Shown: piece after piece, positions 1 to 64,000 of the stretch
Numbering within the stretch: position 1 is the stretch's first letter
How the letters are laid out: every line of letters begins with the position of its first letter
From: Mytilus trossulus
Lineage: Eukaryota
DNA: 64,000 nt
Assembly: GCF_036588685.1 (NCBI RefSeq)
Contig: NC_086375.1
Span: 25,730,001 to 25,794,000, forward strand
Direction of reading: 5' to 3'
The notes under the pieces: model-generated
What the model was told of the DNA's origin: nothing
The model's database searches: none
The model's input: the letters and a program-made list of their open reading frames with translations, nothing else
Made by a program: the position numbers and the translations under genes

Positions 1-119
1 GTTTCATTTTGATATAGTCTGACATATAAAGCTAAAAAATCAGTAACTTTCATTTTGATATAGTCTGACATACAAAGCTAAAAAAACAGTAACTTTCATT
101 TTGATATAGTCTGACATAC
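1..119. repeat. About 46-bp tandem repeat (2.5 copies visible)
   Basis: TTTCATTTTGATATAGTCTGACATA.AAAGCTAAAAAA.CAGTAAC repeated. Confidence 0.85.
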
Positions 120-1994
120 ATTGTTATGGGATAGCCTTTAAAATATGGTACAAATATTGGTTGTATGAAATGTTTGCTGGGTGGTCTAATTTACCCCATA
201 TCCCCTTCATGATGTTTTTCAGTCATCAAATTAGTGTCAATTTTGATTATAACCCTTGCACAACTATGCAAGTAAAAAACTTTTGATAAACATTCTACTG
301 TAGAATCGGTCTAAAATCAACCACTTATAAAGAAATTCATGTACTAGCCACTAGCACTAGCACTATGCCAGAGTCTGGTCGAAATTGATTCATCTGGTGG
401 AATTATGTTAACTTATGTATGCAAATTGTTGAAATTTCTGATTCAGGCTAGTAGCTGGAACATTTTTGGCCAAGACTATATTTATAAACTATACTGAGGT
501 CTATGGCATTCATAATGTGTAGCATGCCTACTGATATAACCAATAAAAGTTTGTACAATAAAGTAGGCTTGTTCTGCATATTTGCTTATGTTTCTCCTCA
601 AAAATGTTTATACAAGAACTTTGGGAGCACAAAACTAGCCTAAAGAATTTTACCATATCACATAACATCAAAAATGACAGGATTTTGTATACTGGTACCA
701 TATATAAAACAGTAAATATTGAAAAAGTATCAGAAACAGTCATGTTATCACAACAAAAACTATTCATCGGTTTAAATATTATCAACATTTTAATTTCAAA
801 GAAAAGCTTTTAAAACAACAATAATTGCTTTGGCCAAACTTTGATAAATTTTAGAATCAATTGTGTTTGTCCAAGCAATATAAATTCAAAGACTTTAAAA
901 TTTCAAATACAAGAAAATTATTGAACACTAAAATAATTTTTGCTGTGATTTCTAAATAGTTTAAATAGTATCATCACCATATAATATACAATAATCCCTC
1001 GTTGGAAATGGAAGAGTCCACTTAATTTGCATATATAGGATTAACATTTTTGATGGATATTAAGAAAAGGATTATAGTAAAGCAGTAACCATAAATTTTA
1101 TGAACAATGATATATTTTCTGCAATCCTTAATAAAGACAATTTCTATTAATGTTACTGGAATTTCATAGACAAAAGTTACAATTTTAATAAAAAAAACAA
1201 AAAAAACAGCATATTTTAAATTTTCCAAATAGCAACCAAAACATTCAGAGTTCTATCAAATGTAGGGAAAAATGTGTTCATTTATAATACGGGGTCACAA
1301 GAAAGAAGAAACTAAATAAAATTTAACATTTGAAATACACAAAGCATGTGTCAAATACAATGAACTTATTCTGAAGAAAAAATAAAACATATAAAAGTGC
1401 AAAGTTTCACTGATATGCTGAAAGAAAAGTGTGATGGAAAAAAATTGCTGATTCGTCAATAAACTTCAATGATAATAAGTTACTACCATACTAACGATAA
1501 TCTAAAGGATATTTTCCCACAATGCATATATACCTGTCATCCCTTTTTTTCCGGCAAATTAAAAAAATAAAATATTACATAAAAGCATTTTAAAAGTGGA
1601 ATATCTTAAATAGAACTGTTTCCTTCTAGTTATTGTTTTTCAAAAAATAAATTAAAATATCAACTCAACTGGTAATAATTCTGAATCTATTTCATCAAAT
1701 TAAAATGAAATTTCTGTAAATATATTCTACTTATGAAATTATTTATGCTATTCAATATAGTGAACAACAACATTTCTGCCGAAAGCAGTCTATCAAATCG
1801 GTAAATTGCAATATTTCTTGCCATGCAAAAAGCCGCATCATTATCCTAGAGAAGTGACTGTAGACAAATTTAAAAATATCGTTGAAAAAATAAACATGTT
1901 ATAATATAAGTGTGACAATCGCTTTTTTCTATTTTTTTAATTCTAAGTTGAAATAATGATTTCCAAATAAAATAATGATAATAAATATTATTAC

Positions 1995-4900
1995 CCTGTG
2001 GTGACATCCCTGAGAATTTTACAATGCAGTGGCACAAACTCCAGTATTTTTGCATACATTCCTTGAAGGTTGTTAGCTTTCAAAAACTGTTCTGTGATTA
2101 CCTAGAAAATAAAACCATAATTGCTAAAAGGTCAAGAAAAAAAAGTTAGTACATGTAATGGTAATCATCCAAACTTAGAGGATCATTAATATTACATATC
2201 ATAGTTTACATTTCTAAATTTTATTGCCCTTTTTTTTCAATAAGTAAACTCCCATTTTATTGGTGGTTAAGAATATAAACTACAATTCAGTAGCAATTGG
2301 CCTTTCCATTTCAGTACTGGTCAGAGCGACTGATGGCAATTGGATTATAAAATATGTTTCTGAAAGGACATACAGGTATTACTTTTGAAATAATCATTTA
2401 AGGATAATCGTCCCAAAGGATATAAATTGATAGTTCTGAAATATTTATATAATTTAACAAATTGAAGAATTCAAATAGAAGAAAATATTCAATGAGGATT
2501 TTAACAACACGTTTATTTATGGATGTTCTAGGCCCATGAGTTAAGTATCAGTTTTTTTCAGTCACAAGTTTTATTTTTTTCAATATTTGAATTCTTTGAT
2601 TAGTTATTCTTTTTGTAACTTTTTAGAGGAATTAAGGAGGCTCGAGGGTATAAACATTTCAGAAAAAAAATAAACACATTTATCTTTTTCATTACAAATT
2701 TTAATTGTTACTTTATTAGTTGTTACTTTATCATATGGTGCAAATATTATTCAAATAAATCAATTCATTTTGGCCCAAGATGACTTTTAAAATGTATGTA
2801 TCATTGAAAAAGCTCCAAATTATATCCCTTTAGTGCAAAAATGCCATTTTTTGTCATTAAAATTGAAATGTCTTTTTAAATCATCGGTGACCTATATTTT
2901 TATTAATATTTTCAAACAAGCTGTACCTCAACTAAACTTTTGTAAAATTTTGGCGATTTCTGTTATTACCTGGGTAATTTCTTTTTTATTTAGATATTAC
3001 CAATTTACCACTTTTTCTCAAATTATGCTTCTTTTGAAGGCAGATTGTGAGTGTAAAAGAACGATGAACCCATTTTTTCTTTTTCTTTTAAGTATAAGAT
3101 AAAGTTCATTTATAGAAAAATATAGCAAAATCCTATATTAAGTAAAAAAAATGATTTAGACCTGCGAGCCCCCTTAAAGTAGAAAATGTAAGGAACCCTA
3201 TCTTTGTCTTCGCATTCACAAATAAAAAAAAGATGTGGTATGATTGTTAATGAGACACCATTCCACAAAAGACCAAAATGACACAGAAATTAACAACTAA
3301 TGGTCACCGTAAAACGTTCAACAATGAGCAAAGCCCATACCCCATAGTCAGCTTTGATGCCACATCTTCAACAGCATCTTGACAACACCTTTTGTTGTAT
3401 GACTTCAGAGGAGTGAAATAAACGAGTATATTTTACATGTGAAATTAATGAATATTATTTCACTGGGACATCTTGGTAATTCATTGGAAGCAATGTCATA
3501 AAAATGTATGTATTCCAAGAAAAATCTATCAATAATTTCCAAAGTAAGTTCCTTGTTAACTATTTTAACAACTTATCAGCAATATAAACTTGATATTCCT
3601 ATCATGTTATAGTGCATGATAAACACTCATTATCCATATCTATTTCATTTTAATTGATGGCTTCATTTCAAGTCAAGTGATGCCATCATTTCAACTAGTG
3701 TATAAAAATGTGAAAACACAGAAACAATTATCTTATCCTAAATATTAGTCTCGAACAAGATCAAGATGAATTACTACACCACTGTATTGACGCTGTTGTT
3801 ATTAGCAGAAATGGTCATGGGAACATGTTACACAAAACTAGGTAAATAAAATAGTACCATTTTTATAGGTACATAATGAATGAAATGCAATCAAAACCTT
3901 ATGGACTAACTGACTTGATATCTTAATCTGCCAAGGCTGATCACTACCTTTTTGATACACAAAATATAGTGCATTAATCATAACATTCTATACGTCCTAC
4001 CAACGAACATTTCCCGAAATTTATCGATGTAATATATGCTCAGATATTCAAGGCATATTCAAGGCACAAGATGATGTTACACTTGAGAAGAAAATTAAAT
4101 AACTGTTGCAAGGTGCAGGAATTTTATATAAATCATAAATTCTATAAATATAAATGATGTTATTGTCAAACTCATCTTTAAAAATTGGAGTTATCTTCCT
4201 TTGTTTAGACTATTAAATCAACTACAACCAATGCTTTATAAAATGCAATATCTTATTTAACAAGATAAATATACACTTGATAAATTGAAACAATCTTTAC
4301 CATTCAGTGCTTACAAGCACTTTGATTAGCTTATTAGATAAAAAAAAATATAGAATTATCCAATTTCTTGTCCTAGAAGAAATTGCTTTAAGGAACTTAT
4401 ATACCAGTTGTAAGCTATTGTTTCTAATATTTTTTTTTATTTCAGAGTGTTCACATCTTGGTGATCTGCTAGAAATGGCTATGAAAAATAAAAGTCCTGG
4501 TAAGTTTCATACCTATTTTCTTTTATATAATAGATGCGCTATTTGTGCAGTCAAAATGCTAATGGGAAGACAAAGATAGAGTTCCTTACATTTTCTACTT
4601 TAATTCCAAAGTAAATCCCCCGTTGTCAATGTAATAAAAGAATAACTAATAAAAGAATTCAAATATTGAAAAAAAAAATCAACTCGTGACTGAAAAAAAA
4701 TGATAATTAATTCATGACCACTTAAAAAGGTTTACATTTTTTTTGGTTAGTTTTCAAGATTCATATCTAACTGTTTTTTTTGGTTGCAATGAATAACATG
4801 ATTTCCCAGTGATTTAAAGCCGATAATTTCACATGTCAAATTATGAAATAAATGAGATAATTTTACTCCGCTGACATCATACAACAGTAGGTGTTGTCAA

Positions 4901-7900
4901 GACATCAATAACGTCCGATCAAAACCCATTGTGAATGTGTTGAAAAAGATATAGTTCATTAGATTTTCTACTCTTAATTTCATAAAAAAATTTGTCAATG
5001 TACTAAAAAGAATAAATTTTCAACTCTTGACCCTACAACATTGATAATTAACTCATGCACTACACACATTCGTGAGTTATGTGTTGTTCAGTCACTTGCT
5101 GAATATTTTTCTCTATATGAATTCTTCGATAAAAGTGGGATGAAAGATATCAGAGGGGCAGCGATAAGTTATTCTTTAAAAAATATATCTTGTTCTTATC
5201 ATATTCATTTTAGATAAAGTCTGTCAGTGTCCAAGAAGAACCAAAATCCCAGCCTTAACAGCAATACTGACTAAACCACAAAGGCCTGGCAAAAATGGTG
5301 TAATCAAGTTTGACAAAGTCGTCACCAATATGTATAATGGGTACAATCCAACAACTGGTATTTTCACTGCACCTCTTGCTGGAGTTTATCATTTTTCTTA
5401 TACAGTCATGTCTATGGATGGAAGGTACCTGGTTGTATTTCTTACTCTTAATAATATAAAGCAACACAGTACATGGCTGTTAGGTTCTAGACATGAGACT
5501 GGAACAACCAGTATTATATTAAATCTGAAGAAAGGAGACCAAATAGCAGTTAAGTCAGCAGATGATAGTTTTTCTATTAACAGTAATAGTAACATGTATA
5601 GCTCATTTTCTGGCTATCTTATAGCATAATAAAAAAAATCAAACTGTTAGTATCCAAGTCAAATCTATGCTTTATTTGATGTGTGTTGATTGATACTTCA
5701 GACTTAGATACATGAGTTTTTGTGTAAGTTGTTATTGGCTTTGAACCAGTTTTCAGTAACTGTGAGTACTTTCAGATCAGTGTCTTTTTTTTTGTACAGA
5801 TGTACAATGTATATTTACCCTGCCACGTCCAGCCTGTGATTTTTGTTTTTGACAATGATCACAAAGCTCACATTAACATACACAATACTTTTTATTCGTT
5901 TTTGTAAAAAATCTGTCTTTTCACGAAATTAAACTGTTGACACAGAGATATGTCTTTCCTGTTGGCATACAATTCAGAAAAAGATAATCTGATGAACAGC
6001 AACATTGCTTATAAATCAAAAGTCTCTGGATCATGACCTAGGAGTCAAGTCATAGAAATGGTCGACTAACTGAGATGTACTGATAGTCATGCAACTTTAT
6101 AGAAAATATCATTGTCCAACATAAAAAGTTCTTATCATTCAAACTAACATACTGGTAAGCAGAAAAAACTTTTGAATAACAATGAAACCAATAAATTAAG
6201 TAAGTTGGTAATTATTTGTCAGTGGATCATGATCTAAGGAGGCAGGGCCTCAAAATATGAGTCCAACTTATAAGTACTGATAGTAATACAAATTTACAGA
6301 AAACATCATTGATCTATCACATGTAGTTCCTATCAAACTGACTTGGTGCAAAAAAACTTATAAATGAAATTGCTAGTTAATTCAAAGTCACTTGACCATG
6401 ACATAGAGGGGAGGACCTAGAGAGAAGGACCCTAAAAGTAGTCTTCAAACTGATATGCACTGATAGTAATGCAAGTTTATTAAAAAAAAATATTGGTCTA
6501 TCAGAAGAAGTACCTCATTCTGACTCTAGCTGAAAACTTAACAAATACTGACACTGCGTCAGGAAATAAAAACACTATGTCACTATGTCACGCCTTCATG
6601 ACTACCCTTAGAAAAAATAAATTAAAAAAAAAGTTAAAAGAGTAACAAGACCATATCAAAAACTTATCACTGAAAGGAAAATCTACTTTAAACTCTGAAT
6701 ATAGCTGTCATGTCAAAGTTCATGACAAAAGCTCATTAACAATATCAATTTCATTTTAATTGATGGTTGTTATCATAAAGCATGTAAAGTCATGCAATTC
6801 CATCAGTATAAAAATGTTACAGCACAGAAACTATAGTATGTTTCGAAATCACTATCAAGATGAAACTAACTAACTACTACACTTCCATATTGACACTACT
6901 GTTAATGGCAGAAATGGTTGTGGGAACATGTGAGTCTGACAGAAAATTAGGTAAATAATATTTTTTAGCTTATAAGATATAAGATAACAAAAAATATAAA
7001 ATTATTTGAACATGTTGAAGGAACTTCTAATTAAATGCTTGAAAAATACTAATGTCTATTTGGGTTTAGAAGATAACATTACTATTTTATCAAAAAGGGC
7101 GAATTTTTTTTTTAGAGAGTTCTCTTTCAGAGACCAGAGCAAACACTTAGCATACACATTGATTTTTGAAGTTACAAAAAGAAGTTCAGTAAAAAATATT
7201 AAAAAACATTTCAAAATACATGTATAACATTTAATTTCAGATTGTTCACTTCTTGGTGATCTGCTAGAAATGGCAATGAAACAAAAAAGTCCAGGTAAGT
7301 TTCATACCATGTTTAATTAGAATTTATCATTAGCTACTATAACATGTACTTGTGCGATCTAAATGCTGCAAATGCATAAACTATGGCATTTTTTATATAA
7401 TCATTGATCTAATAAATCCTTGTTATGGGTGTTGACAGAGATATATATTTATAGATTATCGTTGATCATCTCAACGAGATTGATTTTCTCACTTGAGCCG
7501 GAACAGTGAAAGTGAGAAAAATTATCAAGTTAAGATGACCAATGATAATCTGTTTATCGCTTTTTTACCTATGCAGACGTAGTCAATTTCATTTCAATTT
7601 TCGTTAGCAATGCCATGTGCCTCCTTAGTTTCTACCGATAATTTTCCATCTCAAGCAAGTAGCATTAAAAATTTTCACAAAAAAAAGATCTAAAGAAAAA
7701 ATGCACAAAATAATGATAAATTGTATTATATGTCTCTGGTGTTGACAACATTTTCCTTGGAATTCTATAAATGGCCAAGAGAAAGTATACAAGGTTGGCA
7801 GAAATTTCATGTCTTCCACATCAAGTTCATATTCTGTCTAAATAATTTCATTTGTTTCAGTTTTCACAAGAGATTGTATATAAAAACAAAAATAATTGAA

Positions 7901-10900
7901 CTTGATATGTCATTTATTAATGGAGATGTATGGGAAATGCCAATGAGACATCAATCCATTCCAATGACATAAAAATCAAATCAAAGCACTGAAAAGAAAT
8001 TAACTTTATGATGATGAAATCTCTCTCATTTTGAGGATGGTTGTATTATAATGTGATTGCATACAATTTTATGTTAAATGTGTCATTATACTTTTTATTT
8101 CATGTTCTTCCTTAAATAATTCTATATTTTGTACTCCAGAAATTATTATTTTAAATAGTTGACACCTAGAAGTGGAAAGACTTAAGTGACAAAACATCTT
8201 TTTGAAAGGTTCACAAATAAGCAATGTTGTAAGTTTTCAAGTTTCACACATAACTGTTATGATCTATATCTTTTTCTTATATTCATTTTAGATAAAGTCT
8301 GTCAGTGTCCGAGGAGAACCAAGATCCCAGCCTTTTCAGCAATGCTGACTAAATCACAAACCCCTCAAACTAATAATGCCATCAAGTTTGACAAAGCAGT
8401 CACCAATATAGGAAATGGATACAATCCAACCACTGGTATTTTTACAGCACCTATTGGTGGAATTTATCATTTTACTTATACAGTCATGTCAAAGGCAGGA
8501 AAATACCTAGTTGTCTACCTTGCTCTTAATAATACCAAACAACAAACTACATGGCTGAAAGGGTCTAGTCATGAGACTGCAACAACCAGTATTATATTGA
8601 ATCTAAAGAAAGGAGACCAAGTAGCAGTTAAGTCAGCAGATGGTATATATTCAGTTCACAGTGATGGCAACATGTATTGCTCATTTTCTGGCTATCTCAT
8701 AGCGCAATAAAAGAAATTAAAGTTCTTAGTTTGTTAAACTTAATTAAAAATGTAGATACAATACCAGCTGATAGTGGGTTTTTTTCCACAAAAAGCAGAG
8801 TCATATCAAAGTCAAATGTGTGTTTTGTTGGGTCCTAGTAGTGGTGGACTAACTGAGGTGTACTGATAGTCATGTAACTTTAAAGAAAATAACGTTGTCT
8901 AACATAAACAGTTCCTATCAAACTAACATACTGGTAATCAGAAAACTTATTGAATAACAATGAAACCAATTAAATTGTAAATTGGTAATTAATTGTCAGT
9001 GGAACATGATCTAAGGAGGTAGGGCCTCCTATCAAACTGACTTGTGCAAAAAAAAACTTATTAATGAAATCTCTAGTTAATTCAAACTCACTTGACCGTG
9101 ACCTGAACGGGAGGACCTAGAGGAGAGGACCTATAAATAATGATATACACTGATATACACTGATAGTAATGTAACTCTATAAAAAATAATATTGGTTTAC
9201 CACCAGTAGTTCCTATCATTCTGATTCAAGTGGGAAACTTAACAAATACTGACAATGCGCCAGGAAATAAAAACACTATGTCACGCCTTCATGACTTCCC
9301 TTAGAAAAAATAAATTCAAAAAAAAGTTAAAAGAGTAACAAGACCATATCAAAAACTTATCACTGAAAGGAAAATCTAGTTTAAACTCATAATATTGCTG
9401 TCATGTCAAAGTGCATGACAAAAACTCATTAACAATATCTATTTCATTTTAATTGATGGTTGTTATCATAAAGCATGTAAAGTCACGCAATTCCATCAGT
9501 ATAAAAATGTTGCAGCACAGAAACTATAGTATGTTTGGAAATCACTTTCAAGATGAAACTAACTAACTACTACACTTCCATATTGACACTACTGTTAATG
9601 GCAGAAATGGTTATGGGAACATGCGAGTCTGACAGAAAATTAGGTAAATAATATTTTTTAGCTTATAAGATATAAGATAACAAAAAATATAAAATTATTT
9701 GAACATGTTGAAGGAACTTCTAATTAAATGCTTGAAAAATACTATTGTCTATTTGGGCTTAGAAGATAACATTACTATTTTATCAAAAAGGGCTATTTTT
9801 TTTTTAGAGAGTTCTCTATCAGAGACCAGAGCAAACACTTACCATACACATTGATTTTTGAAGTTACAAAAAGAAGTTCAGTAAAAAAATATTAAAAAAC
9901 ATTTCAAAGTACATGTACAACATTTAATTTCAGATTGTTCACTTCTTGGTGATCTGCTAGAAATGGCAATGAAACAAAAAAGTCCAGGTAAGTTTCATAC
10001 CATGTTTTATTAGAATTTATCAGTAGCTATTACATATACTTGTGCAATCTAAATGCTGCAAACACATAAACTATGGCAATTTTATATAATCATTGATCTA
10101 ATGAATCCTTGTTATTGGTGTTGACAGAGACATTTATTGATAAATTATCTTTGATCATGTCAACAAGATTGATTTCTCACTTGAGCCGGGACAGAGAAAG
10201 CAGAAAAATTATCAAGTTAAGATAACCGATGATAATCTGTTTATCGCTACTTTACCTATGAAGACGTAGTCAATTTCATGTCAATTTTCGTTAGCAATGC
10301 CATGTGCCTCCTTAGTTTCTACCGATAATTTTCCATCTCAAGCAAGTAGCATTAAAAATTTTCACAAAAAAAAGATCTAAAGGAAAAATGCACAAAATAG
10401 CGATAAATTGTATTACATGTATATATCTCTGGTGTTGACAACATTTTCCAGTAGAATTTTATAAATGGCCAAGTAAAAGTATACAGATTGGCAAAAATTT
10501 CATGTCTTCCACATCAAGTTCATATTTTGTCTAAATAATTTCCTTTGTATCAGTTTTCGAAGAGATTGTATATAAAGACAATACTAATTGAACTTGATAT
10601 GCCATTTATTAATGGAGATGTATGGGAAATGCCAATGAGACATCAATCCATTCCAATAACATAAAAATCAAATCAAAGAACTGAAAAGAAATAAACTTTA
10701 TGATGATGAAATCTCTCTCATTTTAAGGATGGTTGTATTATTGTGTGATTGCATACAATTTTATGTTAAATGTTTCTTTATAGTTTATTTCACGTTCTTC
10801 CTTACATAATTCTATTTTTTTTACTCTAGAAATTATTATTCTAAATAATTGACATCTAGAAGTGGAAAGACTTAAGTGACAAACCATCTTTTAGAAAGGT

Positions 10901-13900
10901 TCACAAATAAGCAATGTTGTTAGTTTTCAAGATTCACACATAACTGTTATGATCTTATCTTATATCTTTTTCTTATATTCATTTTAGATAAAGTCTGTCA
11001 GTGTCCAAGGAGAACCAAGATCCCAGCCTTTTCAGCAATGCTGACTAAATCACAAACCCCTCAAACTAATAATGCCATCAAGTTTGACAAAGCAGTCACC
11101 AATATAGGAAATGGATACAATCCAACCACTGGTATTTTTACAGCACCTATTGGTGGAATTTATCATTTTACTTATACAGTCATGTCAAAGCCAGGAAAAT
11201 ACCTGGTCGTTTTCCTTGCTCTTAATAATACCAAACAACAAACTACATGGATGATAGGTTCTCAATATGAGACCGGAACAACCAGTATTATATTAAGTCT
11301 GAAGAAAGGGGACCAAATAGCAGTTAAGTCAGCAGATGGTAGTTATACAGTTAACAGTGATAGTAACATGTATAGTTCATTTTCTGGCTTTCTAATATCA
11401 CAATAAAAGAAATCAAATTCTTAGTTTGTTATATTAATTAAAAATGTAGACTGAATGACAGTTAAAAGTGTGTTCCTGTTAAAAGTTTTTTCCTCCAATG
11501 ATACATTCTACAGTATTAGAGGTCAAAGCTGTGTTCTATGTTTAAAATTTGAGGAGATCTGTTTTAAAAAAATTAGAATGGTGTCAAAGTGAATGTCTGC
11601 ATTTCTCTGTTTACCGGTATATGTTTTCTTGTAGATATAAATTTTCTTGGTTCTCTATCATACAACTTTACTCAGTACACAATTTCTTCTTAAAACACCA
11701 AATCCAGTACTTTGATTGGTCTATGTGTGCTTTCAAAAATATTATCATTGGTCCTAATAAACAAGAATCAAAACCGTAAGACTACATTTGAATTGTGAAA
11801 TAAAACTTTCAAGCTGTAGTAGAGATCCCTTCATTCATGCAAAATAAATGTCAAAGTTGTAATCAATATATTACCTTTTCCATATATGGTCGTACAACAT
11901 TAATTCTGAACAAATTTTCTGCATCTTTAATCTTATCTATCAGGGCGTATGTCCTCAGACATTGCTGCAAGATTTCCACATTCCCATTTTCTAGACCCTC
12001 AACAAAATGTCCTTCTAAACTGTATTGCAGTGTCGTTGTGATTGTTGTTATTCTCTGAAATAGAAATTAACAACATTTATATGTAACAGTATATAAAAGG
12101 GAGACAATTTAAGAGTAACTTACAGGGGAAATAATCAACCTTGGACATGATATAACTCAACAGCTACTTCCATTGAAAACTTTGAGTATGAACTATTTAA
12201 TCAACATGCTCAATCAAAATCAGTGTTGACTGGTTCCCAGTCCTTCTTTTTTATATTCAAAACATCTTCTTCCTCCATTGATTTCAATGATTTCAACCCT
12301 AGTCTACAAAGATTGCAATGAAATAATGTGTTTTAATTACAGTGAATAACAGAATTTCCAAAAATCTGTGTACAGAATGTATTTATAAATACTTGTGTCA
12401 AAAGTACAACCCAAAACATTTATTCTAGAGCCAGAACCTTGCATTATGGTTAGAAATGTCCTGGCTTCCAATGGAGGTAACCAAAATAATAATCCTAGTG
12501 ATAGATTTTGTTTTCCTGAAATTTTCAATAGTTCTTTGGGTAGACAATTATCTTTATTAGCACATGGTTGATGGACTGACATTTACATCTTTCATATTGG
12601 AAAATGATAAAAAGCATTTAAATTTTAGAGTGCTTTACAATGCACTTCTTACTAATAATAATATTAAGAGTCATGACAAAAATTAACTTTTGGAACCTTT
12701 TGTGAAATAGTATTAAATGTGCATTGTGTATTGTAACTATAAAGACTATCTAAGTCTTCAGATGGTTAGCTAAAATTGAGAATGGAAATGGGGAATGTGT
12801 CAAAGAGACAACAACCCAACCAAATAAAAAAACAACAGCAGAAGGTCACCAACAGGTCTTCAATGTAGCGAGAAATTCCTGCAGCCGGAGGCGTCCTTCA
12901 GCTGGCCCCCTAAACAAATATATACTAGTTCAGTGATAATGAACGCCATACTAATTTCCAAATTGTACACAATGTGTTCTTCAAGTTCAAATTCAATTCA
13001 GATTTTTTTCAAGGAAAGATAACTTACTGGTCTTATTTTGTCTACTAAGGCATGTCCTTTGCTCTTTGTAACATTAAACTGTAACTTGTTGAATTCATTG
13101 GCTACTCTTTCAATCAACTGTCCAGTCAGTGTTCTGTAAAGAAGTTAAATCATATATAAAACTTAAAACAAGATTACAAGCAAAAGTCTTCTTAAGTTTT
13201 CATTTTGATCTGATATCTATCATATCTATTGAATAACTATTGTGTGCATCTAGTTGCAAAACTGTCAAGCTATACACATGATACATGTACAACTAGGTTA
13301 GTTAGTAGATTAACAGAGATGAAAATAAGAAATAAGGACTGCAACTGGAAAACAGGAATTTTTTTATGAAGGGAAAAATTTGTCTTGCAAAAGGTTATTA
13401 TCAGAAATTTCAAAAAGATATTGCAAGCATGGCAGTCTTTCAACATAGGGTACACAATTTTGGCTATGACTCCTTCCTATCAGAATATGCAGCTTTTTGA
13501 TTGTAAAATATTTTTTTTTAATTACTCACCCAGTAGTGGACTCATTGTCTGAGATACCCAGTAGCTTCTCAATTTTCTCCACTGAGCTTATGATATTCAT
13601 CAGTCTCTGTAAGCATGCCTGAAACAGAAAATTAATAGACACATGTCAAACAAATCTATGTGACAAAATTAGTTTTAGACAACATTTTGCTTACTTTCAT
13701 TTTACACTGAAAATGTCTATTTTGTATAAACTTATTGAAATTGATTACTTTAATAAGTGTTAACTCTTACCAACTTTTCATAATGAAAAGAGGGAATCAA
13801 TTACCGTATTTCACTTTGTCTTCATGACTTTTTTTTATCGTCTAATAGTCAGGAAAATGAAAACCAGCAACTAGTGTGGAATTGCTTCTGAATAAAGAGT

Positions 13901-16779
13901 ATCAGTATTCAACCCTAGACAATTTCTCAAGATATTTTTCTTCTTTTTTAACTCCAATACACAAAAAAACATGTGCTAGTCATACAGATAAAAGTATACC
14001 AGTAGTTTAAAACATATACAATGGATGACAACTGTTTTCAGAATGACCCAAACAAATTTTTGTAACTATTCAAATTTCAATACTTTTTTCTCCCTGATTT
14101 GCTCCCTATGTTTTAGTTTTTCTTCAACAGCATGTACAGCTTCTTCCATTGCTACTTTCACAGTCTACAACAAAAGATATACAATAATTGGATACCAATG
14201 TTAATAACAAACTTGAAAATGCATTCATAAATTCTATTTCAGTCAAATATTACCTAGGGTTCAATCAATGTGCAGGCTATACTAACAAAAACTATTCCAT
14301 ACATGAAGGACAAACACCATTGAGAACAATGTCATAATCAGTTAAGGAGACAAAATCTTGTGTATCATCCATAGTAAATAATTTAAATGTTGAAAAAAGA
14401 TAACAATACTCAAATTTATAACACTATCATATAAGTGAAATGTCCATAGAATCTTGGTCTATTATGCAATTATAGTATTATAGTCCAAAATAGAATACAG
14501 AGGATATTTCTCAGACGGAAATCATCCAAATTTTCCACCATCCACTTTTATAAATTTACACTCTACAGCAACTTTATTGTGATTTATTCCTGTCTTTGCC
14601 CCTTTCAAATATTTTCTAAGTTACCCAGGAATAGATTAACTTAAGTTATATTTTACAAACTCTTTTGGAATGTTGGTCCTAACTGCTCTTCAAATGTGTA
14701 AATGTAAAAAAAAATTGGTATATATTTTGACTTTTATAACTTTTTTGATACAAGCATCACTGATGAGTCTATTTTGTAGACAAAACATAAATCTTGCTAC
14801 CAGAATTTTTAAGTCTGGTATCTATGAGTTTTCAATATTGAATATAACTAAGATGCCCATTAAAAAACAATCAAATATTTCACTTGTTCACATCTCATCC
14901 CTTATAAACAGCACTGCAGAAAAAAAAGAAAAATATAGGACTTACCATAACTTGGTCTTTCATTTCTCCCAATGGTACTGTCAAATTAGTAATAGCTTTA
15001 TCCATTCCAACCTGAAAAGATGCTCTAGATTGAGTATGTTGTAAACAGAACTCAATGTTTACTTTAAAGAGAATGAACATGTTTAAATGCATAATACACA
15101 AAAAAAGTATACCATTTTTCATTTAATTTAAAATGTAAGCATGGTAAGCATTACAATATAAAATTGTAACAAACCTATTACAACTGTGTTATTTGTTTGT
15201 TTACTTATGCAGTTTGCAAAGAGTGCATTGTTCAGGATAAATGTAGTACTGTATTCTATAAAAAAAGTTTTTGTATAGTGATGTTTATGTGGGTTAAGTC
15301 GATGAAAATTTAGAAATTGTGTGATTTTCAATTTTTAGTCATGTAAGTCAGGTTATTAAAGTGATATTTTTTAAAGACTGTTTGACAGTAAATTAAATTC
15401 AAAGTTAACTGAATACCAACTTCTTTTTCACCCTGTTTTTAAGCATTCATCTCTTTCTATCTGACTTAATTTATTTTCTTGAATTTTCTACTTACATAGA
15501 TTTATTCATTTACATTACAATTTAAACTAAAAAAAATCATTTTTCATTTCCTTGAGCTTCATGCTTTCTTAGTTTGAATCAACCATTCAATCAATTGATA
15601 TTTAAAATGCCTAGTAACCAATTGCAATTATACCTAGCAATAACCTTACCAAATTTGTAGATAAGTTGACAAAATCAGCATAGTCTTTATTAATAAGTTC
15701 TATCATGGCACTGCGGAGAATTTTCAAGTATGTGTTTAGATCATCTCTCAGTGTCTCCAGTGGTACTCTTCTCCTGCATTCCATCACAAAATTATCTACA
15801 TCAAATCCATCCTGTAAATAAAAAGTGGCTGAATTCAGACGACTCCTGATAAAATTTGCAAACCTCCTCTCTTTGAAAGTCGATCTCAACAAAATGACCG
15901 AAATTATTACGTTTGAAAAATAAAATTTGACCTAAATCCCTATTAAAAATTTAGGACATTATAGTTTCAGTTAAGGACAGGACTGGCAAATATGACCGTT
16001 TCCAGACCCTTGGTCTGAGGATACAATGCCCCTGCTGATGCTTCAAGCAAATGTTAAAAAAAAAAATGTAACAAATAGACTGAAAGACAAAAGGACTAAA
16101 AGACAGAAAGATGGTGGGTCAAGGGTACACTTAATGCCCTGTCTCCAATGGCAGAGGTATACAAATTATTTTGTCTACATATTTGTACCTGTCAGACAAC
16201 ATTATATGAATTCCTGCAAATTAATTATTTGTATATTGCTTTACCGAAATGTATTATGATGAGTAGAACAAACTGGAATCCATTTAAAACACAAATACAT
16301 ATGTAACCTTCCAACATCATCACAGCTACACATACATTTACATCGTGTCAGATGTTTTAAATTTCAATGCAATAACTTGTGACAACAATTAATGTTTTAA
16401 ATAATGGCACAATAATCTGCATACAAGTGTAAATTATTAATGTTTCAATAAATAATGAAAATCAGACTGACTGGCACAACCCGCAATATGGATCAAATTT
16501 ATTACATTATACAAAGAAAAAGGACCCATTGAGACATTGTTACTCTTGTACAATAGGATGCATTTTAAACCTCAGTTCTGTCTCATGCTTTTAAACCTTT
16601 CCTGAAAAATTAGTAAGTTCTGCCACCAGTATTAGAGATTTAAAATGACATACAGGTTGAAAGCTGAGTGTTTATTTATGAACAGCAAGCAATATTACCT
16701 TCATAAACACATCTTTGTCAAAGCACAGAGACGCAGGACCACTAGGAAGTGGTACCGCTTTATTTGGGTCTCCTGTCAT
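1995..16779 (-). CDS. COG2: Conserved oligomeric Golgi complex subunit 2, exons 1-8 (3' part lies beyond the left edge)
   Basis: GT-AG exons with consistent phases: 16699-16779 (MTGDPNKAVPLPSGPASLCFDKDVFMK; a further in-frame ATG at 16830), 15650-15811 (DGFDVDNFV...ELINKDYADFVNLSTNL), 14946-15011 (VGMDKAITNLTVPLGEMKDQVM), 14084-14164, 13530-13618 (LMNIISSVEKIEKLL), 13028-13133 (LTGQLIERVANEFNKLQF), 11875-12054 (QCLRTYALIDK), 1995-2101 (MYAKILEFVPLHC). These match the COG2 N-terminal signatures (LCFDKDxFM, ELINKDYADFVNLSTNLVGMDKA). Confidence 0.96.
2636..3173. mobile_element. Non-autonomous TIR element with TTAA target duplication (Kolobok/piggyBac-like MITE)
   Basis: ttaa|GGAGGCTCGAGGGTATAAA ... 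TTTAGACCTGCGAGCCCCC|ttaa. A fragmented copy lies at about 36970-37130 plus 38272-38490. Confidence 0.7.
3766..5629 (+). CDS. Secreted C1q-domain-containing protein, copy 1 (181 aa), nested in COG2 intron 7
   Basis: Exons 3766-3841 (signal peptide MNYYTTVLTLLLLAEMVMG), 4446-4499, 5214-5629; phase-1 introns; globular C1q motifs IKFDKVVTN..GYNPTTGIFTAPLAGVYHFSY...LKKGDQIAV...SSFSGYLI; TATA at 3701; AATAAA just after the stop. Confidence 0.93.
6860..8710 (+). CDS. Secreted C1q-domain-containing protein, copy 2 (187 aa), nested in COG2 intron 7
   Basis: Exons 6860-6950, 7241-7294, 8292-8710; signal peptide MKLTNYYTSILTLLLMAEMVVG; C1q domain PAFSA...GIFTAPIGGIYHF...FSGYLI; TATA at 6807. Confidence 0.93.
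9553..11406 (+). CDS. Secreted C1q-domain-containing protein, copy 3 (187 aa), nested in COG2 intron 7
   Basis: Exons 9553-9643, 9934-9987, 10988-11406; tandem duplicate of copy 2 with about 2.69 kb period; TATA at 9500. Confidence 0.93.
12772..12970 (+). repeat. High-copy interspersed repeat (AAAATTGAGAATGGAAATGGGGAATGTGTCAAAGAG... family)
   Basis: Reverse-complement copies at about 48535-48648 and 38690-38800; partial copy at about 39300-39420. Confidence 0.7.
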
Positions 16780-17024
16780 AGTCCCAACTTGTTTTGCACT
16801 GCTGGCAGGACGGGGAATAACTCTTGGCATAACCGGATGTAAATTCGTTGCTCAAACTAAAAACCCAAAACTCATTCAATGGAGTGTAGACAAATCTTTT
16901 TTTTTTTACTTAAAAATATATATACTCAGAGAAACAGATGATTTGATATTTGAAAACTTCTTTCATCCGCTAATGTTTCGTATTTAAACAATGTGACACA
17001 TGATTATAACTTTATTCTTTGAGT

Positions 17025-17124
17025 AAAATGAAAGTCTACTCGGAATTCTTCAGGATTTTTCTTCTGTAAATCAAAACGAAAGTAGGGAATTCCCAAAAAA
17101 TATAACCACTTGTCTCGTGAGTCA
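17025..17124 (+). promoter_or_regulatory. Candidate immune-inducible module in the COG2 / TIR-death-domain bidirectional promoter: 2x IRF-type element, kB site, AP-1 site
   Basis: AAAATGAAAGT 17025-17035, AAAACGAAAGT 17073-17083, palindromic GGGAATTCCC 17085-17094, TGAGTCA 17118-17124; probable non-coding exon donor CAA|gtaaga at 17168; ETS-like ACCGGATGT at 16832-16840 on the COG2 side. Confidence 0.65.
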
Positions 17125-17503
17125 CAGAAAATAAAAACAAGAGTCCAACTTGATCTCAAGGACACAAGTAAGATATAAAGAGTTATTTTCATTTTTGAAG
17201 ATTATTCAAATATGTGGTTTGCATTTGATGACACAGTTGACACTGTCATAGACATCTTAATTTGCCTTAAAAAAGCGAAGCGACTTCTTCCCCCTATTCC
17301 CATGTGACATGAATGGCATTTTTTCGGGATGGGCATAGATCATAACAATCCATTTAGGATATTAAAGTTCAAATGGGGTATAGATTTTTAATGCCAAATT
17401 GCCAAATATATCAATTGATAAGCAAAGCTGCTTTTCAGTGCATTTGTTTAGAATAACTACAAAATAGAAATTTAGGTTGGCAACTTTTCCCGAAAATGAA
17501 TTA

Positions 17504-17798
17504 GGGAGCTACCATTTGATTTTTATGGGGGGGGGGGGGGGGGGGCTAGGATGAAAAATTGTGTCCTGCCTTTTTTTTAAATTTGTAATCTCTGTCTTGC
17601 CTTTTTATTTTTCAGTCTATTCGGTCCTGTCTTCTTCTTTTTTCTTAGCTTATCCTGACTTTTTTACAACAATTGTCATCCTGTCTTTTTTTTTGCCAAG
17701 TTACTCATCCTGCCTTTTTTTTTTTAACTCTAAATCCTGTCCTGCCTTTTATTTCAAATTTCATCCTAGCCCCCCATAAAAATCAAATGGTAGCTCCC
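17504..17798. mobile_element. PIF/Harbinger-like MITE in the 5' UTR intron of the TIR-death-domain gene
   Basis: tta|GGGAGCTACCATTTGATTTTTATGGGG..CTAGGATGAAA ... TTTCATCCTAGCCCCCCATAAAAATCAAATGGTAGCTCCC|tta; 3-bp TTA TSD. Confidence 0.75.
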
Positions 17799-18097
17799 TT
17801 AGTTGCAAAATTGTTTCATCCGAAAATCAGTATCTTCCAAGAGATCAAACTCATAAACATTCTGGTACATATAAAAGAAAAAAGATGCTGATTAAAAGTT
17901 TTTGCATTTATTTGATAATTTATATACTTAGCAGACTTCAATGTGCAGTTCTCAAAAAAAAACATGCACCTGATCTCTTCAAAATTATTTTACACTAGAA
18001 TTGATTATTTACCTTACTATGAACTTGTTTTAATACTTGCAGCCAAAGATTTTTGAAAAGGCTGGTTAAAAGGGTATGAAAACACTGCAAGATTAAG

Positions 18098-21000
18098 ATG
18101 GAGTTAATTTGTTCATGTCATGCAGCTACCAGTAGAAGAGTAAAGCAGATACAAGATATTTGTACAGGAAAGGATATATCTGTAACTGTTAGGCAATGTA
18201 AAGGTATGTATTGTCAAGTTTTTTAAGTGGCTAAAATGTTTGATTTCAAGTGTGTGTGTGTTTTTACCCCCCCCCCCCCCCCCCTGTTGTATGCATTCTT
18301 GCTGTTCAATTTATCTAAATCTTTAACAATAGAATGGAAGAATAGTTCTTATTTTGTGCATATCTTTTTAATACATAATACATTTGACAGTAAATGAAAA
18401 ATTAGTTTTGCAGATCATGATTTTGCCATATGTTCTGTGGCTATTTTGTTTGCTATCTTGTCAATTACTGATTCACTTTTTAAAGATCTTCTGGTCTAAT
18501 TTAAACCCAAATTAGAACAAACAGTCCTTGCAATAGCCAGGTTGAGAGTTATTTTATATGTATGAAAGAAGTCACCCTTTTAAGAGATGAATTATTTGTG
18601 TTTACAAAAGATTTTATTTGTTTTGTATTTTGTATTTATAGTAGTGATATATATATTGTATTTATACCAATAGCAAAATCAAACTTTATTTTTCAGGAAT
18701 TGAAGATGTTAAAAGATTGGAACTTGATGTAAATAAATGCTGTGTGCTAATACTAGATGATGAACTGGTTGACTTATTAGAAAGTTGTGGAAGACTTGTG
18801 GCCAAAATACTAAGTATGAATGGTTGATTTTAAACTTGAAAGGAGGGAGAATTATAGGAAAGGGCACTTATCATTTTATCCTGAAGTTTATTGGATGTTT
18901 ATTATTTATTCTCAGACTGTTGAAAATTAATTTTCAAAAGTGTTTACATCATTTCAAAACAGATTTTATGAAAAAATAAGTAGAAAAAGCATATACAATA
19001 AAACTAAGTATTCCATATTGATAAAACTTTAGTGGGTTTTCTATATGAATGGAATTTTGAATAAATAAGCATATTCGCCTGCCATAAAAGTATGTTCAAC
19101 ATGCAAAATGTTGCGTGTTTTACGTGTATAATTTTGGTAAAAAAACGCTTGATGTACAATTGGTTTTGGTAAACTAATTTGTATTGGCAGTGCTTTCATT
19201 TGATTTAGCTGACATTTTTTAAAATGTTGCTTATTGTGAAGTTGATAACGCTGATCTATATAAATTTTGAAATTAGACAAATGTTTTATGTAGTCAATGT
19301 TTTAACTTTAATTCATTGTGATAATTACCACTAATATTAATTTGAAATTTTCTGTTAGAAACAGGGGACCATTTTGGGGCCTACTCTAACCTTCCTGTAC
19401 TTTTCAGAGATAACATCAAAGCCTAACAAGTTGATATATTTCAAACTTGTTACTTGCGAGAAAATGGAAATGTTTGACGAATGTGAATGGAGGCAATGTG
19501 TTAACTCGGAGGAGGAACTGATCAAAATTTATACAACAAAAATATGTAAATCTCCGACAGAGTCTGATGGTAGGTACATAAAAAATTCTAAAGAAAAAAA
19601 AATATTCAGTTCTTTTAAACATTAAATGATCTAATTTTAATGTATGAAGAAATTTATGAACTGTATACCTGTACATAAGAAAACATTAAATGGAAACAGT
19701 AAGGAAGAATTTTAGATCTAAGTTCTGGTGTGGTGATTTAGATATTTCGCCTTAAAATTGTTGTGTTGTTTATTTGTTGAAACTTATTCACAAGTTTTTG
19801 TTTTGAATTGAGGGAGTCAATAAATGGCATAATTTATCACAATTTTTTTATAAAGAAAAATGTACATTTATTAGTAAAGGCCATGGGATTTGCGTCTAGT
19901 TGATTATTACATCACCATGTTCCAACCTTTTCTGTCATTCATACATAGATTTATTTTAGAACAAGAGTTGGGGTAAATATTTATGATTTTTTTTAAATCC
20001 CTCACACTCTATATTTTAGTTTTAAGCTCACCTGTGAAAGGGGCCAAGTGAGCTTTTCTCATCACTTGGCGTCCATCGTCCATCATCATCCGTCGTCTTT
20101 AACTTTTACAAAAATCTTCTTCTCTGAAACTACTTTGCCAAATTTAAACAAACTTGGCCACAATCATCAATGGGGTATCTAGTTAAAAAAATGTGTTGGG
20201 TGACATGGCCACCATGGTTAAAAAAAGAACATAGGGGTAAAATGTAGTTTTTGGCTTATAATTCAAAAACCAAAGCATTTAGAGCAAATCTGGCATGGTG
20301 TAAATTTGTTTATCAGGTCAAGATCTTACAGACGAATCAGACAACCCGTCGTTAGGTAACTTAGGTTGCTGCCCCTGAATCGGTAATTTTAGGGAAATTT
20401 TGCTGTTTTTGGTTATTATCTTGAATGTTATTATAGATAGAGATAAACTGTAAACAGCAATAATGTTCAGCAAAGTAAGATTTACAAATAAGTCTACATG
20501 ACCAAAATGGTCAGTTGACCCTTTTAGGAGTTATTGACTTTTATAGTCAATTTTTTACCATTTTTCGTAAATCTTTTATATCTTTTACAAAAATCTTCTC
20601 TTCTGAAACTGCTGTGCCAAATTAAACCAAACTTAGCCACAATCATCATTGCGGTATCTAGTTTAAAAAATGTGTCCAGTGACTTGGCCAACCAACCAAG
20701 ATGGCTGCCATGGCTAAAAATCGAACATAGGGGTAATATGCAGTTTTTGGCTTATAACTCAAAAACCAAAGCATTTAGAGCAAATCTGACAGGAGGTGAA
20801 ATTGTTTATGAAGTCAAGATTTATCTGCCCTAGAATTTTCAGATGAATCGAATAACCGGTTGTTAGGTTGCTTCCCCTGAATTGGTAATTTTAAGGAAAT
20901 TTTGCCGTTTTTTTTCTTCTTATAATAATAGATAGAGATAAACTGTAAACAGCAATAATGTACAGCAAAGTTAGACCTAAAAATAAGTCAACATGACCAA

Positions 21001-24000
21001 AATGGAGTTATTGCCCTTTATAGTAAATTTTTAACAATTTTCATAAAATTTGTTAATTTTCACTAACATTTTTCACTGAAACTACTGGGCCAAGTTCATT
21101 ATAGATACTCATAGAGATAATTGTAAGCAGCAAGAATGTTTAGAAAAGTAAGATCTACAAACACATCACCATCACCAAAACACAATTTTGTCATGTGTCC
21201 CCTGTTTAATATTCACATAGACCAATGTGGGCGACACAAGCTCTTTAGAGCCTCTAGTTTTATATGTTATATATTTTTTCACAATTTCAGAAACATCAAA
21301 TACATGTCAAACAATGCAGTCATTGAGCTTGCAGAGTGCAGAGTCTTTGTCCAATTCGTTGTTTACAAATGAACCAGCTGTGAACCAGTCATTGAAAATT
21401 ACTCATGCAAGTATGTATCTGCAAAGTTTTTCAATATTGTGGATTCATCATTATTTGTTGGATATCAATCTCGAGGATCACAATAGATGAACCACAAATT
21501 AAAAATGTTTCAACAAAGTATAAATTTAATTTATGCTTGTATGCAGACTTTGGAAAAACAGCTAAATCAAATATTCACAAAAATGGTACCTATGAAATAG
21601 ATAAATCCACAATGTAGTAATATAAGACAAGTGAATTATCCTGTTTTTGTAAAATTGGTTAAAATTGTGTCTGATTCTCTCCCTTGACTTACTTTGTATT
21701 AATTTGTTTCAAAGAATAGAAATTTTTGGTGTCCATGTTGATTTGCATTTATTTTTGTAGGACCAGAAGCTGTAGAAAGTAGACATTCTTTCTCTAGTGG
21801 GGATGACAATCATGATGAGAAACAATGCCAGAATGACTTGAAAATACAATCTGAGGAGAAAGGTGTTAATAAGTCAAAGAGTGAACAAAATCTTGGTAAA
21901 TACATTCATAAATTTGATTATTTAATATTGTGTGTTTATCTAGTACACAGCAGGGTTTATATTCATGTCTCATTAACATTTTCTGATTTTGATTTGCCAC
22001 TGGAAAATTAAAATAGCCATCCATTACCATCATCATGCACACAAGTCTAGTCTAAAGTTCCTAACAGCTTCTTCAGTTCTGATGATTGTTGCATTAGATA
22101 GCAGTATCTGTTAGAAGATAAATAAGTGCTCCTAAATCGATTTTTTGATTGAGTACAGTTAGTTAAACACGCCATATGAATATCATTTCCCCATTGATCC
22201 GAAATTCTAACGGCCATAGGTGGAGAGTAGGGGACTGGATTGTAACCATTTGCTAGCAAAGATGTAAATTCATAAATGAGGGGGCAGGACCAATTTTAGG
22301 ACGTCGGAATCAGGTGTTTTTAAGCTCAGGATTTCAGGATGTTGGGATTTGAATTTATTTAAATTCAGGACCTCGGATTTCATGTTTTTAAGACCATGAT
22401 TTTTTGGACCCCTCCAAACCCCCCTCATACACCACGGCTGTGGTGTAGTGGTTAGTGCATCGGACTACTAACACAAAGGTTCCTGGTTCGATTCTCGTTT
22501 GGGATGAAAATTTCAGGAACTCAATTTTCGGCTCTCTCTTGACACCATTTGCGAGTATGGTCTTGAGGAAACGATGATAGTCCGTCGGACGGGGACGATA
22601 AATGGCTGACTCGTGTTAAGAGAGAGTCATATCTCTTGCACGTTAAAGACACCCTTGTAGATTTCGAAAAAGAGTAGGCTAATGCTGCTACAAGGCAGCA
22701 CTTGCACCCGCAAAGTGGAAAGGGATTAATATAAGTTGTAAAACTTGTTTCCCAATCCACTATAAACAAATATGTTTAAACTAAACCCCCCTCATATAGT
22801 TTGTAAGTTTCATTGTTTTTTTCAGGTTCCTCAGTTAGTTTACCAGAAAACAAACAGAATAATTTTGAACACAAAGGAGACAGGAAAAGTTTACCAAATG
22901 ATTTACAGAGTGTTGCTACAAACAACTTATATCCAAGGTTGAGTGGAATTTCATCATATATGGAAGCAGGAATGTCATATGGCAATGCACAGTCACATGG
23001 CAATTTGCCAACACATTGTCATTCAGAGTCACAAAGTCAATTCCAGTCCCCAACCCTGAATAGACCATTACAACCTTGGTCTTCTCCAAATGGATGTAGC
23101 TTTAATTCATCTGGTCCTCAGGCTATGACTTGTCAGAGTGGCCAGGGATACAGTTGTCGTTGTGGTTCATGCCAAACGCTGCATCAACACTCTGCAAGTT
23201 TTCCTCAGTTCCATACCTTACAGCCAAAATCTATAGCAGGCAGTTCCACTGGCAGACCTGATACAACCAATAACATGAACTTTAGACCAGAGATAATTGC
23301 CATCAACAGAGGTTTTACACCAACATATAATCCTAATATACAGACAGATGGATCAGGTTTGCAAATTAGCATTTTAAAACAGCTGCATTCTGGGTAATCC
23401 TTTCAAATTGGGTAATGGAATTAAAATTGTGATTGTTGATAACAGTATATAGGAACAGTGAAATTTTAGCCGACAACATGGCATTATTTAAATCAGTGAC
23501 ATATACTTCAAGTGAGCTTTGCAACTCAATTAAAAGGCTTTATTGTTTCATTGAAATATCATATGCATCTTTCATTATTTTTGCACACTACTTTTTCACC
23601 TTATGCTGTAAGTTTTTTCTATGTATTTTCGAAATTGTTGAGATAATCTTAAAATTAAGGTGGTACCTAACACTACAGGGAGAAAACTCTGTAAAGTCAG
23701 CTTAACGTTTTAATTACATTGTGTTGTAAAGGGAATAATAAGCTTCTCAATGATCAAAAATGGTGTTTGTCAAATTGCTATATAACCAGTGTATTTTTTC
23801 TGACAAAAGGTTGGTTCAAAATTTTTGAAATTTTAAAATTTTTGTTAAAGGGTCAGAGTAAAATACTTTGTCATAATTTTATGAAATTTAGACGAGACAA
23901 ATTTATTTTAGGGAAAGTGTTGGTAAAAGATAATAGGTATCCTACAAATAATAGTAATGAATCAAACGTAAATTGTACAAATTAACTGTGTTTTTGTCAA

Positions 24001-27000
24001 TGTTTTTTTTTTTTAAGAATTGTAAAGGAAGGACAGAGAAAGTTCATGTAATCAAATAACTTATTTAACTAGCTCTGTTAATTCATTAAGAATAGCTCCT
24101 TCCTCTCATTTAAAAAAAAAATATTTGTTTTTTATTTCAGATAACAGGACCCTTTCTTGTGACCATTGTGGACATTCTGTTATCCCAAAACATGAAATGG
24201 TAATTATTCATAATTGTTTATTACACTTAGTTACAATTGTTCTCTACAACCATGTAAGTGTGACTAAGTTGCAATATAAGCTAAAAAAAAAAACAGAATA
24301 AAAAAATTATGAGATGTAGGACATATTGTTATTAGACCATCTTTACTGTGGCTTTTGCATATAGGCTTTGTTTCTCCTTCAAATTTTAAAGACTCAATCA
24401 TGAACATTTTTTACCTTCAATCAAGGCCCAAGAAATTGGTTTGCCACAAAAAAAAAATGAAATTGAGACACCCATTTTTTTCTGACACATCATATAGTGT
24501 TTTTTTTAAATGAGACACCCATTTTATCCTAACACATCATTTAGTTTTTTTGGTTTTTTTTTCTGTACTTCTGTGTTTTATTTTGCAGAAAATATTGATT
24601 TATTTTAGATTTTAATGGGTTTTTTTCATGTTTTAATAATCTATTTTCTATTGTATATGTACTTTTTAAATGTTTCAAATTTTGCATTTTCAGAGTGATG
24701 TTGGACCTTCATATGAGACTCATCATTCTGCTGGTATGTTTTGTTAATAAATTTTTGGCTAAAAATTATAGTACCAAGGGAAGGCACTTTCAAATGGGAA
24801 TATTTCATTTACATTTTCTCTTTACTTTACACAAATCCATAGTTGAAATTAAATTGCCTCCCCAGCAGGGTGCAGTGTGTGTTTTAATGGGAGAAAAAAA
24901 AACAGCCATAACAATGGATTTCTGGAAAGTATGCCAAAGTAAACAGCTCACTTCAAGATCAACACCTGATGCCAATTTTTGAACCCTGTGTTATAAAAAT
25001 ATATTGTATTTATCTTACATCTTATATCTTATATATGCTTCAATCAATTATCACAGTAAAAAGCAAAAACAAAAACATTGTAAATTACACTTGCCCTTGA
25101 TCTCACTTTCATTATTAAAATTCTGCACTGCATTAAATCTATATATATGTGTCGTGTTCATTTTATTATTTTGTTCAGGTTATTACTTGTACAAAAACTT
25201 TGTATGAGTAATGACTTGTATGATGCCATCATACAAGTTATTACTTGTACAAACTTGGGTTTGTAAGTCTGGGAAACATTTGTCCACTGTTGGGTATTTA
25301 TTTAATTGTTTTTTGATTTATTCTTACCATTCAACGTATGTTTTATAAATCTATATTGGGTTTGTTTTTCTTTTCTTTTTTATCAACTGAGTATCAATGA
25401 TATTTTTTTTAAATGTTAGAAGATAACAAAAAAACAACGGACCCAAAGTAGCAACATGAGGTAATATGACACCTTGAGCAAATTTAGCTAAACAGCTTGT
25501 TGCCACATACACGGACTACTGGTGCAAAGTGACAAAGTTGTTAAAATCAAGGATAGAATAAAACCCTTCTACCATTTATTTTCAAGTATAAATCATGATA
25601 AAAAGTTGCATATGTAATATCATATGTATTGGAAACAAAAGTAATGCTTGATAAATCAAATAATCTGTTGGTTTGCCCAAGACAAGGACTCATGACATCT
25701 GGAACTACACAATAAGCTCAATCCTGCATAGCACCATTCTCCATGTGAAATTATAATTGATTTAAATAGACAAAATTATTTTTATTAAGACGTTTGCATT
25801 TTTATGACGCCCAACATGCGAAACAAGGAATGTGTTTTTTAATTTGGTAGATGCTTTTTGTGCTTTTTGTGTTTGTTGTATATGTTTGTTTGTCTTGAGA
25901 TTGAAAGACAGCGATGACTGCTGTAACCATTTTTTGACTATTTTAACAATTATGTCTGTTTTGTTCACGCATCTTTGTAAAAATAACAGAATTTGATGCC
26001 ACTGTCATATAAGTGAGAGGTTTAGCTAGCTATAAACCCAGGTTCAATCCACCATTTTCTACATTTGAAAATGCCTGTACAAAGTCAGGAATATGGCAGT
26101 TTTTATATGTTTTATCCTTTGATTTTGCCATTTGATTAGGGACTTTCCCCTTTGAATTTTCCTTGGAGTTCAATATTTTTTGTGATTTTACTTTTTGGAT
26201 TTAGATGTGCCTGTCTTACAGCCACGTTGACAGCTGCAATGAACATGGCCATGGTCACCACTAAAAGAAAGCAATTGTACTACTTTCATGATGTTAGCCT
26301 CAGTGTTCTCTGGTATTTCCAACATTGAGTCTGAATCTTTCCGATTGATTTTTAGTAATTAAACCAATCATAATTTCAACTTTTGTTTCTATTTTGTATC
26401 CATTTTTAGGCAATATTCAGCATTACTCTTGATATTTCTAAAGGCGTCCAGACCTCGGTTTATCAACTGTACAATAAAAAATAATTTCATCTCCTTTGCA
26501 AATGAGTTTTGCGATTTCTGCTTCATTCAAAACAACATAATGACGTATGAAATATCTTTGATGTGCTGTCTATTTTAGATCTCTTAATTTTACTTCCTTT
26601 ACATAAATACTATGCTTACGTGTGTGAATGTCGAATTATTAGAAGAATTATTTTCATTCCAAAATTAATCATGTCATCATGCTCTTTTGTCTCTACACTT
26701 TTTATGCCCCACCTATGATAGTAGAGGGGCATTATGTTTTCTGGTCTGTGCCTCCGTTCGTTCGTCTGTCTGTGCGTCCATTCGCTTCAGGTTAAAGTTT
26801 TTGGTCAAGGTAGTTTTTGAAGAAGTTGAAGTCCAATCAACTTGAAACTTAGTACACATGTTCCCAATGATATGATCTTTCTAATTTTAATGCCAAATTA
26901 TAGTTTTTACCCCAATTTCATGGTCCACTGAACATAGAAAATGATAGTACGAAGTCCAGGTTAAAGTTTTTGGTCAAGGTAGTTTTTGATGAAGTTAAAG

Positions 27001-27945
27001 TTACATCAACTTGAAATTTAGTACACATGTTTCCTATGACATGATCTTTCTAAATATAATTCCAAATTAAAGTTTGACCCCAATTTCACAGTCCAATGAA
27101 CATAGAACATGATAGTACGAGTGGGGCATCTGTGTACTATGGACACATTCTTGTTTTTTTAAAGTTTTGCTCATATTATGTGATAAACAAAAAGTACACA
27201 CATGTTGAATGTTTATACCTTTATGTTTTATTCATATAATATTTGTTAAATAATAACGAACAGTTGAGAACATCACTTAGGCTAAGAAAGAATAATGATT
27301 TGTACAAGTTATTATCTTTTTTCTCAGTAAAAATTATACTAGTAATTGCTTGTACAAAAATATCTTCATTTATAATGAGCAATTGGTCAGCTGTATTTTA
27401 TGTGATTTATGTGCTGATGTTTGTCTTTTCAAATGCTTTTTGTTTTTTGACATGACCTTGTGTGTTTGAGTGTTTTAGTTTCTTTCTCTTCTCTTTCTTA
27501 TCTTATCTATATAAAATTGCAAGATGTACACATTTCTCCTAACGTGAATGAGTATTTTCACCGGAAAAGTTATAAGTATTGAATATTTATCTTTAAAGGT
27601 GGTGCTTCTGGTATGACAGAGAAAGAATACACGAATCCCGACAAAATCAGTGTATTAGAATTAAAGGAAGCAGTTATGGTAATGATAAGAGACACCCTTG
27701 ATTGTTCCGATTATTACAACTGGAAGAAACTTGCCGACCTCCATAAGTGGTCCTTTGGTCGAATATACCAGCTTGAACAGAAGTGGAAGAGTCGTAAAAT
27801 CGAGAGTCCTTTCATGCATCTGATTGAAGAATTTCAGCATTATACCCTTCTAGATCTGAAGGAAGATTTGAAACAAATCCCAAGAAAAGATCTGTTGCAC
27901 AAAATAGAGGAACTTCAGAGGGGAGGAATGTTGTTCCATAATTAG
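18098..27945 (+). CDS. Putative signalling adaptor, 538 aa: N-terminal TIR-like (BCAP/BANK1 type) domain, S/Q/N-rich linker, C-terminal death domain
   Basis: Nine phase-consistent GT-AG exons: 18098-18203, 18697-18813, 19408-19569, 21291-21410, 21761-21895, 22826-23356, 24141-24199, 24694-24733, 27599-27945 (1617 nt including stop). The last exon LDCSDYYNWKKLA...IESPFMHLIE..YTLLDLKEDLKQIPRKDLLHKIE has the MyD88/IRAK/EDARADD death-domain pattern. The N-terminal NKCCVLILDDELV...KITSKPNKLIYFKLV...FDECEWRQ resembles the BCAP TIR (less certain). Confidence 0.82.
20024..21257 (+). mobile_element. Helentron-associated interspersed element (HINE/DINE-1-like), family A, about 500-bp internal repeats
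   Basis: 5' subterminal IR AGCTCACCTG..CAAGTGAGCT, (CGTC)n-like microsatellite, tandem core repeats, and a 3' end with the short hairpin GCTCTTTAGAGC. Confidence 0.75.
22277..22427. mobile_element. Short MITE with TGAGG...CCTCA termini (other copies 28726-28876, 61529-61715)
   Basis: Three similar copies; 4-bp TSDs TTCA (28726 copy) and TTAC (61529 copy). Confidence 0.65.
22430..22782 (+). mobile_element. Full-length tRNA-derived SINE (Meta-SINE-like) with a perfect 14-bp TSD
   Basis: A box TGGTGTAGTGG, B box GGTTCGATTC, central GGACGGGGACGATAAA...TGCACGTTAAAGA; TSD AAACCCCCCTCATA at 22416-22429 and 22783-22796. Confidence 0.85.
26701..27153 (+). mobile_element. HINE family B with about 170-bp internal repeats (other copies 56591-57016; minus-strand fragments 42525-42677 and 58148-58325)
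   Basis: ATGCCCCACCTA..TAGAGGGGCAT 5' IR, (CGTC/CGTT) microsatellite, duplicated core CAGGTTAAAGTTTTTGGTCAAGG..., 3' GTGGGGCAT..TGTGT..GGACACATTCTTG. Confidence 0.75.
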
Positions 27946-29789
27946 ATCACCGTCACAAATTCAAGGGAGATAATTAAAAATGTTAAACTTTCATTATTCA
28001 CTATGCAAAGTGTTTTTAGGTGTTGAATTTAAAGTATCTTGATTAATTACTGTAACGATGAAGAATTTTAAAGTACTGATGATATTTAAAATCCAGATAT
28101 GCATTTTCAGGGTTAAATCCAATACAGCTGTTTTGATATTTCACCTAATCAGATAGATGATATAAGAAGCCCCCGACAAGGTTAATCATAACCCTTTGGA
28201 AAAATAGGCCTTGTTTCACACCATATTATTTATTCAGAGTACTGACAAAAGATTTTAACTACATTTAAACATTATATATCTAGGTCCTACCATGCCTTAA
28301 AACTTTTCCAGTTGCACATGTTTTTATGTACTCAGAATAAATTTTGTGGTATAAACAAAGCAATAACTGCCAAAGTGTTAAGAATCTTAATGTGCTTTTT
28401 CAGCATCTATACTTTGTAAATAGAAAATTACATTATACATATACCTTCATTTGTATATTTTGTATTCCTGATTTGTGTAAAAAAATCTATATACATGTAA
28501 CATGATGTTTATACAGTCATGCCTGGAAAAAAATAGGACTATAATTATTATTTTCATAAGTGTAGTCAGACTGTAAATACTGTGGTAAAGTTAAAAACGT
28601 ATACATTCTGGCACAAAGATAGCTTTTTGAAATTCTTACAATTTATTGTAAACTTCTACATGTTTTGAGCTTCGGTGTTAACATATAAAACACTTTTAAT
28701 TTTTTGTTTAGATAAGGCACATTCATGAGGGGGGATAGGACCTTTATTGGGACTCCAGGATCAAGTGTTTTGAAGCTCTGGATTTCAGGATTTACCCTTT
28801 CAGGATCAAGGGAATTCTTTTTTTGAATTTCAGGACCTCAGGATTTCGGGATCAGGACCCCTCCTACTCCCCCTCATTCATGCCAAGAAAGAAAGGTCAT
28901 TTTTTTCGTTGACAAAAATGTTTGTAATAAAATTAGGATTGGCGAATTTGGTGATTGTTAGAAATAATGCATAATTTTTGTTTGGTATTTACTAATAGGG
29001 CACATTTATAACATATAGGGCTATTTCATTGCAAAAATGCTCCTGTCACCTTCTGATAAGGTCGTGTGGGAGCAAACAGTCTTTTGCAAATCATCTTTAT
29101 CATACTAGTCCCAGGATTTTTAATTTATACATTACAATTATGACATAATATATTTTTATATGTGCATCAATTTTTTTCTAAGATATTCGATTTTAATTTT
29201 ATTGAATTGAATAATTTTATTATCAAAGATATAAAGTTAAAAAAAAAAAAAAAAAGAGTTCAATTTAATTTATTATTAAAGAGAATTTTATTGATATTGA
29301 AATCTATATTCATATAAAATATTAAGTTACCTGTACATGTAAAATTTACACTAAATATCTTATATTAATATAGATTTCAATATCAATTGTAAATGAATCA
29401 AATGTAATTGAAATCAAATTTATTTAATCATTTTAATGTAAATTTCATTGAAATTGAATTAAATTTTTTATGATATTTATGATTTTTTTGTTGTTTGGAA
29501 ATTGAAAAAAAGTTTTGTTCATCAAGGACAATTAGGGCCAATTTTTGAATTTTACACATGTGCTTTAAATATTTCCTATAAAGGCGTGCAATAAAAGAAA
29601 TTTGGTACCAATGGAATTTTACCATTGTTTGTTGAAATTTGATATTCCAAAGGGTAAAAAGTAAAAAAGCATGTTTTATTCTTAAGGGAACCAGTCTCTA
29701 CCTCTTTAATCCAATATTCCTTTTCACTGGCACTAGCATTATTTACTTGGCAAGCCATGAATATTAGATGTTTGAAATTTTATATTCTT

Positions 29790-30668
29790 TTATGTGTAAA
29801 TATCATTTACATCTTTGTGTACATATCATATACAATGTATATTTTTGTGTAAATAGCATTTATATTTTTAATGTGTAAATATCATATATAGCTGAAATAT
29901 GTCAATATGATATATATATATATCTATAATGTGCAAATATCATATACATCTTTAGTGCATAATATCATATATGTTTTTAACGTGTAAATATCATATATAT
30001 CTTTAGTGCATAATATCATATATGTTTTTAACGTGTAAATATCATTTCTCTAATTCTATGGAAATTTATCCTTTTCCGAACCCATTGTATAAAAATATTT
30101 AATCAACGTGTGGTTGATGGTGATCTCAAAAGACCATTGGATGAATTTTAGGGTCATGACCTTTTTAGCCAACTGGATGAATCAAAATCTTATAACAGGT
30201 GTTGATGAAATTGACAACTTCATGCAATGTGAAAGGCACTCGAAGGGGATTTTCGGTTAACAAAAAAAGGAAATGTCTTTTTAATCATTAGAGAAACAGA
30301 TTCTTACATAGTTACTCGTGGATTATCGGATTTATCCAATCTCGATAGTTAAATTATAAATTTTAAAGTCCTCGCCGAGGCGGCTCGGACTTTAAAATTG
30401 ATAATTTAACTATCTCGATTGGATAAATCCCATAATCCACTGGTATCAATGTAAGAATCTATATATATATCTTTAGTGCATAATATCATATATATTTTTA
30501 ACGTGTAAATATCATATATATCTTTAGTGCATTATATCATATATGTTTTTAATGTGTAAATATCATATATATCTTTAGTGCATAATATCATATATATTTT
30601 TAACGTGAAAATATCATATATATCTTTAGTGCATTATATCATATATATTTTTAATGTGTAAATATCAT
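29790..30668. repeat. AT-rich minisatellite, about 52-bp unit (26-bp subunits)
   Basis: Repeats of ATATCATATATATCTTTAGTGCATAATATCATATATGTTTTTAACGTGTAA; interrupted at 30047-30460. Confidence 0.85.
30047..30460. mobile_element. Insertion ending in a 163-bp palindrome (Crypton-like non-autonomous element, inferred), inside a minisatellite
   Basis: Palindrome 30298-30460 (AGATTCTTACAT...ATGTAAGAATCT, centre CTCGCCGAGGCGGCTCG) interrupts the 52-bp array. Confidence 0.5.
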
Positions 30669-32392
30669 GTTTAAAGGGAGCTATGGTCTGTGATGTGATA
30701 ATGTTACATAATACAATGAAGATGTATACATGTACAAAGTTAGTTATATAAACTGTGTATTATAAACAGTATTTACCATTATAATTGTGTTGTCTAATCC
30801 AGGGGGTTACAGGGGTTGGACCCCTTTATTTTAACCATCAATGCTTTTGAATGGGGACATATGGTTTGAAGTTGGACCCCTTTCATCCTGGGTTGGAATC
30901 CTCTTTCAAAATAGCTGGCTTTTTATCATTAATATAAACATTCATATATTGTCAAAGACAAGTTCATCAAACAAATCAGACAAATTTTAGCACTTTTTCT
31001 GTATATTTTATTTATCGATTAAATAAAAAAAAACAGTAAATACAATGTCTTCCCTTAAATGAAGTCTACTGTTTGTTTTTATTTAATCGATAAATAAAAT
31101 TTACAGAAATAGTGCTAAAATTTTATAATATAATTTAACACTCAAACTTTTGGATCAAAGACAAGATCATCATTTAGGTAGCTTGGTTTTCAGATTTTTA
31201 AACTTATTTTCTCAATAATCCTAACTTATTCTTGTGATAACTTTTTTATTGTCATGACTTCTATGTTTGTTTCAAATCATTCTTGCTTTAAGCAAAATTT
31301 ATTAACAATATGTTTTCATGCTGAGCATTTACATACATTTTTTTCATTTGTTGCCTGTGTTTGTTTTTCATTGAATATAATTCATTTTTGTTATTTTTTA
31401 TAGCACTGTCTATAAGTAAAATGTAAACAGTTACACCTATATTTAAAAGATCAATTCCTAATAAGTATACAGAAACCAAACATCCAAAATCATTATTGTG
31501 GATTCATTTATTTTCATGAGTATCAAATAATGTGGATTCAGGAAACATTATATTTTTTAAAGTTAATTTCCCTTTTTTTCCAAAATCTGCATACAAGTCA
31601 ATAGGAAATTTGTACTTAATTGGACTCACATATACCCACAAAAATTGGTACTGCAAGATATTAACAATTCCACAGTTCATTGTGAAGTTCATTTCACTCA
31701 AAAGTACTGAATAGTTTTTGCTGTCCTCAAATTGATATAGTTAATTGTCAAAACTGCATTTGGAAATAAATTTGTATAAATTGACATATTATATATACAC
31801 TGTATACTGAGTACAACTCTACATGTACATGTTTTTCCTAACCCTAAGATGACTTAATTGAGTTGTATTATTTTTTTTATTTTCTATTTTTTATATATGT
31901 ATGTTCCTATACAAGAAATCCATATTTGACATATTTCGAACAATCTATTTTTCTCCATCAATCCTGAGAAGAGTCATGTTAATAATTCTTTCATAAAAAT
32001 GATGTTTATAAAAATTGTACATAACAGTGAAATGTAAGAGATGATGTTACAGCTAATATTTTGTGCATTTTCAAATTATATTGTTGTTTTAAAAAGTCCT
32101 ATAGAAATCTCGAATTTAGATCTGAACTTGTACATTAATTTGAATAATTATTTTTCCTGACAATTTTTTTCTGCCATAAAAAGCAAGGGTAAGAAAATCC
32201 CATAATAATTATTACAGTGAAACCTGTGTATAAATGCCAATGGTAAAACCATAGAAATCTGACCTAATGCGAGAGGTGACCCTTGAAATATATGTACAAT
32301 GTATTAATGTCTGTGTCATGTGGTCTCTTGTGGAGAGTTGTCTCATTGGCAATCATGCCACATCTTCTTTTTTATACAGAAGTATAACTAAA

Positions 32393-32691
32393 GGTGGTAC
32401 CTAACACCTTGACTTAAATTAGTTTGGCTCGTTTAATTTTCATAAAATTTTGTCAACATTTACTTTGACCCTTTGACCAAAATATAAAAAAATTCAAAAT
32501 CTTTGAACCATATCTCGGAAAATTTGCATTGGATATATAGCAGTTTGAAAATCATGAATTTTGATTATTGAGGAGCTTAAATATCCTTAACAATACAACG
32601 TGATTAAAAGGTTTACCTGATTTTACAGAGTTATCTCCCTGTAGAATACCTGATTTTACAGAGTTATCTTCCTGTAATGTTAGGTACCACC
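32393..32691. mobile_element. MITE with GGTGGTACCTAACA TIRs (other copies about 23659-23943 and degenerate about 54589-54840)
   Basis: TIR GGTGGTACCTAACA / TGTTAGGTACCACC; TTAA-like flanks. Confidence 0.65.
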
Positions 32692-35102
32692 TTAGTGGGG
32701 CACTAAGAATTTAACCTGAGAAGACAGTATAAAAAAGAAGATGTGGTATGATTGCCAATGAGACAACTATCCTCAAAAGACCAAAATGGCACAAACATTA
32801 ACAACTTTAGGTCACCGTACAGCCTTCAACAATGAAAAGCCCATATCGCATATAGTCAGGTTTTCAATTATTAGAGGTTACCATTATATATTAAAGAAGA
32901 TGTGGTTTTATTGCCAATGCGACCACTATCCACAAGAGACCAAATGACATAGAAATTTACAACAATATGTCAATACATGGCCTTCAACAATGAACAAAGC
33001 CCATACTGCATGCACATTTTCACTGCTTTCAAACTGATTTTGGTAAGGAGTATGCTGAAAGTAATCAATAAATATAAGGAGATTTTACACTCAAAAAACA
33101 CAATGAAAACTATATTCTTTATGAAAAAAGTAAGATAACAACATCAAGGAAAATTTCAAACATCAAATGGCAAAAGGGCAAAAAATGAAAACTATCCTGA
33201 ATATATTTGAACTATTTGCCACTTGACATAAAGCATACAAAAAATAAGGAATGAAACTTAGGAATATGTAGGAATAATGAATTTTATGATTATTTCGGGA
33301 TTAGGATAATGTCTATGTGGCAGAACAATTTTATTAGAGCTCCAAGATTTTAACGTATGAAAAAAGGGCATTATATTTGTGTACAAACAAAATGAATGGA
33401 TTCAATCATTGTTTGTTTACATCCTGTTGTTTTCATTTATATGATTAATCCATTTGATGTTTTAAAAAAAAGGATTAAAAAAACAGGTTTTATATAGGAT
33501 TGGAGTTATTTTCAACAGTTTTTTTTCTAAATAGAAATCACATGTTTTATAATGCTACACTTAGAATTTACTATCAAACATCTCACAACAATTTAACATG
33601 TGAAATGAAATCTGGTGCAACTTTTAAAAAGCATTGCATACTTTGTTTTTTTTATATGAACAGCTCTAAAACTCAAATGTATAAACATTTTTATTGTATA
33701 AAGTTTTCCATAACTATCTGTAATGTATGAAATCCATAGTATTGATTATTTTTACTTTTATATTCCAATATTTTTGATGATATTGATATTTATCACATAC
33801 TTAGACTAAGTAACATATGATTTTTACTGTATGATAATATCATTAAATTAACGTAAATTCCATATTTTTCAAATTGGTGCTTAGCGGGCTGATATGAAAA
33901 GTTTATCACATGCTTCGAGTGTTATCTAATGTCTTTCCGTAACGTTATCGCATGGCATTCCAGTGAAACTCGGCAAATTCAGTAAAATACACTTCAATGC
34001 TACGTTTTCACTGAAAAACATTACAAAGAAGTGTAGTACAAAACAATTATTTGGATACTGGAAAGTATATTTTGTAAAATAAAACAAAAACAATCAAATT
34101 ATTAAATAAATGCATTTTTTAAAGTTTAAAACATAATTTAGAAAGTTGATTTTTCAAAACAGTGTTCATTATGTATATTTTTTAATTATTTTTTTGTCGT
34201 TTCGTCAAAATTTAAATGTTTTTCTTCTATGTTGAGGCATATGATAGAAAAATTTCATATCGAATGTACTAAATTTAGGGTCTGATGTCCGTGAACTTTT
34301 CACTCTTTGAACTTCTATTTGGGAACCACGTAGAAGGATCAATATATGAATCTGATTTTCTCAATCGTTGAAGCATATGATAAAAAGATCATAACATGTC
34401 ATTTTTCATATTGCATGTATTATCAGCCCTCGGTCAATATCAGCCCTTGAGCCATGCTGCTCTTGGGCTGATATTGAACCTAGGGCTGATAATACATGCG
34501 AAATGAAAAATGCCATGTAATAATCTGATATTATCATCTTTGGGATGATTGATTATATCAACAAAGTCTAACGATAATTTGCAAATTTACTTTATAGATA
34601 TATAAAGTTGTCATATATTTAGACATGTACAATAAAATTTAAAAAATAATGTTGCGGCATAGTCATTAGCTTTATCATCTTTGATGACAGACATAATAGC
34701 TGACCTGAAAATATAAAAAAGAAGATGTGGTATGATTGCCAATGAAACAACTATCCACAAAAGACCAAATGACACTAAAAAGTACACCATCCACATGCTA
34801 CTATACAATGTGTAATGTTTTACAACTGTAATTAAAGCAATAAGCAAAGGCATTACATCAACCAACAAAAGCTACATTTTTAGAGTAGTCTAATGCTCTG
34901 GACAGGTCGCAGGCTTTGTTGTCATGATGTCAGTCAGAATCAATGGTTTGAATCCTGCTAACATTGTTGGGCTCTTTGTATATATATATTTATATGTCGA
35001 TCAGACATAGTTCACCTGACCAAACACGGTTAAAATTAAGAGATTAGGTCAGTTTCTCAAATACTATAAGCAGTAGATCAACAGTGTATAGAATGAGTGT
35101 AA

Positions 35103-38100
35103 TGGGGCCAAGTGAGCTTTTTTCATCACTTGGCGTCCAGCGTCCGGCGTCCCTCGTCATTGTTGTCGTTTACTTTTACAAAAATCTTCTCCTCTGAACC
35201 TACTGGGCCAAATCAATCCAAACTTGGCCACAATCATCATTGGGGTATCTAGTTTAAAAAATGTGTGGCGTGACTTGCCAAACCAACCAAGATGGCCGCC
35301 ATGGCTAAAAATAGAACATAGGGGTAAAATGCATTTTTTGGCTTATAACTCAAAAACCAAAGCATTTACAGCAAATCTGACTGGGGTAAAATTGTTTATC
35401 AGATTGTTTATCAATTTTCAGATGAATCATACAACCAGTTGTTGGGTTGCTGCCCCTGAATTGGTAATTTTAGGGAAATTTTGCTGTTTTTGGTTATTAT
35501 CTTGAATATAAGTATAGATAGAGATAAACTGTAAACAGCTATAATGTTCAGCAAAGTAAGATTTACAAATAAGTCAACATTACCAAAATGGTCAGTTGAC
35601 CCCTTTAGTAGTTATTGTCCTTTAAAGTAAATTTTTAACCATTTTTCGTAAATTTTATATATCTTTTACAAAAATCTTCTCCTCTGAAACTGCTGGGCCA
35701 AATTAATCCAAACTTGGCCACAATCCTCTTTGGGGTATCTTGTTTAAAAAATGTGTGGCGTTACCCGCCAAACCAACCAAGATGGCCGCCGTGGCTAAAA
35801 CTAGAACATAGGGGTAAAATGCAGTTTTTGGATTATTACTAAAAAAACAAAGCATTGAGAGCAAATCTGACACAAAGGTAAAATTGTTTGTAAGGTCAAG
35901 ATCTTTTTGCCCTGAAATTTTCAGATGAATCAGAGAACACGTTGTTGGGTTGCTGCCCCTGAATTGGTAATTTTAAGGAAATTTTGCTGTTTTTGGTTAT
36001 TATCTTGAATATTATTATAGATGAAGATAAACTGTAAACAGCAATAATGTTCAGCAAAGTAAGATTTACAAATAAGTCAACATGACCAAAATGGTCAGTT
36101 GACCCATTTAGTAGTTATTGCCCTTTAAAAGTCAATTTTTAACCATTTTTCGTAAATTTTATATATCTTTTACAAAAATTTTTTCTCTGAAACTGCTGGG
36201 CCAAATTAATCCAAACTTGGCCACAATCCTCTTTGGGGTATCTTGTTTAAAAAATGTGTGGCGTTACCCGCCAAACCAACCAAGATGGCCGCCGTGGCTA
36301 AAACTAGAACATAGGGGTAAAATGCAGTTTTGGGATTATTACTAAAAAAACAAAGCATTGAGAGCAAATCTGACACAAAGGTAAAATTGTTTGTAAGGTC
36401 AAGATCTTTTTGCCCTGAAATTTTCAGATGAATCAGAGAACACGTTGTTGGGTTGCTGCCCCTGAATTGGTAATTTTAAGGAAATTTTGCTGTTTTTGGT
36501 TATTATCTTGAATATTATTATAGATGAAGATAAACTGTAAACAGCAATAATGTTCAGCAAAGTAAGATTTACAAATAAGGCAACATGACCAAAATGGTCA
36601 GTTGACCCATTTAGTAGTTATTGCCCTTTAAAGTCAATTTTTAACCATTTTTCGTAAATTTTATATATCTTTTACAAAAATTTTTCCTCTGAAACTGCTG
36701 GGCCAAATTAATCCAAACTTGGCCACAATCATCTTTGGGGTATCTTGTTTAAAAAATGTGTGGCGTTACCCGCCAAACCAACCAAGATGGCCGCCATGGC
36801 TAAAACTAGAACATAACTATTGGTTTATAAAAATTTTAATCAAATATCATCTTATAACTAAGCCTCATTTAATTTTACAAATTTGTCATGAATCCATCTA
36901 CTTCCTTTGTTTAATATTCACTTAGACCAAGGTGAGCGACACAGGCTCTTTAGAGCCTCTAGTTTGGTATCATATTTGAAATTGTTTTATAACTCATCGG
37001 CAGGGACGTATATACTATATAGTATATATTATCAGTCCTTGTTATCGGTGACCTATATTTTTATTATGATTTCAAATAAGCTGTACATAAACTAAATAAT
37101 TTTAAAATTTAAGAGATTTCTGTAATTAGGTTTTGGCCACAATCATCATTGGGGTATCTAGTTTAAAAAATGTGTGGCGTGACTCGCCAAACCAACCAAG
37201 ATGGCCACCATGGCTAAAAATAGAACATAGGGGTAAAATGCATTTTTTGGCTTATAACTCAAAAACCAAAGCATTTACAGCAAATCTGACTGGGGTAAAA
37301 TTGTTTCTATCTGCCCTGAAATTTTCAGATGAATCATACAACCAGTTGTTGGGTTGCTGCCCCTGAATTGGTAATTTTAGGGAAATTTTGCTGTTTTTGG
37401 TTATTATCTTGAATATTATTATAGATAGAGATAAACTGTAAACAGCAATAATGTTCAGCAAAGTAAGATTTACAAATAAGTCAAGTGACCAAAATGGTCA
37501 GTTGACCCCTTTAGAAGTTATTGCCCTTTATTGTCAATTTTTAACCATTTTTCGTAAATCTTGGTTATCATTTACAAAAATCTTCTCCTCTGAAACTACA
37601 GGGCCAAATCAATCCAAACTTGGCCACAATCATCTTTGGGGTATCTAGTTTAAAAAATGTGTCCGATGACCCAGCCATCAAATCAAGATGGCCGCCACAG
37701 CTAAAAATAGAACATAGAGGTAAAATGCAGTTTTTGGCTTATAACTCGAAAACGAAAGCATTTAGAGCAAATCTGACATGGGGTTAAGATGTTAATCAGG
37801 TCAACATCTATCTGCCCTGAAATTAACACATAACCTGTTGTTGGGTTGCTGTCCCTGAATCAGTAATTTTAAGGAAATTTTTCTTATTTTGGTTATTATC
37901 TTGAACATAATTATGGATAGAGATAAACTGTAAACAGCAATAATGTTCAGCAAAGTAAGATTTACAAATAAGTAAAAATGACCGAAATGGTCAATTGACC
38001 CCCTAAGGAGTAATTGTCCTTTATAGTCAATTTTTAACAATTTTTATAAAATTTGTAAATTTTTATTAACATTTTCCACTGAAACTACTTGGCCAAGTTC

Positions 38101-38271
38101 ATTATAGATAGAGATAATTGTAGGCAGCAAGACTGTTTAGTAAAGTAAGATGTACAAACACATCACCATCACCAAAACACAATTTTGTCATGAATCCATC
38201 TGCTTCCTTTGTTTAATATTCTGAAATCACATAGACCAAGGTGAGCGACACTGGCTCTTTAGAGCCTCTAG
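35103..38271 (+). mobile_element. Two adjacent family-A HINE copies (35103-36962; 37131-38271) with about 500-bp tandem core units
   Basis: Same core as 20024-21257 (unit starts near 35181, 35671, 36175, 36677). Both copies end in GGTGAGCGACAC.GGCTCTTTAGAGCCTCTAG and are interleaved with fragments of the TTAA MITE. Confidence 0.8.
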
Positions 38272-39899
38272 TTTTTATATTTCGATTATATTACCTCTAT
38301 TTCTCCTATTAGCTCAACAGATTAAAGGACATTATCAAAAATTATGCTTATTTTCAGCTTAAATGGACGGTGACCCCATTTTTTAATTTCATTTTTCTTT
38401 TTAGTATATGATAAAGTTCATTTTAAAAAAAATATAGCGAAATCCTATATAAGAAAAAAAATTGAATTATACCCAGGAGTCCGAGCCCCCTTAATTGGTC
38501 AACGTTAAGTTTTGTGTGTTCGGTCTGTTTTCAGTAGGTCAACTATATTTGGTGTTGATCTTTTTAATTTTTAAGTTATGGCGTTGTCAATAGATATAGG
38601 AAGATGTGGTGTGAGTGCCAATGAGACAACTATCAGTTTATTTTCTACTTATGAGTTTGAATTCCGAGGTCCTGTGCCAGTTGAAGCCCGACACCGGTTG
38701 CGGGATTTTCTTGCTGCGTTAAAGACCCAATGGTGGGCTTCGGCTGTTTTCTAATTTTTGCTCGAGTTGTTGTCTCTTTGTCATATTCCCTATTTCCATT
38801 CACACAGTCTGCCACATCAAGACTTCCAATTACTTCTTACATACTTTAGCAAGTATACTAAAGATTGGTGACATTTCATGTTGCACTTTGTAAACACAGC
38901 TATTTCACAAACCCTTCCTCTCTTTGGAAGATTTATATTATTCAGATAGTTTGTTTTGTTTACCAACTGGCTCCCAGATATGATCTACAAGTTTCATCTT
39001 GTAGGGAATCTTACCAGGATAAACACACATGGATAGCGACCATATTTAATTCCGATGAAGACCCACAGTGAAGGTTTGGTAGTACAGGTTAAGTATATAT
39101 ACCGTTACTCTCTTAGAATTTCGAGGCATATTTAATGTTAAAAATATGCTGCACAGTTAGCCTATGAAAAAATAGTACTGCATTTAAACTTAACATTCTA
39201 AGACACAATATTTTATAGTAATAGTTTTAGTCGTTGAAGAATGAGTTCCTATGGAAAGTTGCATTACCTACCTTACCATATTTCATAATTTATAGATTGT
39301 ATAAAATTGAGACGTGTCAAAGAGAATACAACCAGACCAAAGAAAAACAACAGAAGGCCACCAATGGGTCTTTCACACAGCGAGAAAATTCCGCACCCAA
39401 AAATGTATACTAGTTCAGTCATACTATAGTTTATTTTGACTCGAAGCATTTCATGTTTTTTACGGTGTAGTGTTTTTACTGTATACAAAACATTTTCTAT
39501 TCAGAATGTAATTTATGTGTTTCTGATGTACTATTCAATGCAGATTTAGACATTCTTCATTCAAGGCAATCTAATAAAACTGATCCTTTTAGAAAAGGCA
39601 TTGACATACAATTGCACAAGCTTAACACACTATTTCCATATATAGTGAGTTCTAGAGCACCGTCCCTTGATGAATATTGTCCAGTAGCAATGTTAACCCT
39701 TGCTATTGTGCATTAGTCATGAGGAGAATCACTATTGGAGTAATCTCGTGTATCTGTAGCTAGTTCTGAAGGATCCCCCTTGATGACCTTTGCATTGTTG
39801 TGATGAAGTCCCTCCCTACTGTGCACTGGTCATGAGGAGAACTACTGCAGATTGAGATACTATATTCCCGGTTCTATTTTTGCTATTTTTTAGTTTTTA

Positions 39900-40145
39900 C
39901 GTATTTTAAAATAAACTTAATATCATATCCTTTTAATATTAAATCGGCCTCATTGCACTCAATGTCTCTTACTATAATTATATCCTACATTGCTCATATT
40001 ATCAATTTATTATTTATGTATTACTTATTGTGTATTTCACTAATGTTTATATAATCATTGTATTATGATGTTTTTGTATCTTGCCTGACAAGGGCCCATG
40101 ATTGGAAAAATAAAATAATGTCTAATGTCTAATGTCTAATGTCTA
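39900..40145 (+). mobile_element. Possible LINE 3' tail remnant
   Basis: T-rich tract ending in GGGCCCATGATTGGAAAAATAAAA followed by (TAATGTC)n, the layout typical of CR1/L2 tails; no reverse-transcriptase sequence seen. Confidence 0.3.
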
Positions 40146-40607
40146 TACAGCTTTAAAACGTTATTTGAAATACAGACCAGATAAAGGCAATGTACAAAGT
40201 ATGAGGAAGTAGTAAAGATCAATATAAGGCCAATGTTGAAAGTATGGGGAAGTATTTTGTTATAATTTTAAAAATGTAGTCAAGGTCGTAAACAACTTCC
40301 ATTTGTTGTTTGAAATAAATATGTATTTTTAGACTACTTGATATATAAATGTCAATGGTTTCAACAAAAAGGTATTTCCTAAACTAAAAGTTAAAATATA
40401 GTTACATAAAACAAAACAAAACTTATTATGTTAATTTTATACTGACGATTCACTATTAAATTTTAATGAACCATTATTAACTAATTACATAATTTCCGGT
40501 TTTTTTTCAGGTTTAAGAGTAACGCTAGAAATTAAAGATTTAGGGACAAAATGAATTTTAACAAAAAGCCACGTCGTTGATAGGTTGAAGAGTGCACAAT
40601 TTTCAGA

Positions 40608-41848
40608 ATGACGACACAAGAAAATTTGAAAACTACTACTTTAGACACAAGAAAATTGAAAACTACTACTTTAGACACAAGAAAATTGAAAACTACTACT
40701 TTAGACACAAGAAAATTGAAAACTACTACTTTTTTTTTTAGCTCCAAGTTAAAGGTCGGTATAATCAGCTAGACAAGACAATACAAGACATTAAAATTGA
40801 AAACTACTACTTTAGATACTGAAACCCATCTAGTGCTTCGCCAACAACTAAAACAACTAAAACAACTAAAACAACTAAAACAACTAAAACAACTAAAACA
40901 ACTAAAACAACTAAAACAACTAAAACAACTAAAACGTATGTAATATCATTGTAATATATCATTCTTATAGTCTCTCATTTCTCTTTAGTTATTATTAGAT
41001 GCTTGTTTTATGTAAAGTTGTAATATTATGTAAATGATTATAGGATGTGTGACTTAAGTAAGATAATGTCTTGTATTGTCTTGTCTAGCTGATTATACCG
41101 ACCTTTAACTTGGAGCTAAAAAAAAATGTCGAATGCGTATATTTTGTAATTCATTTATTTCATTTCGCTCTTTTCATTTATTACTGCTCCTTTGTATACA
41201 TTCCATCATTGTGATGATCTCGAGAGCCTACGTGTTTGTCCATTTGACTGAAAAACTGGCAGTCAGTATCTAGGTTGACTTGTAACTAAATAAAATTACA
41301 ATCATTGTAAACCAATTTTAGTTTCTTTGACAATCTGTGTTAGAAATATTTAAACCAATTTATGTTGATATCGGGTTTTTTTTGGTATTTTGCAGACGAC
41401 AGTTCAAATCCGTCACAGAATAATGAATTTCAAGAAAAAGAATTACCAATGGATGGACTTTTACCAGCCCCACCACCATTATCGTCAAGGAGGGAAAATC
41501 ATTATAGCAAAGACGGTTCACCAAAAAATGACAATGCTCCTGAAATCCCTCCTAGTGATCTTCCACCTCCCGTTCCTCCCCGCAAAAAAAACAATATTTG
41601 ACTCACTTAAACGCTGTCAAAGTGTATCACCACAGCAGCCAACAAGGCATTTATCTGGTCCTTTTCAAAACTTAAATGCAACTTTACCACGGTGTAGTGC
41701 CATGGAAAGGGAAAGACCAACAATAAATGTTTCTTCTGGTCAAGACTTGATAGTGTTTGACTCACTTCCACACTCTGTCATGGGACTGAAGGAATTACGA
41801 CCAAGAATAACCGCTCAAGAGGGAAAGCAAAATTTCTTTAAACGATAA
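40608..41848 (+). pseudogene. Disabled two-exon proline-rich gene; the terminal exon resembles a SOS-type C-terminal tail
   Basis: Exon A: acceptor 40510, ATG 40608, donor 40935, with 30-bp and 9-bp tandem repeats and an in-frame TAG at 40770 inside an inverted insertion. Exon B from 41396 (phase compatible): PAPPPLSSRR...PEIPP..PPPVPPRKK, with a 1-nt frameshift in the A8 run at 41584-41591 that joins the two ORF-track frames. Confidence 0.45.
40843..40935. repeat. 9-bp minisatellite (CAACTAAAA)n; an adjacent 30-bp repeat lies at 40613-40730
   Basis: About 10 perfect copies; GACACAAGAAAATTGAAAACTACTACTTTA x about 4. Confidence 0.9.
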
Positions 41849-44585
41849 TTTTTGTATTGCCAATGGTATCTTTTTTTCTTCCATAATTTAAATCAAAGTA
41901 CTGAGGTACTGAACATCGGATGACTGCAACTTATATTTGATTATGATTAAATGACAAACACGTTTCTTCGGTACATGTGCACAGATATTTTAAAATGATG
42001 TTATCATTCAATAGCGCAAAGGACGTTTGAAGAAATTTCTGCGACAACATAACACCGCGGTATGCCCTCTCAATGTCACATCCGATGTAAAAATGAACTC
42101 AGAATTTTCAGGAGACGTTAGCAACATTTGTTTTGATTGATTCTTCTTTCGTTATATTAATATAGTTCATGCAACAATAGTTTGGTCAGTATTGCTTTCA
42201 CTAATTTTGAGTATTCTTAAAATCAATTAGCATATACATAGAGAAAAAAAATTCTAATATCATATTTTGATTACCTTCAAGGGAGACGGGTTTATATAAG
42301 TTCTTCTTGTTTCATCTTATATAATTGTATTTTGTGCACTTTTGAAAAAATAAAATATTGTTTAAACTGATTTCAAACTAAGTAGCATTTTGTGATACAA
42401 TTGTTGTGATGCAAATTTTATTTAACCAGTTTATTCAAAATTTATTAAGGGTGCTGCTGAACTCGATGTATCGCCTCCTTTGGCTGTTAGTCTCAGGCTG
42501 AACAACAATGATGTTTACTAAGTTTCAGGTTGATTGGATTTCAACTTCATCAAAAACTACCTCGACCAAAAACTTTAACCTGAATCGGGACGGACGGAAT
42601 AACAGAAGAACCGAGGACGGACGGACGGACGAGCGGACGCACAGACCAGAAAACATAATGCCCATAAATGGGACATAAAAATCTCTGTTGTGTTGATCTT
42701 GTATTGCTGATCGTTTAGTCTGTTTGTTTCTCTCTATCTTCTTTAATTTTTGCTCAAAACATAACACAGGGTTAAAAAGAGATCCTTTTTAGGGGCTGGG
42801 CGATAACTCCTATAAAAAGTGACAGCCTACTACCTTGATCTTGTCTTGCTGATCACTTTTGCCTATATAATTTTCTGTCTTTCTATTCTAATTTTAAAGA
42901 AATACGGCACAAACGCAAAACATTGTAAAATTCATCATGAAAGGACAATAACTCTCAAAAGAATTAGGCTGACGATTTATGTAACAGAAATGTGCGAGGA
43001 GATGAATTTCATTACAGAAATGATTGTACTTTCTTTAATGTTGAACGGCTGAAATTTTGACAGCAGATATTTGTGAAGTTAAAATATACTACGAGTTTCT
43101 CTAATTAAATGAACAGCAACGACACATTTGTTCTTGTTTGCTTAGCTAAGTTTGTAAAATTGTAATGTCAGTTTACAAATAACATGTACCTTCCCATTTA
43201 TTCGTGCATTTGTTAATACGTTTAATTTGTTCATGCATTATTTCATATTTGTTATATTGTTGTACTATCATGCCTCATGTGAGGCCTTTAGTGAAATACA
43301 ATGTTTCAGTGTTTCAATGATCTTATTTGTAAAACTTGTCTTGTTAATTATTTTTGCAATTTAATGTTTCTCTGTATCTATAGTATAGTTTTCTAAGATA
43401 TTTAGGCAAAAATTTAAAAAATGTAAAATATGAAAATATGGAGGATAAAAAAAATCAAGAACCGCCCCATTCCAAAATTGTGGTTATTTATGGTCAAGGT
43501 AGCTTATTTTTTGTTGTTTAAAATCAGACAAGTACAATGATTATTTAAAACCATCATTATCATCTATTTAAATTTTGTATTAAGTTATTTTCTAAAATTA
43601 TAAAAAGACCAACCATAGATTTGTCCAAAGTTCCAGTCAAGGTGCTTTGAAAATGTCTTACTTTTTTTCCAATTTATGCCTTTCTGCAATTTTTTCACGA
43701 GGGTACTGGATCTTAACCCTCGGCTAGCGAAGGTTTCATCTCTGTACTAATGGGGTGTTGGAATATCTGGGCGGCCCCGATGTTTCGATGCATTTTATTT
43801 GCCAAAATTTATATATTTGAAAACAAAAGTTGTGAAAGTAATAATGAACTAATACAATGGTCCCTAAAATAGACATTTCATTATTAATAGACAGAGGGGT
43901 ATAAATCTCGGTGAGACAGAAACCCAATGAAAAAAAAATGAAAAGAATTTTAATTTGACACACAGCAAAATCCAACATATATATTTACTATACCATATGT
44001 AACGGTAATAAATTACGTACTTATAGGGAGTATAAACATGTTTTAGATTTCAGTTCTTATGTTCAAATTTTAGAAGTCTTAGAAGTGTCAATTACCACTT
44101 GCAGTTGAAAGGGTAGATACACCTAGCAAAAAATCCCTTTAAATGAGCGTACTTGTATATATTTTACAGCGAAATGTGTTGAGGATGATTTTTTTTTTTT
44201 TTTAGGGTGCGATTTTTATGCAGATTTAAGATATAATTTAATGAAAAAATCTTGTGATATTTGTGAGACTATAACGACAGGACAAACTTTGTTTCTTCAT
44301 GTCAAATGATTTACATGTATATATTTTAAGGGGAAAATTATTTTAACATAATTAAAGTTCATTAAACATGATTTAAAAAAAAGAAAAAAAATCACACTTT
44401 TTGTTTCGATCCCCGAAATGTTGCAATAATTTTAAGTCTCGAATCAATTAATTCAAACAGAAAGAACATTGTGTGGTTACCCAACAGCGGCAGATGAAAG
44501 CTTTCAAAATTATGCCGATAATCACTTGATCAACTTAAATTCCGAGTACTAATTAATTCATCGGCTTGTGATTACGCAATTCTTT

Positions 44586-44787
44586 CCACGCCCAGTGAGT
44601 TTCAAGTCACCCCGTGTATTGTACACAGATCGGACTAATTACCACTACTTGTGTAAAGTGCAATTAACAGATTAAAACAATACGACATTATTCGAGGACC
44701 AATGAAATGGCCGCATCTAAAAACTTCAATGGGCTATTATAAAAACGGGTGTTCTACTATTTTTGACATATTTCAAGCAATTTCAGT
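44586..44787 (+). promoter_or_regulatory. Compact Pol II core promoter of the LxCxE gene
   Basis: CCACGCCC (Sp/KLF box) 44586-44593, CCAAT 44699-44703, YY1-like AAATGGCCGC 44705-44714, TATAAAAA 44738-44745, about 50 nt before the ATG. Confidence 0.55.
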
Positions 44788-45766
44788 ATGCTCAACATGT
44801 ATATAAAAGTTAAAAGCGAGTTAATAACACCTCTTACAGTTGATACGGAATATGAATACGATTTGGATATGACAATGTTTCCGGGAATAAATGATCCTAT
44901 AGCCAGACTTCAACCAACATTACTGATACACTCAAGAGGCGGTTGTGTCTGTAAACAAGATTCATATGCTGAATTGCAAGAATTAATAGGTTCGTATACT
45001 GTTAAACAGATATTGTATAATATATTTTTTACTTTATTACAAAAAAAAATTATTGAAAAAAAATTATTACGAGTTCCTATAAATAACGTTAGCACATGCC
45101 ATAAAAACAATCTGTTTTTTTTAGCGAACTGTTGTGAAATACAAATTCACGTTTAAAACGTTTGACGCAATATAAAAAGAAGCTTTACACGATCTTACAC
45201 TGAGTCTGACTTAGAACTATATGGTCTGAGGTAAAAATTAATTAATAATTATTTTCATTTTTTCATGTGAGGAAAAGTTTATAGTTAACATTTACATATT
45301 CAAGAAAATTGGCTTATGTAAACCTTCTTACCAGTATACTAAATATCATTTTCTGTTTTCAGAATCATGTACAGACTTAGAGTGCAACGAATCAGACAGT
45401 TTCATAGATGAATTTCTTGATGATAGCGATGAAGAAAACTCAGTTTACTCCTCGACACCATCAAACACAGATGATGATTTTTCAAACTGTTCTACTACTC
45501 TTAGTATCGATGATGAATACCTATATAACGGAATAGCATCGATCACAGACCTATTTACACCCGATATCACCACATCGTTACGAAATGCTGAAAAACAGAC
45601 ACCGGAGCGGACAACCTTGTCTCACGCCATTCAGAAGAGAGGTACAAAGCGCAGACTGTTCTCGGATGAAGAAAACAATCCTCCAGCTAAACGGAAGCAA
45701 GCATTTACATGTGATGATAGAGATCTGTTTTCAGTGCTAGATGGATTATTTAACCACAATCAATGA
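44788..45766 (+). CDS. Orphan 201-aa acidic nuclear protein with LxCxE, E2F-like, RxL (KRRLF) and NLS motifs
   Basis: Exon 1 44788-44989 (donor G|gttcgt), exon 2 45363-45766 (acceptor ttttcag; open through to the TGA at 45764); phases match; upstream CCAAT and TATA; AATAAA at 45981. Motifs: DLECNE 45374-45391, KRRLF 45647-45661, PPAKRK 45680-45697. Confidence 0.8.
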
Positions 45767-47454
45767 CATTACCGGTATAAACTATATATTCATGTTGAAA
45801 TAGCTATTTTATGATTTTTTATTATACTTACTTTATTCAAATGTATATTGTAGAATAGTGCGATGTGACAAATGGTGCTTCAGTTTTATGGTGCGGAAAT
45901 TTTATATTACTAGTGCAAAATGTTTGTTAAAAGATTTTGTTATTGTTTATATGTTATGAAATAGTAATCAATAGTGCAAAAATAAAAAGTTAACAAACAT
46001 ACATATTCTTTTATTTAAAATCAACTACATTGGCGCACGGTCTACTATTTATGTGTTATTTTGGACTCTTGTGGAGAATTGTCTCCGACATTGGCATTCA
46101 TACCACATCTTCTTATATCTTTTTAAATACATGACAAAAGGACGGAAGATTTTTTTGTTTATCTGTATATTTCTAGTTGAGAATAATTATGGATTTACTT
46201 TATTCGAACTGATTTATAGATAAAAAGATATCTATGGGAAAATACGTACACTATTTTAATTCAACAAGATTTATGTGTATAGATATAAGAAGATGTGATA
46301 TGATTGGCAATGAGATAACTCTATCCAAGTCACAATTTATGAAAGTAAACCATAATAGGTTGAAGTACTGACCTGTCTTCAACACGGAGCCTTGGCTCAC
46401 AACGCACAGCAAGCTCTAAAGGGTGTAAAACCATTCAAAGACAAAACCAACGGTTCGCATATATGTTGGATATACAAGTAAAAAATAATACATCTTGGGG
46501 AGAGTGCATCGGTAGTATACGATCATACATTGTAATTTAGCAAACTGCAACAATCCTCTTTGCCCTTAGGAATTTGAGCGGATCTGTACATTCGAAGGAG
46601 GGGGATAATCTCCCCATTACTTCGTCGGGAACACAAATATTCCTAGGTGACCGCGGTCTCAGATGTGGCATATTGTTAGTAAAAACTACCGGTATATCTA
46701 TTTCCTGGTAAAAATAACAAGTAATTAAGCTATTGGGAAAAAAGTTGATAGGGTGTTGGTCAGGCCTTTACATGCTATATGTAATTATTTTTTTCCATGC
46801 AAATACCATATTTGTATCACAATTTCATGATTATGGGTTTATTTAGAGTGAGACAATAATTTATACGATGTCAATGCAGAATTTATCGACAATTGAACAC
46901 CAAAGTACAAGCAATCTGGTCAGTTGATTATATAGGGAATCACTGAAACATGACTGGAGCCCCCCTCTAAGGTCAGTCAGCCATAATGAAAAGTTCTGGA
47001 CCCACCATTGTAACTACTCACAGATGTCGTGTCTTTAATCTCACTATCTGTGAATTCGGATACTCATAGTACATTTACATGCATTGAAATGAAGCATCGA
47101 CGAGCTTTCAGGACTTATAATTATATATAACCGAACGATTATTGAAAAAAAATCCAAGTACACAGACAAGCAAAACATAAATGAAAATAAAAACATGAGC
47201 TTCTGACGATCGATTTTCTGGATGTATAGCTTTTATTGAAATTTTGCTTCTCGAATTTACTACCCATCTATTTTAGACAATTGACACCAAAAATTGGAAC
47301 TACATTTATAAGTCCAAAAGAGTCATGCAAGTAAATAACTCATAAAAGAAGTCCTCCAATGAATTGGTTCAATTTTTGCATTATTAATAGATCTGGTATT
47401 AATGATAATTTTTGTGTTGATGATTTCTTTCTATCCATTATAATATTAATATAT

Positions 47455-47765
47455 AAAAAAAGATGTGGTATGATTGCCAATGAGACAACTACCCATAAAA
47501 GAGCAAAATGACACAAACATTAGCAACTATAGGTCACCGTAAGGCCTTCAACAATGAGCAAAGCCCATACCGCATAGTCAGCTATAAAAGGCCCCGATAG
47601 AACAATGTAAAACAATTCAAACGAGAAAATAACGGCCTAATTTATGTAAAAAAATGAACGAAAAACAAATATGTAACACATAAACAAAAGACAACCACTG
47701 AATTACATGCTCCTGACTTGGGACAGGCACATGCATAAATAATGTGGCGGGGTTAAAGATGTTAG
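47455..47765 (+). repeat. High-copy interspersed repeat (AAGATGTGGTATGATTGCCAATGAGACAAC... family)
   Basis: Related copies at about 3231-3352, 32738-33010 (two), 34720-34775, 38600, 46290-46460; minus-strand pieces at about 32315-32372, 46040-46115, 57730-57862. Confidence 0.75.
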
Positions 47766-47991
47766 TTAATCCATTCTTCAGTTCCAATTTTATTTTCCCT
47801 TTCAAGTTCTTTACATAGGGACTTTATAATGGACCTAGTTTTTCTGCCAGTTAACATTACATTCACTTTGTGGTGAAAGTTTTTTAAATTTTAATAACTT
47901 TCTTTAACTTTCCCGGATTTCTACCTAACTTGGACAGAAGCTTTTTTATGTTTAAAGGTAGTATCTAGAAGGAAATTTCGTAAAAAAATAT

Positions 47992-48174
47992 TTCCAGTTT
48001 TTCCGTATGTTACTTATATAGGGACTTAGTTTTTCTTCCAGTTTTTCCGTATGTTACTTATATAGGGACTTAGTTTTTCTTCCAGTTTTTCCGTATGTTA
48101 CTTATATAGGGACTTAGTTTTTCTTCCAGTTTTTCCGTATGTTACTTATAGAGGGACTTAGTTTTTCTTCCAGT
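47992..48174. repeat. 43-bp tandem repeat x4 inside a HINE fragment
   Basis: TTCCAGTTTTTCCGTATGTTACTTATATAGGGACTTAGTTTTTC units. Confidence 0.85.
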
Positions 48175-48824
48175 TATTGAATGTGTCATACATGCAGTCT
48201 GCAGTTAAAGTTCCTAAACCTTTTTTTTTTAGAATCATTAAGTAGGCGAGACATTGGGTTCCGCGGAACCCTTATACATTTTTAACCTGTTTACCACACT
48301 TGTAGTTCCTTGTGAGGGGCTCGAGCTCCTTTAATTTCCTACTGCATAGTAAGCCCTTAATATCATATTAATGTGTGCTTTCTCTCTCCAAGAACACATT
48401 AAAGAAGTTAAAATGTTGAATTATATTTACTAAAAGTTACCCAAGTGCCTTTGCTAAATATCCTATGTATCATTTTTCAAATTGTATTTTTTCAAATGTG
48501 GTTATAATATACTAGATTATGGAATGTGTGTCCGAGCGAGGAATTTCTCGCTACATTGAAGATATGTTGGTGACCTTCTGCTGTTGTTTTTTTTCTATGG
48601 TCGAGTTGTTGTCTCTTTGACACATTCCCAATTTCCATTCTCAATTTTATTTAAATAGTCCTGGACTTAATGTATTACTTATGTTTCATTATTTTTTCAT
48701 GGGCAATGTTTGTACTCAATATGATGCCTAAATTATTTAATGAAGGATCATCCTGATAGATTATTCAAAAGTTACTCTTCATTCAGATGAATCTGTGCAG
48801 ATGGAAATATTCTAAAGTCTACTG

Positions 48825-49244
48825 CACCCAAGGGCGACTGGGGAATAGAAATATGGTCAATTGGCCTTCTTCCAACCGGCAGTAAAACGCTGGTCAAAAT
48901 AAGGTGTCCTTATGACTGAGTGGGATGTAAAAGTTTGCAGCTACATCCGGTCAGAATGGGGACGTCAAACCCGATGCCTCGTATAAAGAGAGTGCCACAC
49001 TCTCTGCACGTTAAGAATCATTGTAACAACACTTTGAGGTGGCCTGTTGCAAGGCAAACATTATATCACTATCCAACATACACTCATTTTCCAGTGGCAG
49101 TCCAAACTGACCCCAACCATAATTCTGAATGTCCTTTATTACTAGAGTTACTATTGTATTTATAATCAACTTGTTCTCATCCTGAATATGCATGAAATAT
49201 TTGCCACTGGACGTAATATAAGCAACCAACAATCAATTAATCGA
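48825..49244 (+). mobile_element. Second Meta-domain SINE, apparently 5'-degenerate
   Basis: GGGACGTCAAACCCGATGCCTCGT...CTCTGCACGTTAAGAA central domain similar to the 22430 SINE; CAACCAACAATCAAT tail. Confidence 0.55.
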
Positions 49245-49556
49245 TCCAATCATGGATTATTATATCGACAATATCAATATAATACTTCCATAATCCAATC
49301 AAGTCTATCAGCACAATGATTCATACAAATTAAATTCTTTCATAAAGTGTTGCATTTCATTTTAGTTTATCTGCTGCTCAGCATTAAAACTTTTCCTGTT
49401 GAAAGGTTTGTCCGTATTTAGAGTAATTTTCTTGTTCCAAACAGATTATTATGCCCGTTTGTTCACATCTATAAATATGTTGTGTAGGAGTGTTTTCCAC
49501 AATTACAGAAATCTTAAATTTGATACCCTTTATGTTTTGTAGTGAAAAGTTACATC

Positions 49557-51341
49557 ATTGCAAGTAATGTACCCCAATGTGAGCCATGTGCTGAAGTTGG
49601 GTCATACCTTGAAGCAACACGATGGTGCTACGAGTGTCAACAATGGTTTTGTGACAGTTGCAGAAATATCACAAACGTCTGACTGCTACTAAAGCACATA
49701 CTTTGCTATCAAAGATAGAATATGAAAAACTTCCAAATATGGCATCAGCTATCAGCAGAAAATGCCATAAACATTCCGATAAGCATCTTGAATTCTATTG
49801 TAATATTCATGTTACTGCTAAATGCTTTACTAGCATGAAAGAAGATCATTCGTTATACAAAAGCCATAGCAAACTAAAAGATGTTGCATCAGGAACCAAA
49901 ACGTCTGCAGCTGTCACAGACATAATGGCTACCTTAGAAGATTTTGTTGATGTCTTTGAAAAGCTACACAAAGATCGAAAGACTAATAAGGACAACCTAA
50001 AAGCAGCAAAAGATATTATTGATGCAAAAGTCCGGAACCTTCTTGATGAAAACCAAAAATATCTAAAACAGCTAGCAACTGACTTAAAATCAAAAGCACA
50101 TAAGAAATATACCACAGAAGCATCAGCTTTAGATTTAGAGATAAACAATTATAAAACCAAAAGGTCTGTTTTAGAGAAGAAATTATCTGATGTAAAAACA
50201 ATGGTGGAGTATGCATCAAATGAACAAATGGTTTTGTCTCTAGAAGACATGAACAGAGATGTTTCAAAACATGAAGAATACCTACAAAGTCTAGACGGAC
50301 ATGTATTCACAAAAAAACTTGCTGTTGATTTTAATTTGAATGCCCTGCGTTGAAGGGATACAGTGCGTTCCTTTGGACAGGTATCAGTTCAATCAAATGT
50401 CCAGCGAGGCTCGCTGCTACAAATAAAGCCATGGTGCCAACAAAAAACCCAGCAAAGTTAACAAATACATCTTCGATAGCGACGAGTTACAATAAGGTCC
50501 CCTCCTCTGATGTACGAAAAAAATCTGAAGCAAGACCATTTGGTGACACCTTTGTTCTAGTACGCCAATTTGCCATTCCGCAACCGAAAGCACAGAAAGA
50601 GAATGTTATAAGAGATATCAAATGCCTTCCTAATGGATACCTTGCAATGACCGATAGTGAAAATAGTCGAGTTCTTATTATTGATCAATATGGATTGACA
50701 ATGTTGGAAGAATCTCTTCAAGGAAGGCCAAGATGTCTTACTTTCACAAAAGATGGGAGAATTGCAGTAACGATGTTTGATCTGCAGAAAGTGCTCATCT
50801 GGAACCCATATCAACCATCAAAAAAAGAAAGCATTGATGTCCATGACGAGTGTACTGGGATTGCTTGTGTCAATAATATTTTGATCATTAACTGTCAAAG
50901 GAGGGGTCTTCTGTTGTATAATGTATTAGACACAAAAAGCAGAAGACTTATAGAGTACACTGGAAAATTGGACATACATGAATTTGGTGTAGATAATGTT
51001 TGTATTTTCAAGTCAAAAACAAACGACTTTATAACTTTGAAAATAAATTCAGGAGCTGAGAATGGACGTTTTAAAGTTTACTCTAAAATGCCATCATGTC
51101 TTGCAAAAGAAGACTTTGACAAATTCTACATTATCAATTCTTCAAATGCTGTAACAAAAATTGATACCAAATCATGTAAAAGTGGACTTGTTCTTGATGT
51201 GTCCTTGATGTAACAAACCACAGGCAATAGACTTTTGTCGAAAAATCTAGAGGTCTGATGTCATTTGAAAGTGTCAACAAATTTTACCTCTTTGTTGTTA
51301 ACAATGATGGTAGTTCTATTTTAATGTTTCAAAAAAAGTAA
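49557..51341 (+). pseudogene. B-box/B-box/coiled-coil/NHL-like beta-propeller (TRIM-like, RING-less) pseudogene
   Basis: ATT-GCA-AGT-AAT-GTA-CCC-CAA-TGT looks like a mutated MASNVPQC start. B-box 1 CEPC..ATRWCYECQQWFCDSC/QKYHKRL..TKAH is frameshifted near 49660; degenerate B-box 2 CHKHSDKHLEFYCNIH; coiled coil; frame break near 50350; propeller repeats (IRDIKCLPNGYLAMTD, GRPRCLT, ECTGIAC); stop at 51211-51213 before the apparent ancestral end LFVVNNDGSSILMFQKK* at 51341. Confidence 0.8.
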
Positions 51342-52415
51342 TAACTTTTGTCTGTTACATTTTGAATGATGTTTTCTTAAAAAAATAAAGAATAAAATTA
51401 TGTTCTTAATGCACCATGTTTGGTAGTTCTACTTTATTGTTTCAAAAAAAAGTAATGACTTTTGTCAGTGACATTTTGAATTTATGTTTGCCATCAGTCA
51501 TACCAAATAAAACCTTTATGATCTAAATGCAACATGATCGAAAAATCATTTAGGTTGCAGTCTTGTAATTGACTGCTCCATAGGCTTACATGTTAAGCAG
51601 CTGATCTGTGAAAATAAAAAATAAAAAAATGCTACATAGAAAAAAAATTTCATGTTCATATCATGTATGTACTAATGTGAAATTGTGATTTAATCGGAAA
51701 AAAAGGAGGTGTTGCCACGAAGATTAAAAAGTTACGCAATCCTGAAGTCAAAACATGTTTTTCTACTTTCTGTTTGCTATTTTTACTAGGCCGCACCACC
51801 TCCAGTAAACATGATATCCTTCCACTTTCCTGGATTGATACTCACAAAAGATGCAAGATTTTTTTTAAAAGTCAATATATATGTTTCAAATCAGCATAAA
51901 CCTATAATCAAAAAGAAAAATTTGAGTTCAGAAAAAAATTCAGAAAAAAATGCACTATTTTGTTTCCCTCCATGTTTTGACATGCACCGGAAATTGGAAT
52001 TGTAATACAAGACTGGTACCTATAAATATTACATATTTGCAAGCTTATCTTGGTGTTCGTTTAAACTTTCATAAAGATTCTTTTTTCTGATACTATAAAG
52101 CATGGTGACCATTTCATTTATTCAAATAAATCTTTGTTTTTTAAATATCCATTCATAAATAAAACTGTTCTTTACACTGCTGCTAAAACAGGAAACTATT
52201 TAATGTCTTTGTGGTAATCCTGAATATATTTTAAAAGGCACAAGCACATCCAAGTACTCTAAAATGACCATAATGGGAAATAATTATCACCCAATGTCGG
52301 ATGATAAATTCTCACACCTGTGCTTCTAGACATCACTGAATTCCTACGTAGCAGACGACTTGTAGGAATTCCAACATTTAACCATATACGGGTGTAAATA
52401 TGTTAATTTAGTAGG

Positions 52416-55400
52416 TCAAGTTGTGTCAATCATCAGTTTGTCGCACTTGTCCTTGAGGACACCACAGAATACTTCATAGTGATGATTGATACCTGGCTGT
52501 ACATGAAGTTTATATTTAGATCCTAAAGCACCCTCTGGATGTGAGCTTCCATAGAAAACCCTTGATATTCTGGAATGTACTAAAGCCATTGCACACCTAA
52601 AATAAAAATGATTTTGTCAACTATTGTTCATTGTATTTTGATTTGAACTGTAATTGTATAATACTGATTTTGTTGTGTTAAAAAAGGCATATTTCTTTAT
52701 TTGCCTTCTTATGGAATGTCCAGAACAGTATTTTGATTCGAACTGTAATTGTACACTAGTCTACTGGGTTTGCTGTGTTCTTAATTTGTCTTAATAAGGA
52801 ATGCTAAGAGCCAAATAATTGAGTACTGTAAATTCAGAAATTAATGTGAGGTTTTCTTTATTGCGAAAAATGAAACAGATTTGTTAACGAAATAATCAAA
52901 ACTCGCATTTGGAAATTTTTTATATGAATTAAACCAGATTTTTCTCACAATCGTAAAAAATAAAAAAACGCATTTAAGTCTTAAATGACAAAATCGCAAT
53001 AATAAATACACACAATTATTTCTGAATATGCAATAGCTTATACCATCTAGGAAAAATTTGTAAGGGTTCCGCGGAACCCAGTGTCTCGCCTATTTTTGCT
53101 GTAAATCTCAGACTCAACAACAATGAGGAAAAAAATCAATAAAAATATTCCTCTTGTTACTATTTTATGATTGTAAGAAAATCTAAGTCCATTTAAAACT
53201 AAATTACAGAAAAAACAGAGTAATCTTTTTACAAACTTTACTTCTGGATACAATCTTATGATCATAAATAAGCTTCTGTCCAAGTTTGGTACAAACCCAG
53301 GATAGTTTAAGAAAGTTATAAAAATTTAAAAAACTTTAACCACAGAGTGAATGTAATGGTTCCCCGCAGAAAAACTAAGTCCATTTAAAAGTAAAATATG
53401 GAAAAAATGGATTTAATTATTTACAAAATTTACTTCTGGATACTATCTTATGATCATAAACAAGCTTCTGTCCAAGTTTGGTACAAACCCAGGATAGTTT
53501 AAGAAAGTTATTAAAATTCTAAAAAATTTAACCACAGAGTGAATTTAATGTTTCCCTGCAGAAAAATCTAAGTCCATTTATAAGTAAAATATGGAAAAAA
53601 TGGAATTTTATTTTTACAAAATTTACTTCTGGATATTATCTTATGATCATAAACAAGCTTCTGTCCAAGTTTGGTACAAACCCAGGATAGTTGGAGAAAG
53701 TTATTAAAATTCTATAAACTTTAACCACAGAGTGAATGTTTTGTTTCCCCGCAGAAAAAACTAAGTCCATTTATAGTAAAATACGGAAAAAATGGAATTT
53801 TATTTTTACAAAATTTACTTCTGGATACTATCTTATGATCATAAACAAGCTTCTGTCAAAGTTTGGTAGAAATCCAGTATAGTTCAAGAAAGTTATTAAA
53901 ATTTCAAAAACTTTTAACCACAGAGTGAATATTTGTTGACGCCGCCGACGACGCCGACGCCGACGGAAAGTAGGATTGCTTAGTCTCGCTTTTTCGACTA
54001 AAGTCGAAGGCTCGACAATAATAAGGGTAAACTTTTTTGAAGCAGTTTCAGCCTTTATTTTTGTAAAATTCATTAAATTTGGTTATTAATTTGTCAAAAT
54101 GTTTGCACTGTGATTTCAAAGATTGAGGGTAAAATTCTTTTTTCATGGATGCATAATTTTGTGGCTGTGACAAATTCTGATTAAAAGTGTATACACAACT
54201 TGTATTTTATTATGCATGTTGTACTAAAGCTGAATTCTGGGTTATTTGATACCCGAGACCAATGAAAATGTGTACATATGTGTACATAACAACAATGTAT
54301 CCACAGTTACAAACCACCAAAAATGTCCAGTGGACATTTTATACCAGCAGCAGTATTGACCCAATTGTATATAGCTTAACTAAACTGTGCCTTTCCTTGA
54401 TTTTGTTATCAACTATTGTCAAGTCTAAACACATAAATACAAAATTTTCCTTGATATATTCAGCATTAATTGGTATTTTTTGTCATATAAACAGGCATAA
54501 AACAATACTCATAGATTACACATTTTGAAACAACTGCTATAGTCTATCAGCCTATAGCAGTTTCAAGAGAATTGTATTATCTTATAAAGGTGTAGCATAA
54601 CACTACATGGAGATAACAATCTAAAAATTAGCTTAACGTTTTATTTTTAAGGAATGATATTGCACTTTCAATGATAAAAATAAGTGTTTGTCAAACTGCT
54701 TTAAACCAAATGAAATATCTCTGATAATTGGTTGAAGTTTATTGTAATTTTATATTTTTGTCAAAGTGTCAAAGTTAATATTTTGTCAGTTCAAAGAAAA
54801 TAAAACGAGGCAAATTAGTTTTAATCAAGGTGTTTGGTACAAATTTAACACAACATATATGTATTTTAACACTTACATAATGCATGGTTCTGTAGTGACA
54901 TACAAATCATAACCAGTACATAAATAGGGGCCTGTTTTGTCTCCCTTCTCTATACCACAGGAATGTTTTTGTACAGAATTGCTCAAACATTTATCTGCAA
55001 AGTAAATCAAATATGCAACTAAAAACCCAACAGTACTTGTTATTAGAAGTCTCATGACGGGTACATTAAGTCTTGATCATATACCACAATGGATGACCAA
55101 ATAACAAGCAATGTGTCTTGTTTTACAGGAAAATTAGAATATTATCCCATTACGTTTGCAATTCATAGTATGGGAGCATGCCTAAATATAACAATGAAAA
55201 GATTTATAATACACATTTCATGGGATTATTGCTCAATCTAAACAACAAAAGTTTTATTTTTTAACTTATTTGATCAACCAAATAAGTTTTGCAATCCTGA
55301 TTCAAATATTATCAGTGCAATTTTTTCCACCAGATGAATTCAAGGATTTTTTTTTAGTAATTTTGTGTGTGTTGTAAATCTTCTTAAAAAAATCCTTACT

Positions 55401-58400
55401 TTTTAAAACATACCTGATAATCGCCACATTCCACCACCTTGTACTGTGGCCACCTGATCTATTTCCACCATTACAGCATGTTGGAGAGGATGTTTTCCTT
55501 GTCGTAGGTCACATGACTTTGCTATGATTGTGTCAGATTTAGGATCTACTATCACAGCTCCTATATGTACCTTAAAAAAATAATATACATGGCTTAAATC
55601 CGCAAACGAAAATGGAAAGCAATATTCCATTAAAAATGTATGTGGGAGGGTAGGAAGGGACTTTAAATATCCCTAGAATCAAGAACTATTTTTTAGATAA
55701 TTTTGCATAATGATAATAGACGTATACTGAAAAAAGACCCATGAGCCACTTTTGATAACTAAACTTCTCTTCCTACCCTCTCACATATGTTTAAATGGAA
55801 TATCCCTAATAATAATATGAAAAATGTTTAATTAACTTAAAGAAAAAAGAACATGGTTTATCAAAAACTCAAACTGATGTATACCTTAGTATTCAAAGGA
55901 CAAAAATCCCAATGTGATAAATTATTTTTAATATGTGCAGAGAACAATCTTATCTATAGAAAAAAAACCCAGAAAAACTACAGAATTAACAATGCTTGAA
56001 AGTTTAATATGGAGTGATGTTAAATTTATAATTTATTATCGTTTCCTCTCTAGAATCTGCATTGAAATTGATATAACAGTAAACCTTGTATAATGAAGAC
56101 TTGGCAACAGAAATGGCTTCTTCCATGTTCTTATAGATATGCCTGACTTCTTCTGCACTGAAAAAACTTCTGTTCAAAAGTCTAGTTATCCTGTAAACAA
56201 AGATAAACCTATCTTAAAGTAAATATCCCTTTCTCATTCTAAATGATTAACAGATTCTTCATGGAAATTCAAAAGTATTTGATTTTGCTCAAATCAAGGA
56301 AAACATAAATTTCACAGCATCATGGACCATACTGTACTGTCAAAGAAAAAACAAGTTTTTTGTCTGGATTTCGAATTTGGTTATTTTTTTCTTGATCATG
56401 TATTGTCATTTTCAAAGTCTGAGTGTTTGAATGAATAGTTTGGTTTTGATGTTTGCGGGAAATTGTTGGTTAATGGTTTTAAAGTGCATGTCTTACAATA
56501 AATTATTCAGTGACAAATCTTGTTTCTACGGTTAGGCCCCGTTAGGGTCAACTTTAAAAACAATGCAATAATAGTACTCTAATATATTCTTTTTATGCCC
56601 CACCTACGATAGTTCATCCATCTGTTAGTCCGTCTGTCCCACTTCAGGTTAAAGTTTTTGGTCAAGGTAGTTAATGATGAAATTGAAGTCCAATCAACTT
56701 GAAACTTAGTACACATGTTCCTTATGATATGATCTTTCTAATTTTTAAACCAAATTAAACTTTTGACCCCAATTTCACGGTCCACTGAACATAGAAAATG
56801 AAAGTGCATGTTTCAGGTTAAAGTTTTTGGTCGAGGTAGTTTTTGATGAAGTTGAAGTCCAATCAACTTGAAACTTAGTACACATGTTCCTAATGATATC
56901 ATCTTTCTAATTTTAATGCCTAATTATATTTTTTATCCAATTTCATGGTCCATTGAACATGGAAAATGATAGTGTAAGTGCAAGTGGGGCATCCGTGTAC
57001 TTTGGACACATTCTTGTTTATTTCAATAGAGATATTATACCTTTTATCTTCATGGAAACTACATGGCCAATATTGTACTGCATTGTTATACTGTTGTCTG
57101 GTCAAGGGAGGTAATTTGGGTACTTTTACCATGTATGGTTTACTAACATGACAATAGACTGGATTATTTTCACACAAATCTAACCAGGTATTAGTTAAGA
57201 AATCTTCTTTATAATTCTCAGCAACAATTATCTGCAATTCATTGGCTGAAATATAATTACACAACATAATAAAGTTTTTTGCATATTGCATAACCAATCT
57301 GTTCAAAACATAGCATTTGTCTTTTCTGTTTCAAAGTCAATTCAACAAATATCACATACAGGACTGAATATTTCATAAGATTATATGAGCAAGATGTTTT
57401 TCCTAAATTTTATTAAGGCAATTAAGAAATAAATTATATGAAACCAATATGGGGCCTTGGAGGCTGAATGGTCGCAGTAGTTACTTCTGTAATCACTAGC
57501 CAGTCAACACTGAGGTTGTAGGTTCCAATCCTGCTCTTGCGAGTGTACTTAACTCAAATCTCAATTGACTAGGATTATCAGTTTTATTATCAAAGGTCAG
57601 AGGATTTTCTCCGGGCACTCTGGCTTCAACCAGCAATAAAACTGGTCACCACAAAATAGCCTAAAGGTTAGAAAGAGGTGTTAAACACCAAATATCAATC
57701 AATCAATATGAAACGAATAAATAATATTTCAGGGCCTTTAAAGCTGACTATGCAGTATGTACAGGCCTTTGCTTATTGCTCAGGACTGTACAGTAACCTA
57801 CAGTTGTTTCTGTGTTATTTGGTCTCTTGTGGAGGGTTGTCTCATTGGCAATCATCTTCTTTTTTAAACATATATACTATTTCTTTTAGTTCTGGGAATT
57901 TTCTGTCTCGCTAATATCCAGTTTCCGTGTTTTTCCATCTATGAATAAATAAATATATATAACAATATTATCAATAAAACATTACCTTGATTTGTATTTG
58001 ATCTGACTCTTTTCAGGTGAGATAACTTGTCCAAAGGTAAATGTTTACAAATGTTTCTGAAAATAAAATTAATATTTTTTTTTTAAAAGAATACATAGTT
58101 GTACCATCACTTAAAAAATAAAAAAAATAAAACAGAAAGATAAAACTAACCAAGAATGTGTCCATAGTAGGTAAATGGATACCCTTTTTGCACTTCCATT
58201 TTTTATGTTCAGTGGAGCAAAACTCAAATTTTGCATTAAAATTAGAAAGATCATATCATAGAGAACATGTGTACTAATTTTCAACTTGATTGAACTTAAA
58301 CTTCATCTTAAATCTACCTTAACAAAAAAACTTCACTTTTTTTTAGTGCAACTTACTTCACTATTTCTGAGGTCTTCTTTTTGTCTTTTATTGTACACAC

Positions 58401-59709
58401 AAATATGTCAACTGCAAAATTAATAAATCAAATCAAAGTTTCTTAGAATCATAAACAACTGTTTTTATACGACCGCCAAAATTAAAATAACTTTTGAATA
58501 AGAGTATGGATCTCTATAATTGTTTACCAGAAGGTTCAATTCCACTAAAGGAAGGTTGGGATTGATTTTGAGGGGGCCCAAATTAATAATATTTTTAGTT
58601 TTCAAACAATAACTTATGTTTAAGTGTATGAATCTCTCTGAATTAAACCACATATTTCCATACCATGAAGGTATGGTTGATATTGACTGCGGGGGGTTAT
58701 ATCTCAAAATGTTCAGGAATTAGGGGCATAGAAGGGGAAAAACTAGGTATTTCTGGTCAAAAGACAATTAAGACAATTGAAAAGCAAGCAGTGTAAGGGA
58801 GGTAATTCTAAAACATTTAACATACAATGTCTAGTATGTTTGGATTTACCTCCCTTACACTACTTGTATAAGGTGAATGTTGTGTCCATACTTGCTCCAA
58901 CTGTTCAGGGTTTTATGTCTGTGGTTGAATAAAGCTGTGCCCTGTGGAGCACCTGGTTACATATATATTATTGGTGTTGTATTTTAAAAATTTACCTTTA
59001 AATCAGATGGACTTTTTTTTTAATAAAATTTTTTTTTCTAGAAAATATACACGAGAAAATTGAATCAAAATAAATGGGGAATGTGTCCATGGGACACAAA
59101 TGATTCCCCGGCTTGCATATATAATTATAAAGAGACATAACTCAACAACTGTAAAAGTGACACTTCATAAATTTGTACTTAATCTGTGTTTTGTGGTAAG
59201 AAGTATTGTGTAGAAGTTTCATAACATTTGATTGAGGCAAACTAAAGTTAGAGAATTGAAACAAAAAATTTCAGCAATTCTTCCATTTGTAAAGGGGTAT
59301 AACTCTAGAATGGTAAACATGACACTACCCAAATACAAACATGATCTGTGTTTTGTAGTAACAAGCACTGTATATAAGATTCAAAACTATTGGTGAGGCA
59401 AACTTCAGTTAGATAATGGAAACCAATTTTGGGACATACAGATGTACAGACAGACAAGGGTTAAACTTAATGCCCTGTCAACTTCGACAGGGGCATAATA
59501 ATTTTTTTTTCCAAAGATCTTAACCATGAAAGAACAAAATATTGTTAAATGAGAAATTATTCATACAAACCTAACTCAAGTGAACGATAATAAACATCAT
59601 CTAAAACTGCTTCAGGTTGTTTTATTATCAAAGTTGGTTCTCCAGTGAACTGTTTTTTTGAGCAGCTGGAACTGATATCATTATCACAGCAATTGCTCGC
59701 ATTTTCCAT
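52416..59709 (-). CDS. ADAT3: tRNA-specific adenosine-34 deaminase regulatory subunit ADAT3/Tad3 (343 aa)
   Basis: Exons 59571-59709 (ATG), 58357-58411, 57986-58056 (LSHLKRVR), 57041-57245 (VPKLPPLTRQQY...WPCSFHEDK), 56085-56190, 55414-55570 (IGAVIVDP..HPLQHAVM), 54877-54994 (YLCTGYDLYVTTEPCIM), 52416-52596 (CAMALVHSRISRVFYG..GALGSKYKLH..INHHYEVF). Phases are consistent, and HAV in place of catalytic HAE is diagnostic of ADAT3. Confidence 0.95.
53047..54018 (-). mobile_element. HINE family C with about 190-bp internal tandem repeats (plus-strand fragment 47815-48285)
   Basis: Terminal palindrome GGGTTCCGCGGAACCC, 4-5 core repeats, (GACGCC)n microsatellite, TTCGACTAAAGTCGAA IR; located in an ADAT3 intron. 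Confidence 0.75.
55619..55807. mobile_element. Small MITE with about 35-bp imperfect TIRs in an ADAT3 intron
   Basis: ATATTCCATTAAAAATGTATGTGGGAGGGTAGGAAG ... CTTCCTACCCTCTCACATATGTTTAAATGGAATAT. Confidence 0.55.
57450..57705 (+). mobile_element. tRNA-derived SINE (V-domain/RUDI-like)
   Basis: Degenerate A/B boxes, TTTTCTCCGGGCACTCTGGCTTC domain, (ATCA)n tail; TSD ATATGAAAC(C/G)AATA at 57436-57449 and 57706-57719. Confidence 0.7.
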
Positions 59710-62115
59710 GTTCTTGATCCAAAGTTCACCCCGTTAAGCCTTGACCTTTCATCTTAATCTACATCAGGATGGTGCACCTACTTTGGTTCTGAGTGCAAAT
59801 TTGATGAAGAAAAGGTATAAGTATTACAGTTATATTATATGTACCAAGTCAGGAATATGACAGTTGTTATCCATTCGTTTTATGTGTTTGGACTTTAGAT
59901 TTTGCCTTTTGATTTTTGATTTTCCTTTTTGAATGTTCCTCAGAGTTGATTATTTTTGTGTTTTTACTTTTTTTTTTTTTTATATATAATGTCAGATATT
60001 TGAATTTGATTAAATAATTCCCTTTGATAAATATAGTTCTGCACTTCTCCTAAAAAACTGTAAAAAGAAATTACCTATTTTTATGACCTTGACTTAAAGC
60101 ATATGTATGACCTCTTTTAGTATTACAGATTATATTTAATAATAATTCCCTTTGATTAATATGTTGAGTTCTGCACTTAAAACAAATTAAAAAGATAATT
60201 ACTTATTTATATGACCTTGACATTTAAGCCTATGACCTCAAAATATGTTTTTTTTGTCAATTAGAGAACCAGACATTTTAAACCACTAGTAACTCACACC
60301 TTTTTTTTTGTTTCTGTATTGTTATTAACAAAAGAATATACATGATAACAATTAGTGATTACATAATCACTGGATTATCATGATTACCAACTTAAGGATT
60401 ATCACAGTTTTACCTGTTACTAGCTTTTATACCCAGGCTATCATTTCAAAAAACACAAATCTGCACTTCCTACTTTAGATATGTTTCATTTATATTTCTC
60501 TGGTTTATAGAACAACACAATTTTTATGCAACACATTTGATTTTAGAAATGTTGGTTCATGGACTTGGGCACTGGGGTTCTGAAGACCCTTATAGCTATC
60601 TACAATATCATGAGTATGTATATATAAAAGTTAGTCTTCTCTTATAAGACAGTTTGTAAAGAATTTATTATATATTTAATTCTAGCAATTCATTAATTTT
60701 AGACATTAATTGTGATGTGGAGAAAAGTAATAAGAAGGTTCTTTTTATATTCTTATAGACTATTGTTTTGTATATATATACAATGTATGTATGTAATTAT
60801 GTCAGAAATGGATTTTAAAGAAATCAATGTGTTTTGGAACTATTACTAAAACATTAGCATAATTAGTCTTAAAGTGGAAAACTAAATATTCTTCTGAACT
60901 AGTTTTGAAACAAAGCATTTATTTTTCATCAGATTTTTGAAATGCATTTTGTGGATTACTCTTTAATATAGAAATCACATTTTTGGTCACTGGTACTGGA
61001 TATTGGGGTAATATTTCTCTTTATTCACAATTTTTTTGGGGCTTAATAATTAGTATTCTATAATCGTTTAACCCTTTATCAAGACCCTTTGCCATAATTG
61101 ACATTCAAAGTGCTCTTTGACCACCATTGGTACTCAAGATTTTCAAAAAAGAGGAGATGCAATATAAATTGGAAAATAATGAGGTTGTGGAGAACACACA
61201 AATTTTACATTTACATGTACTTTTTTTAATTTTCTATATTTAATAAATGTATAATCTATAATGTTTATACTGAATTAATATCAAGGATTCCCCCCCCCCA
61301 AAAAAAAACAACCAAACCAATGCATGCAGCCAGGTTGTAAAGCCTAAAATGTACACTTTCTGTTAGATGCACATGCAGGCACTCGTCTCAGAAAAAAAAT
61401 TCCTATAAACCTTTATATAGTGTTGTATAAAGGTATATAGGAAAAATATATTCTAAGACAAGTGACTGTGGTTAGATCATAAAAAAAAATCGACTGATTT
61501 TGACAAAATTGATGGAAAAGATAATTACTGAGGTGGGATAGGAGGGGTCCTGATCCCCATATCCCAGGCTTAAAAACATGAAATCCTGAGGTCCCAAACT
61601 TAAATAAAATAATTCCCAACTTCCCGAAATTAAAAAAAAAGAATTCCTGGATCCCGAAATCCCGAGCTTAAAAACACTCTATACCTGAGTCCTGATAAAG
61701 GTCCTGTCCCCCTCATTACTTGAGAACACTGACCAGCTGACGAATCACAATGATATTTTGACTATTTAAGCAAAGTAAAATTAAATAATTAATTATTAAA
61801 TAGCCAAAAATCACTGTTTGACTGCTGACGGTAAAGAGCATTCCTTCCCTCATACATGAACTTTCACTCTGCTGGCTAAATGTATTTTAATGACTAAAAG
61901 TAAAAATTGAAGTAAACTATTCAAAATGTTTACTTTTTTTTATTTCAAGATTCATATGACTTTAACCAAAAAAAAAAATTCCATTAATTATTATAAAGAA
62001 TAAGGTAATCTTAACTTAAAAAGTCATAATCATTAGTGATATGGCAGATTTTACAGTATTGTGTTCTGTCTCCTACTTTCATGTTGCTAACGTGACGGAG
62101 ACAAAAATGAGTAAA

Positions 62116-62490
62116 GTTAGCGACATTTGGACATGTCACATGAGCAACAACATCTTTAAAAGTTAAAATGTATGCACACAGTGATGTTTAATATATGCCT
62201 GGAGTAATAAAATTGTACAGTCTGGTTTAGAATTTCTAAATATACAGAATGTCATTTGCAGGTGTACTTTATATCAAATGAATACACAAGAAACCAAAAA
62301 AATAGTAACGTTAGCGACATTTGGACATGTCACATGAGCAACAACATCTTTAAAAGTTAAAATGTATGCAAACAGTGATGTTTAATATATGCCTGGAGTA
62401 ATAAAATTGTACAATCTGGTTTAGAATTTCTAAATATACAGAATGTCATTTGCAGGTGTACTTTATATCAAATGAATACACAAGAAACCA
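62116..62490. repeat. 194-bp direct tandem duplication
   Basis: 62116-62296 is nearly identical to 62310-62490. Confidence 0.85.
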
Positions 62491-64000
62491 ATTCGTAATA
62501 GTAACATTAGCAACATCTACTATCATGATATTAAGTTTTGTTGCGAATGTCTTTTTGATGGACGGAATACATTTAAGGTCCTCTTGTAACGATATTACAT
62601 ACAACTTGCCTTCTTTGCTTCCCCATCATGTGAAGGAACTGACTCCGAATCTATTTCTGCAAAGGGCGATATCGTAACTCCTATACAGGAGAGTTACAGA
62701 TCTAAATATATGTTGCTCACGTGACACTGATTTGGACGGAAACCTAGAGCAGTAACGTTCGCAAAAAATAAAACAGCCAATGATATTGATTCCTCAAGTC
62801 CTTTGACCCCCTTACGTCACCCAAATTTAATATGATTGCTATTTTCAATTATTTATAAAACCCGGGATAAAAATAACTACAATTGGCTGTCTGAGAACCA
62901 ACAAGAAAATTGCGATTGTGACATACCACAATGGACAGAAAAGACGTGACGTTAGCAACAATATTATTAAATTACCTTTTTTAGCCTTTACCAATAAAAA
63001 TCTGCCTTAAAGTTATGAGTAAAACACAAAAGAAGACTTTTTATTAAAATATAAGTCCATGTTATTAGGCTCCACTTATAAATTATACTTCAAAATTCCA
63101 CTCCAAATAAGCTGGATGTCAGTAAAGTAGGTCATGATGTCTATTCCATGTCCAATATTTTGAAATTGAAAACCCTCTAATTCCAACAAAAAACACAAAC
63201 ACAGAGTAATTTTTATTTTTATTTACTCAGAAAGACACATTTTATTCAATAACATAATGCATTACTCCATTACAAAGTCTGTTTCACAGTTTCAGCAATT
63301 GCTTTTTTGATGGATACACAAAAACAATAATTCCTTCTTATTGTAAAATCTGCCATATGCTTACCATTACTGCATTAGCCATAGGCATGATAGGGTTACT
63401 TTTAAAAAAATAAAATATGGAATATCTGTATAACTCATGAAATGAAGAAAAAAAATGTCCTTAGACAGTTTTAACTAACTCTTTAACACTGAGTATACTT
63501 ATATGATTAATTATTAGCATCTTATGCAAGTTATAGAGACCTGATTACTCAGATTAGTATAAACAGCTGTAATTCTTATACGGAAATGATTCCGGTTAAG
63601 TTTTGTCTTTTAGAAATTTGTGAGGAAAAAATATTAAACAACGTTGTATTGGCTGAAATTTCAGATTTGACCCAATCAAATGTTCTGTACTTTGATAATG
63701 TAATTGAGATGTGAGACGGAGAGCTCGATGAGCTGAAGAATAATTTCGCAATCACTCGGTAATTAACCACTGTAATTATCAAACTAATCATTTATTTGCA
63801 ATGTCCTTAATTGCGTAAAAAATGGTTTCGGAATATAGCATTTCAATGGTTGTTCATGCCCTGTCAACAGCCAATGGGACAGATCTCTTCTATCATGTCT
63901 ATTCTTAGTCCAAATAATGACGTCTTGAAAGGCTATTATAATTTTTTTTCTTGTCAATAGCCTTTCAAGACGTCACAATTATTTGGACTAGTCTATTCTA

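What the first reader, a model, noticed from the sequence alone, without database searches (positions are those of the whole stretch)
18098..27945. 'Reverse-MyD88' adaptor: BCAP-type TIR-like domain at the N-terminus and death domain at the C-terminus
Seen: nine phase-compatible exons give 538 aa. The first ~125 aa (MELICSCH...NKCCVLILDDELVDLLE...ILKITSKPNKLIYFKLVTC..MFDECEWRQCVNSEEE) align by eye to the BCAP/PIK3AP1 TIR (RCVVVLLSAELV...AFHPPHRVVRLLCGV...FPDWAHWQEL). The last exon is a death domain. PTESDE across the exon 3/4 junction fits the TRAF6 motif PxExx(acidic). The linker has Cys clusters (CRCGSC, CDHC). Established: MyD88 is DD-TIR, while BCAP/BANK1/Dof follow their TIR with DBB and ankyrin regions, not a DD. 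Inference: an undescribed TIR-linker-DD adaptor or decoy for TLR/myddosome signalling.
Basis: partly seen in the sequence, partly recalled or inferred. Interest (0 to 1): 0.82.

Follow-up and report, generated by a model that had tools for sequence, protein, structure and literature searches.

The report
Mussel adaptor: hidden TIR plus death domain
This is a real, transcribed, single-copy mussel gene whose 538-residue protein has a hidden TIR-like domain at the front, a TRAF6-type docking motif, a long floppy linker and a MyD88/IRAK-like death domain at the end; databases list this bivalve family only as "uncharacterized".

Summary
Nine canonical GT..AG exons (18098-27945, + strand) give 538 aa with no internal stop. 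Spliced contigs from two RNA runs confirm the first five junctions (e1 to e6). Junctions e6 to e9 rest on colinearity with a 533-aa orthologue that sits uninterrupted on 1.7-1.8 kb contigs.

The last exon is a death domain. The AF2 model has pLDDT about 90, and its best solved matches are MyD88 DD (Z 11.9) and Pelle DD (Z 11.6).

No sequence model sees the N-terminal domain (Pfam TIR, TIR_2 and TIR_3, PADLOC, PDB profile search). The confidently folded oyster homologue (pLDDT 81-94) is a (beta-alpha)5 domain. Its best match among 48,161 solved chains is the BCAP "cryptic TIR" 5FOR (Z 13.0, rmsd 2.5 Å, 128 of 134 residues). The next six N-domain matches are also TIR domains.

PTESDE (aa 124-129) fits the TRAF6 consensus, but the proline is alanine in several homologues.

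The family was found only in molluscs, and the N-domain only in mussels, oysters and scallops. It is not a BCAP, MyD88 or CIKS family member. Function is inferred, not tested.

Verdict: an undescribed adaptor family, a new variant of a known kind.

The parts
18098..18203 (+). Exon 1 (aa 1-36): start codon, strand 1 and helix 1 of the TIR-like domain
   Evidence: ATG preceded by an in-frame TGA at 18077-79. RNA contigs cover 18052-18204. The GT..AG joint to 18697 is seen in X1 and in 2 raw reads of X21.
18697..18813 (+). Exon 2 (aa 36-75): central strand and helix (CCVLILDDELVDLLESCG), with the family-invariant L-D
   Evidence: Best hit in the window for an HMM of oyster/scallop N-domains (E 0.011). 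52% identical to P0001. Joints on both sides are seen in an X1 contig.
19408..19569 (+). Exon 3 (aa 75-129): last strands and helices of the TIR-like domain, and the first five residues of PTESDE
   Evidence: 55% identical to P0001. Joints 18813>19408 and 19569>21291 are seen in RNA contigs.
19554..21292 (+). TRAF6-type motif PTESDE (aa 124-129), split by intron 3 (19554-19569 plus 21291-21292)
   Evidence: Fits the consensus PxExx[F/Y/D/E] (PMC10776578) and is the only such motif in the protein. The TES[DE][DE] core sits at the same position in scallop and oyster homologues; the P is A in several.
21291..21410 (+). Exon 4 (aa 129-169): disordered linker
   Evidence: Joints on both sides are seen in X1 and X5 contigs.
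21761..21895 (+). Exon 5 (aa 169-214): linker with the conserved motif E-x-(R/H)-H-S-F-S-S (21775-21798)
   Evidence: Joints 21410>21761 and 21895>22826 are seen in RNA contigs. The motif is aligned in mussel, oyster and scallop proteins.
22826..23356 (+). Exon 6 (aa 214-391): S/N/Q-rich linker with conserved SSGPQAM (23107-23127), CRCGSC (23155-23172), FRPEIIAIN (23281-23307) and NPNIQ (23329-23343)
   Evidence: 49% identical to P0001 over 168 aa. The motifs are conserved across bivalves and GPQAM also occurs in Aplysia. AF2 pLDDT is below 50.
24141..24199 (+). Exon 7 (aa 391-410): linker with CDHC
   Evidence: Canonical splice sites and the only frame compatible with a phase-1 entry. By eye it resembles residues 388-404 of P0001 (DNRTLSC... 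against DNRAVLC...); tblastn reported no match for this exon at E below 1. Not checked with reads.
24694..24733 (+). Exon 8 (aa 411-424): linker
   Evidence: 87% identical to P0001. Not checked with reads.
27599..27945 (+). Exon 9 (aa 424-538 plus stop): GGASG motif and the death domain
   Evidence: 83% identical to P0001. Pfam Death reaches only 15.6 bits, below the cut-off. The AF2 six-helix bundle has pLDDT about 90. Best matches are MyD88 DD at Z 11.9, Pelle DD at Z 11.6 and IRAK4 DD at TM 0.69. Single copy in the genome.

Best explanation
The window holds a single-copy, expressed bivalve gene for a modular signalling adaptor. It has four parts. (1) An N-terminal TIR-fold domain of about 125 aa that sequence models do not see and that is structurally closest to the BCAP cryptic TIR. 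(2) Directly after it, an acidic TES[D/E][D/E] motif, which in this mussel reads PTESDE, a TRAF6-type docking site. (3) A disordered S/N/Q-rich linker of about 300 aa carrying several conserved short motifs. (4) A C-terminal death domain of the MyD88/IRAK4/Pelle type. The most likely mechanism is inferred from these parts. The TIR-like domain would join TIR assemblies at activated Toll-like or IL-1R-like receptors or their adaptors. The death domain would enter a myddosome-like helical death-domain assembly with MyD88 and IRAK/Pelle. The motif would bring in TRAF6. The protein would then link, or tune, receptor TIR signalling to NF-kB/AP-1 output. Whether it activates or dampens signalling is open. 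Shown here: gene structure, transcription of e1 to e6, conservation, both folds, and the presence of the motif. Inferred: all partners and the pathway.
For: Gene model and splicing. Orthologue P0001/P0026: a 533-aa uninterrupted ORF on Logan contigs of 1672 and 1840 nt, colinear with the window's exons, although e4, e5 and e7 gave no tblastn hit below E 1. The same architecture occurs in scallops (XP_060063033, XP_069115470), oysters (XP_062621586, Saccostrea echinata, P0036-38) and P0029. Death domain: pLDDT about 90. Matches are MyD88 DD 6i3n_M at Z 11.9 (rmsd 2.2 Å, 92 aa), Pelle DD 1d2z_A at Z 11.6 and IRAK4 DD 2a9i at TM 0.69, with the next DD class at Z 9.3. Pfam Death passes its cut-off in family member P0012. 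N-domain: the AF2 model of P0037 residues 1-139 has pLDDT 81-94 and is (beta-alpha)5. Top Foldseek hits are TIR domains. With VIA, 5FOR is first at Z 13.0 (rmsd 2.5 Å, 128 of 134 residues, 16% identity), the top seven N-domain matches are all TIRs, and the first non-TIR match has Z 10.8-10.9. ESM features of both P0037 and P0001 N-domains point to TIR clusters at 0.90-0.91. hhalign against this genome's true TIR_3 domain is colinear from the N-terminus, scoring 21.1 against a shuffle mean of 12.0 +/- 2.3, with 0 of 200 shuffles reaching it. An HMM of oyster/scallop N-domains finds the mussel N-terminus at E 6.4e-5. The TRAF6 consensus comes from PMC10776578.
Against: No sequence profile detects a TIR: Pfam at E up to 10, PADLOC and a PDB profile search all found nothing, and hhalign probability is only 3-4%. 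The mussel orthologue's own N-domain model is of low confidence (pLDDT 50-70) and by itself matched only generic Rossmann-like folds. TIR and other flavodoxin-like folds differ by only 2-3 Z units. The multiple alignment has only 10 sequences. The TRAF6-motif proline is alanine in Crassostrea-like oysters, in P0029 and in one scallop, and a PxExx[acidic] match occurs by chance in roughly a third of proteins of this length (my estimate). Junctions e6 to e9 are not confirmed by reads in this species. Expression is low: depth 3.5 or less in the two raw RNA runs. No binding or pathway data exist.
Confidence: 0.6

Rival explanations
1. Same protein, but it acts as a brake or decoy. The TIR-like domain would cap or disturb MyD88/MAL-type TIR filaments, as the BCAP TIR does. 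Alternatively, the death domain would poison myddosome assembly.
For: The best structural match is the BCAP TIR, and BCAP is a negative regulator of TLR signalling (PMC5241739 and PMC7128310). The N-domain evolves fast: 35-55% identity between mussel orthologues against 83% for the death domain.
Against: Conserved TRAF6-type and other linker motifs suggest recruitment of effectors rather than mere blocking. In amphioxus, an adaptor with a STIR-type domain plus a death domain (CIKS1) is a strong activator, and removing its death domain abolishes activity (PMC11087794).
Confidence: 0.25
2. The N-terminal domain is a generic flavodoxin/receiver-like domain and not a TIR relative. The protein would then be a death-domain adaptor of another pathway, for example an IMD/RIP-like or TNFR-type route.
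For: No TIR sequence signal was found. Response regulators and decarboxylase wing domains score Z 10-10.9. Gastropod homologues consist only of linker plus C-terminal death domain, like IMD.
Against: The seven best N-domain matches are all TIRs, with 5FOR best in Z, rmsd, coverage and identity. TIRs also top Foldseek and the ESM feature search for two sequences of under 30% whole-protein identity. The death domain is closer to MyD88/Pelle (Z 11.6-11.9) than to RIPK1 (8.5) or FADD (8.3).
Confidence: 0.15
3. The model joins two genes: the TIR-like exons and the death-domain exon belong to separate transcripts in this species.
For: No full-length protein of this species is in the protein collections.
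Against: Two transcript-size contigs of a related mussel carry the whole 533-aa ORF. NCBI models in scallops and oysters have the same ends. The window's splice sites are canonical and its phases fit without stops. No other start or stop signal was needed.
Confidence: 0.04

Closest known systems
MyD88 (DD-INT-TIR)
   Same: It combines a TIR-fold domain and a death domain in one chain. The death domain's best solved match is the MyD88 DD (6i3n_M at Z 11.9, 3mop_A at Z 11.6).
   Different: The order is reversed, with the TIR first and the death domain last. The TIR is invisible to Pfam TIR models. A disordered linker of about 300 aa with a TRAF6-type motif replaces the short INT region.
BCAP/PIK3AP1 cryptic TIR (PDB 5FOR; Pfam TIR_3)
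   Same: The domain starts at the very N-terminus. It is the best structural match (Z 13.0, rmsd 2.5 Å, 128 of 134 residues). It is 'cryptic' to classical TIR models, and the hhalign register is colinear with this genome's TIR_3 domain.
   Different: There is no Pfam TIR_3 hit, and no DBB/TIG, ankyrin or other Pfam domain follows it. The mussel has a separate true TIR_3 gene on contig C7. A death domain follows instead.
Invertebrate CIKS/ACT1 (DD, U-box and TRAF sites, SEFIR; PMC11087794)
   Same: It has a STIR-superfamily domain, a long middle region with TRAF-binding sites and a MyD88/IRAK-related death domain. It offers a plausible functional analogy, with the death domain recruiting IRAKs.
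   Different: The order is reversed. The SEFIR match is weaker (Z 9.3-10.1) than the TIR matches. No U-box was detected.
IRAK1/Pelle
   Same: It has a death domain of the same structural class (Pelle at Z 11.6, IRAK4 at TM 0.69) and a PxExx-acidic TRAF6-type motif.
   Different: There is no kinase domain, and a TIR-like domain is present.
Drosophila IMD / RIPK1-type adaptors
   Same: A long disordered region is followed by a C-terminal death domain. This holds above all for the gastropod homologues, which lack the N-domain.
   Different: The death domain is structurally nearer to MyD88/Pelle than to RIPK1 (Z 8.5). No RHIM-like or IAP-binding motif was recognised.
TIR-coiled coil-DD-CARD gene of the same genome
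   Same: It is another mussel gene with a TIR before a death domain, so this order recurs in bivalves.
   Different: According to that note its TIR was recognised, and it adds a zipper and a CARD. I did not test it here.

Membership tests
Death domain superfamily (DD subfamily) | Six-helix antiparallel bundle that superposes on solved death domains | tested here: met
   The AF2 model has six helices at pLDDT about 90. The top 12 VIA matches in the wide PDB search are all death domains, from MyD88 DD at Z 11.9 to MALT1 DD at Z 8.2, and DED and CARD folds follow. The same holds for the oyster homologue.
Death domain superfamily (DD subfamily) | Pfam PF00531 match above the gathering score | tested here: inconclusive
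   The window's exon 9 scores 15.6 bits against a cut-off of 22.6. Homologues score 14-22.5 bits, and P0012 passes at 23.7.
TIR / STIR domain superfamily | (beta-alpha)5 fold closest to solved TIR domains | tested here: met
   Met for the oyster homologue P0037: pLDDT 81-94, and the seven best N-domain matches are all TIRs (5FOR at Z 13.0). For the mussel orthologue only the order of secondary-structure elements agrees (pLDDT 50-70). The two N-domains are linked by HMM at E 6.4e-5.
TIR / STIR domain superfamily | Match to a TIR sequence model (PF01582, PF13676, PF18567, PF08357) | tested here: not met
   No TIR-family hit at E up to 10 for the window's exons and six homologues, nor at E up to 1 for ten other family members. 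PADLOC gave none. TIR_3 searched in the whole genome finds only C7:31937177-31937560.
BCAP/BANK1/Dof family | TIR_3 followed by a DBB (TIG) domain and ankyrin repeats | tested here: not met
   Pfam finds no DBB or ankyrin in any member. The rest of the protein is a disordered linker plus a death domain.
MyD88 | N-terminal death domain, intermediate region, C-terminal canonical TIR | tested here: not met
   The order is reversed and the TIR is not canonical.
CIKS/ACT1 | N-terminal death domain (invertebrates), U-box, C-terminal SEFIR (PMC11087794) | tested here: not met
   The order is reversed, there is no SEFIR or U-box Pfam hit, and the SEFIR structural match is lower than the TIR matches.
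TRAF6-binding proteins | PxExx[F/Y/D/E] motif in an accessible region | tested here: met
   PTESDE lies at aa 124-129, at the start of the disordered linker. The P is not conserved in all homologues.
TRAF6-binding proteins | Physical binding to the TRAF6 MATH domain | not testable with these tools
   The mussel TRAF6 could not be picked out quickly: PF18048 found nothing in the genome or in the control genomes. No complex job was sent.

The most novel reading that the evidence does not exclude
Bivalves evolved a one-chain shortcut of the myddosome. A cryptic BCAP-like TIR, an IRAK1-style TRAF6 docking site and a MyD88/IRAK-type death domain sit in a single adaptor built by shuffling phase-1 exons. 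This would give a kinase-independent route from TIR receptors to TRAF6, or a dedicated switch on that route. It would have been missed by all TIR censuses because its TIR is invisible to sequence models.
Probability: 0.2. Interest if true: 0.75.

Novelty: new variant of a known kind. Interest (0 to 1): 0.6.

Why it matters
Bivalves have very large, domain-shuffled innate immune repertoires. Censuses of their TIR proteins rely on sequence models (Gerdol et al. 2017, as cited in PMC8662601). This family shows that such censuses miss structure-only TIR domains. It also adds an adaptor that unites the three elements which MyD88 and IRAK1 use in sequence: a TIR, a death domain and a TRAF6 site. It gives a compact, testable entry point into how mollusc Toll/IL-1R-like or IL-17R-like signals reach TRAF6. 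It also suggests that BCAP-like cryptic TIRs may occur outside the BCAP/BANK1/Dof family.

Tried and rejected
These searches gave nothing useful:
- Pfam on single exons and on 16 homologues gave no TIR and only weak Death hits.
- phmmer and a profile search against PDB sequences gave nothing relevant.
- PADLOC gave nothing.
- The word search with the P0001 N-domain found only P0001 itself.
- The word search with the DD exon found only genomic ORFs of relatives (P0042, P0002) and no transcript of this species crossing e8/e9.

The first AF2 job, on the mussel orthologue, gave a low-confidence N-domain. Its Foldseek and VIA matches were only generic Rossmann-like folds, so I did not use it for fold assignment.

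MAFFT on full-length proteins misaligned the mussel N-terminus in A2, so that alignment was not used.

To find a mussel TRAF6 for a complex prediction I searched PF18048. Nothing rang, including in the control genomes, so no complex-prediction job was sent.

The sample and DNA of the P0001 contig could therefore not be inspected.

Readings I considered and rejected:
- CIKS/ACT1 orthologue: wrong domain order, and the SEFIR match is weaker.
- BCAP orthologue: no DBB or ankyrin, and a true TIR_3 gene lies elsewhere in the genome.
- RHIM or IAP-binding motifs in the linker: none recognised by eye.

The joined spliced protein was never sent to any search or folding tool. It was assembled only inside scripts, to count stops and map motif coordinates. 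Whole-protein analyses used database homologues instead.
Full report
**Setting.** The window is AT-rich (27-36% GC). It is part of a 1.3-Gb, 541-contig assembly (G000:C3:25730001-25794000).

**Gene model.**
- The nine exons are 18098-18203, 18697-18813, 19408-19569, 21291-21410, 21761-21895, 22826-23356, 24141-24199, 24694-24733 and 27599-27945.
- All have AG..GT borders. They total 1617 nt, giving 538 aa plus TAG with no internal stop.
- Exons 2-6 are symmetric phase 1-1, the pattern expected for shuffled modules.
- An in-frame TGA (18077-79) lies upstream of the ATG, within the transcribed first exon.
- The joined protein was assembled only inside scripts, to count stops and map motifs. Exons were searched one by one by reference, and whole-protein work used database homologues.

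**Transcription.**
- One reads call was allowed, so I laid 17000-22999.
- Logan contigs of runs X1 and X5 (two organism labels, different studies) carry GT..AG joints at exactly the predicted borders: 18203>18697, 18813>19408, 19569>21291, 21410>21761 and 21895>22826. Single contigs span e2-e3 and e4-e5-e6.
- Such spliced forms show that these runs hold RNA.
- Contigs start at about 18052, so exon 1 is the first exon.
- In the stranded raw run X21 the few reads on exons 1-2 have their first mate on the minus strand, as expected for a + strand mRNA. Depth is low (3.5 or less).
They rest on homology (next section).
- The very high depths at 20000-21250 and 22400-22800 are intronic repeats.

**Relatives.**
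- phmmer of exon 9 against 1.84 billion representatives gave only 25 hits below E 0.001.
- The best is P0001 (533 aa, 83% identical over the death domain). Its cluster mate P0026 and P0001 are uninterrupted ORFs on Logan contigs of 1672 and 1840 nt. That is the size of the mRNA.
- P0001 is colinear with the window's exons (tblastn). Matches are e1 35%, e2 52%, e3 55%, e6 49%, e8 87% and e9 83%; e4, e5 and e7 gave no hit below E 1.
- All named family members are molluscan "uncharacterized proteins": the scallops Ylistrum and Argopecten, the oyster Saccostrea, and the gastropods Haliotis, Gigantopelta, Aplysia and Nucella.
- A profile word search added more oyster transcripts, P0035-38.
- Bivalve members share the whole layout. 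They have an N-domain of 105-165 aa starting at residue 1, then (P/A)TES[DE][DE], then a long S/N/Q-rich linker, then the death domain.
- The linker carries conserved motifs: E-x-H-x-S-F/M-S-S, one or two CxxC knuckles around SSGPxAM, FRxEILxI[DN], PxNI[QP] and GGASG.
- Gastropod members have the linker (GPQAM in Aplysia) and the death domain but no N-domain in the models I saw.
- The gene is single-copy in this genome.

**Death domain.**
- Pfam Death is below its cut-off for the window (15.6 bits against 22.6). It passes in one family member (P0012, 23.7 bits).
- AF2 of P0001 with a 10-sequence alignment gives six helices at pLDDT about 90.
- Foldseek finds IRAK4 DD (2a9i, TM 0.69, rmsd 2.0 Å, probability 1.0).
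- VIA against 48,161 chains ranks MyD88 DD first (6i3n_M, Z 11.9, rmsd 2.2 Å, 92 aa), then Pelle DD (Z 11.6) and MyD88 in the myddosome (3mop_A, Z 11.6). Ankyrin-G, NF-kB, PIDD, RIPK1 and FADD death domains follow at Z 9.3 or less.
- The oyster homologue behaves the same way.
- The last exon is therefore a death domain of the myddosome class.

**N-terminal domain.**
- No sequence model recognises it. Pfam finds no TIR, TIR_2, TIR_3 or SEFIR. PADLOC and a PDB profile search also find nothing.
- Pfam TIR_3 run over the whole genome finds a different, genuine locus on contig C7 (L001, 25.9 bits), not the window.
- The mussel orthologue's N-domain folded only at pLDDT 50-70. It had the element order b-a-b-a-b-a-b-a-b and matched only generic Rossmann-like folds.
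- The oyster homologue P0037 folded confidently (residues 1-139, pLDDT 81-94) as a (beta-alpha)5 domain.
- Foldseek's top rows are TIR domains: TIR-STING, PdTIR at TM 0.65, BtpA/TcpB at TM 0.62, ACT1 SEFIR, and plant and bacterial TIRs. They are mixed with other flavodoxin-like folds.
- In the independent wide VIA search the first of 48,161 chains is 5FOR, the BCAP "cryptic TIR" (Z 13.0, rmsd 2.5 Å, 128 of 134 residues, 16% identity). RPS4 TIR (11.8) and PdTIR (11.2) follow.
- In the second look the seven best N-domain matches are all TIRs. The first non-TIR match is a decarboxylase wing domain at Z 10.8.
- Three weaker lines agree. ESM features of both P0037 and P0001 N-domains, from proteins of under 30% overall identity, point to the same TIR clusters at 0.90-0.91.
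It scores 21.1 against 12.0 +/- 2.3 for 200 shuffles (maximum 20.5), though probability is only 3-4%.
- An HMM built without mussel sequences finds the P0001 N-terminus at E 6.4e-5, and the window's exon 2 is the best ORF in the window.
- I conclude that the family's N-domain has a TIR fold (about 75-80%) and is closest to the BCAP type (about 50%). The window's shorter version belongs to it by homology.

**TRAF6 motif.**
- PTESDE (aa 124-129) is the only match in the protein to the consensus PxExx[F/Y/D/E] (PMC10776578).
- It sits where the fold ends and disorder begins.
- The motif keeps its position in a scallop (PTESED), in Saccostrea (PTESDE) and in the other mussel (PSEYDE).
- It reads ATES[DE][DE] in Crassostrea-like oysters and in P0029, and ATKCEE in Argopecten.
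- The conserved core is therefore the acidic TES-D/E stretch. TRAF6 binding is plausible for this mussel but not secured for the family.

**What it is and is not.**
- It is not a member of the BCAP/BANK1/Dof family, because it has no DBB or ankyrin and no TIR_3 hit.
- It is not MyD88, because the order is reversed.
- It is not invertebrate CIKS/ACT1, which is DD, U-box with TRAF sites, then SEFIR (PMC11087794).
- Functionally it most resembles these adaptors: a STIR-type domain for receptor-proximal assembly, TRAF sites in a disordered middle, and a MyD88/IRAK-like death domain.
- In amphioxus CIKS1 the death domain recruits IRAKs and is required for strong NF-kB/AP-1 activation. That makes an activating adaptor slightly more likely than a decoy.
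- BCAP's TIR is a negative regulator (PMC5241739, PMC7128310), so the decoy reading stays open.

**Novelty.**
- Every database name is "uncharacterized", and I found no paper describing the family.
- Bivalves are known for shuffled TIR and DD proteins. An earlier, unchecked note of this scan reports a TIR-zipper-DD-CARD gene elsewhere in this genome.
- The reversed order alone is therefore not unprecedented.
- What is new is a Pfam-invisible, BCAP-like TIR joined to a myddosome-type death domain in a conserved bivalve family.
- I rate it a new variant of a known kind, with interest 0.6.

**Limits.**
- The structural alignment is thin (10 sequences).
- The confident TIR model is of a homologue, not of the window's protein.
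- Three junctions are unconfirmed by reads.
- No binding test was run.

Noticed in passing
window 8186-8710 and 11038-11406 (+): Two tandem C1q-domain ORFs (Pfam C1q at E 6.5e-28 and 2.9e-25) lie upstream of the adaptor gene. This is typical of the expanded bivalve C1q repertoire.
   Followed up: partly
window 49658-51213 (+): Two abutting long ORFs of 231 and 287 aa. The first looks like a coiled coil by eye. The second has a weak beta-propeller hit (WDR19-type, 23.4 bits, below the cut-off). It may be a TRIM/NHL-like gene.
   Followed up: partly
window 20000-21250, 22400-22800 and 17400-17800: Intronic and upstream stretches reach depths of thousands in RNA contigs. They show many back-joints and loose ends and have the same letter differences from the window in all four runs. 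These are high-copy transcribed repeats, not exons of this gene.
   Followed up: no
window 26760-26860 and 26940-27040: Two direct copies of a unit of about 100 bases, seen when reading the last intron. They look like copies of a short interspersed element.
   Followed up: no
L001 (G000:C7:31937177-31937560, +): The genome's one clear Pfam TIR_3 (BCAP/BANK1/Dof-type) domain sits in a 197-aa open frame in a single exon. It is probably the true BCAP/Dof homologue of the mussel.
   Followed up: partly
P0036-P0038 residues about 445-505 (oyster homologues); window 23107-23172: Two CxxC knuckles flank SSGPEAM in oysters, scallops and P0029. AF2 draws short hairpins there (pLDDT 53-68), so this may be a small zinc-binding module. 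Mussels keep only the second cluster (CRCGSC).
   Followed up: no
window 18268-18285: A run of about 18 C in intron 1, directly after a TG-rich stretch.
   Followed up: no
P0007 (Saccostrea cucullata XP_062621586): This NCBI model lacks about 45 residues in the middle of the N-domain that its congener P0035 has. It is probably a skipped exon in the gene model.
   Followed up: no

Follow-up and report, generated by a model that had tools for sequence, protein, structure and literature searches.

Short LxCxE motifs that bind Rb-family pocket proteins occur in E1A, E7, large T and the Oncoids and also in cellular proteins. In the accessible part of Starrett et al. (PMC8502044), Oncoids are described as having LxCxE with a CK2 site, often together with CR1 and a paired CxxC, upstream of PolB. 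According to the available text of 10.1101/2021.05.14.444182, E1A needs two sites that are tethered by a linker of 41-75 residues, and a review, as far as its accessible text goes, gives no known cellular orthologue of E1A (PMC5930299). A sequence rule for binding strength is found in the accessible sections of Putta et al. (10.1101/2022.06.10.495386): bulky wild-card residues and a hydrophobic residue at +2/+3 mark the tight LxCxE binders, small wild cards lead to affinities of about 10 µM or weaker, and a hydrophobic residue at +4/+5 leads to relatively weak binding, while an acidic residue at -1 and a C-terminal acidic stretch raise the affinity. Docking to cyclins through RxL motifs is described in the part of PMC8728146 that was available.

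We analyzed a gene of Mytilus trossulus within a stretch of 64,000 nt (contig NC_086375.1), in the following referred to as the window. An earlier note, made from the letters alone, had described it as a cellular orphan with the motif set of viral Rb antagonists. On present evidence the gene represents an unstudied protein family of a narrow clade, for which a role at Rb and cyclins is a testable hypothesis; it is not yet an oncoprotein mimic.

Joining the two coding exons (Table 1) across the GT..AG intron resulted in an open frame of 201 aa, as predicted in the earlier note. The product was identical at 201 of 201 positions to XP_063425556.1 (P0006; LOC134709318, uncharacterised), so the gene is annotated already, yet unstudied. 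No published description was found; supplementary tables, which were outside the search, may list it among differentially expressed genes. The exon 2 frame (45242-45766) has no Met, and this agrees with the earlier explanation that the list of open reading frames missed the exon for want of an ATG. The same exon junction is used by the models of M. edulis and M. galloprovincialis (91-92% identical).

Transcript evidence was examined over 45280-45800 in 4 of the 24 listed runs, which are presumed to be RNA and stem from other organisms; no listed run is recorded as RNA, which counts neither for nor against this. In three of them, from three studies (X1, X5 and X16), the acceptor is where contigs begin, and the unaligned letters at their 5' side correspond to the final part of exon 1. 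Over 30 bases of this exon end, the agreement was complete in X1 and X5, with three differences in X16. The predicted 44989/45363 junction was thus seen in three of the four runs, while X6 stopped short of it. The part of the intron within 45280-45800 was covered by contigs of none of the four runs. Since the runs are only presumed to be RNA and derive from other organisms, an intron-less DNA copy in these organisms is formally possible. Together with the RefSeq model, these data confirmed a real, transcribed and spliced mussel gene. At 45728-45787 of the window, around the stop codon, the X1 and X5 contigs step back by 60 bases, which suggests a duplicated 3' end in the organism behind these contigs.

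The elements at 44586..44744 (Table 1) are presumably a GC/KLF box, a CCAAT box, a YY1-like element and a TATA box. CpG was undepleted over 44001-46000 (o/e 1.0-1.1). The TATAAAA of the promoter claimed earlier is present, and loose parts of contigs (253 and 255 letters), if colinear, begin at about 44733-44735 and overlap it. A TATA-driven start is only putative, since the 5' parts of the contigs would begin upstream of a start set by the TATA box; assembled contigs cannot fix a transcription start.

The gene is single-copy, with one locus in this genome. Four candidate paralogues (L006-L009) were rejected because of stops within the match and absent DNA similarity. When variants near contig ends were excluded, 35 distinct variants were counted, 17 synonymous and 18 non-synonymous, with none at codon position 2. 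The pN/pS ratio was 0.29 (p = 4e-4), or 0.35-0.42 (p = 0.002-0.009) under transition weighting. The gene is under purifying selection.

We searched for relatives by word-indexed searches and by one HMMER pass over 1.84 billion representatives. The latter gave five matches at E ≤ 0.001. One of these, P0032 (E 2.9e-9), is a 1,624-aa repeat protein and was rejected as a composition-driven match. The family was seen in Mytilus (about 91% identical) and otherwise only in further lineages at 45-61% identity. Lineage 2 comprises P0002, P0004, P0012 and P0027 (51-54% identical), which are unspliced contigs with the acceptor position of the window gene. It also comprises P0033, an intron-less copy with 45% identity to the window protein and 71-73% to its intact kin, in which exon 1 is fused to exon 2 at the junction of the window gene. 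Besides this decayed copy (P0033/P0028), lineage 2 has a frameshifted copy (P0030 cluster). Should P0033/P0028 be a retrocopy, germ-line expression of the gene would be likely. The third lineage is a 78-aa fragment, P0031 (61% identical). The non-Mytilus relatives are, judged by their sequences, probably other mussels. Given the fast drift of disordered proteins and the shallow profile, orthologues beyond the clade may have escaped these searches.

Table 1. Features of the window gene (positions in the window, aa numbers in the 201-aa product).
Feature	Position	Strand	Remark
GC/KLF box	44586-44593	+	pattern match
CCAAT	44699-44703	+	pattern match
YY1-like element	44705-44714	+	pattern match
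TATAAAA, candidate TATA	44738-44744	+	pattern match
Coding exon 1 (aa 1-67)	44788..44989	+	hydrophobic N-terminal region; low-confidence beta strands and one helix
Intron, phase 1, GT..AG, 373 nt	44990..45362	+	acceptor position common to relatives
Coding exon 2 (aa 68-201)	45363..45766	+	predicted disordered save C-terminal helix; purifying selection
DLECNE (LxCxE, aa 72-77) with acidic CK2-type patch; first hydrophobic residue at +4	45374..45436	+	kept in intact relatives
E2F-like segment of the earlier note, DEYLYNGIASITDLF (aa 118-132)	45512..45556	+	DLF conserved in Mytilus alone
TPDITTSL (aa 133-140), best-kept block	45557..45580	+	T-P-x-x-T layout, Fbw7-type; absent from the earlier note
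TPER, CDK-type site (aa 147-150)	45599..45610	+	TP alone kept in lineage 2; NPER in P0031
KRRLF (aa 163-167), putative RxL cyclin docking and basic cluster	45647..45661	+	K-R-x-L-F in all intact relatives
PPAKRK, NLS-like (aa 174-179)	45680..45697	+	PPxKRQ in lineage 2; absent in P0031
C-terminal F-x-C-D-D...L-F-N block, acidic amphipathic helix (aa 182-199)	45704..45757	+	kept in all three lineages; absent from the earlier note
3' UTR with U-rich elements; AATAAA at 45981-45986	45767..45986	+	first part covered by contigs

Pfam, PHROG and PDB contained no family for the window protein (for P0006 no Pfam match at E ≤ 5), so that a match to a characterised family, which would have spoken against the earlier proposal, was not seen. 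In the ESM Atlas nothing usable was found by features (best 0.77) or by structure (TM ≤ 0.41), and none of 79 GTDB stretches matched. No longer, fused forms turned up when searched for, which is weak evidence. The AlphaFold model had a pLDDT of 36 throughout, with tentative strands within residues 2-55 and helices at 63-71 and 186-197. The protein is thus predicted to be mostly disordered, in line with the small, largely disordered protein expected in the earlier note.

DLECNE, DEYLYNGIASITDLF, TPER, KRRLF and PPAKRK were each present at the place given in the earlier note, and we compared their conservation. D-L-x-C-x-E was kept in all intact relatives covering it, with only the second wild card varying (N/S). 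This conservation rests on two lineages, since the P0031 fragment lacks the region. DLECNE is followed by SFID and SDEE, which fit the CK2 acceptor pattern (ST)xx(DE). The context of high-affinity binders, bulky wild cards and a hydrophobic residue at +2/+3, was not found: the wild cards are E and N/S, and F is at +4. By the published sequence rule, and not by measurement, the mussel LxCxE matches the weak cellular class, helped by the Asp at -1 and the acidic tail. Of the Rb module of E7, E1A and large T type that had been claimed, the DLxCxE and acidic patch were thus retained, whereas the context is not that of E7. Two pocket-protein genes were identified in this genome, and in each of them the YxxxK and FYN residues of the cleft are retained.

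The proposed cyclin-docking motif was conserved, K-R-x-L-F being present in every intact relative. Its surroundings are predicted to be disordered and contain S/T-P sites close by, and this genome has a cyclin A exon with the MRxIL patch. In the block TPD[IL]TTS (133-139), T133, P134 and D135 were invariant in 10 sequences; T-P-x-x-T is the layout of an Fbw7 phosphodegron. The CDK site TPxR and the NLS PPAKRK of the earlier note fared less well: TP and PPxKR were kept in lineage 2 and both motifs were lost in P0031. A lineage-specific cyclin-CDK inhibitor or decoy, in which TP...KRxLF...acidic helix would block the cyclin patch and LxCxE would be secondary, could also be built from these motifs. 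The blocks shared by all three lineages are exactly TPDxTTS, KRxLF and the C-terminal helix, and small, disordered and fast-evolving proteins would suit such a role. The CIP/KIP CDI kinase-inhibitory domain was absent by Pfam, however, and LxCxE with its acidic patch was equally well kept where visible. We regard a cyclin blocker as distinctly unlikely.

The E2F segment DYxxxL...GIxDLF of the earlier note did not hold. Its DLF was replaced by NNV, NNL or EEF in all non-Mytilus relatives, and the published CR1 motif of the A/B groove, (DEN)(LIMV)xx(LM)(FY), matched none of 8 proteins; for ITDLF and LDGLF the fit is limited to the last five positions. A paired CxxC metal site was likewise found in none of the 8 proteins, which have only a CxC. 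The segment at aa 118-132 lies at an E1A-like linker distance from LxCxE, yet it is unconserved, and the C-terminal helix is about 115 residues away. The pocket motif of E2Fs sits at their very C-terminal end, and E2F and E1A have D where the mussel C-terminal helix ends in N.

These results bear on the view that the protein is the cell's own equivalent of E1A/E7, antagonising Rb through two sites so as to free E2F and drive S phase, and that it was possibly domesticated from a virus or Polinton. Its E2F-mimicking helix would more plausibly be the C-terminal LxxLFN than aa 118-132, as all three lineages retain a phi-phi-x-x-L-F-N helix at the very end. LxCxE with CK2 sites is a hallmark of Oncoids, the relatives among 1.84 billion representatives are confined to a narrow clade, and this genome contains many Polintons (97 pPolB matches). 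The unmatched CR1, the absence of CxxC and the weak type of LxCxE argue against such a counterpart, as do the conserved intron, the single copy and the cellular neighbours.

A viral source left no sign in the material searched. None of 1,534 frames in 32 stretches, with ten elements sampled on both sides, showed homology in the Polintons of this genome (best E 0.12), and 0 of 156 and 0 of 13 viral contigs matched; PHROGs gave no family either. With P0031 as query, one of three viral stretches passed as a candidate, with no locus displayed; among so few stretches a single 8-residue word can be enough. One such word had also let L003 pass, a bacterial response-regulator gene that was rejected as a relative. 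Pfam detected no viral or transposon family in the 47 flanking frames at 36-56 kb of the window, in agreement with the earlier statement on the flanks. The domesticated viral-type origin put forward earlier thus found no backing; the gene is probably of cellular origin, its short motifs having arisen by convergence, and we hold an E1A-like antagonist to be unlikely.

Three related Polinton-like elements (L046:6405-7496, L048:2464-3561 and L050:2601-3698) carry a frame of 364-366 aa with LxCxE overlapping CxxC and then an acidic stretch. By its sequence this frame is a candidate Oncoid-type ORF, non-homologous to the window gene.

Several other features were seen in the window. The frame at 41393-41850 (+) is likely the last exon of the upstream gene and has a PPPVPPR proline motif; the frame of this gene shifts at an A8 run (41584-41591), by a homopolymer error or in a broken allele. 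A TRIM-like B-box/coiled-coil/NHL gene extends over several frames at 49543-51213 (+), with breaks near 49680 and 50335-50353, and is probably a pseudogene. Exons with weak cytidine-deaminase matches lie at 52419-57330 (-) and belong to what we take to be an ADAT3-type gene. Three tandem C1q-domain genes and a COG2 exon (5180-11406, +; 15611-15931, -), a death-domain exon (27583-27945; Pfam E 0.02) and arrays of a repeat of about 500 bp (20034-21265 and 35097-38280; 80-95% alike) were also present.

We also tested the motifs as a set. The 20 key positions of the earlier note were kept at 14 of 20, compared to 58 of 113 elsewhere (p = 0.10, not significant). For the core positions of LxCxE, TP, KRxLF and PPxKR in P0012, a set chosen post hoc, conservation was 14/14 versus 58/119 elsewhere (p = 1e-4). 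The expectation that motifs are kept while spacers diverge applied to DLxCxE with its acidic patch and KR[RK]LF, which were kept at about 55% exon 2 identity, applied in part to TPxR and PPAKRK, and failed for DLF. In the decayed P0033, LxCxE was lost and RxL and PPxKR were altered, which fits the expectation if the motifs of the intact gene are under selection.

In 200,000 shuffles of the sequence, with patterns chosen after seeing it, LxCxE occurred in 4.6%, [DEN]LxCxE in 1.2%, KRxL[FYLM] in 2.7% and LxCxE plus KRxL in 0.12%. LxCxE with at least 8 acidic residues in the next 20 was found in 0.08%, and LxCxE plus KRxL, a full CDK site and an NLS in no shuffle. Among 525 background frames of this genome, 7 had LxCxE, 18 had KRxL and none had both. 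Conservation is the stronger argument, since proteome-wide such pairs still arise by chance.

The motifs may be incidental. The protein would then be unrelated to Rb, a stress gene or transcription co-factor that combines an NLS and two acidic activation-type helices with a small His/Cys metal-binding N-domain. Even the decayed P0033 (45% identical) retains H48, C53 and C55, and intact relatives retain C70 and C184; the conserved H48, C53, C55, C70, C75 and C184 could be maintained as a metal site. KRxLF and PPxKR can also be read as a bipartite NLS, and the frequency of LxCxE alone in shuffles is in keeping with coincidence. The exact retention of D-L-x-C-x-E, the low joint frequency with KRxL and the joint occurrence of RxL-F and TP sites speak against incidental motifs, which we consider rather unlikely.

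Our best reading, with a probability of about one half, is a lineage-restricted, short-lived nuclear adaptor that would dock weakly to Rb-family pocket proteins by LxCxE and to cyclin A/E-CDK by KRRLF. It starts from a transcribed and spliced gene with conserved LxCxE and acidic patch, TPDxT, KRxLF and C-terminal helix, and the steps beyond these are proposed. The basic cluster at 159-179 would mediate nuclear import. LxCxE would occupy the B-box cleft with the micromolar affinity of cellular partners, and CK2 phosphorylation of the downstream serines may adjust this binding. RxL docking would allow CDK to phosphorylate the TP sites, and doubly phosphorylated TPDxT may lead to destruction by SCF-Fbw7, restricting the protein to a window of the cell cycle. 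The C-terminal acidic helix may recruit a co-activator or touch the A/B groove of the pocket. The net effect would be a brief loosening of Rb/DREAM repression and not an E1A-style stripping of E2F. The degron, NLS and co-activator readings follow general consensus patterns.

A host-encoded E1A/E7 equivalent, in which Rb would be gripped at LxCxE and the C-terminal helix and E2F freed, timed by cyclin docking and the Fbw7 degron, appears improbable. If true, Mytilus, a genus with known transmissible cancers, would carry its own proto-oncogene built on the plan of tumour viruses and possibly acquired from a DNA virus that is now extinct; nothing found ties the gene to neoplasia. A host gene that rebuilds the E1A motif toolkit would mean that a stand-alone Rb modulator is within reach of animal evolution or gene capture, and would supply a concrete candidate for proliferation control in mussels.

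Like E1A, E7, large T and the Oncoids, the mussel protein is small, disordered and motif-dense, with an acidic residue before LxCxE, a CK2-type patch and a basic NLS-like cluster. Unlike them, it has no CR1 consensus, paired CxxC, J domain or homology, its LxCxE is of the weak type, and its gene is present once, on a chromosome among cellular genes, and has a conserved intron. Drosophila Roughex and Fruhstart and the plant SIAMESE-related proteins are small, clade-restricted, disordered cyclin blockers built on RxL/KxL and TP sites; we know of none among them with LxCxE and an acidic patch, and no homology to the mussel protein was found. The SERTA domain that defines SERTAD/TRIP-Br and the Nse4-type domain that defines EID1/NSE4 were absent from the mussel protein by Pfam, and E2F/DP winged-helix DNA-binding and marked-box domains were absent by Pfam (E ≤ 5) and PDB. 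The N-terminal region of papillomavirus E1, in the accessible part of PMC13520174, and the tails of activator E2Fs resemble it in an RxL next to basic NLS clusters and CDK sites within a variable, motif-conserved region; unlike these, it has no helicase, DNA-binding or dimerisation domain, and its DLF is unconserved. In the accessible text of 10.1101/2022.06.10.495386, the weak binders SMARCA2, BRG1 and cyclin D share with the mussel LxCxE small wild cards and a late (+4) hydrophobic residue, and serines after the LxCxE of LIN52 tune binding, as the mussel serines could likewise do. EID1, HDAC1, SMARCA2/BRG1, cyclin D and LIN52 share no homology or domain with the mussel protein, and none of them unites LxCxE, RxL and a TPxxT degron within a chain of 200 aa lacking a known folded domain. 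Judged by its motifs, the mussel protein would work like an LxCxE/RxL motif protein, and it stands outside the E1A/E7/T/Oncoid, E2F, CIP/KIP, SERTAD and EID1 families.
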